DNA from: Candidatus Xenobia bacterium
GTDB lineage: Bacteria > Vulcanimicrobiota > Xenobia > Xenobiales > QWHO01
Assembly: GCA_045863235.1 (NCBI GenBank)
Contig: BTUM01000004.1
Span: 88,621-152,620, forward strand
Reading direction: 5' to 3'
DNA length: 64,000 nucleotides
The position numbers were made by a program, and so were the translations under genes. The notes under the pieces are model-generated. The model searched no databases, was not told the origin of the DNA, and worked only from the letters and a program-made list of their open reading frames with translations. This document shows, one piece after another, positions 1 through 64,000 of this stretch (position 1 is the stretch's first letter; the number at the start of each line of letters is the position of its first letter).

Positions 1-1188
1 CAGCCGCCGCTCGACCTGCTCGACGAGGTGGAGCGCACCCTCGGCCTGCGAACCATCCCCATGAACTGGCCCCTGGGCAACGGGCCGTCTTTCCGAGGGG
101 TATTCGACCGGCGCACCAGGGAGGTTCACCTTTTCGAGCGCGTGGCCCACGGCTCCAAGGCCGCCTCGGTGCAGGTGATGGATCCCAACTCCCCCGAGGT
201 GGAACGACTGATGGACGACCAGAGCGCCTACAAGGCGTTCCGGGAGGAGCTCGAGCTCCTGGAGATGGCGGGCGAGGAGTTCGACGCCGAGGCTTTCGCC
301 ACCGGCCGGTTGACCCCGGTCTACTTCGGCAGCGCGGTCAGCAACTTCGGGGTGCAGCTCTTTCTGGACCAGTTCCTCGATCTGGCTCCCCAGCCGGCCG
401 CGAGGCGCACCGACGGCGAGCCGGTGCTTCCCCAGAGCCCGGAGTTCTCAGGCTTCGTGTTCAAGATCCAGGCCGACATGAACCCCCGCCATCGCGACCG
501 GGTGGCCTTCATGCGCATCTGCTCGGGCCAGTTCGAGCGCGGCATGAAGGTGCAGTGCGTGCGCACTGGGGCTACCATCCGCCTGAGCTACCCCCAGCAG
601 CTCTTTGCCCAGGAGCGACAGACCGTCGAGGAGGCCTACGCCGGCGACGTGGTGGGTCTGGTCAACTCGGGCGAACTCTATCTGGGCGACACTTTGCTGG
701 GCGGGGGGAAGAAATTCCGCTTCGAGCCCATCCCACTCTTTCCGCCCGAGCACTTCGCCCGCGTCACGCTGGTCGACCCCTCGCGGCGCAAGGCCTTCCA
801 GAGGGCCCTGGACCAGCTCAGTCACGAGGGCGCCGTGCAGATTTTCTACCTCACTGACGGCCACAGCCGAGACGTGGTCATGGGCGCGGTGGGCCGACTG
901 CAGTTCGAGGTGGTGCAGTATCGCATCAAGAACGACTACTCGGTGGACTGCCGCTTCGAGGTGCTCCCCTTCCAGCTGTGCCGCTGGCTGGAGGGGCCTC
1001 CCGACTCGCTGGCCAAGTTCTCCCCCACCCGCACCACGCGTCTGGCGGTCGATCCAGACAATCGCCCGGTGGCGCTCTTTCCGGGTCAGTGGGACCTGGA
1101 CTACACGGCCGAAAAGAACCCTGACCTCATCTTCCACTCGGTCAATCCCAAGGGGTTGCAGGCGCCCGTCACCGAGGAAGAGGACTGA
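1..1188 (+). CDS. prfC: Peptide chain release factor 3 (RF3), 5'-truncated at the window edge
   Basis: The reading frame is open from nt 1 (track ORF 28..1188 is its in-frame tail). The translation QPPLDLLDEVERTLGLRTIPMNWPLGNGPSFRGVFD... matches the conserved RF3 segment, cf. E. coli ...APITWPIGMG.... TGA stop at 1186-1188. Confidence 0.85.
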   Translation, partial: QPPLDLLDEVERTLGLRTIPMNWPLGNGPSFRGVFDRRTREVHLFERVAHGSKAASVQVMDPNSPEVERLMDDQSAYKAFREELELLEMAGEEFDAEAFATGRLTPVYFGSAVSNFGVQLFLDQFLDLAPQPAARRTDGEPVLPQSPEFSGFVFKIQADMNPRHRDRVAFMRICSGQFERGMKVQCVRTGATIRLSYPQQLFAQERQTVEEAYAGDVVGLVNSGELYLGDTLLGGGKKFRFEPIPLFPPEHFARVTLVDPSRRKAFQRALDQLSHEGAVQIFYLTDGHSRDVVMGAVGRLQFEVVQYRIKNDYSVDCRFEVLPFQLCRWLEGPPDSLAKFSPTRTTRLAVDPDNRPVALFPGQWDLDYTAEKNPDLIFHSVNPKGLQAPVTEEED

Positions 1189-1191
1189 GCT

Positions 1192-1656
1192 TTACTGCTT
1201 GAAGCTTTTGACGAACTTGGCGTGATCGCACTGGCCGGTGGTCATGATCACGAACAGCTTGTCCTTTTCGGGAGCCGGAACCACCCGGATCTTCATCTGC
1301 TGACCGTTGGCGGTCTTCCCCTCCAGGTCGACACTGGAGCCGGGGCCATTGGCCCGTTTGACCCCGGTCATCTTCTGGGTCATTCCCGTCAAGAAATCCT
1401 CGAGGTTACTCTGCTTCTCCTTGGCGCTCATCTCCTTGTAGCCAGGAAAGGACGCGTAACCGGCCATGTAGGCAAACTGTCCGGGCTCGGATAGAGCCCA
1501 CAGGTTGAAGCGGGGATCATTTGAGGCCAGGGCGGGCGTGCCGGGGAAGTCGATGCTGAAGCTCTTATCGGGGGGCTGGAACTTCGACCAGTCCTGGGCA
1601 CCGGCCGCGAGGAGCAACTGAAGGCAGAGAATCAGGCAAAGGAGTGGTCGGAGCAT
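1192..1656 (-). CDS. Hypothetical secreted protein (N-terminal signal peptide)
   Basis: 154-aa ORF with ATG at 1654-1656. The N-terminus MLRPLLCLILCLQLLLAAGAQD is a typical Sec signal peptide. Balanced composition and no recognisable domain. Confidence 0.5.
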   Translation of the reverse strand: MLRPLLCLILCLQLLLAAGAQDWSKFQPPDKSFSIDFPGTPALASNDPRFNLWALSEPGQFAYMAGYASFPGYKEMSAKEKQSNLEDFLTGMTQKMTGVKRANGPGSSVDLEGKTANGQQMKIRVVPAPEKDKLFVIMTTGQCDHAKFVKSFKQ

Positions 1657-1734
1657 GGCTTCCTCCTGACTTGCATCTTGGGGACACAGAACGTCGAGGC
1701 TCCATGCTTCAGTCAGGGCAGAGCCTTCTCCTGC

Positions 1735-2772
1735 TCAAAGGTGCCGCAGCAAACCATCCTCGGCAGCGGCGAAGTAGGGCTCCAGCGACTCGGCGTGACT
1801 GAGCATCTCGCCCTCCACGATGTCCAGGGCCAGGTCCTGGTCGTCCATGGCAAGCGAGTAAAAACGCAGCACTTTTTCAGCCAGGTAGAGGGCGGCCAGA
1901 CGGGACAGCACCGAGCTGCCCAGCAGCAGGTACTTCCGAAAGAGCAGGTGCTCGAGGTAGCGTTGGTCAGGCGCTCTGGCCAGGGGAAGCTGGGCCAGGC
2001 TGACCGGGCGCTGGGCCCGGGGAGGCTGCCAGGCCTGGCCCGCCTGCAGGATCGCGGTGCCCGCTTGCATCTCGGCCAGGTCCCTGCCTTCCAGGGCTCC
2101 CATGAGGCCGGCCATCAGCGTGGTCTCGAAGGCCTGCAGCAACTCATTCTGTTCAGGAGTGGGCAGAGTGGTCCACTCTTCCCTCAAAGTGGCTTCCCAG
2201 GGTGCCTGGCTGGCTGCCCGGGCCGGCACCGCCAGCATGCGCCAGGGGTCGGAAAGGCTCTCGCGTGCAAAGGACTCCAGCGAGAGATAGCCGGCCCAGT
2301 CAAGGAAGTGTCCTGGCGTCAAAGGGATCGGGCCCTCCCCGACCCGGGGGTACTGCCCGGTAGCCCGCAGCTCCTCGAGTTGAGGGCGGTGCACCTCCAT
2401 CGGCCGGCCCACTTGCTGCTTGACTGCCGTGCAGCGAAAGCTCAGGCCGGCGAATGGGCCGTCCGGGGTCTCCACCAGGAAGAAGGGGAACTGCCGGCAG
2501 GCGCGGGGCTTGGCTGCAGCGCCGAGCTCGGCATGCACGGCGCACAGCATGTCGGACCTGAGAAAAACGCACTTGTCATCCTCGGGCCGAAAGCCCAGGC
2601 GGTGGAGCCCGTCGTTACAGGCCACGAAGGGCTGGTAGCCCTGCTTTCTGGCCTGCTCGGCCAGCTCAGTCTTCTCCAGCCGCTGGCGGGCCTCTTCCTC
2701 CACCAGCACACGCCAGTGCCCGCAGCTCTTGCCGCACTGGATACAGTCGTAGCGGAGGGGGGGAAAGTGCAT
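1735..2772 (-). CDS. YkgJ/UPF0153-family putative Fe-S or zinc-chelating domain protein
   Basis: Internal ATG at 2770-2772 (M147 of track ORF 1735..3210). The upstream 146 codons are an Arg/Ser-rich frame extension. The product begins MHFPPLRYDCIQCGKSCGHW and continues ...FVACNDGLHRLGFRPEDDKCVFL...CAVH...CRQFPF, the cysteine pattern of the YkgJ / flagellin N-methylase-like family. Confidence 0.6.
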   Translation of the reverse strand: MHFPPLRYDCIQCGKSCGHWRVLVEEEARQRLEKTELAEQARKQGYQPFVACNDGLHRLGFRPEDDKCVFLRSDMLCAVHAELGAAAKPRACRQFPFFLVETPDGPFAGLSFRCTAVKQQVGRPMEVHRPQLEELRATGQYPRVGEGPIPLTPGHFLDWAGYLSLESFARESLSDPWRMLAVPARAASQAPWEATLREEWTTLPTPEQNELLQAFETTLMAGLMGALEGRDLAEMQAGTAILQAGQAWQPPRAQRPVSLAQLPLARAPDQRYLEHLLFRKYLLLGSSVLSRLAALYLAEKVLRFYSLAMDDQDLALDIVEGEMLSHAESLEPYFAAAEDGLLRHL

Positions 2773-2920
2773 GGTGGCTGAAAAGCGAGCTGCACCCCAT
2801 TCCGGCCAAGAAACGCAGGTGCAGCGGGAGGAGCAGTTGCGTGCCCCGCTCATCTTGTTCCGCTCGTTGAATGGCGATTCCTTCCCAGGGGAGGATTCCC
2901 CCCACGGGGAATTAATGCAA

Positions 2921-2991
2921 GCGTAGCGCGCAGCGAGCTTGCGAGCGAAGTCACGAGGTGTGCGTAGCGCGTAGCGAGCTTGCGAGCGAAG
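2921..2991 (+). repeat. Tandem direct repeat (2 x 30 nt, 29/30 identical, 11-nt spacer) in the 5' region of the AAA+ ATPase operon
   Basis: gcgtagcgcgCagcgagcttgcgagcgaag (about 2921-2950) and gcgtagcgcgTagcgagcttgcgagcgaag (about 2962-2991), ending roughly 15 nt before the SD (ggaaaaggag) and ATG at 3005. A 7-bp inverted repeat ATTCCCC-ccac-GGGGAAT lies just upstream at about 2896-2913. Confidence 0.5.
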
Positions 2992-3004
2992 GAAAAGGAG
3001 TCCC

Positions 3005-3847
3005 ATGTCGGCCGAGAAGTCCACCACCCCCCAGACCGTCGAAATCGACGGAGTGACCCTGCACCTGACCCACCCCGACGAGCTGCCCATCAAGTGGGTC
3101 GGGCAAGACGACCTGATCGCCCAACTGCTCGCCTCCTGGGTCGTGCTCGAGCAGCGCGACCTGCCTCTCAACCCGCGCCTGCTGGGCAAGCCTGGAGTGG
3201 GCAAGACCACCCTGGCCTACGCCGCCGGCAAGAAGATGGGGCGTGAGGTGTACCTGTTCCAGGCCACCATGGATACCCGCCCCGAGGACCTGATTATCTC
3301 GCCCGTGGTCTCGGCCGAGCAGTCGATCCGCTACGTAGCCAGCGCCGTGGTCACGGCCATGGTGCGCGGCGGAGTGCTGATCCTGGACGAGGGCAACCGC
3401 ATGAGCGAGAAATCGTGGGCCTCCCTGGCCCCCCTGCTGGATGCCCGCCGCTACGTCGAGTCCCTGGTGGCGGGCATCAAGGTCAAAGCCCACCCAGAAT
3501 TCCGCTTCTGTGCCACCATGAACGACGACTCCTCCACCTTCGAGCTGCCCGAGTACATCCACTCGCGCCTGCAGCCGCAGATCCTGGTGGACTTCCCCGA
3601 CAAGGACGAAGAGCTCTCGATTTTGCAGGAGAACCTGCCCTTCATGGACCTGGCCGTCCTGAGCTATGTGGCCGACTTCCTCCAGCGGGCCCACCGGGCC
3701 GACGAGCGCTACTCGGTGCGCGACGGAATCAACATCGCCCGCTACGCCGGAAAGATCGGCCGCGAGCTGGGTCTGGAGCCCCCGGTGGCCCTCAAGCGAT
3801 CGATCGCCCAGGTGCTGGGAGAAGAGGCGCTGGTGTATGGGCCGTGA
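3005..3847 (+). CDS. MoxR/CbbQ/NorQ-type AAA+ ATPase (AAA_5-like)
   Basis: 280 aa. Walker A is LLGKPGVGKTTLAYAAG, Walker B is GGVLILDEGNRM. Its size and motif spacing are typical of MoxR-class chaperone ATPases. SD ggaaaaggag lies 6 nt upstream of the ATG. Confidence 0.8.
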   Translation: MSAEKSTTPQTVEIDGVTLHLTHPDELPIKWVGQDDLIAQLLASWVVLEQRDLPLNPRLLGKPGVGKTTLAYAAGKKMGREVYLFQATMDTRPEDLIISPVVSAEQSIRYVASAVVTAMVRGGVLILDEGNRMSEKSWASLAPLLDARRYVESLVAGIKVKAHPEFRFCATMNDDSSTFELPEYIHSRLQPQILVDFPDKDEELSILQENLPFMDLAVLSYVADFLQRAHRADERYSVRDGINIARYAGKIGRELGLEPPVALKRSIAQVLGEEALVYGP

Positions 3848-6047
3848 GCCCTTTGCTCTCAAGCACGGAAAGGTACTGATCGTTCCGGTCTGCCACTACC
3901 AGATGGAGTTCGCCCAGGCGGTGCGGCAGGCCATCCGGGCCTTCCAGCCGGCCCAGATCGCCATCGAGCTGGCCCCCTTCCTTCGCCAGCGCTACCTGGA
4001 AGCGGTCCAACGGCTACCCTACCTCTCCGTGCTCGTCTACGGCACGGAGGAGGCTCCCGAGTTCATGCCCGTGGATCCCTGCGACGCCTTTACCGAGGCG
4101 GCTCGCTCGGCTCTCGAGCGCGACATCCCGCTCCACTTTGTGGATCTGGCCCTGAAGTACCCCGGGATCTTCGAGCCCATGCCCGACTCCCATGCGCTCT
4201 ACCGCATCGGTCTGGAAGAGTACTGGAACGCCTATCACGAGGCCGCCGCCAACGCTCCCAGGGCCCCCGAGGACCAGCTTCGGGAGGCCCACATGGCCTT
4301 CGAGATCGAGCGCCAGCTCGAGCAGGGCTCGCTGCTGCTCGTCTGCGGCATGGCCCACGCCGCGCGCATCCTCGAGCACCTCCAGGCGGGCACTGGGCGG
4401 CGCGAGCGCCACGACCGCGAGGACCAGGTCGAGCTCTACAACATCCACGAGGCCATGTACAGCATGCTGGGCATGGACACCCCTTTCTGCGCCACCGCCT
4501 ACCAGATCGCCCGCAACGGTTTCGGGCCCGACGAGGCCTGGGAGCCCCCTCAGGTCAAGGAGCCCCCCATCCCCGCGAGCTCCTCGCGACTCGAGCAGCT
4601 CGAGCGCAAGGATGCCATCCAATCCCTCGAGCGGTTGCTGGGTATGACCCCAAAGGACCAGAAGGCCGCCAAGAAGGACCCCCACTGGGCTCAGGAGCTC
4701 AAGCGCCTGCTGGCCCTCAAGCTGCAAGAGCTGAAAGAGCGCCAGCTGGATGTCAACTCGCTGCTAGAAGGACCGCTCGAACGTCCGGCTGAGCTCGAGA
4801 ACGCCCCCCAGGTGCCCCGCCACCTGGTGCGGGTCTTCACCTTCAAGACCTGCAAGGACCGCAAGCGCGAACTGCGCCAGACCTTCCAGAAACTGGTGGA
4901 GCAGTACTGGAGCCCGGACGGCTACCTCGACCGCCACCGCATGTTGCTCGCTCTGTGGGAGATCTCCGGGCGCCATTACGAGGACAATACCGGCGAGCAG
5001 ATCAAGAAGTGGCAGAAGCGAGTGATGCTGCAGTTCACCCGCAACTACTGCACCCTCACGGGGGGCATTCTGCCCACCCTCTACCAATCGGTGGTCGGGG
5101 CTCGCGGAGTGGCCGATGACAACTATGCCTGGGAGTTGTGGGAGCTGGGCCTCTTCTATCCCTGGGTGGACGAGAGCGGGCGCTATGAGACGATCTCGAT
5201 GGAAGGCGACGAGATCAACGTGGGTGGGCGCCGTATGCGCTTCGAGACCATCTGGTTCCACCGCCGTATCCCGCGGTTACGCGAACGCCCCTTGCCCATC
5301 AAGTCGCGCAAGAAGGAGGAGAATCCCGGCGAGTGGAGCGAGGACTTCAAGAAGGGCACGATCTGCTCGTATCCCCCGGAAGACGTGATCATCGAAGACT
5401 ACGGTCGCTATCTGCAAAAGAAGGCCATCACCGTGCTGAGCGAGGAGCGCACCCGGGTGGAGCCGTTCACCTCCAGCCTGCTCGACGGCCTGGACATGCG
5501 CGAGACTATCCGCAACTGGGCCGATGGCCAGCAGCTCTACGTGCGCGAGACCCAGAAGATCCAGGGCGGCACCGGCTCGGTGGTGCTGATCTTCGATGAG
5601 GACCTGGACGACCGGCGCTTTCCCTGGAAGATGACATGGCACGGCGAGCACGCCCAGGAATCGGACATGGCCTTCTACGCCACCCCGGCCCAGGCCAAGA
5701 TCGTAGGCCCGGGCATCGCCCGCTGCGAGTATGGCGGGCTGATGCTCACCTATCCCCCGCGACGGTTGCTCGATGTCTGGAGCGATCCCTTCTATCGAGA
5801 GCAGTGCAAGACCAAAGCCGAGATGCTGCTGCTGGCGGGCCTTGAGTACTCGGAGGACAAACACGTGGCCTACGTGGCCGCCAAGCCTCCTCGCACTTAC
5901 TTTCGCACCCTGGCCAGCCGGCTCAACCGCAAGATTGTCTACCTGCCCATCGGGCAGCTCTCGCCGGTCAGCCTCAAGAAAATTCGCGTCTTTCACGTGC
6001 TGTCCGGGCACCGGCTGCGCAAGATCGCCAAGGACTACATCTGGTAG
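3837..6047 (+). CDS. Large (736 aa) uncharacterised partner protein of the AAA+ ATPase, possibly DUF5682-like
   Basis: ATG at 3837-3839 overlaps the last 11 nt of the ATPase gene, indicating translational coupling. N-terminus is MGREPFALKHGKVLIVPVCHYQMEFAQAVRQAIRAF.... Composition is balanced (W, Y, K, N present) and there is no VWA/MIDAS motif. The DUF5682 family assignment is from memory, not from a search. Confidence 0.55.
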   Translation: MGREPFALKHGKVLIVPVCHYQMEFAQAVRQAIRAFQPAQIAIELAPFLRQRYLEAVQRLPYLSVLVYGTEEAPEFMPVDPCDAFTEAARSALERDIPLHFVDLALKYPGIFEPMPDSHALYRIGLEEYWNAYHEAAANAPRAPEDQLREAHMAFEIERQLEQGSLLLVCGMAHAARILEHLQAGTGRRERHDREDQVELYNIHEAMYSMLGMDTPFCATAYQIARNGFGPDEAWEPPQVKEPPIPASSSRLEQLERKDAIQSLERLLGMTPKDQKAAKKDPHWAQELKRLLALKLQELKERQLDVNSLLEGPLERPAELENAPQVPRHLVRVFTFKTCKDRKRELRQTFQKLVEQYWSPDGYLDRHRMLLALWEISGRHYEDNTGEQIKKWQKRVMLQFTRNYCTLTGGILPTLYQSVVGARGVADDNYAWELWELGLFYPWVDESGRYETISMEGDEINVGGRRMRFETIWFHRRIPRLRERPLPIKSRKKEENPGEWSEDFKKGTICSYPPEDVIIEDYGRYLQKKAITVLSEERTRVEPFTSSLLDGLDMRETIRNWADGQQLYVRETQKIQGGTGSVVLIFDEDLDDRRFPWKMTWHGEHAQESDMAFYATPAQAKIVGPGIARCEYGGLMLTYPPRRLLDVWSDPFYREQCKTKAEMLLLAGLEYSEDKHVAYVAAKPPRTYFRTLASRLNRKIVYLPIGQLSPVSLKKIRVFHVLSGHRLRKIAKDYIW

Positions 6048-6415
6048 TGCTCTCGCTGCGCTGGCCCCGGCTCTGCAGGCTGGTGGAGAAAGCGGGTACG
6101 ACCCCGGTCTGGCTGCACGGACGGGTGCTCCGGTTGCGCGAGGAGACGGGCGAGTACGAGGGCGACCACCAGTATGCCGGCCACCTCGACTGGCACTTTG
6201 CCGAGGTGCTGGCCCGGGTCGTGAGCCTGAGCCGGCTCACCCCCCAGGGGCCCGACGAGCCCCTGCCGGCGCCCCGAGATGTCACCGTCAACTTCGACCC
6301 CTTCCCGGACGGACTGCGCTCGGGAGTGGAGTTCCGGGTAGCCGGACGGCTCTTTCCCGACGGCCGCATCGAGCCCGTCACCGAGAGCCTGGAGCTGATC
6401 AAGCGCGAGCAGTGA
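6047..6415 (+). CDS. Small hypothetical protein (122 aa), translationally coupled to the upstream gene
   Basis: The GTG start at 6047 overlaps the TAG stop of the upstream gene by 1 nt (TAGTG). The product MLSLRWPRLCRLVEKAGTTPVWLHGRVLRLREETGEYEGDHQYAGHLDWHF... has balanced composition and no recognisable domain. Confidence 0.45.
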   Translation: MLSLRWPRLCRLVEKAGTTPVWLHGRVLRLREETGEYEGDHQYAGHLDWHFAEVLARVVSLSRLTPQGPDEPLPAPRDVTVNFDPFPDGLRSGVEFRVAGRLFPDGRIEPVTESLELIKREQ

Positions 6416-6468
6416 AGCCGAGTCCGGCAGCGAGGGGAACTCCGCGAAGAAAGCAGAACCCCGCCGGG

Positions 6469-7122
6469 ATGGAGTTCGATGACCAGCGCCTGGGTGAGCG
6501 TCTGCGCCAGGCCCGCGAGGCGCGCGGCTGGAGTCTTTCGGAGCTGGCCGCAGGGGTAGGCTACCCACCCGAGATGGTGGCCGAGTGGGAGAGCGGCCAA
6601 CGCTCCCTCAAACCCCGTCTGCTCTATCGGCTGGCCCAGGTGCTGGGTACCCCCGTGGCCCGCCTTTTCGACGAGGACGAGAACCGCTTCATCCCCTGGA
6701 ACCCCAATACCGGACGGCTGGACATCTGCCTTCACTGCGGCGCCCGCGAGCACGCCGCCGAAGCTGCCCACTGCAGCGAGTGCGGCTACCAACTGGAGAC
6801 TTCACAGTGCACTGGCGAATTGGAGGATGCCTACCTGGGCATGTCCCGGCCCTGTCTCAACCTGATCCCCCCCGGCCAGATGCACTGCCAGAACTGCGGC
6901 ACCCCCTCGCTGTGGGCCGAGCTCTCCGACCGCCTGCCCCGGCGCGGCCTGCATGCCGTGGAGGGATTGGTGGAGGCTCCCGCTCGGGGCGAGCTGGAGC
7001 TGGCCCTGGAGCGGCTCGAGGAGCTCGAGCATGGCCTTCGCGAGGTGCGCCTGCAGCTCGAGCGTCTGGCCGGCCGGCCGAGCAAGGTGGAGCGCAGTTC
7101 ACATCCTGACGCAAAGCGTTAA
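6469..7122 (+). CDS. XRE-family HTH transcriptional regulator with two zinc-ribbon motifs and a C-terminal coiled coil
   Basis: In-frame ATG at 6469 (the track ORF 5773..7122 has an Arg/Pro-rich leader artefact). The HTH region is LGERLRQAREARGWSLSELAAGVGYPPEMVAEWESGQRSL. Zinc-ribbon-like pairs are CLHCG...HCSECG and CLNL...HCQNCG. Confidence 0.7.
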   Translation: MEFDDQRLGERLRQAREARGWSLSELAAGVGYPPEMVAEWESGQRSLKPRLLYRLAQVLGTPVARLFDEDENRFIPWNPNTGRLDICLHCGAREHAAEAAHCSECGYQLETSQCTGELEDAYLGMSRPCLNLIPPGQMHCQNCGTPSLWAELSDRLPRRGLHAVEGLVEAPARGELELALERLEELEHGLREVRLQLERLAGRPSKVERSSHPDAKR

Positions 7123-7182
7123 CACGCCCCAGGCGGGTTCTGGCTTAGAGTCGCCCCATCTCAGAGAGGACGACTCAGACCA

Positions 7183-7686
7183 ATGCAGATCAGCCAGCTG
7201 ACCACCTATAACCTTCCCCGGACCGCCAACGCTCCCGTGGCGGGGAAGTCCGCGCCTCCGGTTCAGGAAGAGCCGGCGGACCGTATTGAAGCATTTTACA
7301 CCGGGGCGGCCAACACCGCCAAGTGGATGTCGCGCATCGACGGCGCCGTACTCGGCGGCGTCATCGGGCTGGCCGTGGGCGCCACCGTGGGGGCAGCCGT
7401 CTTCGGAGCCGGCGGGACCGGAATGGGCTCCTTCCTCATCGCCAGCGGTCTGGCCGTGGGCGGCGGTGCCGGCGGCTACACCGCCTTCGACCGGCTGAGC
7501 GCCTTTGGCGGCAAGATCGGCCGGGGCCTGGACGAGGGCAACGACCTGCGCGGCGAGGCTCTGGGCCGGGTGGGCGTGAACATGGGCCTCAGTCTGCTCG
7601 CGGGCAACTGGCGAGCGGTGGCCCTGAACGCCGCCATCCCGCTCGTCGGTGGTGCCGTCAACTACGCCCTGGCTGGCGATCGATAA
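7183..7686 (+). CDS. Small glycine-zipper-like membrane protein
   Basis: 167 aa with Gly/Ala-rich hydrophobic stretches (GGVIGLAVGATVGAAVFGAGGTGMG...LAVGGGAGGY). A T8 run follows the stop. Confidence 0.5.
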   Translation: MQISQLTTYNLPRTANAPVAGKSAPPVQEEPADRIEAFYTGAANTAKWMSRIDGAVLGGVIGLAVGATVGAAVFGAGGTGMGSFLIASGLAVGGGAGGYTAFDRLSAFGGKIGRGLDEGNDLRGEALGRVGVNMGLSLLAGNWRAVALNAAIPLVGGAVNYALAGDR

Positions 7687-7722
7687 GCTTTTTTTCAGTC
7701 CGGGGGGGCACACTCTGCGGGT

Positions 7723-16594: not shown

Positions 16595-17735
16595 CGCGCC
16601 GGTCGAAGGCCGGAAAGACAAGGCCGCTGGTCATCACGATCAGGGCCACGCCGCAGAACATCAGAGGATAGCCCAGGTTCTGGGCGAGCACGCCCGAGAG
16701 CACCGATCCGGCGAAGCTGCCCACGTCGATCCAGGCGGTGATCAAGGCCAGGGCCGTGCCGCGCACGGCCGCCCCCAGGCGCTGCACGGCCAGGGCCGAA
16801 AGGGCCGGATAGAGGATACCGTGCCCGGCCCCGGCCAGCAGGCCGGTGCCCACCAGAATCCAGGACTCGCCCCTGCCGAGGAGGGCGAAGAGGCCCATTC
16901 CCCCCGCCTGGAGCAAGAGCGCCGAGGGGATGATGGACTGGGGCCCGTGGCGATCGGAGGCCGAGCCCATGGCCAGGCGGATCAGCACCGAGCTGAAGGT
17001 GTAGCAGGCGAACATCAGCCCGACGCCGGTCAGCTGCTCTTTGGCCGCGAAAGGAGCGGCGAAGCCGTAGAGGCTACCGACGGCGTAGCCGAACCCGAGC
17101 GAGCCGAGGGTGACGGCGAGCATGAGCTTCGACCGCAGCAACTGGAAGAAGCGGCTGTCGTCCTGAGTTTCGTGAGGGGAGCGGTGAACTTCGGGCAGGG
17201 TCAGAAAGCCGGCCGCAGCCGTGAGGCTGAGCCCTGCGGAGAGGGAGAACATGGCCTGAAAGCTGGTCCGGTCCACCAGTAGCTCGCCCCCGACCGGACC
17301 GATGGCGCCCGCGAGCAGACCCGAGATGCCGAACAGTCCGAAGGCCTGGGCCAGCCGTCCCGGCGGCGCCTGGTCGGCGATCCAGGTGAAGAGGGCGGTG
17401 AAGTAGGTGGAGACCACGAAGCCCTGCAGCCCCCGCAGCGCCACCATGGGGATCAGCGCCACGGGAACGACGAGGAAAGCCAGGGCGGTCAGGCCGATCA
17501 GGAAGGCACCTCGAAGGATGTAGGGACGCCGACCGTGTCGGTCCACCCGGTGGGCGAGCCAGGGTTGCGAGAGCACGGCGCCCACCCAGTAGCCGCCCTC
17601 GGCGGTGCCGATCTCCCAGGGCTGCAGGCCCTGCTCGGCCAGGTAGCGGCCGGTGAGAACGAACATACTGGCGCCCGAGAGGCAGATCAGGTTGAGGAAG
17701 GTGCCCCACCAGAAGACGCGGCGATAGTCCTTCAC
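16581..17735 (-). CDS. MFS transporter
   Basis: About 12 predicted TM segments, including motif-A-like GRYLAEQG...DRHGRRPYI. The GTG start at 17733-17735 overlaps the TGA stop of the upstream gene (GTGA). The track ORF extends to 17819, but that N-terminal extension overlaps the CinA gene. Confidence 0.7.
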   Translation of the reverse strand: MKDYRRVFWWGTFLNLICLSGASMFVLTGRYLAEQGLQPWEIGTAEGGYWVGAVLSQPWLAHRVDRHGRRPYILRGAFLIGLTALAFLVVPVALIPMVALRGLQGFVVSTYFTALFTWIADQAPPGRLAQAFGLFGISGLLAGAIGPVGGELLVDRTSFQAMFSLSAGLSLTAAAGFLTLPEVHRSPHETQDDSRFFQLLRSKLMLAVTLGSLGFGYAVGSLYGFAAPFAAKEQLTGVGLMFACYTFSSVLIRLAMGSASDRHGPQSIIPSALLLQAGGMGLFALLGRGESWILVGTGLLAGAGHGILYPALSALAVQRLGAAVRGTALALITAWIDVGSFAGSVLSGVLAQNLGYPLMFCGVALIVMTSGLVFPAFDRRATRP

Positions 17736-18187
17736 TCGTCGAGAGCCTCGCGCAAGAGCTGCAGGGCGGCCTGGACGGATTGCTGGCGAATCTGGTCGCG
17801 ATCGCCCTGGAAGAGGCAACGCTTTGTCTGCGTTGTCCGCGGGCCCGCAAGGCCCAGGAAGACCAGGCCCACGGGCTTGTCAGGGGTCGCCCCGCCGGGA
17901 CCGGCGATGCCCGTAACGGACAGAGCCCAGTCGGATTCTGCTTGCCGGCGAGCACCCTCTGCCATGGCGGCGGCGCACTCGGCGCTGACGGCCCCGTGCT
18001 CTTGCAGCACTTCCTGGGGGACGTTGAGCAGGCTGGCTTTCAGCTCGTTGCAGTAAGCCAGGATGCCGCCTTTGAAGTAGGCCGAGGAACCGGCCTGGCG
18101 GGTGAGCTCGGCTCCGAGCAGGCCGCCCGTGCAAGACTCGGCCACGGCCACGGTCTGGTGGCGTTCGATCAGGCGTTGAGCGGGCAT
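17732..18187 (-). CDS. pncC: CinA C-terminal domain protein (PncC-type NMN deamidase)
   Basis: In-frame ATG at M33 of track ORF 17732..18283. The product MPAQRLIERHQTVAVAESCTGGLLGAELTRQAGSSAYFKGGILAYCNELKASLLNVPQEVLQEHGAVSAECAAAMAEGARRQ...WALSVTGIAGPGG is the stand-alone CinA_C fold. Confidence 0.75.
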   Translation of the reverse strand: MPAQRLIERHQTVAVAESCTGGLLGAELTRQAGSSAYFKGGILAYCNELKASLLNVPQEVLQEHGAVSAECAAAMAEGARRQAESDWALSVTGIAGPGGATPDKPVGLVFLGLAGPRTTQTKRCLFQGDRDQIRQQSVQAALQLLREALDE

Positions 18188-18254
18188 GACGTGTTGGTCA
18201 CGAGCTGGTGGATGCATTCGTCCCTGGTACCGGGGTGAGGCTCCGTCAAGAGAC

Positions 18255-18851
18255 TTACTTGCGCACCTTGATGCGCACGCCACCCAGGGTCACCGCGGCC
18301 TCGTCCACCTGAACCACGGTCGGGTTGCTCTTGAGACTCCCGCTGATTCCCTGGACCAGGGCGGCTTCGGCGGCCTGGACATTCTGCCTGGAGGCGGCCA
18401 CGGCGGCCTCCAGTCCCTGCTTCTCCTGCTTGAGGGCGGGCAGCACCGCTTTGTCGATCTGCATGGGCAGCACCACGTGCTTCATGGCCATGATGTAGCC
18501 GTAGGTCAGCCCGGCCCCGCCGGCCAGACCGATGATGGGGTTCATCCCGCTGAACATGGCCCAGGCACCCAACCCGGCCATCGAAAAGATGCAAAGGTGC
18601 GCGGCGATGCCGCTGTGCAGCTTGACGTTCTTATTCCACATGGCATCGCGCACCTGGTTGTTGCAGTGATGGGTGCGATGGCGCCGCGAGCTGGAGATCC
18701 AGTAGTTCGTATCGTCGAGTCGCCGCTGAAAGGTCTCGAGCTGGCTTCTGGCCGATCTCAGGTCGGACTCGGCCTTCTCCACCTCGGGGTTCTTCACCGA
18801 GCCCTCGAACAGCCCTGAGGCTCGGACAGGCAGTGTGCTGGTGAGGTTCAT
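18255..18851 (-). CDS. Hypothetical membrane protein
   Basis: ATG at M10 of the track ORF (MNLTSTLPV...). It has a hydrophobic block GIAAHLCIFSMAGLGAWAMFSGMNPIIGLAGGAGLTYGYIMAM and a coiled-coil-like N-terminal half. Confidence 0.45.
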   Translation of the reverse strand: MNLTSTLPVRASGLFEGSVKNPEVEKAESDLRSARSQLETFQRRLDDTNYWISSSRRHRTHHCNNQVRDAMWNKNVKLHSGIAAHLCIFSMAGLGAWAMFSGMNPIIGLAGGAGLTYGYIMAMKHVVLPMQIDKAVLPALKQEKQGLEAAVAASRQNVQAAEAALVQGISGSLKSNPTVVQVDEAAVTLGGVRIKVRK

Positions 18852-19073
18852 GCAGTGAGAATACCGAGGGCTCCTCAAAGAAAGCTGACACTCACTCGTT
18901 GTGGCGGTCGGCGTCGGGGGCGAGCTTCGAACGACGGATCCCGCGGTGGATCCGAACGAGCGTTCGTTTACGCCGGAAAAATCTTCTTAAATTTATCGAC
19001 AAAATCGAATATACGTTTGCCAGGGAATTCAAGAAATTTAACGAACAGGCTCCAACGAAAGGAGTCAACTCTC

Positions 19074-20468
19074 ATGGAACAACTGGCACAGTATCTCGAG
19101 CTCCCGGATGAAGAGCTCTGCCGGCAGGCAAAGACCATGCGTCGTCAGGTGGACCGCTCATTGTGGAACCTCGGGCTCTACCTGGTCGCCATTCAACAGC
19201 GAAAGCTCCACCGAGCGAGGGGCTGCAGCGGGGTCATCCAGTTCGCCGTCCGATATCTGGATCTGGCGCAGCAAAAGGCCTACGAGCTTCTGCGCGCGAC
19301 TACTTCTCTGCTTGAGACGCCTCTCCTGGCCGAGGCGTTTCGAGATGGAAAAGTTTGCTGGGGAAAGATCCGCGAGATCACCCGGGTATCCACCAGTGCG
19401 GATGAGGCTTTCTGGCTCGACTACGCCCTCCACCACGATTGTGACGAAGTCCAAAGGCGCGTTTCAGTCAGTCCGCGCCGCTTCAAAGCTCTGCGCCGCC
19501 AGTCGGACAGCCACGGCCTGCCAACCGAGAGACAGCCAGCGCAGGGTGGGCTTCTCGCCTCCGACCTGGAAGCCAACGGCGCGGCAGGCGTCCACTCAGA
19601 AGCACCCCAACCAGCTTACCAGTCACTGGCCCAACAGCAGTTCCAACCTCAGCACCATGCCCGAAACCAGCCTCCAGGCTCTGCAGAGCCACCGGTCGGG
19701 CGAGTCAAACTCGTCTTCTACCTCACTGCGGAAGAATTCGCCCTCTACGAGAGAGCCGAGGACCGGGTTCGCTCCCAGCGGGGCCGGCGCTTGCCGCGCA
19801 ACAAGGTGCTGATCGATCTGGCCGAGCATCGACTCAGCGATGCCAGGAGTGAGGCCCGAGCACGGCTGCCCATCCTGGTGCGGGTGGACGCCAGTACCGG
19901 CCAGGGATGGTATGACACCAGACTTGGTCTGCTTCCGGCCACGGCTGCACAGATCGAACAGGCATTGACCTCGGCTCTGGCGGTCACGACCGAGGGAATG
20001 CCGCCAGGCCCGGACCTTGGTGCAACAGGCCCGGACCTGCGTGCAGTGTCAGGCCATGCTCAGGGAGACAACGGCCCGATCCCTGGGACAGCCCCACCCA
20101 CTTGCCACCTGACCGATTCTGCACTCCCACAGGTGCCCGATAAACCTGACGAGGGACCTGGCCAGGCATCCAGGAAGAAACGGTCCTCCCGGAGGCGACG
20201 GAACATCAGTCTTGCGACCATACGGGCTCTGATGCTTCGCGCCGGCGGCAAGTGCGAGAAACCAGGCTGCAATCGTGGCGGTGCTCTCCACGTTCATCAC
20301 CAGAGACCGGTGAGCGAAGGTGGCCAGGACGGACTGGCCGACCTGCGCCTCTACTGCTCGTCCTGCCACGGGTTGGAGCATGAGCCCGACTTCGAGCGCA
20401 AGCCGGGCTGGCATGAGGCTCGTGAGCACAGACGTGGAGGCAAGACCGACCGCTGCGACAGCAGCTAA
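19074..20468 (+). CDS. HNH endonuclease with N-terminal DUF222-like domain (13E12-repeat family type)
   Basis: ATG at 19074 with SD aaaggag 9 nt upstream. It follows an AT-rich leader (aaaaatcttcttaaatttatcgacaaaatcgaatatacg...). The N-terminal pattern GCSGVIQFAVRYLDLAQQKAYELLRATTSLLETPLLAEAFRDGKVCWGKIREITRV resembles DUF222. The C-terminal HNH is CEKPGCNRGGALHVHHQRPVSEGGQDGLADLRLYCSSCHGLEHE. Confidence 0.7.
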   Translation: MEQLAQYLELPDEELCRQAKTMRRQVDRSLWNLGLYLVAIQQRKLHRARGCSGVIQFAVRYLDLAQQKAYELLRATTSLLETPLLAEAFRDGKVCWGKIREITRVSTSADEAFWLDYALHHDCDEVQRRVSVSPRRFKALRRQSDSHGLPTERQPAQGGLLASDLEANGAAGVHSEAPQPAYQSLAQQQFQPQHHARNQPPGSAEPPVGRVKLVFYLTAEEFALYERAEDRVRSQRGRRLPRNKVLIDLAEHRLSDARSEARARLPILVRVDASTGQGWYDTRLGLLPATAAQIEQALTSALAVTTEGMPPGPDLGATGPDLRAVSGHAQGDNGPIPGTAPPTCHLTDSALPQVPDKPDEGPGQASRKKRSSRRRRNISLATIRALMLRAGGKCEKPGCNRGGALHVHHQRPVSEGGQDGLADLRLYCSSCHGLEHEPDFERKPGWHEAREHRRGGKTDRCDSS

Positions 20469-20477
20469 AGCGAAAAC

Positions 20478-20520
20478 AAGCAAGAAAGCCGACCTGGTCG
20501 GGCCGGCCTTCTTGAAACCA
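20478..20520. terminator. GC-rich hairpin between the convergent HNH and acpP genes (candidate bidirectional terminator)
   Basis: caagaaagccgacctggtcgggccggccttcttg. The outer arms caagaa/ttcttg and the inner CCGACC/GGTCGG and GGCCGGCC are self-complementary. No clear U-tract is present. Confidence 0.3.
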
Positions 20521-20534
20521 GGCGCGCCTGAATG

Positions 20535-20783
20535 TCAGGCGGTCTGCTCGGCGACGCGCTTCTCGATGTACTCGACCGCCTCGGTGATGTTGCGGATCTT
20601 CTCGGCATCCTCATCGGGGATCTCGAGATTGAACTCGGTCTCGAAGGCCATGACCATCTCGACCGTGTCGAGCGAGTCAGCGCCCAGATCATCTACAAAC
20701 GAGGCGGTGGGAGTCACCTGCTCGGCATCCACCCCGAGCTGCTCTACGACGATTTTCGTCACCCGCTCCTGGACGCTAGCCAT
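20535..20783 (-). CDS. acpP: Acyl carrier protein
   Basis: ATG at M45 of the track ORF. The product [82 protein letters not shown] carries the phosphopantetheine-site DSLD motif. Confidence 0.9.
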
Positions 20784-20889
20784 TTCTTGTTCGTACCTCC
20801 AAAGGATTCTCGGTCTGTTGCCCGGGGGTCCCGAGCGAAAGTTCTTCAACAGCGGCCCCATCAAAGCCGCATCGTAACGCGGTTCTGGT

Positions 20890-21657
20890 CTAAGGCCGCA
20901 TGACCATTCCACCATCGACGTTAAATACCTGCCCGGTGATGTAGCCCGAGCCGGGAGCGGCCAGAAAGGCCACCAGACGGGCGACCTCCTCGGGTTCTCC
21001 CAGCCGACCGGCGGGGATCTGGCCGAGCAGGGCTTCCCTGACCTTCTCGTCGAGCACGCCGGTCATCTCGGTCTGAATGTAACCGGGCGCCACTGCGTTC
21101 ACGGTGATGTTGCGGGAGGCCACCTCCCGGGCCACCGCCATGGTAAAACCGATCAGGCCGGCCTTGGAGGCGGCGTAGTTGGCCTGGCCCGCATTCCCCA
21201 TCTGGCCCACGACGGAGGTGATGTTGATGATGCGTCCATAACGCTGCTTGAGCATGACCCGACTGGCCGCGCGAGTCAGGTAGAAGGCCGAGGTCAGATT
21301 GGTGTTCAGCACCTGAGCCCAATCCTCGTCTTTCATGCGAAGCAACAACGTATCGCGGGTGATGCCAGCATTGTTGACCAGCACGTCCAGGCGGGGCAGG
21401 GCCTTGATGCAGGCGTCCACGGCCGCTGCGTCGGTGACGTCGGCCGTGTGCACGCTGGACTTGCCCCCGATGGCAGCGATGACGCCGGCCACCTCCTCGA
21501 GCTGCGCCTGGGTGCGCGACAGCAAGGCCACATCAGCCCCCAGGCGGGCAAGCTCCAGAGCGATGGCTCGTCCGATGCCGCGACCGGCACCGGTCACCAG
21601 GGCAACCTGATCCTTCAAAATGGGCTCGGCCGCCAGGGCCAGGGTTGCGGTTTCCAT
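20890..21657 (-). CDS. fabG: 3-oxoacyl-[ACP] reductase
   Basis: ATG at M56 of the track ORF. Rossmann motif [20 protein letters not shown], and the SDR catalytic YxxxK within ...[13 protein letters not shown].... It sits between fabD and acpP. Confidence 0.9.
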
Positions 21658-21667
21658 AGAGGCCTCC

Positions 21668-22612
21668 TTACGAAACGGGGGTCTGCAAGAGCTCGAGGCT
21701 CTTCTCCAGGCTGGCCACGTCGGCCACGTTGGCGGTACGCACCTCCTTGGAGATCTTCTTGACCATGCCGCACAGGGCCGAGCCGGGGCCGACCTCCACG
21801 AAGGTGTCGATTCCGGCTGCAATCATGGTCCGCACCGAGTCCTCCCACAGCACGCGCGAGACGATCTGGAGCTTGAGGGCATGACGCAGCTCCTCGCCCG
21901 TGGTAACGGGCTGAGCGCTGTAGTTGGCGACCAGCGGCACGGCCGGGTCGGCGAAGCTGTGCCCATCCAGGTCCACCGCCAGACGCCCGGCAGCGGGCTG
22001 CATCAGCGAAGAGTGAAAAGCCCCGCTCACGGCCAACGGCATCACCCGGCGAGCGCCAAATTCCGAAGCCCGCTCGCGGGCTGCGGCCACACCCGCGGGC
22101 GAGCCCGAGAGCACGATCTGTCCTGGACAGTTCAAATTGGCCACTTCCACGACTCCGGCGGCTGAGACGGCCTGGCATAGAGCCTCCGCCTGGGCCAGCT
22201 CAATGCCCAGCAGCGCCGCCATGGTGCCAGGAAGCTCCTGGCCCGCCGCCTGCATGTGCTGACCGCGCTTTCGCACCAACATGATTGCGTCAGCCGGGGA
22301 AACCGCCCCGCAAGCCGCCAGGGCAGCATACTCGCCCACGCTGTGGCCGGCCACCATGGCAGGCGAGAGTCCGCGCTCGCGCAACACCGCCAGCGCAGCC
22401 AGGCTGTGAGCCACGATGGCCGGCTGGGTGTGCTCGGTCTGCTTGAGTTGCTCTTCCGGACCCTCGGCCATCAACTGCGAGAGAGGATAGCCCAGCCGCT
22501 GATCGGCCTCCTCGAGCACGGCGCGAGCGGCCGGGAAGGCAGCCGCCAGGTCGACGCCCATGCCGACGTATTGAGCTCCCTGACCGGGAAACACGAACGC
22601 TATGCGGGACAT
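21668..22612 (-). CDS. fabD: Malonyl CoA-ACP transacylase
   Basis: ATG at M142 of the track ORF. The product starts [19 protein letters not shown] and has the active site [14 protein letters not shown]. Confidence 0.9.
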
Positions 22613-23619
22613 AATGCCTCCTTCTTTCCCCAGCGCATGGCCACGGCTCCCCAGGAGAGCCCGCCGCCAAAGCCGACCAGCACGATCAGATCGCCATCTT
22701 TTACCCGGCCCTGCTCGCGTGCCTCCGACAGAGCCAGCGGGATGGAGCCGCAGCTGGTATTGCCAAAGCGGTCCACGTTCACGAAGACGCGCTCCATCGG
22801 CACGCCCAACCGGCGGGCGGCAGCGTCGATGATGCGCACATTGGCCTGGTGAGGGATGAACAGGTCCACGTCGTCGGGGGTGAGGCCGGCTTTGGAAACC
22901 GCGGCAGCAGCCGCCTCCCCGATGACCGAGACGGCGAATTTGAAGACCTCCTTGCCGTGCATCTGCAGGCAAAACTCCGACTTGGGAACGCCCGGCGTGC
23001 CGCCCGGAATGCGCCCTCCACCGGCCGGAACGCACAGGCTGTCTCCCCCCGAGCCATCGGCCCCGAGGTGGATCGAGAGCACGCCCTGTCCCTCCCCCAC
23101 CGGACCCAGCACCACCGCCCCCGCGCCGTCACCGAAGAGCACGCAGGTTCCGCGATCTTGCCAGTTCATCACGCGGGTCATGGTGTCAGCCCCGACCACC
23201 AGGACGTAGTCGAAGGCACCGGTACGCACGAACTGACAGCCCACCGCCATGCTGTAGGCAAAGCCCGAGCAGGCCACGTTCAAGTCGAATGCTCCCGCAT
23301 TGGTCGCCCCCAACCGGTGCTGCACCAGGCAGGCGGTGGAAGGCAGCATGGTGTCGGGGGTCATCGTGCCCACGATGATCAGACCGATCTGCTCGGGGGA
23401 GACCCCGGCGTCGGCCAGCGCCAGCAAGCTGGCCTCGACTGCGAGATCAGAGGCACAGACTTCAGGCTCGGCCATGCGTCGCTCGCGGATGCCTGTACGC
23501 GAGCGAATCCACTCATCGGTCGTGTCGAGAGTGGACTCCAGCTCCTGGTTGGTCACGATTCGGGGAGGCGCAAAATGCCCCAGCCCCACCACGCCCACCG
23601 GGCGTAGCGCGCGAGTCAC
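22600..23619 (-). CDS. fabH: 3-oxoacyl-[ACP] synthase III
   Basis: 339 aa. Active site CSGF (DLNVACSGFAYSMAVG), plus HQANVRII and the GFGGGLSWGA tail. It overlaps the fabD start by 13 nt. Confidence 0.9.
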   Translation of the reverse strand: MTRALRPVGVVGLGHFAPPRIVTNQELESTLDTTDEWIRSRTGIRERRMAEPEVCASDLAVEASLLALADAGVSPEQIGLIIVGTMTPDTMLPSTACLVQHRLGATNAGAFDLNVACSGFAYSMAVGCQFVRTGAFDYVLVVGADTMTRVMNWQDRGTCVLFGDGAGAVVLGPVGEGQGVLSIHLGADGSGGDSLCVPAGGGRIPGGTPGVPKSEFCLQMHGKEVFKFAVSVIGEAAAAAVSKAGLTPDDVDLFIPHQANVRIIDAAARRLGVPMERVFVNVDRFGNTSCGSIPLALSEAREQGRVKDGDLIVLVGFGGGLSWGAVAMRWGKKEALCPA

Positions 23620-23634
23620 CGCAAGGGAACCTGA

Positions 23635-23826
23635 TTAACCTTGAGCTTCGGCGTCGAGCTTGAAGACCTGACGGCCGTCGTAGCTGCCGCAGCTCAAGCA
23701 TACCCGGTGCGGGAGCTTGGGCTCCTTGCACTGTGGGCACTTGGTCACGTTCGGGATCTCCAGCCGCAGGTGGGAACGGCGGCGGCGGGTCTTGGACCGC
23801 GGCGTTTTGTATTTCGGATTTGGCAT
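23635..23826 (-). CDS. rpmF: 50S ribosomal protein L32
   Basis: 63 aa. [23 protein letters not shown]...[25 protein letters not shown] shows the classic L32 N-terminus and zinc-ribbon. Confidence 0.85.
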
Positions 23827-23839
23827 GGCTACCTCTCAG

Positions 23840-24367
23840 TTAGCTTCCGTTCTTCAACTTCATAAGCGGTCCCCACCGAGGATCGATCTCCTCGCTCGGA
23901 CAGCTGCAACTTCCCTGGTTCAAGTTCGTTCCGCACTGATCGCAAAGGCCCTGGCAGTCTTCCCGGCAGAGCGGCTTGACGGGAAGTGCCGCCAGGAGAT
24001 TCTGCCGCAGGATCTCATCAAACTCGATGCGATCATCGCGATAGGTAAAGATGTTCAGGTCTTCCAGCGCGACATTCTCGTCGGCCGGCACTTCACCGCT
24101 GGCTTCGTCGATGAAATGCTCGTCCACCTCCAGGTCGAGCGGCGCGACGAAGATCTCGGCGCACCGTCCGCAGCTCAGGCGCACCCGGGCGTGGAGGTCT
24201 CCGTCCACCAGAATGCGACTGCCCACGTTGGTGAGCTTGAACTTCGCCCTGACCGGCCCTTCTAGCTCGAGGCCCTCGAAGTGAACCGGTCCCTCGAACT
24301 CAAAAGGTTTCCAGAGTCCGGTTCCCCGCTTGATATCGGATACGTCCACTCGCATCTTTGGCCCCAA
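23840..24367 (-). CDS. yceD: YceD/DUF177 family protein (23S rRNA accumulation protein)
   Basis: It lies upstream of rpmF as in many bacteria. The C-terminal cysteine cluster CREDCQGLCDQCGTNLNQGSCSC is present. An alternative start is M5 at 24355. Confidence 0.8.
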   Translation of the reverse strand: MGPKMRVDVSDIKRGTGLWKPFEFEGPVHFEGLELEGPVRAKFKLTNVGSRILVDGDLHARVRLSCGRCAEIFVAPLDLEVDEHFIDEASGEVPADENVALEDLNIFTYRDDRIEFDEILRQNLLAALPVKPLCREDCQGLCDQCGTNLNQGSCSCPSEEIDPRWGPLMKLKNGS

Positions 24368-24398
24368 AGAAAAAAGGCGCGCTCAAAACGCCGAGTGG

Positions 24399-24427
24399 AT
24401 TATAGACGGGCCTGCCCGGGTTGTCAA
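24399..24427 (-). promoter_or_regulatory. Consensus sigma-70 promoter (TTGACA-17-TATAAT) driving the yceD-rpmF-fabHDG-acpP operon
   Basis: The minus strand reads cgtTTGACAacccgggcaggcccgtcTATAATccactcgg. Both hexamers are perfect, the spacer is exactly 17 nt, and it lies about 30 nt upstream of the yceD start. Coordinates are +/-2 nt. Confidence 0.55.
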
Positions 24428-24529
24428 ACGTCGTGAGTCAGCCGATACGCCGCCGCGAAACGCCAAGTCTCGTGGCTGAGTTTCGCCACTCTCCCCTAGA
24501 CCTTGAACGCCATGCTACAATAGAGCTGG

Positions 24530-25348
24530 ATGCAGGCCGAAGAAGACGAGCAGCGGGGCTGTTTCAGCCCTTCCGAAGTGGACATGTGGCGCCTTCTCGA
24601 GCGGGAACGGCTCGATTTTCGGTTCGTGCAAGATCCCGTGTTCAATCTTTCCGAGCCAGAAGAGACGCTGCTCGAGCGCCTGCGCCACTCCGGTCTCGAG
24701 TTCGGAGTGCTGCCCCGACAGGATCCGACCAGCTTTCTGTGCATCAAGGTGAAGCTCGAGGGCGTGCTGCAGCGTGTCGAGCTGGCGGTGGATGCTCGTC
24801 AGGGCTACGCCTCCTTCGTGACCCGGCGCACCCCCTTCTCCGAGCGGCTCAAGGACCGACTCGACCAGGTGTTCGGGAGCGCCAGCTTCGACCGCAGCAA
24901 GAACGTCTCCACCCGCAGCTACGTCTGGTATTCCTACTACCTCTCCGGACTGGCCCCGGCCTTTCTGCCCCGAGAGACCCGGCGCCGCAGGAGCAGTCTG
25001 TTCAATTTCGACGCCCGCGAGCGCGAGTTGCTCGATCGCCTGGAGACGGCCGTGCTGGAGATGAGCGACGTGGCCGCCCAGATCCACGTCTATCCACGCG
25101 AAACTCCTTTCGGGGGCATCGAGTTGATGCTGCAAGACCCGCACCACTCCCAGCCGGCCCGCGTGTTCGTGAAGGGGCTCTACCCGCTGGTGGTCCACCT
25201 GGTCACCGAGAACACCGCCCTGGCGCAACGGGTCCAGGGGTACTTCGACCGGGCCCTGGGCCCCGAGACCCTGGACAATGAAGCCAGTCGCTTCGAAGGA
25301 AAGTTCCTCTCGCTGGTTTACCGGCTGCGCGCCGAGCCGCGCATCTAA
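24530..25348 (+). CDS. Hypothetical protein (272 aa)
   Basis: Balanced composition (F, Y, W, N, K present), unlike the overlapping Arg/Pro-rich frame 24421..25281. No recognisable domain. Confidence 0.5.
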   Translation: MQAEEDEQRGCFSPSEVDMWRLLERERLDFRFVQDPVFNLSEPEETLLERLRHSGLEFGVLPRQDPTSFLCIKVKLEGVLQRVELAVDARQGYASFVTRRTPFSERLKDRLDQVFGSASFDRSKNVSTRSYVWYSYYLSGLAPAFLPRETRRRRSSLFNFDARERELLDRLETAVLEMSDVAAQIHVYPRETPFGGIELMLQDPHHSQPARVFVKGLYPLVVHLVTENTALAQRVQGYFDRALGPETLDNEASRFEGKFLSLVYRLRAEPRI

Positions 25349-25713
25349 CTCTGCGACTCTTTGTAGGCGCGATAGAGCTCGCTGCCGACCACGACTCCCA
25401 GAGTGACTCCGGCCGCGACGCCCAGCAGGCCACCGGCGATGATGCCGATGCGGGCGCCCTCCAGCGTATTGCCGATCAGGGCGGGAAGGCCCGCCCCTTC
25501 GGGGGTGAGCATCATCCCGATCAGCATCCCGGCGCGACCGCCGGCCTCCACGCCCAGCCAGCCGACTCCGGCTCCCAGCAGCGTTCCCCCGGCCATCTGG
25601 GAGGCGGTCTCCCAGCGGTCCACGGGGGCCGCGGGCGGCGCCGGGGGCTCGTTCTCGGCCAGAGCTGCTGTCTGGTAACGCATCGTGGGCGCGGTGGCCG
25701 TCGTAATCAACAT
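25345..25713 (-). CDS. Small glycine-zipper-like membrane protein
   Basis: ATG at M90 of the track ORF. Gly/Ala-rich TM stretches GGTLLGAGVGWLGVEAGGRAGMLIGMML...IGIIAGGLLGVAAGVTLGVVVGSELY. It resembles the 7183..7686 product in style. Confidence 0.45.
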   Translation of the reverse strand: MLITTATAPTMRYQTAALAENEPPAPPAAPVDRWETASQMAGGTLLGAGVGWLGVEAGGRAGMLIGMMLTPEGAGLPALIGNTLEGARIGIIAGGLLGVAAGVTLGVVVGSELYRAYKESQS

Positions 25714-25763
25714 GGGGACCTCCAGAATTTTCCAGCAGCTTAGCCGGTCCGAAATGGCCGATC

Positions 25764-27185
25764 GTGAACATTGCGTTAAAATGCCAGGCAAGAAACGGGA
25801 ACAATGCCCCCGAGGTGGAACCTGAGCCGTTGAAGATGGAGGAGGACCGCCAGAAAAAGCTCGAGGGGCTGCTGCGCAAAGCACGTCAGCGGATCCAGGA
25901 GCAGACCGCCGAGATCGCCCGCCTGCAAGAGCAGCTCCAGAGCCAGCAGCCGAGCGGCGGCGACCCCGAGCGCATCGCACGTTTGGAAGAGACCTGCGTC
26001 AAGGCCCGGACCCGCCTCAAGCAACTGGTAGGCCGGCTCGAGAAGCGGGAGAGCGAGCTCGAGCAGGCTCAAACCCGCATCAAGACGCTGGAAGCATCCC
26101 GCGGCGAAGGCAAGCGAGCGCCCGAGGATCAAGACCTGGCCCGCCAACTGGCCCTGGCCCAGGCCCGCATCAAGAAGCTGGAAGCGTCCCGGGCCCGTGT
26201 CAAGGAGCTGGAAGAGCAGAACGCCGACCTGGCTCGCCAGCTGGCTACAGCCAGAGCCCGCACCAGGAAGCCAGAAGCATCCGGTGGTGAGGAAAAGCAG
26301 ACCGGAGACCTGGCCAGTGCCCGTGCCCGCATCGAGGAGCTGGAAGCTGAGGCCCAGGAGCTGGCCGAAGCCCGCCTCCAGGAGCTGGAGGCGCAGGCCC
26401 AGGAACTGGCCCAAGCCAGGGCCCGCATCGAAGAGCTCGAAGCCCAGGCCGGCGGCGAAATTCTGGAATCCTGGGAAGGCACCGACTCGCTCGGCGACCT
26501 GGCCCAGGCTCTGGATGAGCTGGCCAGCGCCCGGGCCCGCATCGAGGAGTTGGAGTCAGCCCCCCGCGAGGAGGGCGATCTGGGCCAGATGCAACAGCAA
26601 CTGGCCCGAGCCCGGGTCCGCATCGAAGCGCTGGAGGCCCGCGAGCAAGATCTGGCCGACGCTTGCCAGGATCTGGTCGAGGCCAGAAAACGCATCGCCG
26701 AGTTGGAAGGACAGGCCGACCTGGAGCTGACCCGAGAGCTGGCCAGCGCTCGGGCTCGCATCGCCGAACTGGAAGGCCAGAGCCAGCAGGGCTCGGAGGT
26801 ACAAGCCCTGGAACAGCTCATCAACTGGCGCGACTCCGAGATCGCCGAGCTGAAGACCGAACTGGAGCGAGCGCGCATCGAGGCTCCCCTGCCAGCTGGC
26901 AGCCTCGACTCAGCGCGACTCAATGAGTTACTCGGACAACTCGAGGCAGCTCGGCAGGCCGCTTCCGACAACCGCGCCGCCCTGGAAGCAGCCACGGTGC
27001 GAGCCGCTGCCAACGAGCACGAGCTGCGCAACAAGTTGACTCAGCTGCAGACCGAGAGCCGGGCCCGGCTGGAGAAGGAAATGGAGCAGAACGATCTGTG
27101 CGTCGCCCGCCTCGAGCAAGAAATCAAAGAGCGCGACAGGCGCCTGGCCGAGCTGGAGCGGAAGCTGGCCAATCCGACAACCTGA
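25764..27185 (+). CDS. Coiled-coil protein with degenerate tandem repeats (A[RQ]ARIEELE...)
   Basis: Heptad-rich and almost entirely predicted helix. The repeated peptide units are ARARIEELEAEAQELAEARLQELEAQAQELAQARARIEELEAQ... with matching nucleotide repeats at about 26290-26460. The start is uncertain (GTG at 25764 or ATG at 25836). Confidence 0.5.
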   Translation: MNIALKCQARNGNNAPEVEPEPLKMEEDRQKKLEGLLRKARQRIQEQTAEIARLQEQLQSQQPSGGDPERIARLEETCVKARTRLKQLVGRLEKRESELEQAQTRIKTLEASRGEGKRAPEDQDLARQLALAQARIKKLEASRARVKELEEQNADLARQLATARARTRKPEASGGEEKQTGDLASARARIEELEAEAQELAEARLQELEAQAQELAQARARIEELEAQAGGEILESWEGTDSLGDLAQALDELASARARIEELESAPREEGDLGQMQQQLARARVRIEALEAREQDLADACQDLVEARKRIAELEGQADLELTRELASARARIAELEGQSQQGSEVQALEQLINWRDSEIAELKTELERARIEAPLPAGSLDSARLNELLGQLEAARQAASDNRAALEAATVRAAANEHELRNKLTQLQTESRARLEKEMEQNDLCVARLEQEIKERDRRLAELERKLANPTT

Positions 27186-27192
27186 CCGAGCC

Positions 27193-27525
27193 TCAGTCAG
27201 CCAGGATCTTCTGCAACTCCCAGCGATCCAGCCACATGCCCCGGCAGGTGGGGCACACATCCACCTGGGTGGAGCGCCATTCCCACTCCTTCATGACGAC
27301 GTGGCAGCGTGGGCACTTGCGCTGGCCGGGGGGAACCGTCTTGCGCGAGTCATCGAAGGCCAGCGGTTGGAGAGCGTTCTTGGGCAGCGAGGCCAGAGTG
27401 ACCAGCAGCTCCGGCTCACCGTCGTCGAACCAGAGCCCGTCGCACAGCTCGCACTCGTCGAGTACCAGGTCGCCCAATCGAACCTCGCGCAGAGGCACCA
27501 GGCAGGTGGGGCACTCGATGTTCAT
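27193..27525 (-). CDS. Zinc-ribbon protein (TFIIB-type, COG3809-like), last gene of the flotillin operon
   Basis: MNIECPTCLVPL...CELCDGLWFD and a second ribbon CPRCHVVM...CPTCRGMW. Its start overlaps the stop of the giant ATPase gene (ATGA). Confidence 0.65.
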   Translation of the reverse strand: MNIECPTCLVPLREVRLGDLVLDECELCDGLWFDDGEPELLVTLASLPKNALQPLAFDDSRKTVPPGQRKCPRCHVVMKEWEWRSTQVDVCPTCRGMWLDRWELQKILAD

Positions 27526-30500
27526 TCAGGCGACTTCCTGGGAGTTTTGGCTTTGGAGGCAGCCACCTCGGGAGGCGGCTCCTCCAGCGGGCTGAGCGCC
27601 TCCACGCACTCGGTCAGGTTGGTGGCCGCCATCAGGCCGTCGAAGACGCGCACCAGCACCGGATCCATCACCAGAGCCTTGGATTTGGGCCCGCGCACCA
27701 GCTGAGCCAGGGCCTTGAGCTGGGGCACGACGCGCACGAACGAGTCCAGGGCCCCCGGGCCGAGGTTGAGCTGGGGCACCACCTCGGGCGCCAGAACCAC
27801 GGGTTGAGAGGAGGCCACGCCCGCCACGGGAGCCGAAGCCGCCGGCCGCTCGGCCAGCCGGGCCAGAGCCTCGCTCATTTTGTCCAGCACCGGGGAGAGG
27901 TCCACGGGAGCAGCAGGGGCGGCGGCCGCCGCCGGGGGAGCCGAGGAGGCCAGCCGGTTCAAGGACTGCCCCAGCTTCTCCAGCACCGGACCCATGTCCA
28001 CCTGGGCCGGGCGCTGCTCCGCCAGCTTCTCCAGCAGGCCCGACACCGGAGCCGGTTTCTCGCTGGCATACTCGATGCTCTGGGAGATGTCGCCCAGCTT
28101 CTCGGCCAGCACGCTGAGCAAGTTCGAGATGCGCACGGCCGGGTCGTCGTCCTTGCCGCCGGTCATCTGGCGGCGCTGGTAACCGCGCTTGATCTCGTCC
28201 CAGCGGGCCAGTTGCTCGGGACTCTGGCGGCCACGCAGCTCGGCCAGCTTGAGCAGGTTCTGCTCGGCCCCCGTGGTCAGGGTCTGGGACTCGCCCTGGT
28301 AGTGGTCGTCCACCAGGCGCTCGAGCTCGTCCTCGTTCATCACCGACGAGACCTTCTCGGCCAGCTTGTTCATGTTGCGGTAGCTGCCCTGCAGCTTGAA
28401 GGCCGGCTCGGTGCGATAGGCGTCGTCCATGCTGGCGGACAGGATGTACTGCTTGTTGATACGCAGCAGCACGGCCTGGATCTTGAGCAGCTTGGTCAGC
28501 ACCGAGCGTAGCTCTTCCAGCTCGACCGGCGAATAGGAATGGCTGAGCTCGCTGGGGGGGATCATCTCCCCCTGGGCCATGCGCACCAGCTTGTACACGT
28601 CCTCGGGCTCACGCCCCGAAAGCGGTGCCAGCACGGGGTTGGAGGTCAGAGCGTTCTCCAGGTAGCTCAGCTCGAACAGCTCCTCGCGACCCGACAGCAC
28701 GTCGCCCAGGTTGTAGGTGTCGGCGCGGTTGGCCAGCATGTCGGGGATCTGAAAGCGCGCTCCCGACTCGGTGTAAGGGTTGCCGGCCATGCAGACGCAG
28801 AAGCGCTTGCCACGCAGGTCATAGGTGCGTGTGCGACCCAGCCAGACGCCCTCGATCTTGCGCTGGGCGTCGCACAGCGAGATGAACTTCTGCAAGAACT
28901 CGGGATTGGTGTGCTGGATGTCGTCGATGTAGAGCAGCACGTTGTTGCCCATCTCCAGGCCGAAGTTGACCTTCTCGACCTCCTGGCGGGCGGTCACGTT
29001 GGGGGCCTCGTTGGGGTCGAGCGAGCTGACCGCATGGCCCAGCGCCGGCCCGTTCACCTTGACGAAAATGAGGCCCAGCCGGTTGGCGATGTACTCCATC
29101 AGGGTGGTCTTGCCGTAGCCAGGGGGCGAGATCAGCAAGAGCATGCCCATCAGGTCGGTCCGCTTGGTCTCGCCTAGCGAGCCGATCTGCTTGGCCAGGT
29201 TCTCGCCGATGAGGGGCAGGTAGACGTCGTTGATGAGCTTGTTGCGCACGAAGGCGCTCATCACTTTGGGCGTGTATTCGTCCATCCGAAGGCGCGCACG
29301 CTCGCGGGCCAGCACGCCCAGCCGCTTCTCCTGATACGCCCGAAAACCGGGCACGCGCTGGCTGCGGAAGCCCCCCAGCCGGGTCAAGAACTCGTCCAGG
29401 CGAAGCTGCATGACCCGGTTCTGGATGCGCGCGTGCTGGCCCAGCAGGCCCTGAACCGTCGCCGTGGTGGCGGCGCTGACGGTCTCTCGCTCCAGGCCCG
29501 GGGTCAGCAAGAGCACGGCCATCTCTTCTTGCACGTGCTCGGCCCGGCCGGCCTCCTTGAGCCGACCGACGAAGGCTCGCACCCAGGAGAGGGCCAGCTC
29601 GTAGCGGCGGGCAGGATCGGCCTGCAGGGCGACCAGTTGCTCGCTCAGAGCGGTGTAGAGGCGCTGGCCTTCCAGGGCCTTGATGAAGGCGTCGCGCAGG
29701 GCCGCCGCGTCGCCGCTCAGGATGAAGCGGGGCTGCGGCCTGGCCAGCTCGAGCAAGAGGTAGCTGCCTGCCTGCTCGGCTTCCTGAGGCGAGAGCTCGA
29801 GCTTGTGCAGCACGCACAGCTCGCCGATGCGCTCGCCCAGCTCGCGGGCCAGCTTCTCCTCGGCCTCGCTGGGCCCGAACATCTTGCGCATCAAGGCCAG
29901 ACTCTGGGCCTGGCGATGCCAGTGCTCGCCTTCGGCGGCCTGGTTGCTCCAGAAGTAGACGCCGGCCGCCCGGGCGGCCGGCGAGAAGCGCAGCAGGCCG
30001 GCTGAGCTGTAGAGGTAGAGCAAGCTCTCCAGAATCAGGGCCGCGTCGTGGTCGTGAATACCGCGCTCGTAGCCCTCGTCGTAGCGCTCGGCCGCCACCC
30101 CCCGCACCAGCTCGAGCAGCCCCGGGTGCACGTCGCCGTCGGGCCGGGTGGCCCCCGAGCGCAGCGTGTCGTAGAGCTTGCTCATCGAGCCCTTCTCGGC
30201 CTGGCTGAGGATGCTGAAAGCCAGATACTCGCCCCGGTAGACCTGCTCCGTCTCGCTGACCAGCTGCTGCTCCCAGAACTCGCGGGTGGACTCGAAGTCG
30301 CTGTCATGCAGGCTCTGGTAGAAGTCGGTGCCGGTGATGTGCAGGTGCATCACCCCTTCGCGCGGCACCATGGTCAGCTCGACCGCCTCGGTATTGACCG
30401 AGAACTTGTGCCGACCCAGCCGGATGACGTTGGCGCCCTCCTCGTAGATCTCGGTCTTGTCTCGCAGGGTCCGGGTGGACTCCTGGCGGGCCATCTTGAG

Positions 30501-33020
30501 GCGCGAGGCCAGCTCGTCGGCCTTAACCGGATCGCCCAGCTCGCGCAGCTTCTCCTCGATGTCGCGCACCTTCATCACCATCGGGTCGCTGGCGAAGTAG
30601 GTGTTCAGATCGTCAGGCGAGGTCATGGTGCCCGAGCGGCGCACGATGCCCTCCAGAATGCGGTCGGCCGCTCCGATCAGTTGCTGGGCTCGGCGCTGAC
30701 GCTGATCCAACAGCTGCTGGCGCTTGGTGGAGAGGGTCTTGTAGACGTCCTCGCGCTTGGTGGTCAGCTCGCCCATGAACTGCTCGTACTCTCCGAAGCG
30801 AGCCTCGAGCTCCTCGAGCTGCAGCATCAGGCGTGAGAGGGCCTGATCGCACTTTTCGGGCGAGTCGGCCAGGTTGATGGCGCTGGTGACGCTCTGGCCG
30901 AAGAGCTGGAACTGCACCCCGAACTCGGCCACCGACTCCTTCTCGCCCAGCTCCTTGCGGCGGGAAGCCATGAGGGCCCGCACCCGGTTGACCTGGCCGA
31001 GTACTTCGGCGATGCGCTCGAGAATCTGGGTGCGCACGGTGGCATCCTCGATCTTGATGCTGCCCAGCACCTCGGTGAGCAGCTCCAGCCCACTCCCGAT
31101 CTTCTCCAGCTCTTCCACCAGAGGCACCAGCTCGGTGACCTTGGCCACCTTCTCCAGCCCTGAGCCCAGCTCCTCAACCCGCTTGACATAGGGGGCGAAG
31201 GCCTGCTCACCCAGCAGGAACTGAACCGCTCTGGCGCTGATCTGATCGTAATAGCCGATGGCCTCTTGCTCGAGCCGGTTCAGCTCGGCCAGGTCAGCAT
31301 AGCGCATCTCCTTGAGGGTGATCAGATGCCCACGCTGGCGGCGCAGCGAGCCCAGCGCTTCCACATAGGAGTCCACGCTGGTCCAGTCTTCCGGGCGCAG
31401 CGACTTGACCAGGTCGAGCATGGTCTGCTGGGCCTCGCGCAAGGCTTTGAGCGCCTGGCGGCGCAGGGTCTCGACTTTGTCGAACTCCTCCAGCACCAGC
31501 TTGCCGGTCTTGCCGATCTCCTTGAGCAGGGCCAGCACGTTGCCCGACTCCTCGTGGCCCAGCCAGTGGTAGAAGTCCTCGCAGCGGGCCACGGAGGCGA
31601 TCAGGTCCTCGTAGACGGTGTAGCTCGGCCTCTGCTCGTTGACCCGACGGGCGATGGAGAGGCAGTCGGAGATTCCCCGCACGAGATCGGCGTTACCGAT
31701 CTTCTCGAGGTAGCTGCCTGTCTTGCTCACCGCGCTGGCGGCCACGTCGTCGCGCAGGAAGGGGGTGCGCCAGATCTGCATCGGATGCACCCGGGCCGGC
31801 TCCTCGTTCGCCATGCGGAAGACGACGAGCAGGCCATCGGGGTAAAGGCAGTAGCCGTGGCAGTGGATGGGGGGAGCTACCTCCTTGCGGATCAGGTTGT
31901 AGCTCATCAGCGCCGTGTGGCCTTTGTCGAGATGATGGAAGGAGTAGAGAACGTCCTCCCCGTTGGGCGAGCGGATGGCCTTTTCGAGGATCATCCCGTC
32001 AAAGGAGCCCTCGAAGGTGCGCAGGGTTCCCTCCTGCAGGTAGAAGCCGCCTGGGAAGACGATGCCGTGGTCTTCAGGGAGTTGCACGCAGGCCTGCCCG
32101 ATCGCATCGATGCGGTGGACTTCCTTGGTGCGGGTGTTGAAGACCAGGTAACGCCAGACTTGCTCGCGATAGGGCAGGATCTTGAGCAAGATGAGCACGC
32201 CCACTTTGGCATACAGGATCTGAGCGTCCTGCAGCGCCTGGTTGGGATCGTCCACCTTCTCGGAGTAGATCCCCTGGCCGTCCTCGGTGTTGTTCTCGAT
32301 CTTGACGGTCAGGTCGCCCCCCACCGTCTCCACGAACACCTCGTCTAAGATGTTGACGTGGGGGTGGCGCCCGGTCACATGCTGCTCGCGGCTGGTGACC
32401 GTCCACTCGAAGTCGTGGGAGTGAGGGAAAGTATTGTCCTGCTCGCCGCGATTGTCGACGTACTCGGCCTTGCCATCGGGGGAGACCTTCCAGCGCAGAA
32501 CCCGCACGTCGGTGATCTGGCTGCCAATCACGAACACCGCCAGCACCTTGCCCAGAATCTGGCGAACATGCAGCATGCGGGCGTTCTTGTAGTATTTGAA
32601 GAGCTCCTTGAAGTCGCGCTCGAGCAGAGGGTGGTTGAGCATGGAGCCGGGCGCGTCGGGCGCTACCGGCACGAAGTCGTAGCCGCCCTCTTCGGTTCTG
32701 ACGAAGTCGTAGAGCGAGAGCACGTCGGGCAGCGGTGTCTCGGCCTTGCGACCGTACTGGACCTCGTAGCCCACCAGCAGCTGGTTGCCCACCGAGACGA
32801 TGTCGCGCGGCAGGCAGTTCTGCTCGGTGCGGATCTTCTCGTTGCCCACCACAGCCATCTCCATGCCCCCGAACAGAGCCACGCGTTTGGAGTTGAGCTC
32901 CTCCACGCGGTTCTTGAGGACTTTGGCCTGCTCCACCAGGCGGGCGCGCAGAATCTCGTAGGCGCCCTGCTCGATCTGCGGCGGAGCCTCAGGTGGGGTG
33001 GTGGTGACCTCTTCCGCCAT
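27522..33020 (-). CDS. Giant (1831 aa) AAA+-type P-loop ATPase, flotillin-associated, function unknown
   Basis: It starts 3 nt after the flotillin stop. The ATPase core sits near residue 1290: Walker A ISPPGYGKTTLMEYIA, Walker B NVLLYIDDIQH, followed by ...CMAGNPYTE.... It has long N-terminal and coiled-coil regions. Codon usage and composition are consistent with neighbouring genes. Confidence 0.7.
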   Translation of the reverse strand: MAEEVTTTPPEAPPQIEQGAYEILRARLVEQAKVLKNRVEELNSKRVALFGGMEMAVVGNEKIRTEQNCLPRDIVSVGNQLLVGYEVQYGRKAETPLPDVLSLYDFVRTEEGGYDFVPVAPDAPGSMLNHPLLERDFKELFKYYKNARMLHVRQILGKVLAVFVIGSQITDVRVLRWKVSPDGKAEYVDNRGEQDNTFPHSHDFEWTVTSREQHVTGRHPHVNILDEVFVETVGGDLTVKIENNTEDGQGIYSEKVDDPNQALQDAQILYAKVGVLILLKILPYREQVWRYLVFNTRTKEVHRIDAIGQACVQLPEDHGIVFPGGFYLQEGTLRTFEGSFDGMILEKAIRSPNGEDVLYSFHHLDKGHTALMSYNLIRKEVAPPIHCHGYCLYPDGLLVVFRMANEEPARVHPMQIWRTPFLRDDVAASAVSKTGSYLEKIGNADLVRGISDCLSIARRVNEQRPSYTVYEDLIASVARCEDFYHWLGHEESGNVLALLKEIGKTGKLVLEEFDKVETLRRQALKALREAQQTMLDLVKSLRPEDWTSVDSYVEALGSLRRQRGHLITLKEMRYADLAELNRLEQEAIGYYDQISARAVQFLLGEQAFAPYVKRVEELGSGLEKVAKVTELVPLVEELEKIGSGLELLTEVLGSIKIEDATVRTQILERIAEVLGQVNRVRALMASRRKELGEKESVAEFGVQFQLFGQSVTSAINLADSPEKCDQALSRLMLQLEELEARFGEYEQFMGELTTKREDVYKTLSTKRQQLLDQRQRRAQQLIGAADRILEGIVRRSGTMTSPDDLNTYFASDPMVMKVRDIEEKLRELGDPVKADELASRLKMARQESTRTLRDKTEIYEEGANVIRLGRHKFSVNTEAVELTMVPREGVMHLHITGTDFYQSLHDSDFESTREFWEQQLVSETEQVYRGEYLAFSILSQAEKGSMSKLYDTLRSGATRPDGDVHPGLLELVRGVAAERYDEGYERGIHDHDAALILESLLYLYSSAGLLRFSPAARAAGVYFWSNQAAEGEHWHRQAQSLALMRKMFGPSEAEEKLARELGERIGELCVLHKLELSPQEAEQAGSYLLLELARPQPRFILSGDAAALRDAFIKALEGQRLYTALSEQLVALQADPARRYELALSWVRAFVGRLKEAGRAEHVQEEMAVLLLTPGLERETVSAATTATVQGLLGQHARIQNRVMQLRLDEFLTRLGGFRSQRVPGFRAYQEKRLGVLARERARLRMDEYTPKVMSAFVRNKLINDVYLPLIGENLAKQIGSLGETKRTDLMGMLLLISPPGYGKTTLMEYIANRLGLIFVKVNGPALGHAVSSLDPNEAPNVTARQEVEKVNFGLEMGNNVLLYIDDIQHTNPEFLQKFISLCDAQRKIEGVWLGRTRTYDLRGKRFCVCMAGNPYTESGARFQIPDMLANRADTYNLGDVLSGREELFELSYLENALTSNPVLAPLSGREPEDVYKLVRMAQGEMIPPSELSHSYSPVELEELRSVLTKLLKIQAVLLRINKQYILSASMDDAYRTEPAFKLQGSYRNMNKLAEKVSSVMNEDELERLVDDHYQGESQTLTTGAEQNLLKLAELRGRQSPEQLARWDEIKRGYQRRQMTGGKDDDPAVRISNLLSVLAEKLGDISQSIEYASEKPAPVSGLLEKLAEQRPAQVDMGPVLEKLGQSLNRLASSAPPAAAAAPAAPVDLSPVLDKMSEALARLAERPAASAPVAGVASSQPVVLAPEVVPQLNLGPGALDSFVRVVPQLKALAQLVRGPKSKALVMDPVLVRVFDGLMAATNLTECVEALSPLEEPPPEVAASKAKTPRKSPE

Positions 33021-33023
33021 CGA

Positions 33024-35198
33024 TCAGCCCTGAGGCGGGGCCGGACGGGGAGCGCGCGGCGCCACCGGGGCCGCCGGGGCGGCCGGAGGCAGAGCCTCCA
33101 TGCCCAGGCTGCGGGCCAGCTCCATCAGCTTGGCCTGGTCGGTGCCCCCGCTTTTCTTGATGAGCGAAGCCAGCAGCGAGGACACGCTCAGGTTCTTGAG
33201 GTCCTCCGAGCTCATCGAGGGGTTGGACAGGATGTCCTTGAGGTCCTTGGCCAGACTCCTCTCGCCGTTCATGTAGTCGCCCAGCATGGCCTTGGCGGCG
33301 TCAGAGTGCTGCATGAAGCGGTCCATGGACTTACTCATCGAGATGGCCCCGAAGATGCGGTCGAGCATGGCCCCGTCGCCGCCCACGATGTCGATCTTGG
33401 CCGACTTGAAGACCTCGGCCATGACCTTGGCCTGGGCCTCGGCCAGCTCTTTCTGGGTCTTGAGCGACTCCAGCGCGATGATGCGCTGGTTCTCGAGCTC
33501 GAGGCGATACTCTTCGTGGCGCCGCGAGACGTCGTCTAAGGCCTTCATGGCCTTGGCCTTCTCGGACAAACCGGCCGCCTCGGCCAGCAGCTTCTTCTGG
33601 ATGGCCTGGGCGTCGGCCTCGGCCCGGGCGGCGGCCACAGAGGCTTCGGCCATGCCCACTTTGTGGCGCGACTCAGCTTCGGCTTCGGCCTGGGCCTTCT
33701 TGATGGAGGCCTCCACCATTCCCAGCTTCTCGTTGGCCGGCGCCTGAGCTTCCTTGACGCGCACCTCGGCCATGCCCTGCTTCTCGAAGGCCAGGGTCTC
33801 GGCTTCCTGAACTTTGGCTTTGGCCAGGCCCTCGGCCGCTCTCTCAGCCTGAACGCCCTCCGACATGCGCACCTTGGCCTGGGCTTCCTTGTCGGCCGCA
33901 GCCAGCTCAGCCTCGGCCAGGGTCAGGCGCTGCTTGGCCGTAAGCCGGGCCACCGCCTCGGCCGCCTCGGCCTGCTTGATCTGCTGGGTGGCCTGCTCCT
34001 CGGCCCTGGCCTCGGCGGCGATCACGACCGAATCCTTGCTGCGCTTGGACTCTTCCTGCACGCGCAGGGTCTTGATGCGCTCTTCTTCCTCGACCACGTT
34101 CTTCTCCACCGCGATACGCTGGCGAATGACCTCCTGAATCTCCTTGCGCTCTTCCTCGAGGGCCTTCTCCTTGGCGATGCGCATCAGCTCGACCTCGCGC
34201 TCTTGCTCGATGGCCTTGAGGTTGATCTCCTTCTGGGCGATCTGCTTCTCGAGGTTGACCACGCGCTGGCGATTGGCGTTGGCCACCTCGATCTCGCGGT
34301 GCTTGTTCTCCTCCATCACCTGGATCTCGCGTTCGGCCTCGATGCGAGCGGCCTCGGCCTTCTTGCGCTCCTCGGCCTGGATTTTGGCGATCTCTGCCTC
34401 GCCCCGGGCGCGAGCCGACTCGACCTCCAGGGTCTGGCGGGTCTGGGCGTCGGCCTGCAGGCGATCCTGCTCCATGATGATGGCGTTGGCCTCGACGTCC
34501 TGGGTCTTGATGCGCTTTTTCTCCTCGTTGAGCAGGTAGTTGGTCTGCACGCGCTGCTCGTGGGTGATCTCGGTGATCTTGCGAATACCCTCGGCGTCCA
34601 TGATGTTGGTCTCATCGAGCGCCGTCAGGGGCGTTTGCTCGAGGTAATCGATGGCCACGTCCTCGAGCACGTAGCCGTTCAGGTCCTCGCCGATGACACC
34701 GCGCACCATGTCGCGAAACTCGGTGCGGCGGGTGTAGAGCTCGGCGAAGTCGTGGCTCTTGCCTGCCGTCTTGAGGGCCTCGGAGAACTTGGCCTCGAAC
34801 AGGTCCTCCAGGGTGCGCGGGTCGGAGGCCCGGGCGCAACCGAGAGACTGGGCCACTTCGAGCACGTCCTCCACGGTCTTGTTGACGCGCACGAAGAACA
34901 TCACGCGGATGTCGGCCCGGATGTTGTCTTTGCAGATCAGGCCCTCTTTACCGCGGCGATCGATGTCGATGGTCTTGACCGAGATATCCATCATCTCTGC
35001 CTTATCGAACAGCGGCATCACCCGGGCGCCGGTAAAGACCACCTGCGGGTCCTTCTGGCCCTTGCGGTTGATGATCAGCGCTTTGCCCTGCTCCACCCGA
35101 ATGTAGAAGCGGGCCTCGGCCAGCGTCCACACCAGCCACAGAAAGAGCAGCGAGCCCACCAGGCCGCCCCCGATGATGAGCATGGTGATCAGTTCCAC
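33024..35198 (-). CDS. Flotillin (SPFH/band-7 domain plus long flotillin helical repeats)
   Basis: N-terminal TM segment MELITMLIIGGGLVGSLLFLWLVW. The SPFH core is ...RVMPLFDKAEMMDISVKTIDI.... An extended EA-repeat coiled coil follows (AEERKKAEAARIEAEREIQ...). Confidence 0.9.
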   Translation of the reverse strand: MELITMLIIGGGLVGSLLFLWLVWTLAEARFYIRVEQGKALIINRKGQKDPQVVFTGARVMPLFDKAEMMDISVKTIDIDRRGKEGLICKDNIRADIRVMFFVRVNKTVEDVLEVAQSLGCARASDPRTLEDLFEAKFSEALKTAGKSHDFAELYTRRTEFRDMVRGVIGEDLNGYVLEDVAIDYLEQTPLTALDETNIMDAEGIRKITEITHEQRVQTNYLLNEEKKRIKTQDVEANAIIMEQDRLQADAQTRQTLEVESARARGEAEIAKIQAEERKKAEAARIEAEREIQVMEENKHREIEVANANRQRVVNLEKQIAQKEINLKAIEQEREVELMRIAKEKALEEERKEIQEVIRQRIAVEKNVVEEEERIKTLRVQEESKRSKDSVVIAAEARAEEQATQQIKQAEAAEAVARLTAKQRLTLAEAELAAADKEAQAKVRMSEGVQAERAAEGLAKAKVQEAETLAFEKQGMAEVRVKEAQAPANEKLGMVEASIKKAQAEAEAESRHKVGMAEASVAAARAEADAQAIQKKLLAEAAGLSEKAKAMKALDDVSRRHEEYRLELENQRIIALESLKTQKELAEAQAKVMAEVFKSAKIDIVGGDGAMLDRIFGAISMSKSMDRFMQHSDAAKAMLGDYMNGERSLAKDLKDILSNPSMSSEDLKNLSVSSLLASLIKKSGGTDQAKLMELARSLGMEALPPAAPAAPVAPRAPRPAPPQG

Positions 35199-35258
35199 GT
35201 CCCCGAACCTCCCTTACCGTCTCGACAAGCATGGATCGCTTCGCGCCACCGCGAAGCC

Positions 35259-35882
35259 TCAACTCTTTCGCCGCGACTTCACCGGGGCGGCCAGGAATAC
35301 CCCCCGCCCCTCGTCATAGTCAAACAGCAGCACATCGCTTCCTGAGGAAAGCTCTTGCTCGGCATACTGCTCGCCGAGCCGCGCCTCGACCAGGATCTTC
35401 CCGCCGTCTCGAAGCTCCACCGCGCCCACGACGCTGGTGAGGCAGCCCGAGCGCACCCGACCGACTTTGCCCACCAGCGAGCGCCTCCGAGTTGCCATCG
35501 GAGCCTCGCGGCGGGGCACCATCCGGCGGGCCAGCCACACGGCCGGCCAGAGCACCCCCAGCAGCACCCCCAGCAAGACCAGGGAGCCCCAACCAGCCGA
35601 AAGGGGCCCTGCCGAGAGCGAGACCAGGCAGGTCGCCCCCCAGCCCAACAGCGCTACCAACGTCAAAACCGGCGCCAGCGGCAGAGCGGCCAGGCCCAGG
35701 TCCTCCAATAGCCGCTCCAGATGAAGGTCATGCTCGAGGAAGTCCGGGATGCCGTTGTGGTCAAGGTCAGCCGCACCAAGCAGGCCACCGAGCAGCACCA
35801 CCATCCAGTACACGAGCAACAGCGCCAGCAGGCCCGAGAAGATCACCGTCGGATAGGTCGTGACCGTCTGGAGAAGCTCCAC
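35259..35882 (-). CDS. NfeD-family membrane protein (flotillin-associated, C-terminal OB-fold)
   Basis: TM segments are followed by the NfeD beta-barrel tail GKVGRVRSGCLTSVVGAVELRDGGKILVEARLGEQYAEQELSSGSDVLLFDYDEGRGVF. It lies 60 nt upstream of flotillin, the canonical NfeD-flotillin arrangement. Confidence 0.75.
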   Translation of the reverse strand: MELLQTVTTYPTVIFSGLLALLLVYWMVVLLGGLLGAADLDHNGIPDFLEHDLHLERLLEDLGLAALPLAPVLTLVALLGWGATCLVSLSAGPLSAGWGSLVLLGVLLGVLWPAVWLARRMVPRREAPMATRRRSLVGKVGRVRSGCLTSVVGAVELRDGGKILVEARLGEQYAEQELSSGSDVLLFDYDEGRGVFLAAPVKSRRKS

Positions 35883-35903
35883 GTCTCACACCTCCCTGTC
35901 TGT

Positions 35904-35921
35904 CTGTGAGCAAACTCACAT
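35904..35921 (-). promoter_or_regulatory. Perfect CRP/FNR-type palindrome TGTGA-N6-TCACA at the NfeD-flotillin operon promoter
   Basis: cTGTGAgcaaacTCACAt is centred about 30 nt upstream of the NfeD start, just before the SD (cagggagg). It is identical to the CRP-family consensus. Coordinates are +/-2 nt. Confidence 0.45.
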
Positions 35922-36104
35922 TCAGTGTATCAGCTCGGTGGTTTCCACCCGGGGAACAGGCCGACGGACGGTTGCCCTTTCGCCTGGTGGCGTGCTCCTC
36001 CTCGCATCCTGCAGATCACTCGATCTGGACTGACGAGAAGGCTCACGAAGTTTCTGGAAGTCGCGCGGGGGGTCCTGTTGAATTTCCTTCTCGCACGGGC
36101 CCTG

Positions 36105-36719
36105 TCACACGCGGTGGAGGCTCCCGGTGTAACTCCAAAGTCGCGACCAGAACGAGATGCGGACCGGACGCTCGGGCCAGAGAAGCCTGACCACCTCGAG
36201 ATCGCTGTCATCGGGCAGGTAGCTCACCACCAACGCAGCAAATGACTCCCCCTCCCGGGCAGTGCGCCAATCGTCCTGGCTGACCCACAAGAGTCCCTCC
36301 TCGCGAAGCAGCTGGCTCTCTTTTGGACGGATGGTCAGCGAGTAGTAGTCGCGGGTGAAGCGGCCTGCGTGCTCGTTCCAATCCTCTTCTTGATGATGCT
36401 CCCTGGCCACCACGATCCCGGACAGCTCGAGGATGCGACATTCGGGCCGCATCGCCGCCGACGCTCGCGCCCGCCTGCACTCGATGATGACCGCCAGGGC
36501 CAACAGACCCAGGCATAGACCCAGGGCAATCCAACCGCCGCGGGAGCCTTCCCGCACCCACTTGAAACCATGAAAGATGCCTGGTCCGAGATACCACAGG
36601 GAGGCGAGGGCTAGAATGAACGTTCCCTGGCGGCCAGAGCGCCGGTCGCAGCCCCTTTGCATGACGCCAGCGGCTCGCTGATGATCGTGGGGAGAAAACA
36701 GGTAGGGCATCCGGGTCAC
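36105..36719 (-). CDS. Hypothetical membrane protein
   Basis: 204 aa. Two hydrophobic segments (FILALASLWYLGPGIF, WIALGLCLGLLALAVII) and a soluble C-terminal half. No recognisable domain. Confidence 0.45.
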   Translation of the reverse strand: MTRMPYLFSPHDHQRAAGVMQRGCDRRSGRQGTFILALASLWYLGPGIFHGFKWVREGSRGGWIALGLCLGLLALAVIIECRRARASAAMRPECRILELSGIVVAREHHQEEDWNEHAGRFTRDYYSLTIRPKESQLLREEGLLWVSQDDWRTAREGESFAALVVSYLPDDSDLEVVRLLWPERPVRISFWSRLWSYTGSLHRV

Positions 36720-36972
36720 CTCGACTTTCCAAGGATGACCCCGCCTCGGAGCGCTAGACCAATTTGCCCCGGGTGAGCTATGTTACCGAAATGTTAACCA
36801 GATGTCAAGAGTCCCGGGCTGCCTTCTTCAAGCGCTCGAGCTCGACCAGCCGGGTCTGGATGACTTCCAGCGACAGATTGATCCGATCCTGGCCGCAGCA
36901 GCACGGAGGCGTTGTCTCGTCGGGCGACTCCATACTCCCTGAGACAGACCGACAGGCAGAAAAGTTCCCGGT

Positions 36973-39369
36973 TCAGGAACGGCGGCGGAGGCGCACGCTG
37001 CCGACCTGGACCGCTCCCGGCTGCTCGACCACGGCTCCCCCCGGGCCGGTCGGAACCCCACCAAAACCTGCCAACACCTGCTGGCGGGCGGCCAGGGCGT
37101 CCATCCCGCCGTCCTGGAGGCCCTTCAGCTGGCGAAAGAGCTCCACAGCCTGGTCTTGCTTTTCGACCCCGACCAGGTCGAGCAAGTAACGGAAGTCCGC
37201 CATCCCTTCTCCGCGCGAGATCTGGTAGGCGGACAAAGCGGTCTCCAGAGTGGTGCCGCCTTGCTGGCAATCGAGCACCTGCCGCCAGGCCTCTTCGGGA
37301 GAGGTCACAAAGGCCGTCAGAACCGGGTGCACCTGGGCCACCCGGGTCATCGTGCGCAACTCGTCGAGCAACTCTCGCTCCCAGTCCGCAGCGTGGGCCC
37401 GATAGGCCTGCTCGAGAGGCTCGTGCGACAACCCTCCCGCGGTCGAAAGTCGGACGGCCACGGGGAGACACTCCGAGCGCTCAGCCGGGGGGGAGTCAGC
37501 TCGCCCGAACGGCTCGAGCTGCCGCTCGAGCAAGGCGACCCCCAGGTGGTCCCAGAGAAACTCGGCCGCCACTCGCTTTCCCAGGAGCAAGGCCAGGGCA
37601 TCGGGCGCCTGGGCGAGCATGGAGCGATCACGGCAGGCCTCAAAGAGCGCCTCCACCACTTCGGTGGCTTTCTCGGGAGTGAGCTGATCGCTCGGCGGCA
37701 GATTGGCCAGCAGAGCACGAGCCGAGACGGCGGCCTCAGGGTCGGGTCGATAGGCCTTCTGCCAGGCCATCATGGCCGCATCCGCCATCTGGTCGTCCAA
37801 TTCCAGGCCCTGCGACGACTCGAGCAGGCGGGCCACGACCGATCGCTGCTCGTGGCGGCCCAGGGACTGGAGCCTGGCTCCTTCCTGCTCGACGCAGGCC
37901 AGGGCCAGCCAACCCGCCGCCTGACGCGAGCGCGAAGAAAATGCCGCGGTGCCCACCTCGTGGAGCTTGTCGAGCAGGTCGGGGCCGCGCACACCCGGGC
38001 AGCGAAGCAGGGCGGCCAGCTCGTAGAGAGGCGTCAGGTCGTCGGTCACGGGGAGGCGACCCTTCAGCTGCTCGAGGTTCTCGCGCACTACAGGCTCGAG
38101 CTCGCTCACCCGCACCTGAAGAGCGTGGGGAGAGAGTGTGCTCAGCGAGCGCACCAGTGCATCCTCGGCTCCCCCCTGCACGTCCTGGAAAGGACCGCGC
38201 ATGTTGATGCCCAACCCGAACAGGTCGCGGCCGATGGCCAGGCGCTCGGCCATGGGGCCCTCGGCCCCGGCGAGCCGGGTCAGCAGGGCATCCCGCTGGG
38301 GCTCGCGCACCAGCTTGTCCACCTCGTTGCCGAGGTAGTTGCGCTCCTGAAAACGCTCGTTGGTCAAGAGGTCGACCAGCTTCTGCTTGTCGGGCGCCTC
38401 CAAAGGCAAGGAAATGAGCACCGACAGACGGGTGCGATCGACTTTGTCCATGGCCTGGCTGTGCCCGGCGCGAGCGTAGGCAGCCTCGGCGGCCTGCAAG
38501 AGGGCGGCAACCAGCGCCGGCTCCGGCCTGATCAGGCTGTAGTAGGTTTCCAGCCCGTTCCAGCTGCTCATGCCCTTCAGCAGGGCGGTCCGCTCGGAAT
38601 TGGGGTCAGGATCGTGGACCAGGCGGTCCACAAGGGCGGTGGAGAGCGAGACCATCCGGCCCCGGGTGTCGGGCAACTCCTCGCCGGCCAGAGCAGCACG
38701 GTCGGCCTTGCTCAACCCGGCCAGGAACTCGTGCAGGGGCTCGTCCTTGAACAAAGCCGCGGACTCGTCGCCCGGCGCAAAGGGCAGATAGAGCCGGGCC
38801 AACGGGTCGGGGCAGCTGGTTTCGGGCCGACCCAAAGCGAAGTTGGCCGCTCGCGCCACCAGGGGATCGTCTGACTGCGACCAGGCCACCAGAGGAGCCG
38901 CCTCCTCCTCCGAGAGCTGGCTGGCGCGATGGCGCTGCCCAAGCTCGACGAGTCGAGGCAGGATCTCACGGCGCTCAGCCTGACGCAGGCGTCGGGACCA
39001 GTCTTCGGGGGCCGAGGGGTCCTGAATTGCTCCCTCTTCGGACTGCAGCAGCGCTGGGGGAGCCGCGCTCGCGCTGGCCGCGGGCGCGCTCGGAGAGGGC
39101 GCGGCCTTCTCAGGCTTCTCCGCTTTCTGAGGAGCGCAAAGACGGGTCGAGTCGGCCGGTTCTGGAGGGTCGGGGGGCGATGCCGTCAAGGCGGCCGGGG
39201 GCGGCTGCGCGGTGGCTGGCAGGCCTGTGATTGTGACCCCCTGAATGATCATCGCCACTTGTTTCTGGGCGAGGGATTGCTGTCCCTCTGCTGGCTGCCT
39301 GCAACGCCAGGAAGGCGGCGTTGATCGCTTCCGCCAGAGACAAGCCGCCGGGCAGGAGCCCGCCCGCAA
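36973..39369 (-). CDS. Large hypothetical protein (about 760-798 aa)
   Basis: Long Leu/Ala-rich ORF with regular D/E/W content. A likely start is the ATG at 39252 (MIIQGVTITGLPATAQ...). It is divergent from the dihydropyrimidinase gene and has no recognisable domain. Confidence 0.45.
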   Translation of the reverse strand: MRAGSCPAACLWRKRSTPPSWRCRQPAEGQQSLAQKQVAMIIQGVTITGLPATAQPPPAALTASPPDPPEPADSTRLCAPQKAEKPEKAAPSPSAPAASASAAPPALLQSEEGAIQDPSAPEDWSRRLRQAERREILPRLVELGQRHRASQLSEEEAAPLVAWSQSDDPLVARAANFALGRPETSCPDPLARLYLPFAPGDESAALFKDEPLHEFLAGLSKADRAALAGEELPDTRGRMVSLSTALVDRLVHDPDPNSERTALLKGMSSWNGLETYYSLIRPEPALVAALLQAAEAAYARAGHSQAMDKVDRTRLSVLISLPLEAPDKQKLVDLLTNERFQERNYLGNEVDKLVREPQRDALLTRLAGAEGPMAERLAIGRDLFGLGINMRGPFQDVQGGAEDALVRSLSTLSPHALQVRVSELEPVVRENLEQLKGRLPVTDDLTPLYELAALLRCPGVRGPDLLDKLHEVGTAAFSSRSRQAAGWLALACVEQEGARLQSLGRHEQRSVVARLLESSQGLELDDQMADAAMMAWQKAYRPDPEAAVSARALLANLPPSDQLTPEKATEVVEALFEACRDRSMLAQAPDALALLLGKRVAAEFLWDHLGVALLERQLEPFGRADSPPAERSECLPVAVRLSTAGGLSHEPLEQAYRAHAADWERELLDELRTMTRVAQVHPVLTAFVTSPEEAWRQVLDCQQGGTTLETALSAYQISRGEGMADFRYLLDLVGVEKQDQAVELFRQLKGLQDGGMDALAARQQVLAGFGGVPTGPGGAVVEQPGAVQVGSVRLRRRS

Positions 39370-39416
39370 GGTCAGGAAAGCCCCATCACAGCAGCTTTCC
39401 CAAGGAGGACCTTCCG

Positions 39417-40814
39417 ATGCGCATCCTGATCCAGAACGGTGAAGTCGTCACCGCGTCCGACCAGTTCAAGGCCGAGGTGCTCATCGAGGGCGAGAAGGTC
39501 GTAGCCGTGGGCCAGAACCTGGGAGTCACCAACGCCGACAAGGTCTACGACGCCACCGGCCACCTGGTCATCCCGGGAGGCATCGACGTCCACTGTCACC
39601 TGGACATGCCGTTCATGGGCACGCGCAGCAAGGACGACTTCTTCACCGGCACGAGGGCCGCCATCTCGGGCGGCACCACCTCCATCATCGAGTTTTGCAT
39701 CCCGACCAAAGGCGGCACCATCAAGCAGGCGCTGGCTGACTGGGATGCCAAGAGCGCCCCCAAAGCCTGCTGCGACTATTCCTTCCACATGGCCATCGTG
39801 GACTGGAACGAGGGCATCCGCAAGGAGCTCGACGCGGTCTTCGAGCGGGGCATCACCAGCTTCAAAGTATTCACCGCCTACAAGGGCGCCCTGATGCTCT
39901 CCGACGAGGAGATCTTCCGCCTGATGCTGGAGGTCAAGGCCCGAGGCGGCCTGGTCACGGCCCACGCCGTCAACGGTGATGTTTTGACCGTGCTGGCCGA
40001 CAAGTTCGCCGCCGAGGGCAAGCTGACCCCGCACTATCACCCCCTCTGCCAGCCCGGCTACGCCGAGGGCGAGGCCACCGGGCGCATCCTCGAGCTCGGC
40101 AACCTGGCCGGACAACCCGCCTACATCGTCCACATGACCGCCAAGGAAGCGGTGGAGGAGCTGGTGCGGGCCCGCGCTCGCGGCTGGGAGTCGTTCGGGG
40201 AGGTGTGCACTCAGCACCTCACCCTGGACGACAGCCTCTATGATCTGCCCGACTTCGAGGGCGCCAAGTACGTGATGAGCCCTCCCCTTCGCAAGAAGGC
40301 CGACCAGGAAGCGTTGTGGGCCGCTCTGGCCAACGGCACCATCCAGGTGGTGGGCACCGACCACTGCACCTTCGACTTCAAGGGCGGCAAGGACATGGGC
40401 AAGGACGACTTCCGCAAGATCCCCAACGGGCTCAACGGCATCGAGGAGCGGATGAACATGCTCTTCAGCTACGGGGTCAAGTCGGGCAAGATCCCCATGA
40501 CCAGATTCGTCGAGGTGACCGCCACCAACCCGGCCAAGATCTTCGGGCTCTACCCCCAGAAGGGGCACATCTCCCCCGGAGCCGACGCCGACGTGGTCAT
40601 CTACAACCCCAACAAGGAAGGCGTGATCTCCGCCAAGACCCACAATTCGGCCTGCGACTACAACGTTTACGAGGGCTGGAAGATCCTGGGCGCCCCTCAC
40701 ACCGTCTTCGTGCGCGGCAAGGTGGCCTACGAGAACGGCAAGTTCGTGGGCGAGGCAGGCAACGGCAAGTTCCTGGCCCGGGCCGCCGGCAAACCCCAAC
40801 TGGCCATGGTCTAA
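39417..40814 (+). CDS. hydA: Dihydropyrimidinase / D-hydantoinase (cyclic amidohydrolase)
   Basis: ATG at 39417 with SD aaggagg. Metal-binding HxH (GGIDVHCHLDMPF), the carboxylated-Lys motif (ITSFKVFTAYKGALM), later His ligands (AHAVNGD, YIVHMT) and GTDHCTF. Confidence 0.85.
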   Translation: MRILIQNGEVVTASDQFKAEVLIEGEKVVAVGQNLGVTNADKVYDATGHLVIPGGIDVHCHLDMPFMGTRSKDDFFTGTRAAISGGTTSIIEFCIPTKGGTIKQALADWDAKSAPKACCDYSFHMAIVDWNEGIRKELDAVFERGITSFKVFTAYKGALMLSDEEIFRLMLEVKARGGLVTAHAVNGDVLTVLADKFAAEGKLTPHYHPLCQPGYAEGEATGRILELGNLAGQPAYIVHMTAKEAVEELVRARARGWESFGEVCTQHLTLDDSLYDLPDFEGAKYVMSPPLRKKADQEALWAALANGTIQVVGTDHCTFDFKGGKDMGKDDFRKIPNGLNGIEERMNMLFSYGVKSGKIPMTRFVEVTATNPAKIFGLYPQKGHISPGADADVVIYNPNKEGVISAKTHNSACDYNVYEGWKILGAPHTVFVRGKVAYENGKFVGEAGNGKFLARAAGKPQLAMV

Positions 40815-41611
40815 GGCACGGGCTGGCTGTCGATGGTGGGCTCGCTGCCGGGCACCCAACCCGGCACCGAGTCGTCGGCCGGCACGCTCTGCACCGGAGC
40901 CTGAGGGGGCGCCGCGTTGGGATCGGGCGGCAGCCAGCTGGGCTCGGTGTTGTCGTCGGGCGGCACCGGCTGGTTGCTGGCATCCTTCCACACCGACCCG
41001 TCAGGATTGGGCATGGGCACCGTGGCGGCCGGAGGCTCGGAAGCCGGAGGCGGCCCGTCGGCCGCCGGTGGCGTGTCCTCGGGCACCGGAGCCTCCTCCT
41101 CGGTGACCACCTCCTCGTCGGCAGGCACGCTCTCCTCGCCTCCCGCGGTGGCCTCGGGCACCGGGTCGTCCCCGGAGTCTTCCGACTGCTCGCCATCGAG
41201 CATCTTGACCTTGACGTTCACCTTGACCTTGACGTAGGCCTCGGGCTTCTTGCGAAACTCGGCCAGGCACTCGGCGTGGGCAAAATACAGGGTCTTGCCG
41301 TAGTGGTCGGTGCGGTAGGGGGCGGTGTCGTCCACCGGAGCCCCGCAGACCAGGTCGATGAGCGGCGTGCCGTCGGCTGAAAGGGGCACCTCACGAGGGC
41401 GCGAGACATTGGGAGGGGCGGGCGTGAGGGCCACCGCCGCCCCCTGCGTGGCAGGCTTGCCCCCCAGCAAGGTGGCGCAATAGACGGCCAGTCCCAGCAC
41501 CAGGCCCCCCGTGGCCAGAAGCGCCCAGCGCTGGTGAGGCTTGAGGGGCGGCTCGTTGGAGGGCATGCGCTTAATGCGCACCTTCAGGGTTTCATCGCTC
41601 AGCGGGGGCAC
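40811..41611 (-). CDS. YHS-domain membrane protein with acidic/Pro-rich C-terminal tail
   Basis: An N-terminal TM segment, then the YHS/TRASH-like metal-binding domain (LVCGAPVDDTAPYRTDHYGKTLYFAHAECLAEFRKKPEAYV). It continues with a KVKVNVKVK repeat and a long D/E/P-rich tail. Confidence 0.6.
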   Translation of the reverse strand: MPPLSDETLKVRIKRMPSNEPPLKPHQRWALLATGGLVLGLAVYCATLLGGKPATQGAAVALTPAPPNVSRPREVPLSADGTPLIDLVCGAPVDDTAPYRTDHYGKTLYFAHAECLAEFRKKPEAYVKVKVNVKVKMLDGEQSEDSGDDPVPEATAGGEESVPADEEVVTEEEAPVPEDTPPAADGPPPASEPPAATVPMPNPDGSVWKDASNQPVPPDDNTEPSWLPPDPNAAPPQAPVQSVPADDSVPGWVPGSEPTIDSQPVP

Positions 41612-41662
41612 AGGTCTATGAATTCGCGGCCCTGAGAGCCGCTCCTGTGAGCGCCGCTCTGC

Positions 41663-42481
41663 TCAGGACTCGAGCTCTTTGAGAGCGGCCTGTTGGGCTG
41701 AGCGCGACTCTTGCAAGAGGACGCGCGAGACCCGCCGCAGACGGCTGAGCGAGTCGGGAGACGGGTCCTGGCCCATCAGCGCGATGGCCTCGGCCACCCT
41801 TTGCAGGGCCTCGAGCTCGCCCAGGTAAGCCTTATGGGCCGCTCCCCCTTTCACCGCGCCGGCCTCCTTGCGAAGCTTGGAGACCTCACGCGTGAGCTTC
41901 TCCCCCTCCCGGGCCAGCAGGCCCAGATCGGGCTCTTTGGTGTTGCCCTGGTAGACCAGCTGTTGCAAGCGACCCGAAAGCTCGGCCTCGCGCCGCTGGA
42001 TGGGGAGGATCCTGGCCTGCCAGGCATAGTAGCCGGCCGGCCCGCCCGGCGAAAGACGGGGAAGCCACTGCTGGCGGGCGCTCAGCCAGTCCAGCTGAGC
42101 CAGGCTCAGGATGCGGTTGAGCTCGTGCGAAAAGACCTGCACGCTGGCGCGATCGGACTTGCCGGCCTGCAGGAAGGTGGCGATGCGTTTCAGAGCCTGC
42201 AGGTGGGCCTTGGAGCGGGCCAGGGCGGCCATCCGGTAGCCGACCAGGGACTTGTGAAAGGGGGCCCGGCTCAGCTTGTCCTGGTATGCCAGCACCGCTT
42301 CCTCGCGCACCTTCAGCTTCTCCAACGCTTTAGGGGCGGAGATCCGGCCGCTCAACCAATCTTCCAGCAGGTTGCCACTCTCGGCCACGGCTTCGGCCTG
42401 CCCGTCCACGAAGCGCTGCACGGCGAGGTCGTAGCGCCAGGCGGGCGTCTGGGCCAGCGCCAGGGGGGCCAGCAGCAGCAC
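41663..42481 (-). CDS. Hypothetical secreted protein
   Basis: GTG start. The short hydrophobic N-terminus MLLLAPLALAQTP has a possible AxA cleavage site. Helical and Leu/Ala/Gln-rich. Confidence 0.4.
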   Translation of the reverse strand: MLLLAPLALAQTPAWRYDLAVQRFVDGQAEAVAESGNLLEDWLSGRISAPKALEKLKVREEAVLAYQDKLSRAPFHKSLVGYRMAALARSKAHLQALKRIATFLQAGKSDRASVQVFSHELNRILSLAQLDWLSARQQWLPRLSPGGPAGYYAWQARILPIQRREAELSGRLQQLVYQGNTKEPDLGLLAREGEKLTREVSKLRKEAGAVKGGAAHKAYLGELEALQRVAEAIALMGQDPSPDSLSRLRRVSRVLLQESRSAQQAALKELES

Positions 42482-42494
42482 CAGGACCAGGGCT

Positions 42495-43856
42495 CTAATT
42501 GGTCAACCCCTGCAAAGGCGAAGGGATGCGTCCCCCCCGCAGCACGAATTCGCGGGCTGCAAAGCGGTGAACCGGCAGGATGGGCGAGGCTCCCAGCAGG
42601 CCGCCGTAGTCGACCGACTCGCCGGCCCGCTTGCCAGGCACGGGCAGCAGACGGACGGCGGTGGTCTTGTTGTTCACCATGCCGATGACCATCTCGTCGG
42701 CCATGATGGCCGACAGCGTCTCGGGTGTGGTGTCGCCAGGCACCACCACCATGTCCAGGCCCACCGAGCAGACCGCGGTCATGGCCTCGAGCTTGTCGAT
42801 GGTCAGGGCGCCCATGCTGACCGAGCGGGCCATCTCGGCGTCCTCGCTGACGGGAATGAAAGCACCGCTCAGCCCGCCCACGCTGGAGGAGGCCATGGCC
42901 CCGCCCCGCTTGACGGCGTCGTTGAGCAGGGCCAGCGCGGCCGTAGTGCCGTGGGTGCCGCACTTCTCCAGGCCCATGGCCTCCAGCACCTCGGCCACCG
43001 AGTCTCCCGCGGCCGGGGTGGGAGCCAGCGACAGGTCCACGATGCCGAAGCGCACGCCCAGGCGACGCGAGACCTCGCGGCCCACCAGCTCGCCCATGCG
43101 GGTGATCTTGAAAGCGGTGCGCTTGATGGTTTCAGCCAGATCCTGCAGGGGAGCACCGTGCATCTGGCGCACCGCCGCAGCCACCACGCCCGGACCGCTG
43201 ATGCCCACGTTGATGGAGATCTCGGCCTCGCCGGTGCCGTGCATGGCCCCGGCAATGAAAGGGTTGTCCTCGGGCTGGTTGCAGAACGTGACCAGCCGGG
43301 CGCAGGGGCCGCCCTGCAGCTCGGGGCGCAGGTGGGCGGTGCGGTGGATCACCTGGCCCATGTGCAACACCGCATCCATGTTCACACCGGCCCGGGTGGA
43401 GGCCACCGAGATCGAGGAGCACACGCGAGAGGTGGCGTTGAGGGCCTCGGGCAGCGAATCGATCAACACCCGATCGCCGTCCTTGTAGCCTTTGTGGACC
43501 TGAGCCGAGAAGCCGCCCAGGTAGTCGATGCCCACCGCTTCGGCGGCCCGATCCAGGGCCAGGGCCAGGGGGGTGTAGTCCCTGGCGCCCGTGGAGGCGG
43601 CGATGTAGGCCGCCGGCGAGATGGAGACCCGCTTGTTGACGATGGGGATGCCGAACTCTTCCGACACCGCCTCCACCGTGGGCACCAGCTTCTCGGCCGA
43701 GCGCAGGATCTTGCGCACCACCCGCTCGCACACGGAGCGCATGTCGGTGGCGCAGCAATCGAACAGGCTGATGCCCATCGTGACGGTGCGCACGTCGAGG
43801 TGCTGCTCCTCGAACATGCGCAGGGTTTCAAGAATCTCTTCGGAGGACAACCACAT
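42495..43856 (-). CDS. UPF0210 (DUF711/COG2848) family protein
   Basis: ATG at M61 of the track ORF. The product MWLSSEEILETLRMFEEQHLDVRTVTMGISLFDCCATD... carries the hallmark TITMGISLxDC motif of UPF0210 proteins. About 453 aa. Confidence 0.8.
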   Translation of the reverse strand: MWLSSEEILETLRMFEEQHLDVRTVTMGISLFDCCATDMRSVCERVVRKILRSAEKLVPTVEAVSEEFGIPIVNKRVSISPAAYIAASTGARDYTPLALALDRAAEAVGIDYLGGFSAQVHKGYKDGDRVLIDSLPEALNATSRVCSSISVASTRAGVNMDAVLHMGQVIHRTAHLRPELQGGPCARLVTFCNQPEDNPFIAGAMHGTGEAEISINVGISGPGVVAAAVRQMHGAPLQDLAETIKRTAFKITRMGELVGREVSRRLGVRFGIVDLSLAPTPAAGDSVAEVLEAMGLEKCGTHGTTAALALLNDAVKRGGAMASSSVGGLSGAFIPVSEDAEMARSVSMGALTIDKLEAMTAVCSVGLDMVVVPGDTTPETLSAIMADEMVIGMVNNKTTAVRLLPVPGKRAGESVDYGGLLGASPILPVHRFAAREFVLRGGRIPSPLQGLTN

Positions 43857-43972
43857 GGCGCACCCGGCTTCGCGAACGGGGACCGGAGGCCTGCCTGGGG
43901 GATGCTGGGCACCATGGAGGCTCTGGCCAGGCGGCTTCGAAAGCTGCAAGCATCCCCGGAAAGGAGCCCAGA

Positions 43973-44341
43973 ATGGTAAGACGGATCGGATTGAGCCTGT
44001 CCTGCCTGCTGCTGCTGGCGATCCCCGCCATGGCACAGGTGGTGGACCTGCCCGCCGGAGCCGACAAGGTGGAAAAGCACCTGGTTTCCGGCAAGACCAC
44101 CATCGTGGAGTTCTACGCCGACTGGTGAGGGCCGTGTAAGAGAATGGCCCCCAGTTTGGAGGCCTACGCCAAGAATTCCGCCAACAAGACCGCCCTGCTC
44201 AAGATCAACGTTGACAACCACAGCGATCTGAGCGACAACATGGGAGTGCGTTCCATTCCCGCCTTCTTCATCTATGACGCCAAAGGCAAGCTGATCAAGC
44301 AGGGGCCTGACGCGCGCAGCTGGGTCGAGGAGAAGATCTGA
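43973..44341 (+). CDS. Secreted thioredoxin-like protein with in-frame TGA in the active site (W-TGA-GPC): candidate selenoprotein, otherwise a pseudogene
   Basis: ATG at 43973 with SD aaaggag. The signal peptide is MVRRIGLSLSCLLLLAIPAMA. The thioredoxin core reads ...KTTIVEFYADW[TGA 44126-44128]GPCKRMAPSLEAYAK.... The reading frame continues uninterrupted into track ORF 44144..44341 (...GVRSIPAFFIYDAKGKLIKQ...). The hairpin GGGCCgtgtaagagaatGGCCC starts immediately 3' of the TGA. Confidence 0.55.
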
Positions 44342-44375
44342 CCCTGGCGGTGCTCAGGCAGCGCCTGGGCACCGC

Positions 44376-44732
44376 TCAGATCCGGTGCATGTAGGCGAAG
44401 ATCTCCTCGCGCTGCAGGCGAAAGCGCACCCCCAGCGGACGAGACTCGACCTCCAGGCGCTCGCGCAGCTCAGCCAGGTTGGCCGCCGAGCAGTTGTCCA
44501 CCTCGGCCGACAGAATCAGGGTGAAGCACTTTTGCTGCTCCACCGTGTCGGCCCGCAACACCCGCACCCCGTTGCGGGCCAGCAGATCGTGCACCCGGGT
44601 GGCCAGATCGGCGTGAGCCTGCGAGCCGACCTGATAGCGAGCCTCTCCCAGCACGATGTGGCGCGGTTCGGCGGCCGGGTAGCAGAGCCCGTCCGGCCCG
44701 TAGACCGCCAGTATCAGTCGGCATCCATTCAT
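44376..44732 (-). CDS. Hypothetical protein (118 aa)
   Basis: Balanced composition. It sits directly downstream of mutS2 on the same strand. No confident family assignment. Confidence 0.4.
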   Translation of the reverse strand: MNGCRLILAVYGPDGLCYPAAEPRHIVLGEARYQVGSQAHADLATRVHDLLARNGVRVLRADTVEQQKCFTLILSAEVDNCSAANLAELRERLEVESRPLGVRFRLQREEIFAYMHRI

Positions 44733-44781
44733 GGGGCGGGGACCTTCCCCATCGCGCGCTTCTCCCCTGCCCGGCGGGGCA

Positions 44782-47376
44782 TCAGCGCTTCACGCGCACC
44801 ACGGTGACCCCCCAACCTCCCTCGTGCACCTCGCCCAGGCGGTGCTCGAGCACCATGGGGTGCCCTTTCAGGTGGCGCTGGATCGCCTGGCGCAAGGCGC
44901 CGGTTCCCTTGCCGTGGATCAGCTCCACCCTCTCGGCCCCGGCCATGGAGGCGCTGTCGAGGTAACGATCCACCTCCATCAGCGCCTCGTCCGCCGTCAA
45001 CCCGCGCAGGTCCAGCCGGGTGCTCAGGGTGGCCGCACGCGACTCGGGCAGGTGGCCCACCTGACCCTGACTCTTCGTCTCGACCGGATCGCACTCGTCG
45101 CGCGGCACGGTAATGCGCACCGCCCCCACGCGGACTTCCACCTTGTCGTCCTTGCTCGTGAGCACCGTGCCCTCCTGGCCGAAACGGCGCACGTAGACGG
45201 TGGTTCCCGGCTCCAGTGGACCGCCCTCGGCCGGGGTCGGCTTGATGCGCAGCGGAGCCAGCTCGCTGACCAGCGCGTTGAGCTCCATCTGCAGCGCTCG
45301 GGCGTCAGCCCTCACCTCTTCGTCCACCTCGTCGGGAGGCGGCAACTCAGGCCGCGGGGGCTCGGGAGTCTCGGTGCTGGTGGGCAGGTCCTCCTCCTCC
45401 CAGGGGGTCTCGGGGTCCTCGTGGGGGGCCACCCGGGCCCGCTCAGCGGCCACCTCGGCCACCAGCCTGGCGGCCTCGGCCGACAGCTCCTCCACATCGG
45501 TCGAATCGCTCACCAGCCGGGCGGCCAGCTCGCGAGCCAGCCTGCGTGACTCTTCCAGCGCCTCCTTGCGGGCCTGGCCCAGAGCGGCCAGCTTCTTGCG
45601 AAAGTCGGCCAGCAAGCCCTGCACGTTGTCGCGCGCTTCGCTGAGCAGCTTCTCGGCCTGGCGGGCGGCCTCGTCCAGCTTCTCCTTCTTCTCCTGCTCC
45701 ACCAGCGCCAGGCGCGCTTCGTACTCCTGGCGCAGGCGGGTCACCTGGCTCGACTCCTGCTCGAGCTGTTGGCCCAGCCTGTGGGCCGTCTCGCGCTCTT
45801 GCTCGAGGTCGTCGAGCAGCCCTTCCACCTCGTCGTGGCTCTGCCCCAAAAGCTCTCTCGCGCGGCGCAGCACGCTGGCCGGCAGGCCCAGCTGGCTTGC
45901 GATCTGAAGGGCGTTGGAGCGTCCCGGGACGCCCATCAGCACGCGGTAGGTGGGCTGCAGCGACCGGGTATCGAACTCGACGGCGGCGTTCTCCATCCCC
46001 TCGGTCTGGGCCGCGAAGGCCTTCAGCTCGGAGAGGTGGGTGGTCACGACGGTGCGCGTGCCGCGCCCGTGCAGGTACTCCAGCAAGGCCATCCCCAGCG
46101 CTCCGCCCTCGGAGGGGTCGGTGCCCGCCCCCAGCTCGTCGAGCAGCACCAGCGTCTCGGGTCCGGCCGCCGGGAGGATGCGCAGAATCTGGGTCAGGTG
46201 GGCCGAGAAAGTGGACAGGCTCTGGGCGATGGACTGCTCGTCGCCGATGTCGGCCCACACCGCTCGCAGAAACGGGATGCTCGAACCCGAGGCGCAGGGC
46301 ACCGGGCAACCTGACAGGCCCATCAGCACCGACAGGCCCACGCATTTGAGGGTGACCGTCTTGCCACCCGTGTTGGGGCCGGTGACCACCAGGGTATCGA
46401 ACCCCTGGCCCACCTCGATGGAGATGGGGATGACGTGCCCTCTGAGCAGGGGATGGCGGGCCTGGTTGAGCCGGATCGTGCCCTCCTGGTTGATCTCGGG
46501 CAGCTGGGCCCGGGCGTCCTGGGCGTAGCGCCCCAGCCCGCAGAGAAAGTCGAAGTGACCCAGCTCGTCGCAGGCCATGGCCAGCTCGTCGGCGTGGTAG
46601 CCCACCAGGGCCGACAGGCGGGCCAGGATGGCCTCCATCTCCTTCTTCTCGGCCAACCGCACCGAGCGCAGCTGGTTGCCCTGCTCCACCAGGGAGAATG
46701 GCTCCATGAAGAGGGTGGCGCCGCTGGCCGACTGGTCGATCACAAGTCCCGGAAAGGCGCTGCGATACTCCGACTTGACCGGCACCACGTGCCGCCCCAT
46801 GCGCTGGGTGATGATGGGCTCCTGCAGCATCTTGGCCAGGTCGCTCTCGCGCAAAATGGCGCCCAGGCTGCGCTGCATGCGCGCCTCCAGAGAGCGGATC
46901 TCCTCGCGCAGGGCTCGCAGCTTCGGGCTGGCCGAGTCGAGCATGCGGGCGTCGGGACCGAAGCAGCGGGCCACCTCGGACTCGATCTTGGGGAAGGGGA
47001 TCAGCACCACGCCCCGGTCAGCCAGGCGCGGAAAGCGGTCGGCCCGCTCTTTCAGGGCCCGCCCGACCTGCCGGCTCACTCCGGCCACCTCGCGGATCTG
47101 CATGAGCACCTCTGGCTCGAGGGAGGAGCCAAGCTGGGCCTGCTGGATGGCCGGGCGCACGTCCTCGAGCCCGCCCAGGGGGGGGTTGTAGCCCTCGTCG
47201 AGCAGCCGGATGGCCTCGGCCACGTCGTTCTGGCGCTCTTGCAGCTCGTCGAGCGAGGTGGCCGGCAACAGAGCCTCCATGCGCTCGCGCCCGGGCGGCC
47301 AGTGGGTCTTGCCCGCCAGGATCTCGAGCACGGCCGGGAACTCCAGCACGCGCAGGGTTTGCAGGTCTTGCAGCAT
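44782..47376 (-). CDS. mutS2: Endonuclease MutS2 (MutS domains plus C-terminal Smr)
   Basis: ATG at M216 of track ORF 44782..48021. The product starts MLQDLQTLRVLEFPAVLEILAG.... Walker A is GPNTGGKTVTLK and the ABC signature is ...LLDELGAGTDPSEG.... The charged KE-rich linker is followed by the Smr domain ...ERVELIHGKGTGALRQAIQRHL.... Confidence 0.85.
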   Translation of the reverse strand: MLQDLQTLRVLEFPAVLEILAGKTHWPPGRERMEALLPATSLDELQERQNDVAEAIRLLDEGYNPPLGGLEDVRPAIQQAQLGSSLEPEVLMQIREVAGVSRQVGRALKERADRFPRLADRGVVLIPFPKIESEVARCFGPDARMLDSASPKLRALREEIRSLEARMQRSLGAILRESDLAKMLQEPIITQRMGRHVVPVKSEYRSAFPGLVIDQSASGATLFMEPFSLVEQGNQLRSVRLAEKKEMEAILARLSALVGYHADELAMACDELGHFDFLCGLGRYAQDARAQLPEINQEGTIRLNQARHPLLRGHVIPISIEVGQGFDTLVVTGPNTGGKTVTLKCVGLSVLMGLSGCPVPCASGSSIPFLRAVWADIGDEQSIAQSLSTFSAHLTQILRILPAAGPETLVLLDELGAGTDPSEGGALGMALLEYLHGRGTRTVVTTHLSELKAFAAQTEGMENAAVEFDTRSLQPTYRVLMGVPGRSNALQIASQLGLPASVLRRARELLGQSHDEVEGLLDDLEQERETAHRLGQQLEQESSQVTRLRQEYEARLALVEQEKKEKLDEAARQAEKLLSEARDNVQGLLADFRKKLAALGQARKEALEESRRLARELAARLVSDSTDVEELSAEAARLVAEVAAERARVAPHEDPETPWEEEDLPTSTETPEPPRPELPPPDEVDEEVRADARALQMELNALVSELAPLRIKPTPAEGGPLEPGTTVYVRRFGQEGTVLTSKDDKVEVRVGAVRITVPRDECDPVETKSQGQVGHLPESRAATLSTRLDLRGLTADEALMEVDRYLDSASMAGAERVELIHGKGTGALRQAIQRHLKGHPMVLEHRLGEVHEGGWGVTVVRVKR

Positions 47377-47452
47377 CGCGCTCGGAGATTCTCGCCGGAG
47401 GGGTGGATTTCCGCCTGGCACGGCCAAGTCGAGAACGGAACTGGCGTTAGAG

Positions 47453-47494
47453 CGTTCTGTGAGGCTTTCACGGAGGCGAAACTCCTGCCGAACA
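47453..47494 (+). repeat. Copy A of a repeated ~42-nt intergenic motif (gcgttctgtgaNNNctttcacggaggcgaaactcctgccgaaca)
   Basis: gcgttctgtgaggctttcacggaggcgaaactcctgccgaaca lies about 50 nt upstream of the ATG at 47542. It is near-identical to the copy at about 61036-61079, and a partial copy ctttcacggaggcga is at about 49402-49416. Confidence 0.5.
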
Positions 47495-47541
47495 ACGAGG
47501 CGGTGAGGGAGGGACGTGCCCACCGGCGAACCAGACGATCG

Positions 47542-49395
47542 ATGCAGCTGCGAGAGAGAGCAAGGTGCGGCTATCCCGATGCGATGGCAGCCCTGGCCGA
47601 GGCCGGGGAGGACCTGAGCTTTCTTTCTGCCGAGCAGCGGGCCTATGGCTGGTGCCACACGTTCCACCCACGGTTGGCCGAGGAGCTGGTCGTGTGCCGG
47701 GCGACCCCGCACTGCCTGGTCGTGAGCTCGCTGAAGCTGGGTCAGCCCCTCGAGCTCGACTCTCGGCTCGCTCCTTCCTTCCTGGAGGCCAGCGCCTGCC
47801 CCGATCCAGAGGTCTCGGCCCGGGCCCTGGAGGCCCTGAAAGCCACCGACCTGGTCGACCTCCTGTGCGACTACGCGCTGTCGAGGGACTGCTCGCCGGC
47901 CGCCAGGGAGGTCTGGGTGGCTTTGGGCTTGCTTCCCAGCGCCCCCCATCGGCGCCAGATCTACCTGATCAGGATGGGAAGGACGGACCTTGCCGAGGAG
48001 CTCGATCCGCAGGGCGAGCACCTGACGCTGGGAGCCCTGGAGCTACGCCCCTCCTGGCGCCTGGCTCTGGCGGCCCATTTGCGCGAGCGCGGCCGGGGCC
48101 ACCTGGTACCCCGCATGCTGGGCATCGTCCGCGAGAGAGTGCAACTCGACGGGCCCATGCTGGCCGAGATGCTACGCCAGGCCCAGTTCGAGGCACTGTG
48201 GACTCTGTGCCCCTTCCTGTCTGCCGAGCGCGCCCGGGAGGTCATCCTGGGACTGGCCGAGAGGGGCTTCGCGGGGGGGGCTGACTTCGCGCAAGCCGTG
48301 GACCTGGCCCGGGTCGAGCCGATCCGGCGGCCTGTCTATCGCACGCGCGGGAAATGGGTGGGCTGGGGCGGGCGCCGCCTGCTGGTCAGCCGCAATCGGA
48401 GCGTGAGAGCCATCGATTGGGAGGAGGATCGCGTCGCCTGGCAGGTGGGAGGGAGTTGTCAGGGTGCGGTGCTCTCGCCGGACGGCAGGTGGGCCGCTCT
48501 TTCGCGCCAGCGGCACTACCATCTGCACGATCACGAGGGCCGAATGGTACACGCGAATCGAGCCGTGATGCCCAGTTTCTCGCCCTGCTCGAATTACTTC
48601 GCTTTTCGCGAGGGGCGCTGGCAGCTCTGGCGCCTCTCCCCGCTCGAGCTGCTCGAGTCATCCCAAAACTGCAAGTTCGAGTGGCTGGAGCCAGGCCAGG
48701 TGATCGTCAGCGAGGTGGGAGGACTGCGCATCCGCGATCTGGCCAGCGGGACCACCCGCCTGGAGCCGCCCCTGGCCAGTGAGCCGAACACCTCCAAGTG
48801 GAGGAGGTCTGCCCGGGGCGCGCGCTGGGTGGCCCGCCGAAACCCGCTGATGGCGTTGAGCACGGGCACCCCCGAAAGCCTGATCGTGGAATCGGACGGA
48901 AGCTGCCAGGTCGTGCCGAGCAGGGTCGTGCTGCTCGACGACGAGCGCGTGCTGTGCACCAAAGACTGGAAGATCTGGGACGGTCGCATGCTGCGGCCGC
49001 TCCCCAGGCCAGAGGCGGCTTCGTTTCAGATCGATCCCCGGGGGGCGCGACTCGTGACCGAGAAGGAAGGCTTCACCGCGCTGGTGCGCCTGGGCGACCG
49101 CCTGCCCTACCGAGAGCTGCCCGGCACTTTTCTCGCGATCCATCCCACCGAGCCTTACCTGGCAACTTTGCTTGAGGGAGAGATCTGCATCTGGCAGGTG
49201 CCCCACGAGGTCGACCTGGGTCCTGCGCTGCTCGAGGACAACGCCGAGCGACTCGAGCAACACCTGCGCCCACTGGCCCTCTTTCTCTTGCACCGACGAT
49301 TCCGCCACGAGGTGGCGCTGGAAGAGGGTCTGGAGCTCTCCCCAGCGCACGAAATCCAACTCGACGACGATGAGGCTCGCGTTTATGGAGGGTAA
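47542..49395 (+). CDS. Hypothetical protein with probable beta-propeller (WD40/PQQ-like) C-terminal region
   Basis: First in-frame ATG (MQLRERARCGYPDAMAALAEAG...) of track ORF 46435..49395. The upstream part of that ORF is antisense to mutS2. The C-terminal half has repeated W/G/S beta-strand-like segments (...VAWQVGGSCQGAVLSPDGRWAAL...). Confidence 0.5.
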   Translation: MQLRERARCGYPDAMAALAEAGEDLSFLSAEQRAYGWCHTFHPRLAEELVVCRATPHCLVVSSLKLGQPLELDSRLAPSFLEASACPDPEVSARALEALKATDLVDLLCDYALSRDCSPAAREVWVALGLLPSAPHRRQIYLIRMGRTDLAEELDPQGEHLTLGALELRPSWRLALAAHLRERGRGHLVPRMLGIVRERVQLDGPMLAEMLRQAQFEALWTLCPFLSAERAREVILGLAERGFAGGADFAQAVDLARVEPIRRPVYRTRGKWVGWGGRRLLVSRNRSVRAIDWEEDRVAWQVGGSCQGAVLSPDGRWAALSRQRHYHLHDHEGRMVHANRAVMPSFSPCSNYFAFREGRWQLWRLSPLELLESSQNCKFEWLEPGQVIVSEVGGLRIRDLASGTTRLEPPLASEPNTSKWRRSARGARWVARRNPLMALSTGTPESLIVESDGSCQVVPSRVVLLDDERVLCTKDWKIWDGRMLRPLPRPEAASFQIDPRGARLVTEKEGFTALVRLGDRLPYRELPGTFLAIHPTEPYLATLLEGEICIWQVPHEVDLGPALLEDNAERLEQHLRPLALFLLHRRFRHEVALEEGLELSPAHEIQLDDDEARVYGG

Positions 49396-49421
49396 CGCTC
49401 CCTTTCACGGAGGCGACGTGC

Positions 49422-52049
49422 TCAGGTCTGAGGATCAGCGACCTGGCCACCCTGAAGGCGCCGGTCGATCACGTGCCGCAGCTTGCCGCTGCGCGGGTTG
49501 CGCTCCAGCTCTCCCGGACTGACGACCTCTACCACCAGTTCGGCCAGCAAGCCCTGCTCGAGCCGCTCACCGAGCACAGGCAGGCGCTCGAGCAGCCTTT
49601 CTCGTACCCTCTCACTGGAGGCCGGGCCTTCCACCCGCACCCGCAGCCGATCGAGCAGGTCCCGCTTCTCGGCTACCAGTTGCACGGCGCCCGCCAGGCC
49701 GACCAGAGCTTCGGCCACGTCTTGCCAGGAAGTGTTGGTGCTGGCCAGGCAGAGCAGGTCGTCAGAGCGGCCAAGCAGCTCGAAGCGAGGAGTGGTCCGA
49801 CCGCAGGGGCAGGGCTCTTGCAGCCAGCGGGCTCGATCCCCCAATCGATAGCGAATCAGCGGCATCAACCGGCGCTGCAGGCAGGTGATCACGACCTCTC
49901 CCTCCGGGGCCGGTCTGCCTTGCGCGTCCAGTAGCTCCATCCACACCTGGTCGCTGGCCAGGTGGTGCACCGAGCCCGGGCAATGGGCGCACTGGTAGCC
50001 GATGGGTCCGCCGTCGTTGGCGCCCAGAATCGAGCCCAGCCGGGTCAATCCGAAGCGTTCGCGCAAGAGCTTCTGCTCGCCCGGGGGCAGGGGCTCGCCC
50101 CCGTAGACCACCGTCTTGATGGGGGGGCGAGCCTGGCGCTCGTGGAGGTCGGAGAACAGGCGGGTGAGCTGAGACGAGACCCCCAGCACCACCCCCACTT
50201 CGAAGCGCTCGAAGTGCAGCATCAGGCTCTCGAGGGGGGCCGAGGCGGTGAAGGGGAGGTTGACCACGCCGGCTTCCTCCAGCACTCGGTGGATGCTCAG
50301 GAAACTGCCGTAGAGGTCGCCCGAGAGGAAGAGGTTGGCGCAGCGGTCCCCCGGGCGAACGCCCAGGGCGCGCAGCATCTTGACGCCGGCCAGGACGTCG
50401 GCGCGATAGTCCTCCGGGCTCAAGAAGCAGTACTTGGGGTCGCCGGTGGAGCCGCCGCTGCGCAGCACCACGGCGTCCTTGAGAGGCGCGGTCAAGAGCT
50501 CGGCGGACTGAAGGTGCAGCACCGAGCGCTCCAGCAACGGCTGGCCCTGGAAGTCCTCCGGGAGGCAGACCGGGGTAAGGCGCTCGCGGTAGTAGGGCGA
50601 GCGAGCGCGCACGAACTCGATCAGGTCGAGCAGCCGCTCCCAGCTGATGGCCTCGGCCTCGGCGGCGGGGCGGGTCTCCCAGTCGTGGCTGATGCCCTCG
50701 GGGGCGTCGGCGGTCAAACTCACCCAGCGCACCAGGGGTTGCAGGCCGAGACGGCCGTCGTGGGGCTCGCCGGGCTGCCCCCCTGCCATCTCGCCGAGGC
50801 GGCAGATGCGGGTGGCTCCCGCCGCGGTCAGCAGCCGGCCCAGGTGGCGCGAGCGATAGAGCCCGGCCTCCAGGCCCACGGTCTGAAGGAAGCTGCGCCA
50901 GGGCTCGAGCAGAACCGGCAGCTCGCGCTCGGGTTGCTCCACCGTCTTGATGATCAGCGTGCGGTGCAAGGGCGAGGAGCGAAGCTCGCTCTCGTCGCTC
51001 TCGTAGATCAACGTCCAGGCCAGGGGACGCCTGGAGGTCAGCAGTCGCACCGGTCGCACGGCCTGGTCAAAAAGAGCCATCTGGCGCTCCTTGGTGACCT
51101 CGATGGCGGTATCGAAGGCGGGCTCGGCAGACGGCAGCTCGGCCTCCACCTCCTCCAGCGCCCGGGCCAGCGGCTCGAGCAGCCGCTCGGCGTTCTCGGC
51201 TCCCTCCACGTAGAGCACCTGGGGCGAGGAGCAGGCGTGTTGATCCCACATCGACACGTCGCGGGCCAGGCGGCCCGCCAGCTCGGGCAGATCCTGCCAG
51301 CCCGGGGCGTCGGCGGTGAGCACGGCCAGCGACAGCTTGGGCCCGTAATCCACCACCTCCACGTGGGGATCGACCCCCTGATGGTAGCGGCGCACGGCCT
51401 CCTCGCCCCCGGTGATGACGATGGCGTCACAGCCTGCTTTGAAGAGCGACTCCAGGCTCTCGTCGCCTCCCGACCAGGAGAGCACGGCGGTGGAGCGGGT
51501 CAGCTCGCCATCCTCTTCGAAGGCGGCCAGGCTCTCCACGAAGAGCCGGGCAAACAGCGGGTCACCGCTGGAGGCCTTCAGCAGAGTCACGTTGCCGGTC
51601 AGCAGAGACTCGGCCAGGAGGATGGCGGCGCCCACGAAGACATTGCCCGAGGCCACCGTCAGCACCACCCCGCGGGGACGAGCCCGCAGGTACTCCCCGA
51701 TGCTCTTGCGCGGAGTCCAACGATCGAGCAGGTCAGCCGGCCCCAACTCGCGCTCGATGCGCATCTCCAGGACGTCGCGTCGCAGGGCGTTCCCCATCAT
51801 CGTGAGGGATTGCGCCACCATGGGCCGGGACATGCCCACCAGGTCGGGGATCTCTTGCTCAGCCCGGCGTCGGGGGGGGAACTCGGGGTCGACCCAGGCA
51901 GCTCCGGCCCGATCCAGAATGCGCATGATGCGCCGCACCGAGATGCGCTCGTAGCTCAGGGTGCGCTCGCGAGCCCGGCCCAGCACCTCACGGACCCGCT
52001 CGGCGGTGAGCGGGCCGCTCCAGGTCTCCCCCAGCACGAAGTGGCTCAT
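49422..52049 (-). CDS. Fusion protein: LuxC-type acyl-CoA reductase (N-terminal) + PaaK/F390-synthetase-like adenylate-forming enzyme (C-terminal)
   Basis: ATG at M58 of the track ORF, overlapping the luxE-like stop (ATGA). The N-terminal half matches LuxC hallmarks (VVLTVASGNVFVGAAILLAESLLTGNVTLLKASSGDPLF ... AGCDAIVITGGEEAV; cf. LuxC HLLAGNVPLSG...IKTSSTDPF...DVIVAWGG). The C-terminal half has ...VVLRSGGSTGDPKYCF... and the CPCGR motif, paralogous to 58537..59814. Confidence 0.7.
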   Translation of the reverse strand: MSHFVLGETWSGPLTAERVREVLGRARERTLSYERISVRRIMRILDRAGAAWVDPEFPPRRRAEQEIPDLVGMSRPMVAQSLTMMGNALRRDVLEMRIERELGPADLLDRWTPRKSIGEYLRARPRGVVLTVASGNVFVGAAILLAESLLTGNVTLLKASSGDPLFARLFVESLAAFEEDGELTRSTAVLSWSGGDESLESLFKAGCDAIVITGGEEAVRRYHQGVDPHVEVVDYGPKLSLAVLTADAPGWQDLPELAGRLARDVSMWDQHACSSPQVLYVEGAENAERLLEPLARALEEVEAELPSAEPAFDTAIEVTKERQMALFDQAVRPVRLLTSRRPLAWTLIYESDESELRSSPLHRTLIIKTVEQPERELPVLLEPWRSFLQTVGLEAGLYRSRHLGRLLTAAGATRICRLGEMAGGQPGEPHDGRLGLQPLVRWVSLTADAPEGISHDWETRPAAEAEAISWERLLDLIEFVRARSPYYRERLTPVCLPEDFQGQPLLERSVLHLQSAELLTAPLKDAVVLRSGGSTGDPKYCFLSPEDYRADVLAGVKMLRALGVRPGDRCANLFLSGDLYGSFLSIHRVLEEAGVVNLPFTASAPLESLMLHFERFEVGVVLGVSSQLTRLFSDLHERQARPPIKTVVYGGEPLPPGEQKLLRERFGLTRLGSILGANDGGPIGYQCAHCPGSVHHLASDQVWMELLDAQGRPAPEGEVVITCLQRRLMPLIRYRLGDRARWLQEPCPCGRTTPRFELLGRSDDLLCLASTNTSWQDVAEALVGLAGAVQLVAEKRDLLDRLRVRVEGPASSERVRERLLERLPVLGERLEQGLLAELVVEVVSPGELERNPRSGKLRHVIDRRLQGGQVADPQT

Positions 52050-53131
52050 TCCAGCAGCCTCGCGGCCGCAATGGCGCAGCCGGCGTGCTTGCGCGTGCCG
52101 CCCCGGCCCAGAAAGCGAAGCGCAGGGGCCTGACGCCCGCACGGGCAACCCTCCTCCAGGGCCGCCAGGTCGCTGGTCAGCAGGCTGAGGTTGGGCACAC
52201 TGGTCAGAAACGGGGTGCACAGCTGCAACAGACCTGGCTCACCCGGAGCGAGCGGCCGAAGATCGAGGGGATGACGGATCAGCGCCCGGCAGAACACCGG
52301 AACATGGAAGCGGTGGGCCGGGCACTCGACGTAGGGGGCGCCGTGCTCGACCATGCCATAGTTGTCGCGCTGGCGCTCGGGGGGCACAGCCAGCTTCTGG
52401 CTGACCAGCTGGAGAAACTCCTCGCGAGGGATGGCCTGCTCGGCCTGGCCCTTCCAGCCCCCGCCGGTCAGCACCCAGCTGCCCTCAGCCAGCCTGACCG
52501 GGGCGTGCAGCCGCGTCATCAGACGGTGCAAGAAGGAGGGGAAGCCCACGATGCGCGTGGGGAACGGGCTTTGAGCCAGCCGCACCAGAGCCTCGAGCGC
52601 CCCTTCCTCGTCGAAGAAGAACCCCTCCGGGCCCTTTTGAAGGGCGTAGAACACCTCGGCCTGGCGGGTGAAACGGGTCCAGTTGGAGGAGCTGAAGGCC
52701 GCCCCCGAATCGGGAGCTTCAGCCGGGTCGTAGGAGAAAAGCAGCGAGTTGGTTGTCTCGTCGGGGGCCACCAGCCCCTGGTCGGCAAAGACCGTCTCGA
52801 GCATGGCCTGGGCCCGATCGAGCGAAGCCTGGTCGAAGAAAGTCTGGCTCTTTTGCCCCGAGGTCCCACTGGAGCGAACGTGCAGCACGACCTGGCTCTT
52901 CTCCACGCTGAGGAGCTCGTAGCGCTTGAACACGTTGACGAAGACGAAGGGGGCATCCTCCAGGCGCCCCAGGCGCTGAAAGCCCTGCTGCTCGCAAAAC
53001 CGGCCGAACTCGGGGCAGGAGCGGCGGTGGTGGGCAAACGCCTCCTGCATGGCCTCGTGAAAGAGCAGCTCGCGCTCATCGTCGAGGTCATAAGGGCGAT
53101 CAAGGCGACAGAGGCGGTCGATAGCTTGCAT
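52046..53131 (-). CDS. LuxE-like acyl-protein synthetase
   Basis: 361 aa. Adenylation motif VRSSGTSGQKSQTFF and a LuxE-type architecture. It lies immediately upstream of, and translationally coupled to, the LuxC fusion. Confidence 0.65.
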   Translation of the reverse strand: MQAIDRLCRLDRPYDLDDERELLFHEAMQEAFAHHRRSCPEFGRFCEQQGFQRLGRLEDAPFVFVNVFKRYELLSVEKSQVVLHVRSSGTSGQKSQTFFDQASLDRAQAMLETVFADQGLVAPDETTNSLLFSYDPAEAPDSGAAFSSSNWTRFTRQAEVFYALQKGPEGFFFDEEGALEALVRLAQSPFPTRIVGFPSFLHRLMTRLHAPVRLAEGSWVLTGGGWKGQAEQAIPREEFLQLVSQKLAVPPERQRDNYGMVEHGAPYVECPAHRFHVPVFCRALIRHPLDLRPLAPGEPGLLQLCTPFLTSVPNLSLLTSDLAALEEGCPCGRQAPALRFLGRGGTRKHAGCAIAAARLLE

Positions 53132-53264
53132 CCTGGAGGGCCCCGTTTCTCACCGGCGGCGGCCGGCCCTGCTCTGCGCACTGATATCCTTCTGTCCATA
53201 CTGCGGCAACAATCCTGGGACCAGCCGCGCGTAAACTCAGGGCGGTGCGCAAACAGGAGACCTC

Positions 53265-54827
53265 ATGCTCACGGCAGTCCAGCCCGCTTGCGGGCACAGC
53301 ATAAAACATCGCTACTTCAGCCAGGACCCCCTGACCGAGCAGCTCATGACGACCAGCATGCCTGCCGATGGCGTGTCGCTTGGCCCTGAGAACGCTCGCT
53401 TGAAGGTCGACGACCCCGGTCAGCCGGTGGCTGCCCCGGACGAGAACGGCAACATGCTCTATGTGCCGACCGACCCTCGCTTTGCCCAGGTGCAGACCTT
53501 CGTGGCCGCCGACCGCTCGCTTCGCTTCTTCGAGCGCCACCTGCAGCGCAAGCTCGACTGGGCTTTCGGGCGCGAGCAGATGCTGATCCACCCCCACGCC
53601 GGCAACACCATCAACGCCTTCTACAACCGTCAGGAAGGCTCCATCAACTTCTACACCTTCAACGCCCAGGAGCTGGGCAAGACCATCAACTCCGGACACT
53701 CGGCCGAGATCGTCGCCCACGAGTCGGGCCACGCGCTGCTCGACGGGGTGCGGCCCGAATGGATCAACTGCCTGGAGGACGCCACGGGGGGATTCCACGA
53801 GGCTTTCGGCGACATCCTGGCCTTCCTGGTGGCCCTGGAGGAGCCGCGCAACCTCGACAAGGTGCTGGCCGAGACCGGGGGCGACCTCAAGCGCCCTAAC
53901 TCGGTGGCCCGACTGGCCGAGGAGGTTTCCCGGGCCCTGTGGGACGAGCTCGACATGGAGCGCCCCCACCACGACTACCTGCGCAATGCCAACAACGCGC
54001 TGGTGAACGCTGACCCCACCACCCTGCCCCCCGATCCGCCCAACGAGAGCGAGCTCGGCCGGGCCGTGCACAACTACTCGCGGGTGATGACCGGAGCGGC
54101 TTGGGACGTACTCGATTCGTTCCACCGCCAGTATCAGGCCCAGGGGTTCGGCGTGCGCCAGAGCCTGGAGAAGGCCCGCGAGACGGTGGGAGCGCTGGTC
54201 ATCCGCAGCCTGGACTTCTGCCCGGTGGGTCACTTGCCGTCGTACGGCGACTTCGCCCGGGCTCTGCTCGAGGTGGATCGGCGCGACTTCGACGGCCAGC
54301 ACCGCGAGATGCTCACCAATCTGATGCAGGCCCGCAACATCCACCCGCCGGAGCAGCAACCGGTGCCCGCGCTGACTCTGCCCGAGGACGGCACGACGCC
54401 GTTTGGAGCCCAGCGTTTCCTGGAGCTGCACAGAGACGAGCTGGGCATCGCTCCCGAGGTGCCTCTGACCTTCGAGCGTTCCTACGCCAATGAGCTGGGC
54501 GAGCGGTTCGTCCTCTATCGCTACGATCGCAACGTGGCCGTGCGAGAGGACCTGAGCGCGGTGGCCCAGGGTGGGCTGTTGCTGGTCTTCGATGGGGACG
54601 GGAGCTTGAGCTACCGGCACTTCAACGAGCTGACCCCGGCCGCCGAGGGGCGCCTTCGCGAGGCGGCTCTGTCCCAGCTAGCGGCCGGGCAGATCCGCAC
54701 CGACAGCGTGCTCTCGGGCGAGGTGGACCTGTCTGGCATGCTGCAAGAGGACGGTCAGCCCTACCAGGGCTACCTGTCGGTGGAGCCGCAGGGCACAGTC
54801 ATCAAGGCCAGCCCGGTTCGCGCCTGA
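53265..54827 (+). CDS. Putative zinc metalloprotease (HExxH)
   Basis: 520 aa. The zinc-binding motif is EIVAHESGHALLDG, with a downstream EAFGDILAF as a possible third ligand. Balanced composition, unlike the antisense ORF 53100..54620. No obvious signal peptide. The start could be at MTTSM. Confidence 0.6.
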   Translation: MLTAVQPACGHSIKHRYFSQDPLTEQLMTTSMPADGVSLGPENARLKVDDPGQPVAAPDENGNMLYVPTDPRFAQVQTFVAADRSLRFFERHLQRKLDWAFGREQMLIHPHAGNTINAFYNRQEGSINFYTFNAQELGKTINSGHSAEIVAHESGHALLDGVRPEWINCLEDATGGFHEAFGDILAFLVALEEPRNLDKVLAETGGDLKRPNSVARLAEEVSRALWDELDMERPHHDYLRNANNALVNADPTTLPPDPPNESELGRAVHNYSRVMTGAAWDVLDSFHRQYQAQGFGVRQSLEKARETVGALVIRSLDFCPVGHLPSYGDFARALLEVDRRDFDGQHREMLTNLMQARNIHPPEQQPVPALTLPEDGTTPFGAQRFLELHRDELGIAPEVPLTFERSYANELGERFVLYRYDRNVAVREDLSAVAQGGLLLVFDGDGSLSYRHFNELTPAAEGRLREAALSQLAAGQIRTDSVLSGEVDLSGMLQEDGQPYQGYLSVEPQGTVIKASPVRA

Positions 54828-56019
54828 CCCCGGGCACCTGTTCGCGTGACAGGAGGCCATAGCCCAGTGCAGCCACGCCCAGCGTGGCGCAGCCCAGCCC
54901 CAGCAGCATGGCGCGGGGGCCGACCAGGCCCACCAGGGGAGAGGCCAGCGTCACCCCGAGCGGTGCCGCCAGGCCCACCATGGCGAACAGGCTGGAGAAG
55001 ACGCGACCGTGCATCTGCGGGGGAGTCGTGCGCTGCACCAGGGTGATCACCACGGCGTTGCCGGGCGCGACCCCGAAGCCCGCCAGCGCAGCCAGCAGCA
55101 CGCTCACGGGCAGGTTGGGGGCAACCGACATCAGGGCGAAGGCCGCTCCCAGGAGGCCCATGCCGGCGTAGATCACAGTGGCCGGTCGCAGCCGGCGAGC
55201 CAGGGGAGCGGCGGCCAGAGAGCCCAGCACCATGCCGGCGCCCACTCCGCCCATGAGCCAGCCGAAGCCCTGCGGGCCGGCCCTCAACGCGCGCTCGGAG
55301 AAGACAGGGAAGAGCACCGCAAAGGGCATGGCCAGGAAATTCCCCGCCATGGCGGTCAGAAAGACCAGCCTCAAGAAGCGGCTGCGCAAGAGGTAGCTCA
55401 GTCCCTCGCGGGCCTCGGCCAACAGCTTTCGAAGCGTCAGGGGAGAGGTAGCTCCCGGCTCGGGCCGCCCGCGCATGAAGGCCAGAGCCAGGGCCGAGAC
55501 GACGAAGGAGGCGGCGTCGATGTAGAGGACGTGTACGGGGCTGCTCAACCAGGCCACCAGCAGTCCGGCCAGCACCGGCCCGAACAGGGAAGCCGCCTGG
55601 GCGGTCATCTCGGCGTAGGCGTTGGCCTCGGTCAGGTCGTCCTCCTCCACCAGCCGGGGGATGAGCGATTTCTCGGCCGAGTAGAACATCAGGCTGAGGC
55701 TGGAGACCAGGAAGGTCACGGGAAAGATGATCCAGGTCTGAGCGGTCAGGGGGATGAGCAGCACGAGCAGCCCGCGCAGCAGGTCCACTGCGATCATCAA
55801 GGCCCGGCGCGGGAAGCGGTCGACCACCACTCCGGCCCACCACCCGAAGAGCGCGTTGGGAAGGATCTGGGCCAGGAAGACTCCCCCGGTAAGAGTGGTG
55901 GAGCCGGTGGTGGTCAGCACCAGCCAGGCCAGAGCCACGTAGTTGAGCTGGTTGCCGAGCTGGGAGACCAGCTGGCCGATCCACAAAAGACCGAAATCGC
56001 GCCGCCGCAGCAGGATCAT
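54802..56019 (-). CDS. MFS transporter (EntS/DHA-like exporter)
   Basis: 405 aa with 12 predicted TM segments, including ...VVDRFPRRALMIAVDLLRG.... Its start overlaps the stop of the upstream gene (ATGA). Confidence 0.8.
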   Translation of the reverse strand: MILLRRRDFGLLWIGQLVSQLGNQLNYVALAWLVLTTTGSTTLTGGVFLAQILPNALFGWWAGVVVDRFPRRALMIAVDLLRGLLVLLIPLTAQTWIIFPVTFLVSSLSLMFYSAEKSLIPRLVEEDDLTEANAYAEMTAQAASLFGPVLAGLLVAWLSSPVHVLYIDAASFVVSALALAFMRGRPEPGATSPLTLRKLLAEAREGLSYLLRSRFLRLVFLTAMAGNFLAMPFAVLFPVFSERALRAGPQGFGWLMGGVGAGMVLGSLAAAPLARRLRPATVIYAGMGLLGAAFALMSVAPNLPVSVLLAALAGFGVAPGNAVVITLVQRTTPPQMHGRVFSSLFAMVGLAAPLGVTLASPLVGLVGPRAMLLGLGCATLGVAALGYGLLSREQVPGVRREPGWP

Positions 56020-57146
56020 GGCGAGTGACGGGCGGCGGTGGCGATGAGCTCGGGCCAGCGCGAGAGCAGCTCGAGATGGCGCGCAGCGCCCTCATCCACG
56101 GCCGCCAGGCAGTCCTCTTTCTCCGACTCGATACGGGCCGCCAGGTCGCGCTCGGGGTAGAGCCGGGACAAGAAGGCCGCGAATCGCTCTTGCAGCTCGA
56201 GACGGGGGGCGCGGTCCTCTGCCCGGGGCGCGCTGCCAACCAGGCGGGCCAGCTCCTCGGGACCTTGTGGGCGCTCCTGGCGCACAGCCTGGAACACAGG
56301 CGCGTAGAGGGCGTTGTAGTCGATGGCCCGGGCCAGGCGCCACCAGTAGACGCTGTCGTCGCGGCCAGGGGGATGGCGGTGCTCGAGCACGCGTCCGTGG
56401 GCCCCCAGCGCCCAGCCGGCGCCCAGGGCCAGGGCCACGGGAAGGTTGTCCACGTCGGGGGTCTCCTCGGCCGGGGCCACCGGGAGGTGGCGAAACAGTC
56501 CCCGGTCGGTGCAAAGCCCGGGGTAAACGCTCTGGCCGGGAGCCACCCGAGCCCAGTCCTCCATGCGCGCGGGAGGTGGATGCTTGAGCGCTGCCTTGAC
56601 GGCCGGGTCGGCGAAATCAAGCTCCAGGCCCAGCAAGCGGCCGAGCTCGGCCATCAGCTCGCTCCCCCCGGTCCGATAGATGCGGTCTACATCGCAATCA
56701 CAGTCGCCAAAGTGGACCGTGCCGGCCAGATAGGGAGCCTCGGGACCGGTCAGCAAGGCGACCTCTCGCTCCACCGGGAACCACCAGCCACCCTCGGCCC
56801 GAGCCACCAGCAGCTCGTCGGCATCGCGCCGGCTGAGAGTGGTGGCTCCCAGAGCCGCCCCCACCAGGGCCACCAGGTTGGCCACCTTGCCGTAGTTGGC
56901 CACGGGCCCGGGCTGCAGGCTGGCCGAAAGCGACCCGCCCACCGCCAGGCAGAAATCGAGCAGCCAGGGCAGGGTCAGATGGCGGGCTCGAGGCAGTTCC
57001 CCCACCCGGGCCGCGTTGGGCTCCGGATCGGGGCTGCTGTCGAGCAGCACGAAGGTCAGCTCGGGAAAAGCCTCAAGCTCGGCCGACAGGGGCTCGAGCG
57101 GGCTCTCCCAGGCCCGGTTGGTGGGCACCACCAGAATGTGGCTCAT
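56016..57146 (-). CDS. Hypothetical protein (376 aa)
   Basis: ATG at 57144-57146 (MSHILVVPTNRAWESPLEPL...). The track ORF extends upstream as an Arg/Gly/Pro-rich artefact. It overlaps its neighbours by 4 nt at both ends. No recognisable domain. Confidence 0.5.
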   Translation of the reverse strand: MSHILVVPTNRAWESPLEPLSAELEAFPELTFVLLDSSPDPEPNAARVGELPRARHLTLPWLLDFCLAVGGSLSASLQPGPVANYGKVANLVALVGAALGATTLSRRDADELLVARAEGGWWFPVEREVALLTGPEAPYLAGTVHFGDCDCDVDRIYRTGGSELMAELGRLLGLELDFADPAVKAALKHPPPARMEDWARVAPGQSVYPGLCTDRGLFRHLPVAPAEETPDVDNLPVALALGAGWALGAHGRVLEHRHPPGRDDSVYWWRLARAIDYNALYAPVFQAVRQERPQGPEELARLVGSAPRAEDRAPRLELQERFAAFLSRLYPERDLAARIESEKEDCLAAVDEGAARHLELLSRWPELIATAARHSP

Positions 57147-58540
57147 CCTCGCCGATCCTCCAGCACGAAATCGAGCAGCTCCTGGCCCCAGGGAGAGGCG
57201 ACCTGAATCAGATCGGCTCTCACAGGCTCTCCCAGTCGCTGCATCCGCAAGAGATCCCCCTGGCCGCCCAGCCCCGGGAAGAAGCCGCAGTATCCGAACC
57301 CTCGCTCGCGCAAGAGGTCGATCACCGTGTCGGTGTGGGGGTCGGCCAGCTCCAGGTCGACGAGTTGCACGGGAGCCTGAATCTCGTTGAGGCAGCGCCC
57401 CAGCTCGCGCGGGGTGTTGCGGCCCACCCGCTCGACGTGGAACAGAGCCCGGCGTGAGGCGGCCTGCAACCCCCAGGTCAGGGCTCCCTGGAGTGGAGGC
57501 CGGTTGGAGGCAGGCTCGTGCAGGCGACGCTGCAGGCCCAGCTTCTCCATGGTGCGGGTCAAAATGGCGGCGTAGCCTGGTGGAAGGTGCAGCCGGCTCT
57601 CCTTCTCGGGCGTCAGCGAGCGCACCGCGATCATCAGGCTGCTGGGCTCGGGATGGGTCTCCTCGGGCCCTACCGCCCCCAGCATCAGCGCGCTCTCGCA
57701 AAAGCCAAGATCGAGCACCACCTTCTGGGCGAAGAGGTGGCTGGTCACCGGATCGGCATAGAGCTTTCGCAACTGCCGCAGCCTGGCTTGCTCCACCAGG
57801 AAGCTGACCAGCTGGCGCAAGAGGCCCTGACCTCGGTAACGGGGCACCACCGCTCCCTGGCCCATTTCGTAGATGGGGCGATCGTCGAGCATGCGGACCA
57901 GGGCGGTATGGCCCACCACCTCCCCCGAGTCGGTCACGGCCACGGCCGAGATCAAGCGGCCCTGGCGGTTCATCTCGCGCACCCACTCGGGGCGGTAGAC
58001 GTTCTCATAGCCGGTATAGCTGTAACCATAGGCCTGGTAGAGACAGCGCGAGACTCCCACCGCCTCTTCGGGCTGCACCAGCCGCACGGTGACCGGCTCG
58101 AGTGGCTCCTCGGAGACTTTCTCTTGCTTGCGCACCCGGCTGCTGAAGCGAGCCTTGAGTCGCTTCACCAGGACGATCTCGTTGCCCTGACGACCCCGGT
58201 TGATGAGCCGCACCTCGTCCATCAGGGCCCGCATGATGACCAGCCCCAGCGTGCGCGGATCGGGTCCCGGCTCGAGGCGCGAAAGCTCGTCCGAGTCCAC
58301 CGGCAGATTGCGGTCGGTCAGGCGAATGCTGAGTCCATGCCCCCCCAGCTCGAACTTGATGGTGAAGGTCTGCTCGGGGTCGAGAGCGCGCTGCACCACG
58401 AAAGAGCATGCCTCGTCCACGGCCGCCCGGATGGCCTGGCTCTCGGCCGCGGCAAAGCCCGAGCGCTCGGCGAGCTCGGCTGCGAAGGCGGCTGCGGCGC
58501 CCACGTAGAGGGGATGGGAAGGAAGCTCGAGGCGGCTCAC
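57143..58540 (-). CDS. Two-domain protein: anti-sigma-factor-like histidine-kinase-type ATPase (RsbW-like) + GNAT acetyltransferase
   Basis: GTG start overlapping the PaaK-like stop (GTGA). The N-terminus shows an HATPase_c-like pattern (...CSFVVQRALDPEQTFTIKFELGGHGLSIRLTDRN...GLVIMRALMDEVRL). The C-terminus has the GNAT motif A (VVPRYRGQGLLRQLVSFLVEQAR). Confidence 0.5.
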   Translation of the reverse strand: MSRLELPSHPLYVGAAAAFAAELAERSGFAAAESQAIRAAVDEACSFVVQRALDPEQTFTIKFELGGHGLSIRLTDRNLPVDSDELSRLEPGPDPRTLGLVIMRALMDEVRLINRGRQGNEIVLVKRLKARFSSRVRKQEKVSEEPLEPVTVRLVQPEEAVGVSRCLYQAYGYSYTGYENVYRPEWVREMNRQGRLISAVAVTDSGEVVGHTALVRMLDDRPIYEMGQGAVVPRYRGQGLLRQLVSFLVEQARLRQLRKLYADPVTSHLFAQKVVLDLGFCESALMLGAVGPEETHPEPSSLMIAVRSLTPEKESRLHLPPGYAAILTRTMEKLGLQRRLHEPASNRPPLQGALTWGLQAASRRALFHVERVGRNTPRELGRCLNEIQAPVQLVDLELADPHTDTVIDLLRERGFGYCGFFPGLGGQGDLLRMQRLGEPVRADLIQVASPWGQELLDFVLEDRRG

Positions 58541-59814
58541 AGGCTCTCGTCTCGCACCCGGCGCAGCTTGCCGCTGTGAGCCCGACGCTCGAGCCGATCC
58601 ACGCGCTCCACCCGGACCGGGTGGGTATAGCCCTGGCGCACGTGCTCGGCCAGGTTGGGCTTGCGCTGCAAGAGCAAGGCCACCACCTGCTCTTCGCTCA
58701 CGGGCTGCTCCACCTGGATCAAGAGCAGATCCCGGCCCTCAGGGCGGCGCTTGATCATCGTGAAGCTGGCCACACCTCCCAGGGCCATCCGCACGTCTTC
58801 CCAGGTCACATTCTCGTAGCCGATGCGCAGCACGTCGTCGCCCCGCCCGAGCAGCTCGAATCGAGGCGAGGCCCGACCGCAGGGGCAGTCCCCGGCCACC
58901 CAGCGTCCCAGATCGCCTACCCGGTATCGAATGACCGGCATCAGCAACCGCTCGAGGTTGGTGACCACCAGGTGCCCGGTCACTCCCGGCTCGCGAATGG
59001 GCCGGTCCTCCTCGTCCACCAGCTCCACGATCACCACCCCACCCAGCGCGTGGTGCACCCCCCCCTGGCACGAGGGGCACTGATAGCCGATCATCCCCAC
59101 GTCCACGGCTCCGTAGCCGGCCGTGGCCACCACCTCCAGGCCCAGCCCATCCACCAGCTTCCGGCGATCTTCCGGGAAGAGGTGCTCGGCGGCATAAAAG
59201 AGCTTGTTGACGCGGGTTCGGCCGCTGGCCATCAAGGCCTCTCCCAGGGCCACCATCTGGGTGGCCAGGCCCATCACCACGTTGATGGAGAAGGGCTCGA
59301 GGCAGGCCAGCACCTGCTCACGGGGGGCGTGAAAGGTGAAGGGGAACGAGGTCGCTCCCACCTCCTCCAGACCGCGATGGATGGTCAAGAAACTGGCGTA
59401 GAGCTCGCCCACGGCGAACATGTTGGCGCAGCGGTCCTGGGGACGAAGCCCCGGAGCCCACAGCGTGCGGCCGGTACTGCGCGACAAACGCCGATAGTCG
59501 GCGTGGCTGTAAAGGCTGTACTTCGGTTTGCCGGTGGTGCCCCCGCTCTGGAAGACAACCGCGCGCTCCAGGGGACCGGTCAGCAGGGCTCGAGAGCGGG
59601 GCGGGCCGTGCTCCACCAGGTCCTGGCGGGTGAGGAAGGGCAGCTCCTCCAGGCGACCACTGAGGCGCTCGCGAAAGAAGCTCGCCCGCCGGGCTCGCTG
59701 CAAGAGCTGCCGAAGTCGCGCGGACTCCAGTGCCCCGAGCTGGTCAGCCGAAAGGCCATCCAGCTGATCGAAAGGATGCTCGACCCGGGAAGACATAGCC
59801 CGTAGCATACTCAC
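58537..59814 (-). CDS. Phenylacetate-CoA ligase (PaaK)/F390 synthetase-like adenylate-forming enzyme
   Basis: 425 aa. VVFQSGGTTGKPKYSLYS (P-loop-like AMP motif), ...YGAVDVGMIGYQCPSCQGGVHH... and CPCGRASPRFELLGRGDDV. It is clearly paralogous to the C-terminal half of 49422..52049. Confidence 0.75.
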   Translation of the reverse strand: MSMLRAMSSRVEHPFDQLDGLSADQLGALESARLRQLLQRARRASFFRERLSGRLEELPFLTRQDLVEHGPPRSRALLTGPLERAVVFQSGGTTGKPKYSLYSHADYRRLSRSTGRTLWAPGLRPQDRCANMFAVGELYASFLTIHRGLEEVGATSFPFTFHAPREQVLACLEPFSINVVMGLATQMVALGEALMASGRTRVNKLFYAAEHLFPEDRRKLVDGLGLEVVATAGYGAVDVGMIGYQCPSCQGGVHHALGGVVIVELVDEEDRPIREPGVTGHLVVTNLERLLMPVIRYRVGDLGRWVAGDCPCGRASPRFELLGRGDDVLRIGYENVTWEDVRMALGGVASFTMIKRRPEGRDLLLIQVEQPVSEEQVVALLLQRKPNLAEHVRQGYTHPVRVERVDRLERRAHSGKLRRVRDESL

Positions 59815-59918
59815 ATTCGGCCCTCTGGTCTATGATCGAGGACAGGGAGGGCCATGCAAAGATCTTGCTAAACTGCGCCGAGTACCTTTGGGGCATCCAC
59901 TTCGCTCTGGAGGACCCC

Positions 59919-60938
59919 ATGCAGATCCCGCCCATCGAAACCCGGTGCAACCCGCTGGTCTGTTTCTTGCCCGCTCCGATCCTGGGGCAGCCGTCCTCTG
60001 GAACCATTGCGGGGGACTTGAACGTGCTCAGCCCCGACGTCCTCCAGATGGGCAGCTTCCTCAACGCTCCCGGTGCCCTCCAGCCCGAGCCCCAGATGGG
60101 CGGTTTCCTCAACGCCCTGGCGGCCAACTATGCCCCTCCCCAGGCGCAGGTCATGGCCCTGATACAGGGATTGCTGGCCCTGTGCCAGCTCCTGGCTGGC
60201 TGGCAGGGCTTTGCCGGCGGAGCAACCCCGCCCGGGATCCTCCCATGGCCAACCGGAATGGGCAACGCATGGCCAACCGGGACGGCCAATGGCAACGTCA
60301 GCGCTGGGATCGTGCCGGTGCTTCCCTACGACGGACAGCCCACCGGCGGCGGCATGGACCCCGAGCGCATCCATATGACCCAGGTCTTCGACCGCAAATA
60401 CAATCGTGGGGGCGCTCCTCGCAGCGCCGACTGCGGCCCGACCTCGCTGGCCATGGGGCTGGAAGCTCTGGGCTTGAATCCGCGCGGTTCGGTGCAAGAC
60501 AAGATCGATGCTGCACGCCTGGCAATGTTTCGCGGGGCGGACGCCTCCAGGGACGGATTCGACGTGGCCGGCAACAAGAGCCAGGCTGAGCACGGAACCT
60601 CCACCAACATCAGCGACTGGCGCCGAGGCGCACGCGCCGCCGGAGCCCGCAGCCGGGACGTGCGCAGCGTGGCCGACGTGGCCCGCGAGGTAAGTCAGGG
60701 GCACCCGGTCATGCTGGCCGGTCGCAACGCGGGTAACATTTATGGCCGCGGACACGGGATCTCCTTCAACGGGGGCCACGCCATCCTGGTATCCGGCTAC
60801 GACCGGGCCAGCGGCACGTTCATCCTCAACGATCCGCTCGCCCACGGGGGGCCCATCCGCGTCAATCGGGCCCAGCTGGCAGCTTTCCTCTGGGATGGTG
60901 ACGGGGGAGGCGTGGACGGGATTGCCCTGATGCGCTGA
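59919..60938 (+). CDS. Peptidase C39-like (papain-fold) domain protein with Gly/Pro-rich N-terminal region
   Basis: ATG at 59919 with SD ggagga. The C-terminal domain has the catalytic Cys in RSADCGPTSLAMGLEALG and the His in NGGHAILVSGYD. No ABC-transporter domain is attached. Confidence 0.55.
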   Translation: MQIPPIETRCNPLVCFLPAPILGQPSSGTIAGDLNVLSPDVLQMGSFLNAPGALQPEPQMGGFLNALAANYAPPQAQVMALIQGLLALCQLLAGWQGFAGGATPPGILPWPTGMGNAWPTGTANGNVSAGIVPVLPYDGQPTGGGMDPERIHMTQVFDRKYNRGGAPRSADCGPTSLAMGLEALGLNPRGSVQDKIDAARLAMFRGADASRDGFDVAGNKSQAEHGTSTNISDWRRGARAAGARSRDVRSVADVAREVSQGHPVMLAGRNAGNIYGRGHGISFNGGHAILVSGYDRASGTFILNDPLAHGGPIRVNRAQLAAFLWDGDGGGVDGIALMR

Positions 60939-61035
60939 ACCTGGCCTCCTGGCAATCTGATGTTCGTTTCCGGGGAGCACGTTTTTCCGGCGGAAACGAA
61001 AACCTGCCGAACAAAGAAGAGAAAAGCCCACCAGG

Positions 61036-61079
61036 GCGTTCTGTGAAAACTTTCACGGAGGCGAAACTCCTGCCGAACA
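61036..61079 (+). repeat. Copy B of the repeated ~42-nt intergenic motif, containing TGTGA-N6-TCACg
   Basis: gcgttctgtgaaaactttcacggaggcgaaactcctgccgaaca. It is preceded at about 60975-61010 by a hairpin tcgtttccg...cggaaacga. It lies 15-45 nt upstream of the lipoprotein gene start. Confidence 0.5.
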
Positions 61080-61092
61080 CAAGGGGGCAGGA

Positions 61093-62364
61093 GTGTGCGT
61101 TCATGCCCGCGCAACCACCCGGATGAAAAACTTCCTCTTGACCTGCTCGATGCTGCTCGCGATGGGATGCAGCGGTTCCGAAACCCTGACCGGCGGCCCG
61201 CCCGTAGTGGACAACCTGCCGCCCCAGGCCCTCCTCCCGCCGGCCGCCCCGCTCACCCTGGAGAGCAGGCCCAACCTGGGCCGCATGCCGGTTATCGCGG
61301 AGCTGGGGGAGATTCCACCCGCTCCCTTGCCTCCCAATGCTCCACCGCCGGCGGGAGCCACCTTCACCCCGCTGGGCACTCTCCGTGGAGGCGATTCCGA
61401 GGCCTACGCCATCTCGGCCGATGGCTCAACGCTGACGGGGGCGTCCATCGACCCGGCCGGAAATCGGGACGCGTTCGTCTGGACCAGGGCTTCCGGGATG
61501 CAGGCGCTGCCGAACTCGCCGCGCAAGCCACAGAGCGAAGGCCACGCACTCAACAGCAATGGCAGCAAGGTCGGTGGCCTGGGAATCCTGTTCGACATCC
61601 TGGCGGCTCAGACATGGACCGACCAGGGCGTCTTCACGCTGCCGGGGTCGGTAGCACCCAACCTGCCGCCCCAGGTCGTTTCCGACCTCTCGCTCGACGG
61701 CACCGTGGCCGTGGGAACCGCGGGTACGGGCTTCCTCGGCTATCAAGGCTTTCGCTGGATCCAGGGGGCCCCGCAGCCGCACGGTCTGGGCACGCTGGGA
61801 GCCCCTCCCGGACAGCAGCCCGGCAGCGAGGGACACGGGAGTTCGGGCGACGGCTCCGTGATCACCGGCATTAGCACCAACAAAGCCGGCGGGCTTTCGG
61901 CCTACCGCTGGGTGGCGGGCACCATGTCGGCGCTTCCGACGCTCGGAAACCTCGCCTTTAGCGATGGCTGGGAGGTGTCCGCTGACGGCAGCAGTATCGT
62001 GGGCTGGAGCTCCAATCAGCCCAATCTCGTCCCCGCCCAGGCCACGCTCTGGAATGCCAGCGGGGCGGTCTCGCTGGGCACGCTCGCCGGCTTTGAGTTC
62101 AGCTCACAGGCCTACGGGGCCTCCTCCGATGGCTCGGTCGTCGTGGGCGCGGCCGCCAGTGGTCAGAATTTCCACTCCCAGGCCGCTTTCGTGTGGGACC
62201 AGGCCAACGGCATGCGGCGCCTGCAGGACCTGCTCGGCTCGGCGGTGCCCGCCGGGTGGAACTTGCTCGTCGCCACCGCCGTCTCAGACGACGGCCAGAC
62301 TGTGGCCGGCTTCGGGCTCAACCCGCAGGGCGCGGTGGAGGCCTTCAGCGCTCAGTTGCCCTGA
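61093..62364 (+). CDS. HAF-family extracellular repeat lipoprotein
   Basis: Lipoprotein signal MKNFLLTCSMLLAMGCSG (ATG at 61123; the track start GTG 61093 is also possible). Repeated units resemble the HAF repeat (...AYAISADGSTLTGAS...DAFVWTRASGMQALP..., ...AYGASSDGSVVVGAA...AAFVWDQANGMRRLQDL...). Confidence 0.65.
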   Translation: MCVHARATTRMKNFLLTCSMLLAMGCSGSETLTGGPPVVDNLPPQALLPPAAPLTLESRPNLGRMPVIAELGEIPPAPLPPNAPPPAGATFTPLGTLRGGDSEAYAISADGSTLTGASIDPAGNRDAFVWTRASGMQALPNSPRKPQSEGHALNSNGSKVGGLGILFDILAAQTWTDQGVFTLPGSVAPNLPPQVVSDLSLDGTVAVGTAGTGFLGYQGFRWIQGAPQPHGLGTLGAPPGQQPGSEGHGSSGDGSVITGISTNKAGGLSAYRWVAGTMSALPTLGNLAFSDGWEVSADGSSIVGWSSNQPNLVPAQATLWNASGAVSLGTLAGFEFSSQAYGASSDGSVVVGAAASGQNFHSQAAFVWDQANGMRRLQDLLGSAVPAGWNLLVATAVSDDGQTVAGFGLNPQGAVEAFSAQLP

Positions 62365-62372
62365 GCACTCGG

Positions 62373-62843
62373 TCAGGCGGTCAGGAAGCGATAGGCCTTC
62401 AGATAGCGGCGCAGGCGCTCGACCGCCCTGTCGTCCAGCTCTTGCAGGCGGGTGAGGTCCATGTTGTCAAGCAGGTCAGCCAGCTTGACAGCCCGGGCTA
62501 CCGGGTGGGCGGCGCAGCGGGCCACGAACTCCTCGTAGCTGTCGCTCTCGCGCCGGGTGACCAGTTCCACCGCCTCCAACACCGGGGTCGGAAAGCCCTC
62601 CTCGCGCAAACGCTCGAGAGTCCACTCCGAGTCCTCCACCACGTCGTGCAGGAGGGCGGCCATGCGCTCGTGCTCCGAGCGCACCCTGCCCATCACCCGG
62701 ATGGGATGCAGCGCATAGGGCTGGCCGGTCTTGTCTTGTTGGGAGGCGTGGGCCTCGAGCATGATCTCCAGAGCACGTTGCACGGTAGCCACAGGGCCCG
62801 CTTCGGCGCATAGCGAACTTTGCCTTGTGCGGGGGGTGCTCAC
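62373..62843 (-). CDS. HD-domain phosphohydrolase (small stand-alone HD protein)
   Basis: HD motif ...YALHPIRVMG...ALLHDVVEDS.... The likely start is the internal M (MLEAHASQQDK) at about 62762. Confidence 0.6.
   Translation of the reverse strand: MSTPRTRQSSLCAEAGPVATVQRALEIMLEAHASQQDKTGQPYALHPIRVMGRVRSEHERMAALLHDVVEDSEWTLERLREEGFPTPVLEAVELVTRRESDSYEEFVARCAAHPVARAVKLADLLDNMDLTRLQELDDRAVERLRRYLKAYRFLTA

Positions 62844-64000: not shown

Follow-up and report, generated by a model that had tools for sequence, protein, structure and literature searches.

A modular intergenic repeat of about 115 nt in Candidatus Xenobia, probably a low-copy family of the REP/BOX/MITE class

A short intergenic motif present in two nearly identical copies in a stretch of Candidatus Xenobia DNA (64,000 nt with a G+C content of 66.7%, hereafter the window) was found, by alignment of its copies, to be the 43-base 3' module of a modular, non-coding unit of ~115 nt. 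We put at about 0.6 the probability that this element is a repeat of the REP/BOX/MITE class, low in copy number, interspersed and lineage-restricted, and not a gene-specific regulator. The initial annotation of the motif had offered a shared operator for a regulon, a 5'-UTR RNA element or a short REP/MITE-like repeat, and it is the last of these that fits, the motif belonging to a dispersed intergenic family with about 8 loci in related genomes.

The repeat family is new, but its class is an ordinary one among genomic features, and the finding is a modest, descriptive addition. Cultured representatives of Candidatus Xenobia (Eremiobacterota) are, to our knowledge, few or nonexistent. The family provides a marker for strain typing and for checks of assembly and binning, and it flags intergenic regions that are not to be read as promoters or riboswitches. 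Furthermore, if its conserved boxes are enzyme recognition sites, they would offer a handle on an unusual mobilisation or recombination system that operates without terminal inverted repeats (TIRs).

Copies of the motif and architecture of the element

The two copies of the motif, A (47452-47494, 43 nt) and B (61036-61079, 44 nt), lie where they had first been placed, and the loop in copy B is 1 nt longer than the loop in copy A. Both contain the identical 30-mer CTTTCACGGAGGCGAAACTCCTGCCGAACA (47465-47494 and 61050-61079), which occurs exactly twice in the window and in none of 100 shuffles. The 15-nt core CTTTCACGGAGGCGA has a third, exact occurrence at 49402-49416, which bears out the partial copy reported near position 49402; when up to 2 mismatches were allowed, the core gave 3 matches against 0.27 expected. 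The third occurrence sits in the 26-nt gap between the convergent stops of the open reading frames 47542..49395 (+) and 49422..52220 (-). All three copies or fragments in the window face the same way, and 13.6 kb, with genes in both orientations, separate copy A from copy B. An "island flanked by direct repeats", considered for these 13.6 kb, found no support in synteny comparisons. The reported distances to start codons were reproduced, with the end of copy A 47 nt from ATG 47542 and the end of copy B 13 nt from GTG 61093 and 43 nt from ATG 61123.

In copy B the motif continues upstream, which shows that the real unit is ~115 nt long: the sequence CGGCGGAAACGAAAACCTGCCGAACA (60988-61013) repeats, in direct orientation and diverged form, the Box2 module, the motif's 3' half, and CTGCCGAACA recurs at 61004-61013. 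The modules of the full element follow one another in the order weak GGCGAAC-N4-GTTCG (Box0/P0), hairpin P1, Box1 CGAAAACCTGCCGAACA, a purine-rich linker of ~20 nt, CGTCAAATCGATC, hairpin P2 and Box2 CGAAACTCCTGCCGAAC. P1 has the form TTTCC-loop-GGAAA and is extendable to 9 bp as TTCGTTTCC...GGAAACGAA; its loop measures 3, 4 or 5 nt across copies, and in one of the glnS copies (L023) CTTC..GAAG replaces TTTC..GAAA. P2 has the form GTGAA-N4-TTCAC and extends to 9 bp with G.T pairs, the extension using T.G pairs on the + strand. Taken together with their preceding hairpins, Box1 and Box2 are diverged direct repeats of one ~30-nt module; the two modules are ~77% alike and lie ~66 nt apart, start to start. 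The 3' boundary is sharp, as similarity among copies ends exactly after GAAC, which terminates 14 of 14 copies and is followed by a variable base (A, G or C). A GAAC-like box also stands before P1 in about 9-10 of the 14 copies, often in degenerate form, and is degenerate or missing in 4-5. Alignment of the copies with their flanks showed Box0/P0 in most of them, at a conservation far below that of Box1 and Box2.

Copy B is a complete element that scores 101.9 bits with nhmmer and aligns end to end with 13 other copies. Copy A (nhmmer 46.3 bits over model positions 59-118; covariance model 44.7 bits) is without the ~52-57 nt that carry P1 and Box1, and the full element is kept at the orthologous loci L005 and L020. 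With filters off, the covariance model gave no matches over the 64-kb window beyond copies A and B. A small-peptide coding function was rejected for the element, as 1-2-nt indels in the linker break every frame. The positions of all modules are collected in the table, together with the loci of the family, for which we keep the handles L003 to L043.

Features of the element in the window and loci of the family
Feature	Position	Strand	Description
Copy B, complete element	60962..61079	+	Covariance model R1 115.5 bits, E 4.9e-35, model positions 1-119
Degenerate Box0/P0 of copy B	60951..60966	+	GGCAATC TGAT GTTCG; family consensus GGCGAAC-N4-GTTCG
P1 of copy B	60980..60998	+	CGTTTTT-CCGGC-GGAAACG; family TTCGTTTCC-loop-GGAAACGAA, 4-9 bp
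Box1 CGAAAACCTGCCGAACA	60997..61013	+	Near-invariant in 14/14 full copies; sole occurrence within the window
Variable purine-rich linker	61014..61038	+	Unalignable between subfamilies; length differences of 1-2 nt
P2 of copy B	61039..61060	+	TTCTGTGAA-AACT-TTCACGGAG; includes TGTGA-N6-TCAC
Box2 CGAAACTCCTGCCGAAC	61062..61078	+	Three substitutions over 14 full copies (L012, L043, L005)
Copy A, 5'-truncated	47437..47494	+	Box0 remnant GGAACTGGC at 47437-47445; deletion junction 47445/47446
P2 of copy A	47455-47475	+	
Box2 of copy A	47477-47493	+	
15-nt relic CTTTCACGGAGGCGA	49402..49416	+	P2 3' arm plus start of Box2; not significant under the HMM (E 6.8)
mutS2, divergent left neighbour of copy A	44782..47376	-	ATG at 47376; TIGR01069, E 8.4e-249
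HAF-repeat lipoprotein gene, right neighbour of copy B	61093..62364	+	GTG 61093 or ATG 61123; TIGR02913 HAF_rpt, E 1.1e-14
Locus upstream of mutS2			Window copy A, L005/L020, L043
Locus upstream of glnS			L003/L011, L023
Locus upstream of HAD phosphatase gene			L007, L022, L030
Locus C39 peptidase/HAF			Window copy B, L013
Locus at YbaK-like tRNA-editing gene			L014, L033
Locus at PEP-utilising enzyme			L012
Locus at HD-domain gene			L039
Locus at convergent pair of unknown genes			L006/L038

The smaller GGAG-N6-CTCC hairpin that had been proposed within the motif did not withstand comparison across the family. Its letters do occur in both copies A and B; among the other copies GGAG varies (GAGA, GGAA, AGAG, AAAG) and CTCC is fixed, three of the four pairs depart only by broken pairs, and explicit pair counts revealed no covariation. 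From the aligned copies, GGAG would be better read as a 3' extension of the stem of the GTGAA/TTCAC hairpin, P2.

Distribution, genomic context and rearrangement

Species-representative genomes scanned with a 19-mer of the motif yielded six loci. Three of these were chance matches in coding DNA and three were true members, namely L003 and L005 (both in the Eremiobacterota MAG KLAP168) and L006 (in a MAG labelled Burkholderiales), all of which carry the upstream block as well as the 43-mer. A metagenome scan anchored on both boxes returned 41 loci with 13 true members. Altogether 14 full copies were recovered, representing about 8 distinct loci. The window's MutS2 is 100% identical to a protein of the Candidatus Xenobia MAG AMXMBFR33. 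The proteins flanking the other copies share 88-97% identity with each other or with proteins of the window, and all copies thus come from one narrow clade. On this comparison of sequences the element family does not extend beyond a narrow clade of Candidatus Xenobia (Eremiobacterota).

Outside this clade the searches were negative. In the next relatives by MutS2 (84%, 80% and 57% identity) no element was found upstream of mutS2 or anywhere in the 14.6, 5.7 and 8.8 kb examined, respectively. Viral contigs scanned with both boxes gave chance matches only, and a plasmid BLAST gave no match to the element. Within the clade, ~140 kb of flanking sequence held no extra full copies, and a weak covariance-model match at L039/L013 (12 bits) was discarded after being traced to coding sequence. 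The box sequences, searched as strings in the literature, returned only unrelated primers. The initial annotation had named hundreds of copies in random orientation, or absence outside the strain, as signs against a meaningful motif; we found about 8 loci rather than hundreds and members beyond the strain, and an orientation relative to genes that is effectively random.

The copies are strictly intergenic and occur in either orientation relative to their neighbours. Copy A is flanked by two divergent genes, mutS2 and the open reading frame 47542..49395, a putative "beta-propeller" gene in the initial annotation for which no Pfam or NCBIfam match was obtained. The neighbours of copy B are a C39-like peptidase gene on the left (stop at 60938) and the HAF-repeat lipoprotein gene on the right. 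Read as the + strand, the element has on its right a co-oriented gene start in 4 of the 9 locus arrangements, and in the other 5 the 3' end of a convergent gene; on its left there is a divergent start in five arrangements and the 3' end of a co-oriented gene in three. The element of L006 occupies a 117-nt gap between convergent stops, 3 nt past one and 16 nt short of the other. At the HAD locus the element of L030 is inverted with respect to L007 and L022, with the same gene downstream. Distances from element to start codon range from 13 to about 290 nt, and the functions of the flanking genes are unrelated across loci (MutS2, GlnRS, HAD phosphatase, tRNA-editing protein, PEP-utilising enzyme, HAF lipoprotein). 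These facts of orientation and context argue against both a shared operator and a 5'-UTR role for the family. The former reading is further opposed by the failure to find a sigma-70-like promoter and the latter by the failure to find covariation, and neither is supported.

At orthologous loci the coding flanks are >88% identical and the boxes near-identical, and the intergenic DNA around the element is often unalignable. Related genomes thus retain the element at the same loci, although the intergenic DNA near it is scrambled. Truncated, tandem-partial and inverted variants were seen, and several of them adjoin local rearrangements; L023, for instance, carries a further, truncated copy 33 nt beyond the first. 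In L043 and L005 mutS2 is on the left in both and the right-hand genes differ. The window and L005/L020 cease to be syntenic at 49365-49371, and the 15-nt relic follows 31-37 nt further on. In L013 the HAF gene carries an internal deletion. L039 has no HAF gene, and its element has a different left flank and lies ~165 nt from the HD gene that comes after HAF in the window. These comparisons are suggestive of an association of element copies with synteny change, at the mutS2 and HAF/HD-gene loci at least. The association would not be exclusive, as the comparisons also show indels that do not adjoin elements.

The favoured explanation and its rivals

The conservation of the boxes would be accounted for if they are kept because a sequence-specific factor must recognise them. 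TIRs were not found: the ends of the element are direct (…GGCGAAC / …CTGCCGAAC), and its left end shows only a weak, gapped resemblance to the reverse complement of its right end. Inspection of the flanks of the 14 copies detected no duplicated bases, whichever left boundary was chosen. Given the lack of TIRs and of target duplications, and direct modules of hairpin and box that end in GAAC and are mostly preceded by GAAC, the likeliest factor would be a DNA-processing enzyme with strand specificity, such as those that mobilise elements without TIRs (IS200/IS605-, IS91- or RAYT-like). In the hairpin arms, read on the + strand, G.T pairs stand to A.C mismatches at about 13 to 4, and this tolerance of G.T on one strand, together with the direct modules and GAAC ends, points to a likeness to the substrates of strand-specific, TIR-independent enzymes. 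The element would then be a non-autonomous mobile, or formerly mobile, element, and any effects on the beta-propeller and HAF genes would be incidental to where the two copies fell.

The case for an HUH-type mechanism is built on the architecture of the element and on the biology of IS91 and IS200/IS605; IS91 is reported to use GAAC/CAAG targets. By this analogy the factor may belong to a specific enzyme class (IS200/IS605-, IS91- or RAYT-like), an assignment that we regard as doubtful. Pfam and NCBIfam searches found no transposase, recombinase or integrase among ~40 open reading frames in the window and at the other loci, no autonomous parent element was present in the ~220 kb examined, ~205 kb of it from the clade, and no empty site with precise boundaries was recovered among the loci compared. 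A low copy number combined with retention at orthologous loci fits a host-selected function as well as it fits a selfish element.

A more far-reaching version of mobility holds that the element is the substrate of an undescribed strand-specific DNA transaction, in which each module of hairpin plus 17-nt box with a GAAC end would be recognised and cut by an HUH-type or other TIR-independent enzyme, or that its copies are domesticated sites which seed rearrangement and gene turnover. The synteny breaks at the mutS2 locus, the variable HAF and beta-propeller genes, the inverted copy at the HAD locus and the relic near a breakpoint can be listed for it. We hold this version to be unlikely; if the modules are indeed cut in this way, they would define a new class of miniature element without TIRs and target duplications.

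The palindromes P1 and P2 also bring to mind RNA. Under this reading the element would be a structured module, either a family of small RNA genes or a UTR element transcribed from the + strand, in which P1 and P2 present single-stranded boxes to an RNA-binding protein or a target in trans, and Box2 at the HAF gene would in addition mask the ribosome-binding region. Both palindromes are conserved and hairpin-capable; their loops vary in sequence, that of P1 also in length, and T.G pairs in the P2 extension are tolerated on the + strand only. Moreover, the elements of L006, L014 and L033 lie downstream of a co-oriented gene and may be part of its 3' UTR. Statistical tests of the structure were negative. 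No pair of P1 or P2 has changed on both sides, 398 of 500 shuffles reach the covariation score of the alignment, and the RNAalifold consensus amounts to only -6.9 kcal/mol. When the 14 copies were folded on both strands, the mean z was about -1.1 without asymmetry between strands. Among single-sequence folds copy A gave z = 0.05 and copy B z = -2.5, the latter because of a copy-specific pairing with downstream sequence, in which ACTCCTGCC of Box2 pairs with GGCAGGAGT at 61087-61095, a segment that overlaps GTG 61093. This pairing between Box2 and the ribosome-binding region favours a role at the HAF gene, but it is specific to copy B and is weakened in the ortholog L013.

No Rfam 15 family reached its gathering score anywhere in the 64-kb window, and relaxing the threshold to E 10 around the two copies brought only chance-level matches for copy B (E at least 0.8) and none for copy A. 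Scans for sigma-70-like promoters and intrinsic terminators around both copies found none; canonical terminators do occur in the clade (L007/L022), none of them at the element. An independent small RNA gene would be expected to bring its own signals, but the element has neither a conserved upstream promoter nor a terminator, and the upstream flanks of orthologous copies are unalignable. A structured RNA module is thus improbable in our estimation.

Control of transcription is the other regulatory possibility. The CRP-like site of the initial annotation, TGTGA-N6-TCAC, is present in copy B, and copy A has a spacing of N5. The GTGA-N6-TCAC palindrome is real: with its core and spacing invariant in 14 of 14 full copies and its central 4 nt variable, it looks as a site bound by a dimer would, and 12 of the 14 have at least one perfect TGTGA or TCACA half-site. 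P2, which could equally be a hairpin, may be a CRP/FNR-family operator within a portable regulatory DNA module whose boxes bind a second factor and bring the neighbours under common control, and a divergent start does lie 55-290 nt to the left at five loci and a co-oriented start to the right at four. However, the palindrome keeps no fixed distance to a promoter or start (starts lie 13 to about 290 nt away), and no -35/-10 hexamers were found at class I or class II distances. The neighbours have no common function, L006/L038 offers no gene start on either side, the half-site spacing of P1 varies in a way that a dimeric DNA binder would not tolerate, and the next relatives lack the element at the corresponding loci. 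We therefore find such a module decidedly unlikely.

Other promoter and operator signals were compared as well. A sigma-54 promoter was considered by eye and rejected: on its reverse strand Box2 agrees with such a site at about 11 of 14 positions, but Box1 has no such likeness and the gene contexts are at odds with it. Neither ECF-type promoters nor CRP geometry of class I or II, also judged by eye, held from copy to copy. Read as a LexA/Cheo box, GAAC-N4-GTTC of the left module is a perfect fit in 2 copies only.

Very improbable, finally, is a host chromosomal site for a maintenance protein (a Ter-like polar fork barrier or a site for a nucleoid or segregation protein) with about ten oriented copies per genome: low copy number, boxes far more conserved than nearby intergenic DNA, retention at orthologous loci and the shared direction of all three copies or fragments in the window would suit it, but at the HAD locus close relatives carry the element in opposite orientations, copies that are truncated or tandem-partial are tolerated, the GC-skew profile of the window gives no signal by which orientation could be related to replication, no ~115-nt composite site of this form is known, and P1 is only loosely like parS and Noc sites, a resemblance rejected for its half-site spacing, which varies by 0-2 nt.

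Comparison with known systems

The low-copy interspersed repeat that we favour was compared with described repeat families and binding sites. A CRISPR array or mini-array was rejected: the element has two modules that are ~77% alike, loci share a conserved "spacer", which pairs with the second module, and no cas genes were found. Resemblances to the end-binding sites of Tn3, Mu and Tn7 were rejected or left as chance. Integron attC sites are, like the element, species-specific repeats of ~60-140 nt near variable genes and fold as single strands, but the element has no RYYYAAC/GTTRRRY cores (its box reads GCCGAAC, with a purine at position 4), no overall palindrome, no array and no integrase. 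With CRP/FNR sites (TGTGA-N6-TCACA) P2 shares 8-10 of 10 consensus positions at the exact spacing in every full copy; it differs from them in lying inside a larger repeat, in its inconsistent placement relative to promoters and starts, and in its occurrence also between convergent genes.

REP sequences, with their BIME and REPIN arrangements and associated RAYT (Y1 HUH) proteins, resemble the element in being extragenic, hairpin-forming and vertically retained, in lacking target duplications and in having single-strand stems that tolerate G.T. They are built of 20-40-nt units, usually in inverted pairs, with a conserved tetranucleotide of the GTAG type and tens to hundreds of copies, none of which is seen in the element; its unit is ~115 nt, its modules are direct, only two copies lie in the 64-kb window, and no RAYT gene occurs in the sequence examined. 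With MITEs such as the Correia elements of Neisseria the element shares the character of a short, non-autonomous intergenic repeat that sometimes lies beside gene starts, where expression may be altered, and that is associated with local structural variation. It is, like them, short, non-coding and dispersed (~115 nt, about 8 loci), and differs in its lack of the TIRs and target-site duplications that define them.

Palindrome-associated elements derived from IS200/IS605 and rolling-circle elements of the IS91 type likewise have no inverted terminal repeats and no target duplications, and share with the element subterminal hairpins in the same orientation; a short fixed sequence at the boundary may be a further common trait. 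In the element GAAC forms the 3' end and usually also stands in front of it, there often in degenerate form, which may be compared with the GAAC/CAAG reported for IS91. Its two hairpins differ from each other (TTTCC/GGAAA and GTGAA/TTCAC), whereas the ends of IS608 carry near-identical hairpins, and no HUH gene is found among the ~40 open reading frames scanned.

BOX elements of Streptococcus pneumoniae (boxA-boxB-boxC) exceed 100 copies, and their boxA and boxC behave as terminal inverted repeats. The element has no sequence similarity to them, occupies about 8 loci and is composed of direct rather than inverted modules. In other respects the two are alike: both are non-coding, modular units of about 100-150 nt that lie strictly between genes in either orientation, are hairpin-capable and lineage-restricted, and occur also as partial or rearranged copies.

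Predicted pairing of copy B with the HAF gene start and instability of downstream genes

Only in copy B, the complete copy of the intergenic element, is ACTCCTGCC (61066-61074) within Box2, the 17-nt box closing the element, perfectly complementary to GGCAGGAGT (61087-61095), a stretch that runs into the GTG at 61093, the candidate start codon of the HAF-repeat lipoprotein (HAF) gene. RNAfold predicted a 9-bp stem between Box2 and this start region (z = -2.5), and in the orthologous locus L013 the corresponding sequence, GGCAGGTGT, introduces one mismatch into the pairing. The Box2 pairing of copy B could be a local exaptation by which the ribosome-binding region of the HAF gene is masked. The genes immediately 3' of copy B and of the 5'-truncated copy A are both unstable among relatives. 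A deletion of ~1.2 kb lies inside the 47542..49395 ORF in L005 and L020, both orthologous to copy A (window 47680-48876), and one of ~1.1 kb inside the HAF gene in L013 (window 61280-62369), a gene that is absent in the HD-gene locus L039.

Terminators and carriers of the element

In L007 and L022, the gene that precedes the HAD phosphatase gene is closed by a canonical intrinsic terminator (GACGGCTCGCGCG-loop-CGCGAGCCGTC with TTTCTTTT after it), located upstream of the HAD gene. The clade thus employs standard terminators, which makes the absence of a terminator from the element meaningful. The contig of L006 (CAYYHB010000035.1) belongs to a MAG labelled 'uncultured Burkholderiales', and it shares its element copy with JAANMU010000318.1, the metagenome contig from which L038 derives; both copies scored equally with the element model, and the elements and their immediate flanks are identical. 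Since all other carriers of the element are Xenobia, the L006 contig or bin may be misclassified.

Other genes of the window and a common C-terminal motif

The ORF at 18855-20468 (+), located in a stretch of lower GC (0.63), has an HNH nuclease motif at its C-terminus; its match to the IscB model is weak, lies in the HNH part and falls far short of the cut-off (E 5.5e-6). No element copy lies nearby. Tandem repeats with a period of ~45-140 nt (families D1 and D4) within the coding region at 26050-26800 encode coiled-coil-like ELA-ARARIEELE repeats. In the giant ORF at 27522-33023 (-), of 1833 aa, a DUF3686 domain (E 4e-191; 'ATPase involved in DNA repair') occurs together with DUF7902 and a second AAA domain; the two ORFs next after it gave no Pfam match. 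A LuxC-like acyl-CoA reductase/AMP-binding fusion, a LuxE-like acyl-protein synthetase and a second AMP-binding enzyme are encoded at 49422-53131 (-) and 58537-59814 (-), and the 72% identity of a 140-nt stretch (49753-49892 versus 58829-58968) thus indicates paralogous domains.

Proteins with a similar C-terminal motif
Protein	Position	Strand	C-terminus
Window member	36973-39369	-	...V(Q/T)VG(S/G)VRLR(R/S)RS
L043 (element locus in a relative)	5724-7793	-	...V(Q/T)VG(S/G)VRLR(R/S)RS
L012 (element locus in a relative)	225-1508	-	...GGVRVKRKGQ

Three proteins otherwise without annotation resemble one another at their C-termini, which read ...V(Q/T)VG(S/G)VRLR(R/S)RS in the window and L043 members and ...GGVRVKRKGQ in the L012 protein. 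The window member is encoded within a 2.4-kb stretch without alignment to L020. The motif may represent a shared sorting or secretion tag.

Follow-up and report, generated by a model that had tools for sequence, protein, structure and literature searches.

Leupeptin (acetyl-Leu-Leu-argininal) is a protease inhibitor that is made by the leup operon without a classical peptide synthetase. This operon, leupABCD, was reportedly described in 2020 by Li et al. (Angew Chem 59:17872) in Klebsiella michiganensis/oxytoca, Photorhabdus, and Xenorhabdus. It consists of genes for an MFS protein, a LuxE/PaaK-family protein, an acyl-CoA reductase, a PaaK-family ligase, and a GNAT, and its product is N-acetylated (bioRxiv 10.64898/2026.08.25.747093). 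Leupeptin can also give rise, after cleavage, to a Leu-Arg pyrazinone that serves as a signal (PMC11480411). In Streptomyces, peptide aldehydes such as leupeptin, livipeptin, and flavopeptin are produced by NRPSs with terminal reductase domains (PMC10548850). Finally, the domain families of LuxE and LuxC are those of the LuxC-LuxE(-LuxD) fatty-acid reductase of bacterial luminescence, whose substrate is myristate and for which a cryo-EM structure is available (7xc6; PMC9157457).

The window analysed here, a stretch of 64,000 nucleotides from an uncultured Candidatus Xenobia bacterium, contains a cluster that is a distant homologue of leup and a new member of this known pathway type. Its core is a pair of minus-strand genes, one encoding a LuxE-type acyl-protein synthetase of 361 aa that is homologous to LeupA (52046..53131) and the other an 875-aa LuxC::PaaK fusion that is homologous to LeupB (49422..52049). 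The two overlap in the sequence ggaATGAgcc, where the ATG of the fusion lies at 52049..52047 and the TGA of the LuxE-like gene at 52048..52046. For this pair, the coordinates and frames given in a preliminary description of the locus are exact, and an independent assembly (Logan DRR491769) yields identical gene calls of 361 and 875 aa. The rest of the pathway would be encoded on the same strand at 54802..59814, by a free PaaK-type ligase resembling LeupC (58537..59814; 425 aa, or 419 aa as called in another assembly), a HATPase_c_2-GNAT protein whose GNAT part resembles LeupD (57143..58540), an accessory protein of 376 aa (56016..57146), and an exporter of the MFS_3/EntS type (54802..56019; 405 aa; Pfam MFS_1 3e-34, MFS_3 1.4e-27). 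The gene for the 376-aa protein has an ATGA overlap with its neighbours at either end, and the HATPase_c_2-GNAT gene is translationally coupled within the biosynthetic operon. Two plus-strand genes complete the map. One, with HExxH metallopeptidase-like motifs (53265..54827; 520 aa), splits the cluster in two, so that the order reads ligase, GNAT, 376-aa gene, MFS, HExxH gene, and then LuxE and fusion. The other encodes a Peptidase_C39_2-like cysteine peptidase (59832..60938; 368 aa; Pfam E 1.1e-11) and is divergent from the free ligase gene. The HExxH and LuxE-like genes are also transcribed divergently, and the 133 bp between them (53132..53264) are the presumed promoter region of the LuxE-fusion pair, although no consensus sigma-70 site was found in them.

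The Klebsiella leup locus used for comparison was retrieved with the published primer leupB_r; the primer leupA_f also has an exact match in it at a distance of 1,235 bp, in agreement with the size published for the amplicon (PMC8283571). This locus encodes an MFS protein, a LuxE protein of 378 aa, a LuxC+AMP-binding fusion of 803 aa, a PaaK-like ligase of 446 aa, and a GNAT of 305 aa. The same five functions are present in the window, with the leupA- and leupB-type genes likewise adjacent and coupled, and the complement of three adenylating units, one reductase, and one GNAT equals that of leup; no fourth ligase was found in the window. All four enzymes are homologous to their Klebsiella counterparts (E 8e-15 to 3e-78). 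In pairwise BLASTP, the LuxE-like protein is 35% identical to LeupA over its full length (E 3e-78), the fusion 30% identical to LeupB over 791 aa, both being two-domain proteins (E 4e-65), the free ligase 32% identical to LeupC (E 7e-46), and aa 150-286 of the HATPase_c_2-GNAT protein 30% identical to LeupD (E 8e-15). With Leup identities of just 30-35%, the product could be something other than leupeptin and is not necessarily a tripeptide, and substrate specificity is unreadable from sequence. By contrast with the contiguous MFS-leupA-B-C-D order of the gammaproteobacterial pathogen, the order here is C-D-x-MFS, the opposite-strand gene, and A-B, where x is the extra 376-aa gene. Furthermore, the MFS proteins are not orthologous (E 1e-3), and Klebsiella LeupD lacks the RsbW-like N-terminal domain that the GNAT of the window carries. 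This domain, the possible GT-A-like gene discussed below, and the two neighbouring peptidases are lineage-specific extras.

The preliminary description considered the fusion architecture unusual and allowed that it might be a frameshift artefact, to be recognised by split genes in relatives. Neither view holds: this is the architecture of LeupB, at least 80 species-level genomes and almost all of the best 150 representatives of 50%-identity clusters share it, and it is unbroken in 80/80 related genome loci from more than 10 phyla. Of these 80 loci, 66 have room upstream, and in 63 of them the gene immediately before the fusion is LuxE-like. A second PaaK-type ligase is present in 62/80, a GNAT homologue in 46/80 (42 of them including the RsbW-like N-terminal domain), and a flanking MFS gene in 37/80, as well as in Klebsiella. 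In loci L002, L003, and L005, for instance, the whole set of LuxE-like gene, fusion, second ligase, GNAT, and MFS is repeated. The commonest form in related loci has an N-acyltransferase with a possibly pseudokinase-like RsbW domain. Both this cluster and the Klebsiella one have three discrete ligases, and 26 other loci have four. Relatives come from at least 225 species-level genomes, whose labels include Sericytochromatia, Xenobia/Eremiobacterota, Elusimicrobia, Bacteroidales, Geobacter and relatives, Bdellovibrionota, Riflebacteria, Rhodopseudomonas palustris JSC-3b, and Marichromatium gracile. Perhaps, then, carrier-free peptide-aldehyde synthesis of the leup type is a large, mostly uncultured, phylum-spanning family and not a narrow gammaproteobacterial trait, with chain length dependent on how many discrete ligases there are and with a Xenobia form that works alongside dedicated peptidases and a tailoring transferase and makes a new product; we offer this wider view tentatively. 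If it is true, the Xenobia locus would be a 'making and breaking' module of inhibitor and protease.

What the sequences establish are the four Leup homologies, the fusion architecture, the conserved catalytic residues, the A-B coupling, and a gene set that spans phyla. On these grounds, the LuxE-like and fusion genes are probably the leupA/leupB-type core of a carrier-protein-free, discrete-ligase route to a small N-acyl peptide aldehyde. In such a route, the GNAT would first N-acylate an amino acid with an acyl-CoA as donor. The two PaaK-type units, namely the free ligase and the second half of the fusion, would then each turn a carboxylate into an acyl-AMP and join this to the following amino acid through the amine of the latter, giving an N-acyl tripeptide. 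Subsequently, the LuxE-like enzyme would adenylate the C-terminal carboxylate and load it on its flexible C-terminal Cys352, from which the acyl group would pass to the LuxC-domain Cys273 for reduction of the thioester by NAD(P)H and release of the aldehyde. The MFS protein would export the product, most likely an N-acyl tripeptide aldehyde that acts as a leupeptin-like protease inhibitor. We infer the order of the steps, the enzyme assigned to each, the bond made by each ligase, the amino acids, and the acyl group; the biological role would be protease inhibition or that of a derived signal. The expected product class, protease-inhibiting small N-acyl peptide aldehydes, is shared with the NRPS pathways of Streptomyces. 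In contrast to these, the cluster has no condensation, thiolation, or SDR-type R domains, and has free-standing ligases and an ALDH-superfamily reductase instead.

The same enzymology could also serve a different end, in which the aldehyde is an intermediate that would be trimmed by the C39_2-like and HExxH peptidases and then cyclise to a diffusible signal of the pyrazinone or dihydropyrazine type. A precedent would be the pyrazinone autoinducer that Klebsiella and Photorhabdus derive from leupeptin (PMC11480411). In its favour, the C39_2-like peptidase recurs by the cluster in five loci of at least two lineages, its homologues adjoining the cluster in L008, L009, L002, and L027, and the HExxH gene divergently adjoins the LuxE-like gene. 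Nevertheless, both peptidases are lineage-specific and missing from most of the 80 loci; the HExxH gene was found, outside the window, in L008 alone. Its product has the motifs HESGH...HEAFGD, but its family matches are weak (Peptidase_M36, E 0.006), and we only infer that it is tied to the pathway. A signal as the end product is the likeliest of the alternatives, and still an unlikely one.

A third reading is that of a Lux-type fatty-acid reductase, which would supply a fatty aldehyde, an alcohol, or an acyl-enzyme for a lipid-derived metabolite. The domain scan does place both proteins in the Lux families, as the preliminary description had proposed. LuxC (PF05893, E 4e-85) covers aa 35-442 of the fusion (50724..51947), where the signature motifs AGNV-type, LLKASSGDP, and DAIVITGG are present, and LuxE (PF04443, E 3e-30) is the top match of the 361-aa protein. 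Among solved structures, the N-terminal half of the fusion has its best match in the LuxC of PDB 7xc6. The catalytic cysteine of that LuxC, Cys296 (PMC9157457), lies in DQQACFSTQ and aligns with the predicted catalytic Cys273 of the fusion in DQHACSSPQ (codon 51231..51233), which is invariant in the homologue alignment. The LuxE-like protein has the motif SSGTSGQKS at aa 87, Lys227 (codon 52451..52453) in a GGGWK loop, and a C-terminal Cys352 (codon 52076..52078). Among 75 homologues, conservation reaches at least 95% both for GGGWK with its lysine and for the cysteine of the C-terminal G-C-A-I. These two residues match Lys238 and Cys364 of Photobacterium phosphoreum LuxE, and the roles of the LuxC cysteine, the LuxE lysine, and the swinging C-terminal cysteine have been described (PMC9157457). 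In effect, the thioester relay is kept, and the predicted chemistry is alike, from acid through acyl-AMP and thioester to aldehyde. By contrast, the scores are far below the equivalog cut-offs, at 130 against 750 bits for LCFA_red_LuxC and 101 against 550 bits for LCFA_lig_LuxE (NCBIfam). As previously noted for this locus, luxAB and luxD are absent: no Pfam match to the Bac_luciferase or LuxD families was obtained in about 45 scanned window ORFs (large, with coding-like GC3), nor in gene calls within about 10 kb. Moreover, the LuxC domain is joined to an extra ligase, and the LuxE-fusion pair is accompanied by PaaK-type ligases, a GNAT, and an exporter. The sole characterised cluster of such architecture yields a peptide aldehyde, and a peptide carboxylate is the presumed substrate here in place of myristate. 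The earlier idea of an ATP- and NAD(P)H-dependent conversion of carboxylate to aldehyde for a specialised metabolite stands, while its fatty-acid-reductase framing, given the sub-cut-off scores and the leup-like cluster, appears improbable.

The second half of the fusion, which was correctly recognised as a paralogue of the free ligase (41% identity, E 1e-91), contains AMP-binding (PF00501, aa 526-718) and AMP-binding_C_2 (aa 784-864) domains, and NCBIfam models of PaaK- and DVU_1553-type ligases span aa 456-864 (49458..50684). It has the motif SGGSTGDPK at aa 531 and a Lys856 (SGK) in the C-terminal subdomain, and it matches the PaaK structures 4r1l and 2y4o (E 1e-22 to 1e-21). Both PaaK-type units have the fold and motifs of PaaK and of PaaK-like amide- or ester-forming ligases (AjiA1, 6wuq; BagE/FevW). 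PaaK uses CoA as acceptor, whereas an amino-acid amine would be used here. PaaK equivalog models score 79-94 bits on these units against cut-offs of 646-700 (79 and 90 bits against 646 for TIGR02155), and no paa genes were found near them by Pfam scan or in the gene calls. In a neighbour-joining tree, the free and fused units did not separate cleanly into orthologues of LeupC and orthologues of LeupB. Fusions of LuxE to LuxC, with another architecture, also exist (P0045-P0048).

GNAT protein acetyltransferases are known to regulate AMP-forming ligases through acetylation of the A10 lysine. The HATPase_c_2-GNAT protein might accordingly be a Pat-type regulator, with the catalytic lysine of the adenylating enzymes as its acetylation target, in which case the product would have no N-acyl cap. 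Its RsbW-like N-terminal domain (aa 7-126, 58163..58522; HATPase_c_2, E 2e-15) is of a kind often seen in modules that regulate through protein-protein contacts. Across 44 homologues, the Asn that marks the Bergerat ATP-binding N-box of RsbW/SpoIIAB-type anti-sigma serine kinases is not conserved in this domain, and the G1 motif, DxGxG in such kinases, reads D.GLP.D. Against a regulator, the GNAT segment (domain at aa 182-280, 57701..57997; Acetyltransf_1, E 1.9e-9) is homologous to LeupD, whose operon makes an N-acetylated product, and the gene is coupled to its biosynthetic neighbours; we regard this reading as very improbable.

The 376-aa protein occurs solely in Xenobia and in close relatives that bear the label Eremiobacterota, and it matches DUF6271 weakly. 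Its AlphaFold model (pLDDT 64) finds GT-A glycosyltransferases as best PDB matches, with only E 0.016 and TM 0.44, and it is possibly a GT-A-like transferase. Modification of a cell-surface glycan or lipid, with the LuxE/LuxC reductase giving an unusual acyl or aldehyde unit and this protein transferring a sugar, would draw on those weak structural matches and on the separate LuxE::LuxC fusions, but it is scarcely credible, since the 376-aa gene is limited to one lineage, no further polysaccharide genes were found nearby in the gene calls or the window ORF scan, and the LuxE-fusion pair has ligases, a GNAT, and an MFS protein of the efflux type as its conserved partners.

The window has a G+C content of about 67% and encodes, on its minus strand, a 361-aa LuxE-like protein (52046..53131; Pfam LuxE, E 3e-30) directly followed by an 875-aa fusion protein (49422..52049). 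The ATG of the fusion gene is at 52049, within ggaATGAgcc, so that its start overlaps the stop of the LuxE-like gene by four bases. The fusion consists of a LuxC domain (aa 35-442, Pfam E 4e-85) and, further downstream, an AMP-binding domain (aa 526-718) and an AMP-binding_C_2 domain (aa 784-864); NCBIfam groups aa 456-864 with PaaK- and DVU_1553-type ligases. A second, independent assembly calls the same genes at the same lengths. Thus, ORFs, overlap, domain matches and the independent assembly all agree with the preliminary description, in which a LuxE-like gene was ATGA-coupled to a LuxC::PaaK protein. The paralogy proposed there between the C-terminal half of the fusion and a free PaaK-like ligase (58537..59814, minus strand) also holds, with 41% identity (E 1e-91), while the LuxE-like protein shows only remote kinship to either PaaK unit.

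Three adenylating units, a thioester reductase, an N-acyltransferase and an exporter are what would be required to make an N-acyl tripeptide aldehyde without a carrier protein, and the leupeptin pathway was therefore suspected. The operon behind this pathway, leupABCD, is about 5.8 kb long with an adjoining transporter, and the primers leupA_f and leupB_r yield a 1,235-bp amplicon from it (PMC8283571). It directs the synthesis of leupeptin and of a lysine analogue, the derived pyrazinones act as signals, and the operon has been termed narrowly distributed (PMC11480411). The link was made through this literature and a primer scan of metagenome contigs, not through protein searches. In the scan, leupB_r identified eight loci. 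In the recovered Klebsiella locus, L088, leupA_f matches exactly at 2925 and leupB_r lies at 4140-4159, the two being 1,235 bp apart. This locus encodes an MFS transporter (419 aa, Pfam MFS_1), LeupA (378 aa, Pfam LuxE), LeupB (803 aa), the PaaK-like ligase LeupC (446 aa) and the GNAT protein LeupD (305 aa). In LeupB, a LuxC domain (aa 42-413, E 1e-111) precedes an AMP-binding domain (aa 465-664), which makes it the same fusion as the window protein. The LuxE-like protein is 35% identical to Klebsiella LeupA over its full length (E 3e-78), the fusion 30% identical to LeupB over 791 aa and both domains (E 4e-65), the free ligase 32% identical to LeupC (E 7e-46), and the GNAT segment of the protein at 57143..58540 (minus strand) 30% identical to LeupD (E 8e-15). 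The MFS transporters are barely similar (E 1e-3). In a neighbour-joining tree of adenylating units, the LuxE/LeupA clade is clean; free and fused PaaK units do not split into orthologue groups, and consequently no one-to-one orthology with LeupC is claimed. Judged by sequence homology, then, the LuxE-like/fusion pair is the leupA/leupB-type core of a known pathway type, and a distant new member of it in an uncultured lineage.

By contrast, the earlier suggestion that a LuxE/LuxC pair points to a fatty-acid reductase does not fit the family-level models. The fusion scores 130 bits against the LuxC equivalog of NCBIfam (cut-off 750) and the LuxE-like protein 101 bits against the LuxE equivalog (cut-off 550), both far under threshold, and the homology is to the leup proteins instead. 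Nor is the architecture unusual, as had been thought: among the 225 relatives returned when a single genome per species was scanned, LuxC precedes PaaK in one frame in every one of the best 80, and LeupB is built alike. The suspicion that a frameshift had created the fusion, which would then be split in relatives, is ruled out by the continuous ORF, the same call in the independent assembly and the lack of a split in any of these 80 loci.

The window cluster nevertheless differs from leup in several respects. Its proteins are only 30-35% identical to those of Klebsiella, its gene order is different, and the cluster is split. In addition, its GNAT protein carries an RsbW-like domain that Klebsiella LeupD does not have, an extra 376-aa gene lies inside the operon, and a gene for an HExxH protein is lineage-specific. 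On the minus strand, in the direction of transcription, the free ligase gene is followed by that of the HATPase_c_2 (RsbW-like) and GNAT protein, the 376-aa gene (56016..57146), which has an ATGA overlap at each end and no firm family, and an MFS_3-type transporter gene (54802..56019). The 520-aa HExxH protein (HESGH...HEAFGD) is encoded on the plus strand (53265..54827); its gene is divergent from the LuxE-like gene and shares 26 nt with the 3′ end of the MFS gene. A minus-strand ORF at 53100..54620 was also considered as a gene and rejected as a spurious frame antisense to the HExxH gene: the coding-like composition is on the plus strand, and the other assembly, too, calls the plus-strand ORF. 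Upstream, a plus-strand gene for a Peptidase_C39_2-like cysteine peptidase (59832..60938) is divergent from the free ligase gene. At the other end, a gene for a 612-aa protein without Pfam match (47557..49395, plus strand) is convergent with the fusion gene, the two 3′ ends being 26 nt apart, and is followed by a minus-strand MutS2 gene; the 612-aa gene is not kept beside the cluster in L001, an 86%-identical related locus. A promoter and terminator scan of 49-61 kb gave nothing informative.

The gene set recurs among the best 80 related loci, with counts that are lower bounds, as contig ends cut many of these loci. Of the 66 loci with enough sequence upstream of the fusion, 63 have a LuxE-like gene immediately before it. 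A second ligase of PaaK type is found in 62 of 80, an HATPase_c_2-GNAT homologue in 46 (with the N-terminal domain in 42 of these), and an MFS gene in 37. In two of the loci with ready-made annotation (L002 and L003), a protein of about 390 aa is followed by ligase, LuxE, fusion and MFS; in Pfam searches, this upstream protein has a weak GNAT match in L002 and none on record in L003. Another of these annotated loci, L005, has the order HATPase_c_2-GNAT, MFS, a 453-aa protein, ligase, LuxE and fusion. From this shared content, the two halves of the window cluster are one conserved set, here divided by the HExxH gene. The 453-aa protein (L005 6218-7579) has no Pfam match; it belongs to the same adenylating superfamily as a fourth and divergent enzyme, and a profile made from it picks up PaaK-type ligases. 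Such a fourth gene is present in 26 loci besides the window, L005 among them, for instance in Rhodopseudomonas palustris (L029 6082-7488) and Marichromatium gracile (L050 6149-7555), and none was found in the window. Clusters with a fourth ligase may make a peptide one residue longer, and their occurrence supports the idea that chain length follows ligase number.

The catalytic residues are also retained. It is known from a cryo-EM structure of LuxC-LuxE that LuxE adenylates the acid via Lys238, in the GGGWK loop, and Arg355; that the acyl group then moves to Cys364 in the flexible C-terminal motif TRxxKGCxLS; and that it is handed to Cys296 of LuxC, from which NADPH releases the aldehyde (PMC9157457). 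The LuxE-like protein keeps GGGWK (Lys227) and TRKHAGCAIA (Cys352), each at least 95% conserved in 75 homologues, LeupA among them. Cys273 of the fusion (DQHACSSPQ) aligns to the catalytic cysteine of LuxC and is invariant in 21 diverse homologues. Both PaaK-type units keep the phosphate-binding SGG(S/T)TGxPK and the lysine of the C-terminal subdomain (SGK; Lys856 in the fusion, Lys416 in the free ligase), and both lack the cysteine tail. On the basis of homology and these residues, we infer the order of steps, the substrates, the cofactor and the role of each enzyme. The LuxE-like protein would feed the LuxC domain of the fusion, as supported by the near-universal adjacency and the translational coupling of their genes; the two PaaK-type units would form the two amide bonds, the GNAT would cap the N-terminus, and the MFS transporter would export the product.

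Less can be said of the accessory genes. The RsbW-like domain (aa 1-130 of the HATPase_c_2-GNAT protein) has RsbW 6m36 as its best PDB match (E 9e-7). Across 44 homologues, its G1 box reads D.GLP.D and the N-box Asn of the kinases is not a conserved position; the domain may serve for interaction without catalysis, or be a pseudokinase or scaffold. The 376-aa protein is restricted, in homologue searches, to Xenobia and close relatives labelled Eremiobacterota, and is 100% identical to a protein recorded for 'Candidatus Xenobia bacterium' (AMXMBFR33); its model (pLDDT 64) weakly matches GT-A glycosyltransferases in Foldseek (E 0.016), a hint of a GT-A-like fold. The gluzincin-like HExxH/HEAFGD protein matches M36 and ACE-like proteins weakly, in the region of the zinc motif, and among the loci examined its gene is present only in the window and in L008, the closest genome locus. 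The C39_2-like peptidase adjoins the cluster in L008 (686-1849), L009 (4856-5977), L002 (5081-6250) and L027 (12679-13758), that is, in Xenobia and in loci labelled Sericytochromatia or Cyanobacteria, and is absent from the others. This recurrence hints at a functional link; the peptidase may, for example, process the product or be its target protease.

A first protein search returned 44 full-length fused homologues with 34-96% identity. A second one, with a 21-sequence alignment, returned essentially the same set, with no named Klebsiella or Photorhabdus protein. When 1.84 billion representatives were searched exhaustively with HMMER, 530 proteins were obtained at E <=1e-30; of the best 150, each of which represents a 50%-identity cluster, nearly all are 800-900 aa long and match end to end. 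The labels of the relatives from the genome scan include Sericytochromatia, Eremiobacterota/Vulcanimicrobiota, Elusimicrobia, Bacteroidales, Geobacter and relatives, Bdellovibrionota, Riflebacteria, Acidobacteria and Chloroflexota, as well as the cultured R. palustris JSC-3b and M. gracile DSM 203. L008, which is syntenic with the window at 96% identity, comes from a MAG labelled Eremiobacteraeota; Xenobia belongs to the phylum Vulcanimicrobiota (NCBI taxonomy). Three MAG contigs (L006, L007 and L043) with 86-95% identity to the Xenobia locus are labelled 'uncultured Burkholderiales', probably because they were misbinned or given the wrong taxonomy in the source records. Other architectures also occur. 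LuxE and LuxC form a single polypeptide of about 820-850 aa in P0045-P0048 and P0050, for example in a Verrucomicrobia MAG, with 27-30% identity to the LuxC half of the window fusion. The homologue P0035 (1,244 aa) has Clp_N (PF02861) and YgbB/IspF (PF02542) matches besides LuxC and AMP-binding, and P0108 (1,276 aa) is a fusion relative with a 400-aa N-terminal extension.

Leupeptin and other peptide aldehydes inhibit proteases potently and also serve as precursors of pyrazinone signals. In the literature searched, the non-NRPS leup route is described only in a few gammaproteobacterial pathogens, with no leup homologues outside Gammaproteobacteria, and a search joining peptide aldehydes with LuxC found nothing; the breadth seen here is thus the most useful by-product of the analysis. 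That an uncultured Xenobia bacterium carries a gene-for-gene homologue, and dozens of other lineages the same core, suggests a broad and so far unmined reservoir of small protease inhibitors or signals, which rules tuned to NRPS or PKS genes may overlook. The labels 'LuxC', 'LuxE' and 'phenylacetate-CoA ligase' are an annotation trap in this setting, as they do not denote luminescence, fatty-aldehyde or phenylacetate metabolism. With two cultured carriers, the family is open to experiment.

Elsewhere in the window, a 1,833-aa protein (27522..35213, minus strand) has DUF3686 ('ATPase involved in DNA repair', E 4e-191), DUF7902 and an AAA domain. Directly upstream is a 729-aa ORF without Pfam match; this could be a module for defence or repair. 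A FabG-like SDR and a FabH-like KAS III are encoded near each other at 20890..23634 (minus strand), and a Ser/Thr protein kinase with a C-terminal PEGA domain at 10126..12006 (plus strand).

Follow-up and report, generated by a model that had tools for sequence, protein, structure and literature searches.

What does a bacterium make and export when a PaaK-like ligase, an acetyltransferase with an RsbW-like domain, a 376-aa protein and an MFS pump are encoded in one tight operon, and do the peptidase genes beside that operon take part? These questions are raised by positions 53265–60938 of the window, the whole 64,000-nucleotide stretch of DNA analyzed here. The genes concerned, including the LuxE- and LuxC-like genes beyond the metallopeptidase gene, and their overlaps are as follows.

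49422–52049, minus strand: LeupB-like fusion of a LuxC acyl-thioester reductase and a PaaK-like ANL ligase (LuxC::ANL), 875 aa
52046–52049, minus strand: LuxE/LuxC overlap, ATGA
52046–53131, minus strand: LeupA-like LuxE-family acyl-protein synthetase, 361 aa
53265–54827, plus strand: M4/M36-like gluzincin metallopeptidase, 520 aa, HExxH...ExxxD
54802–56019, minus strand: MFS exporter of the DHA3/MFS_3 type (Pfam MFS_1/MFS_3)
56016–56019, minus strand: DUF6271/MFS overlap, ATGA
56016–57146, minus strand: predicted divergent DUF6271 protein with a GT-A fold like that of GT75, 376 aa
57143–57146, minus strand: HG/DUF6271 overlap, ATGA
57143–58540, minus strand: HG, an RsbW/SpoIIAB-fold domain joined to a LeupD-like module (RsbW::GNAT), 465 aa
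58537–58540, minus strand: ligase/HG overlap, GTGA
58537–59814, minus strand: LeupC-like stand-alone PaaK-family (ANL) ligase, 425 aa
59832–60938, plus strand: Peptidase_C39_2 (papain-like) domain protein, 368 aa

Each of the six gene calls within 53265–60938 is backed by a third-position GC of 0.81–0.88. The four minus-strand genes from 54802 to 59814 are chained by 4-nt start/stop overlaps, and all three junctions of the original prediction (58540/58537, 57146/57143, and 56019/56016) are present in the sequence; the LuxE/LuxC junction is the fourth overlap at the locus. Two minus-strand operons, leupC-like/RsbW::leupD-like/DUF6271/MFS and leupA-like/leupB-like, are thus found, with the plus-strand metalloprotease gene between them. 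The LuxC reading frame, previously started at 52220, begins at the ATG at 52049, and the ligase may start at Met3 or Met7 instead of the called start. Every domain call made earlier was reproduced with Pfam and NCBIfam: PaaK-like AMP-binding, HATPase_c_2 plus GNAT, MFS, C39_2, LuxE, LuxC plus AMP-binding, and a weak M36.

The closest characterized parallel is leupABCD, the operon from which Klebsiella produces leupeptin, a protease inhibitor, and for which Li et al. 2020 (Angew Chem) is reportedly the primary paper. This operon, together with an adjacent MFS transporter gene, occurs in Klebsiella oxytoca/michiganensis, Photorhabdus, and Xenorhabdus (PMC8283571, PMC11480411). A Klebsiella leup locus was recovered from metagenome contigs through an exact match to the published primer leupB_r, and the leupA_f primer lies 1,235 bp away on it, exactly the published amplicon size (PMC8283571 Table 1). 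The recovered 5.8-kb locus reads MFS, LuxE (378 aa), LuxC::AMP (801–803 aa), PaaK-like, and GNAT (305 aa). Against it, the window LuxE is 36% identical to LeupA over its full length (E 8e-73), LuxC::ANL 31% identical to LeupB over residues 92–864 (E 3e-73), and the PaaK-like ligase 33% identical to LeupC over 423 aa (E 4e-43). The GNAT part of HG is 30–31% identical to LeupD in BLASTP (E 1e-12 to 8e-15), and a profile of the HG family aligns LeupD 2–289 with HG 150–453 (hhalign probability 99.5%, E 2.8e-23, 284 columns). By sequence comparison, these four window proteins are homologues of LeupA, LeupB, LeupC, and LeupD. The same five protein types are present at both loci, among them the LuxC::PaaK-like fusion, an MFS protein, and a GNAT followed by the same C-terminal domain. 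They differ in that the window proteins are just 31–36% identical to LeupA–D; in that the genes, rather than forming a single operon with an adjacent MFS gene, are split between two operons in another order, with the MFS gene present; in the additional N-terminal RsbW-fold domain of the LeupD homologue; in the additional DUF6271/GT75-like gene; and in the host, an uncultured member of the Eremiobacterota (Xenobia). The LuxE and LuxC genes, which had been regarded as flanks, instead form the core of the set together with the ligase and the GNAT gene.

Catalytic motifs were compared in five homologues: those of the window, Klebsiella, Salmonella, Kitasatospora, and a relative (L002) whose HG is 41% identical. 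The LuxE-like protein (Pfam LuxE, 3e-30) carries an SSGTSG P-loop and a Cys located 10 residues before its C-terminus (HAGCAIAAA), and SSGTSG and the C-terminal G/S-C-A-x-A-A motif are common to all five. LuxC::ANL combines Pfam LuxC (4e-85) with AMP-binding and AMP-binding_C_2, an architecture identical in all five; in the window protein, the QxACSSPQ motif that holds the catalytic Cys is preserved, as are P-loop and SGK lysine. Across the set, the ACSSPQ Cys and SGK Lys are invariant, and the strict P-loop pattern is found in three of the five, being missing from L002 and Kitasatospora.

The stand-alone ligase also keeps its P-loop (SGGTTGKPK) and its C-terminal SGK (A10) lysine. It matches Pfam AMP-binding, and among solved structures it comes closest to PaaK, AjiA1, and a 'PaaK-like ligase' (6siw). 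Its matches to the NCBIfam DVU_1553/PaaK models fall far under the cut-offs, and the PaaK equivalog level is missed (TIGR02155, 90.5 bits versus a cut-off of 646; NF041878, 107 versus 700); the sequence places it in the PaaK superfamily only. In a neighbor-joining tree of ligase domains, LeupC and LeupB-ANL each form a clade with 100% bootstrap, and the two Eremiobacterota domains lie outside both, the window ligase pairing with the window's own LuxC-fused ANL domain (88%). One-to-one orthology with LeupC and LeupB-ANL is therefore unsupported, and the substrates may differ.

In HG, the RsbW/SpoIIAB fold occupies residues 1–128, GNAT approximately 150–290, and a C-terminal domain 300–465; residues ~150–465 make up a complete LeupD-like module (GNAT plus the family-specific C-terminal domain). 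The original description as an RsbW-like ATPase joined to GNAT is right in both folds. The domain is nevertheless unlikely to be an ATPase, because the ATP-binding N-box Asn and G1 Gly have been lost in the leup-linked clade. It scores under the NCBIfam cut-offs for RsbW/SpoIIAB; the intact N-box Asn and G1 box of RsbW/SpoIIAB anti-sigma factor kinases are absent from it and, unlike those kinases, it is fused to an acetyltransferase.

The 376-aa protein, initially left as hypothetical, can be reassigned. It scores 17.6 bits against Pfam DUF6271 (PF19787), below the gathering cut-off of 25; its relatives at 60% and 45% identity carry PF19787, and with a profile derived from the window protein, 129 clusters are retrieved, 48 of 49 aligned members matching DUF6271. 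We predict that it is a divergent DUF6271 protein with a GT75-like (RGP/UAM/MtdL) GT-A fold, acting as a metal- and NDP-dependent tailoring enzyme. GT75 comprises NDP-pyranose mutases and reversibly glycosylated polypeptides, namely MtdL and plant UAM/RGP (PMC9937993). The hallmarks used were a GT-A fold with extra core and helical domains, DxD plus a His that binds Mn2+, and a catalytic Arg that becomes autoglycosylated. Identity to GT75 is only 12–14%, with no sequence-level match even when the family profile is used, and the window operon is without sugar-nucleotide genes. The last gene of the operon encodes an MFS protein (NCBIfam TIGR00900, 1.5e-73) of the DHA3/MFS_3 type, like EntS, Mef, and Tap, whereas the Klebsiella protein matches MFS_1/Sugar_tr. 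In Klebsiella, leupABCD likewise has an MFS gene as its neighbor (PMC8283571), and the Streptomycetaceae cassettes described below include one.

What the comparisons establish is homology and domain architecture, together with the conservation of catalytic residues and of linkage. From these sequence relationships, we consider it probable that the locus is a leupeptin-type, NRPS-independent small-peptide-aldehyde cluster with its exporter. Because all four leup homologues and an exporter are encoded, a small N-acylated peptide aldehyde is the product most likely made and exported. The expectation that an N-acylated, small peptide-like molecule is synthesized and exported here thus holds good, as the locus encodes functions for acyl/aminoacyl activation, for N-acyl transfer, and for export. 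We infer in which order the steps run, which substrates are used, that the product is an aldehyde, and what DUF6271 and the RsbW-like domain do, the steps for LeupA–D being assigned from homology with leupABCD and from LuxC–LuxE chemistry. The GNAT module would N-acylate an amino acid or peptide with acyl-CoA as donor, and the two PaaK-family ANL units, one stand-alone and one LuxC-fused, would adenylate carboxylates and build up a short peptide by forming its amide bonds. The LuxE-like enzyme would adenylate the C-terminal carboxylate and hold it as a thioester on its own C-terminal Cys, from which the acyl group would pass to the LuxC Cys and, upon NADPH reduction, yield the aldehyde. The GT75-like DUF6271 enzyme would probably add or rearrange an NDP-activated group, possibly for tailoring or self-protection, and the MFS pump would export the product. 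The degenerate RsbW-like domain would probably dock the acetyltransferase to a partner protein rather than serve as a kinase.

Comparison with relatives bears on whether the two operons belong together. The four-gene operon is kept in relatives at 98%, 95%, and 83% identity; at 64% identity, HG-DUF6271-MFS is found without the ligase on a contig that starts inside HG, and at 40% identity, these three genes are rearranged yet linked. Because it is conserved across relatives, the four-gene arrangement is not a chance juxtaposition. Conceivably, this operon is self-contained, its exported product being an N-acyl amino acid or an N-acyl dipeptide acid that may be glycosylated, with LuxE/LuxC separate or optional. 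Indeed, it is intact in the 83% relative, where LuxE/LuxC are absent from the ~8–10 kb of MAG contig fetched on either side, and it may therefore work without the reductase. Consistent with this, HG, DUF6271, and MFS lie together on two further contigs (L033 and L034) with no LuxE/LuxC visible, these contigs being short, and the halves of the window cluster form distinct transcription units, parted by a plus-strand gene. However, MAG contigs are fragmentary, so that genes missing from the vicinity may still be encoded elsewhere in the genome. In L002, moreover, LuxE-LuxC::AMP-PaaK-HG-PTA form one overlapping operon, and the four partners also co-occur in Klebsiella, in Streptomycetaceae cassettes, and on a Salmonella plasmid (LuxE-LuxC::AMP-PaaK plus a GNAT remnant). 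Overall, a self-contained operon appears unlikely. The phosphotransacetylase (PTA) gene of the L002 operon fits a need for acetyl-CoA.

The Streptomycetaceae cassettes lie on three linear plasmids (Kitasatospora sp. NBC_00070, Streptomyces sp. W1SF4, and Streptomyces sp. NBC_01426), each with five genes, ligase-MFS(_3)-GNAT-LuxE-LuxC::ANL, and unrelated flanks; to our knowledge, they are uncharacterized. Their LuxE is 40% and their LuxC::ANL 35% identical to the window proteins. They differ from the window in forming a single operon without DUF6271 or an RsbW-like domain, and their GNAT is barely alignable to HG (BLASTP E 0.07).

A LuxCE-type fatty-acid reductase making fatty aldehydes, alcohols, or N-acyl lipids would account for the Pfam LuxC and LuxE matches and for the PGAP labels on homologues ('acyl-protein synthase' and 'acyl-CoA reductase ... 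bioluminescence'). In luminous bacteria, LuxC–LuxE proceed through adenylation, a thioester on the LuxE C-terminal Cys, transfer to the LuxC Cys, and NADPH reduction to the aldehyde (PMC9157457). Both catalytic cysteines are kept in the window proteins, which presumably act on a peptide or an amino acid instead of myristate. The NCBIfam equivalog cut-offs are missed (LuxC, 130 versus 750 bits; LuxE, 101 versus 550), and the scan of genes between 36973 and 64000 turned up no luxA, luxB, luxD, or luciferase family. Furthermore, similarity to LeupA and LeupB extends over the full length and includes the LuxC::ANL fusion, and we know of no lux operon with that architecture. A fatty-acid reductase is thus very improbable.

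Where a GNAT protein is encoded beside an AMP-forming enzyme, it is often a regulator of the Pat type, with the A10 lysine as its acetylation target. RsbW::GNAT might accordingly control the adjacent ANL enzymes, either as a Pat/AcuA-like protein lysine acetyltransferase or as a partner-switching component. The anti-sigma-factor fold of its N-terminal domain and the A10 lysine of the window ligases are in keeping with this role, as are remoter RsbW::GNAT homologues (28–35% identical) without leup-like neighbors, which also weigh against the leupeptin-type reading. Against it stand the lost kinase residues, the lack of any sigma-factor or STAS partner gene among those called from 36973 to 64000, and the end-to-end homology between the GNAT plus C-terminal module and LeupD, the product of a named leupeptin biosynthesis gene (PMC8283571). 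A purely regulatory protein is very doubtful.

The peptidase genes abut the operon here and in the 95–98% relatives, and the original prediction assigned proteolytic maturation to them. The C39 protein (Pfam C39_2, 1.1e-11), whose N-terminal half is of low complexity, is a soluble protein without the ABC domain of the bacteriocin/RiPP type; its gene lies beside the operon only in the 95–98% relatives (L007 and L008), the linkage being lost at 83% (L004/L009) and absent at 41% identity (L002). The metallopeptidase bears the motifs HESGH...HEAFGD, a weak Pfam M36 match, and no signal peptide obvious by eye; homologues are named M36/gluzincin in the sources. Its gene adjoins the MFS gene in relatives at least 83% identical. 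Orthologues at 71%, 52%, 48%, and 47% identity are never beside leup-like genes: separate contigs carry them in the 64%/71% and 41%/48% relatives (HG/metalloprotease identity), and unrelated genes surround them both on an unassigned contig and in an Armatimonadetes MAG. Both MAGs of the former pair also carry the GNAT gene, and one has the whole leup-like set. Looking for a precursor peptide is not relevant here, because the homologous pathway joins free amino acids through stand-alone ligases and the gaps inside the cluster, of ~130 bp or less, leave no room for a precursor gene. An acylated ribosomal or other peptide matured by the two peptidases before export is therefore extremely unlikely, despite the 133-bp divergent intergenic region shared by metalloprotease and LuxE and a Salmonella plasmid whose leup-like cassette lies ~3 kb from a C39-ABC/HlyD exporter; proteolytic maturation finds no comparative support, and both genes are probably neighbors, not members.

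The leupeptin-type cluster favored here is thus of a known kind, leupABCD, and what is new is the RsbW-like fusion and the DUF6271 gene. In a bolder and rather improbable extension, the product would be a novel type of peptide aldehyde: the DUF6271 enzyme would attach an NDP-derived group, such as a sugar, to give a masked pro-inhibitor for export, and the acetyltransferase step would be gated through the RsbW-like domain, tying synthesis to a partner-switching signal. As GT75 enzymes glycosylate their own arginine guanidinium, an argininal-type side chain could be the DUF6271 target. If true, this would provide a first function for DUF6271 and a new regulatory fusion.

Reading frames in the window, whose G+C content is 66-70%, were picked by third-codon-position GC (0.81-0.88), which gave the following genes around the candidate operon.

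Genes of the locus, called by third-position GC and, where marked P, also by Pfam/NCBIfam
49422-52049, minus: LuxC::AMP-binding fusion (P)
52046-53131, minus: LuxE (P)
53265-54827, plus: 520-aa HExxH protein
54802-56019, minus: MFS transporter (P)
56016-57146, minus: 376-aa protein
57143-58540, minus: HATPase_c_2::GNAT protein, HG (P)
58537-59814, minus: PaaK-like ligase (P)
59832-60938, plus: Peptidase_C39_2 protein (P)
61093-62364, plus: HAF-repeat protein

The original prediction described a four-gene operon chained by 4-nt overlaps. This observation is confirmed, since the start/stop overlaps GTGA, ATGA, and ATGA are all present in the sequence and all of the accompanying domain calls were reproduced with Pfam and NCBIfam; a further ATGA joins LuxE to LuxC. 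At the left edge, a 617-aa plus-strand ORF (47542-49395) with good codon bias, for which no Pfam family was matched, sits between MutS2 and the LuxC fusion and is convergent with the latter. The mechanical ORF of the minus-strand MutS2 (44782 to ~47450) extends to 48021 and is too long; codon bias suggests a true start near 47450. The right edge is followed by the C39_2, HAF-repeat, and GcvT-like genes. The start codons of the divergent ligase and C39_2 genes are 17-35 bp apart (59796-59832), so at least one promoter must fall within coding sequence. Matches in a promoter and terminator scan did not rise above chance level, and an Rfam scan of 44-64 kb of the window returned no matches. Two very large neighbouring minus-strand ORFs (1833 and 729 aa; 27522-35213) have very high third-position GC.

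HG is 100% identical to AMXMBFR33_09220, a Candidatus Xenobia (Eremiobacterota) MAG protein, and its family is rare: 17 matches were returned by a 5.8-billion-protein search, and a search from a 4-sequence alignment found full-length relatives at only four loci among GTDB species representatives. Relatives at 95-98% identity share the window's synteny. The 83% relative keeps PaaK-HG-376aa-MFS and the convergent 520-aa gene, with C39_2 and LuxE/LuxC not found in the 8-10 kb fetched on either side. In a locus whose HG is 41% identical (L002), LuxE (61% identical to its window counterpart), LuxC::AMP (50%), PaaK (57%), HG, and a phosphotransacetylase form, in that order, one overlapping operon. 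LuxE and LuxC, initially regarded as mere flank, thus share an operon with PaaK and HG in L002, and the gene context of the relatives argues that they are functionally linked to the ligase and HG. The L002 phosphotransacetylase (PTA_PTB, E 2.6e-109; 11392-12375) overlaps the end of the HG gene, occupies the place held in the window by the 376-aa and MFS genes, and may serve as an acetyl-CoA source for the GNAT. It was rejected as a counterpart of the 376-aa protein, to which it has no similarity and whose fold is GT-A. TPA assemblies title L007, L009, and L010 (83-95% contigs and the 41% relative) "uncultured Burkholderiales bacterium", probably a taxonomic mislabel.

To our knowledge, ligase-based leupeptin biosynthesis has been described in Gammaproteobacteria only. 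The plasmid gene set described below corresponds to the ligase-based route to leupeptin that Li et al. 2020 reportedly described; the enzymology of that route is not given in the papers citing this study. The Klebsiella cluster, leupABCD, comprises 5,831 bp with an adjoining transporter, and the primers leupA_f and leupB_r are listed for it (PMC8283571). A comparator locus was obtained by exact matching of the leupB_r sequence in metagenome contigs. This search yielded eight Klebsiella-like contigs, seven of which also contain leupA_f; on one of them (L025), leupA_f to leupB_r measures 1,235 bp, equal to the published amplicon size.

Genes of the Klebsiella locus, in order
Gene 1: MFS, 419 aa
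Gene 2: LuxE family, 378 aa, contains leupA_f
Gene 3: LuxC + AMP-binding, 801-803 aa, contains leupB_r
Gene 4: PaaK-like ligase
Gene 5: GNAT, 305 aa

The window proteins align with their Klebsiella partners along their lengths: LuxE is 36% identical to LeupA (E 8e-73), LuxC::AMP 31% identical to LeupB (E 3e-73), the PaaK-like ligase 33% identical to LeupC (E 4e-43), and HG residues 148-286 31% identical to LeupD (E 1e-12). An HG-family profile spans LeupD residues 2-289 (99.5% probability, 284 columns), which indicates that HG is a complete LeupD with an extra N-terminal domain in front. We consider it reasonably likely that 49422-59814 is an NRPS-independent cluster of the leupeptin type, which would make a small N-acylated peptide aldehyde and encodes its exporter. 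Homology, architecture, catalytic residues, and linkage are observed for this locus; what it makes, the sequence of its reactions, and the parts played by the RsbW-like domain and the 376-aa protein are inferred. Compared with leupABCD, the locus differs in gene order and ligase paralogy, and adds an RsbW-fold extension on LeupD and a GT75-like DUF6271 gene, putatively for tailoring.

All five LuxE-like proteins retain the SSGTSG P-loop and, ~10-12 residues before the C-terminus, a Cys; the ACSSPQ cysteine is present in all LuxC domains compared, and the C-terminal S/TGK lysine in all ANL units compared. In the relay from LuxE to LuxC, these LuxE and LuxC cysteines carry the acyl group (PMC9157457). 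The equivalog models for LuxC, LuxE, and PaaK score the window proteins far under their cut-offs, and bioluminescence or phenylacetate enzymes were therefore rejected. In a neighbour-joining tree of ANL domains, with LuxE-like sequences as outgroup, Klebsiella LeupC and the Salmonella and Kitasatospora ligases form one clade (100%), the LuxC-fused ANL domains from the same three sources form another (100%), and the two Eremiobacterota ligase units pair together (88%). Ligase specificity probably evolved independently despite the same architecture, and the peptide made by this locus need not be Leu-Leu-Arg.

With the LuxC::AMP fusion as a tblastn query against plasmids, a five-gene cassette was detected on three Streptomycetaceae plasmids (L020, L035, and L036; Kitasatospora/Streptomyces linear plasmids), with different flanks in each and the order AMP-binding/PaaK-family ligase, MFS, GNAT, acyl-protein synthase, acyl-CoA reductase. 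The same approach located LuxE, LuxC::AMP, and PaaK on a Salmonella IncF plasmid. A caspase-family protease gene is convergent with the cassette in Streptomyces sp. W1SF4, and an 815-aa GT2-type glycosyltransferase follows it in Streptomyces sp. NBC_01426. On the Salmonella enterica conjugative IncF plasmid (L021; CP053580.1, 54892-73914), what comes after the cassette is a truncated remnant of a GNAT, whose tblastn match covers just 67 aa. The region ~3 kb upstream contains several small hypothetical genes as well as an exporter pair, HlyD plus a C39-peptidase ABC protein.

In the Xenobia version, a biosynthetic GNAT is fused to an RsbW-fold domain, a combination that is, as far as we know, without precedent. 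Distant members of the aligned family retain both the GHKL N-box EAxxNV and the D-x-G G1 box; in the leup-linked clade (P0001-P0004), Phe/Tyr replaces the N-box Asn and Asn/Ala replaces the G1 Gly. The RsbW-like domain of HG would be a non-catalytic docking or regulatory domain. A Pat/AcuA-like regulatory acetyltransferase, the first idea for such a fusion, was dropped on the full-length LeupD homology. Distant RsbW::GNAT members (L001, L005, and L006; 28-35% identical), as exemplified by Desulfonatronum sp. SC1, have no leup-like neighbours, so the fusion may have another, ancestral role; the kinase N-box Asn is kept in such members, L006 having His instead.

Only five proteins are close homologues of the 376-aa protein. 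Searching 1.8 billion representatives with a profile yielded 129 clusters, and 48 of the 49 aligned members of its profile family belong to Pfam DUF6271. Across the DUF6271 family, R106, R107, D108, D233, and H250 never vary and D110, H256, and R262 hardly do; mapped by motif position, not superposition, these residues resemble D109-D111 and the Mn2+/diphosphate site H287/R289/H292 of MtdL (PMC9937993). Sequence-level PDB searches (single sequence and profile) linked the protein to no solved structure, and a literature search for DUF6271 found no papers. HG, DUF6271, and MFS_3 also occur together in a 64% relative and, with DUF6271 inverted, in a 40% relative, and this linkage supports a functional tie. 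Elsewhere, DUF6271 is found in other small-molecule-like operons. On Apilactobacillus kunkeei plasmid OX335149.1 (L018), it lies in a biosynthetic-looking operon with ATP-grasp "ddl"-like ligases, a methyltransferase, an aminotransferase, and split transketolase subunits; on a Streptomyces clavuligerus plasmid (L019), it sits in another biosynthetic-looking operon, beside genes for a PhyH dioxygenase, an MBL hydrolase, a GNAT, and an AEC transporter. The Xenobia cluster thus offers a first pathway context for DUF6271, along with a fold-based GT75-like hypothesis.

The 520-aa protein, an M4/M36-like gluzincin (HESGH...HEAFGD), is encoded by a gene convergent with the MFS gene (26-bp overlap) and divergent from LuxE (133-bp gap); a sequence-level PDB search with it gave ACE zinc-site matches only. 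Its 71% orthologue lies in the same MAG as HG-DUF6271-MFS (AB1758 locus tags) on a different contig, its 48% orthologue on another contig of the L002 MAG, and its 47-52% orthologues among unrelated genes in an Armatimonadetes MAG and an unassigned contig. In the C39_2 protein, the Cys/His-type domain is intact and no ABC domain accompanies it; the C39_2 gene adjoins the operon only at ≥95% identity. A leupeptin-cleaving protease has been reported in Photorhabdus; the metalloprotease was rejected as a conserved cluster member analogous to it, the linkage not being conserved. Proteolytic maturation by the flanking peptidases, as originally proposed, finds no evidence, neither linkage being conserved in more distant relatives. 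Both peptidases are treated here, on gene context, as neighbours, with a low probability that either processes or degrades the product.

We know of no NRPS-centred genome mining that would flag ligase-based peptide-aldehyde clusters. At 10 kb, 49422-59814 is a compact target for heterologous expression toward new protease inhibitors. Since a leupeptin-type enzyme set is shared by Streptomycetaceae plasmids and an uncultured phylum (Eremiobacterota, class Xenobia), this biosynthetic logic would be a widespread way of making small peptide aldehydes.
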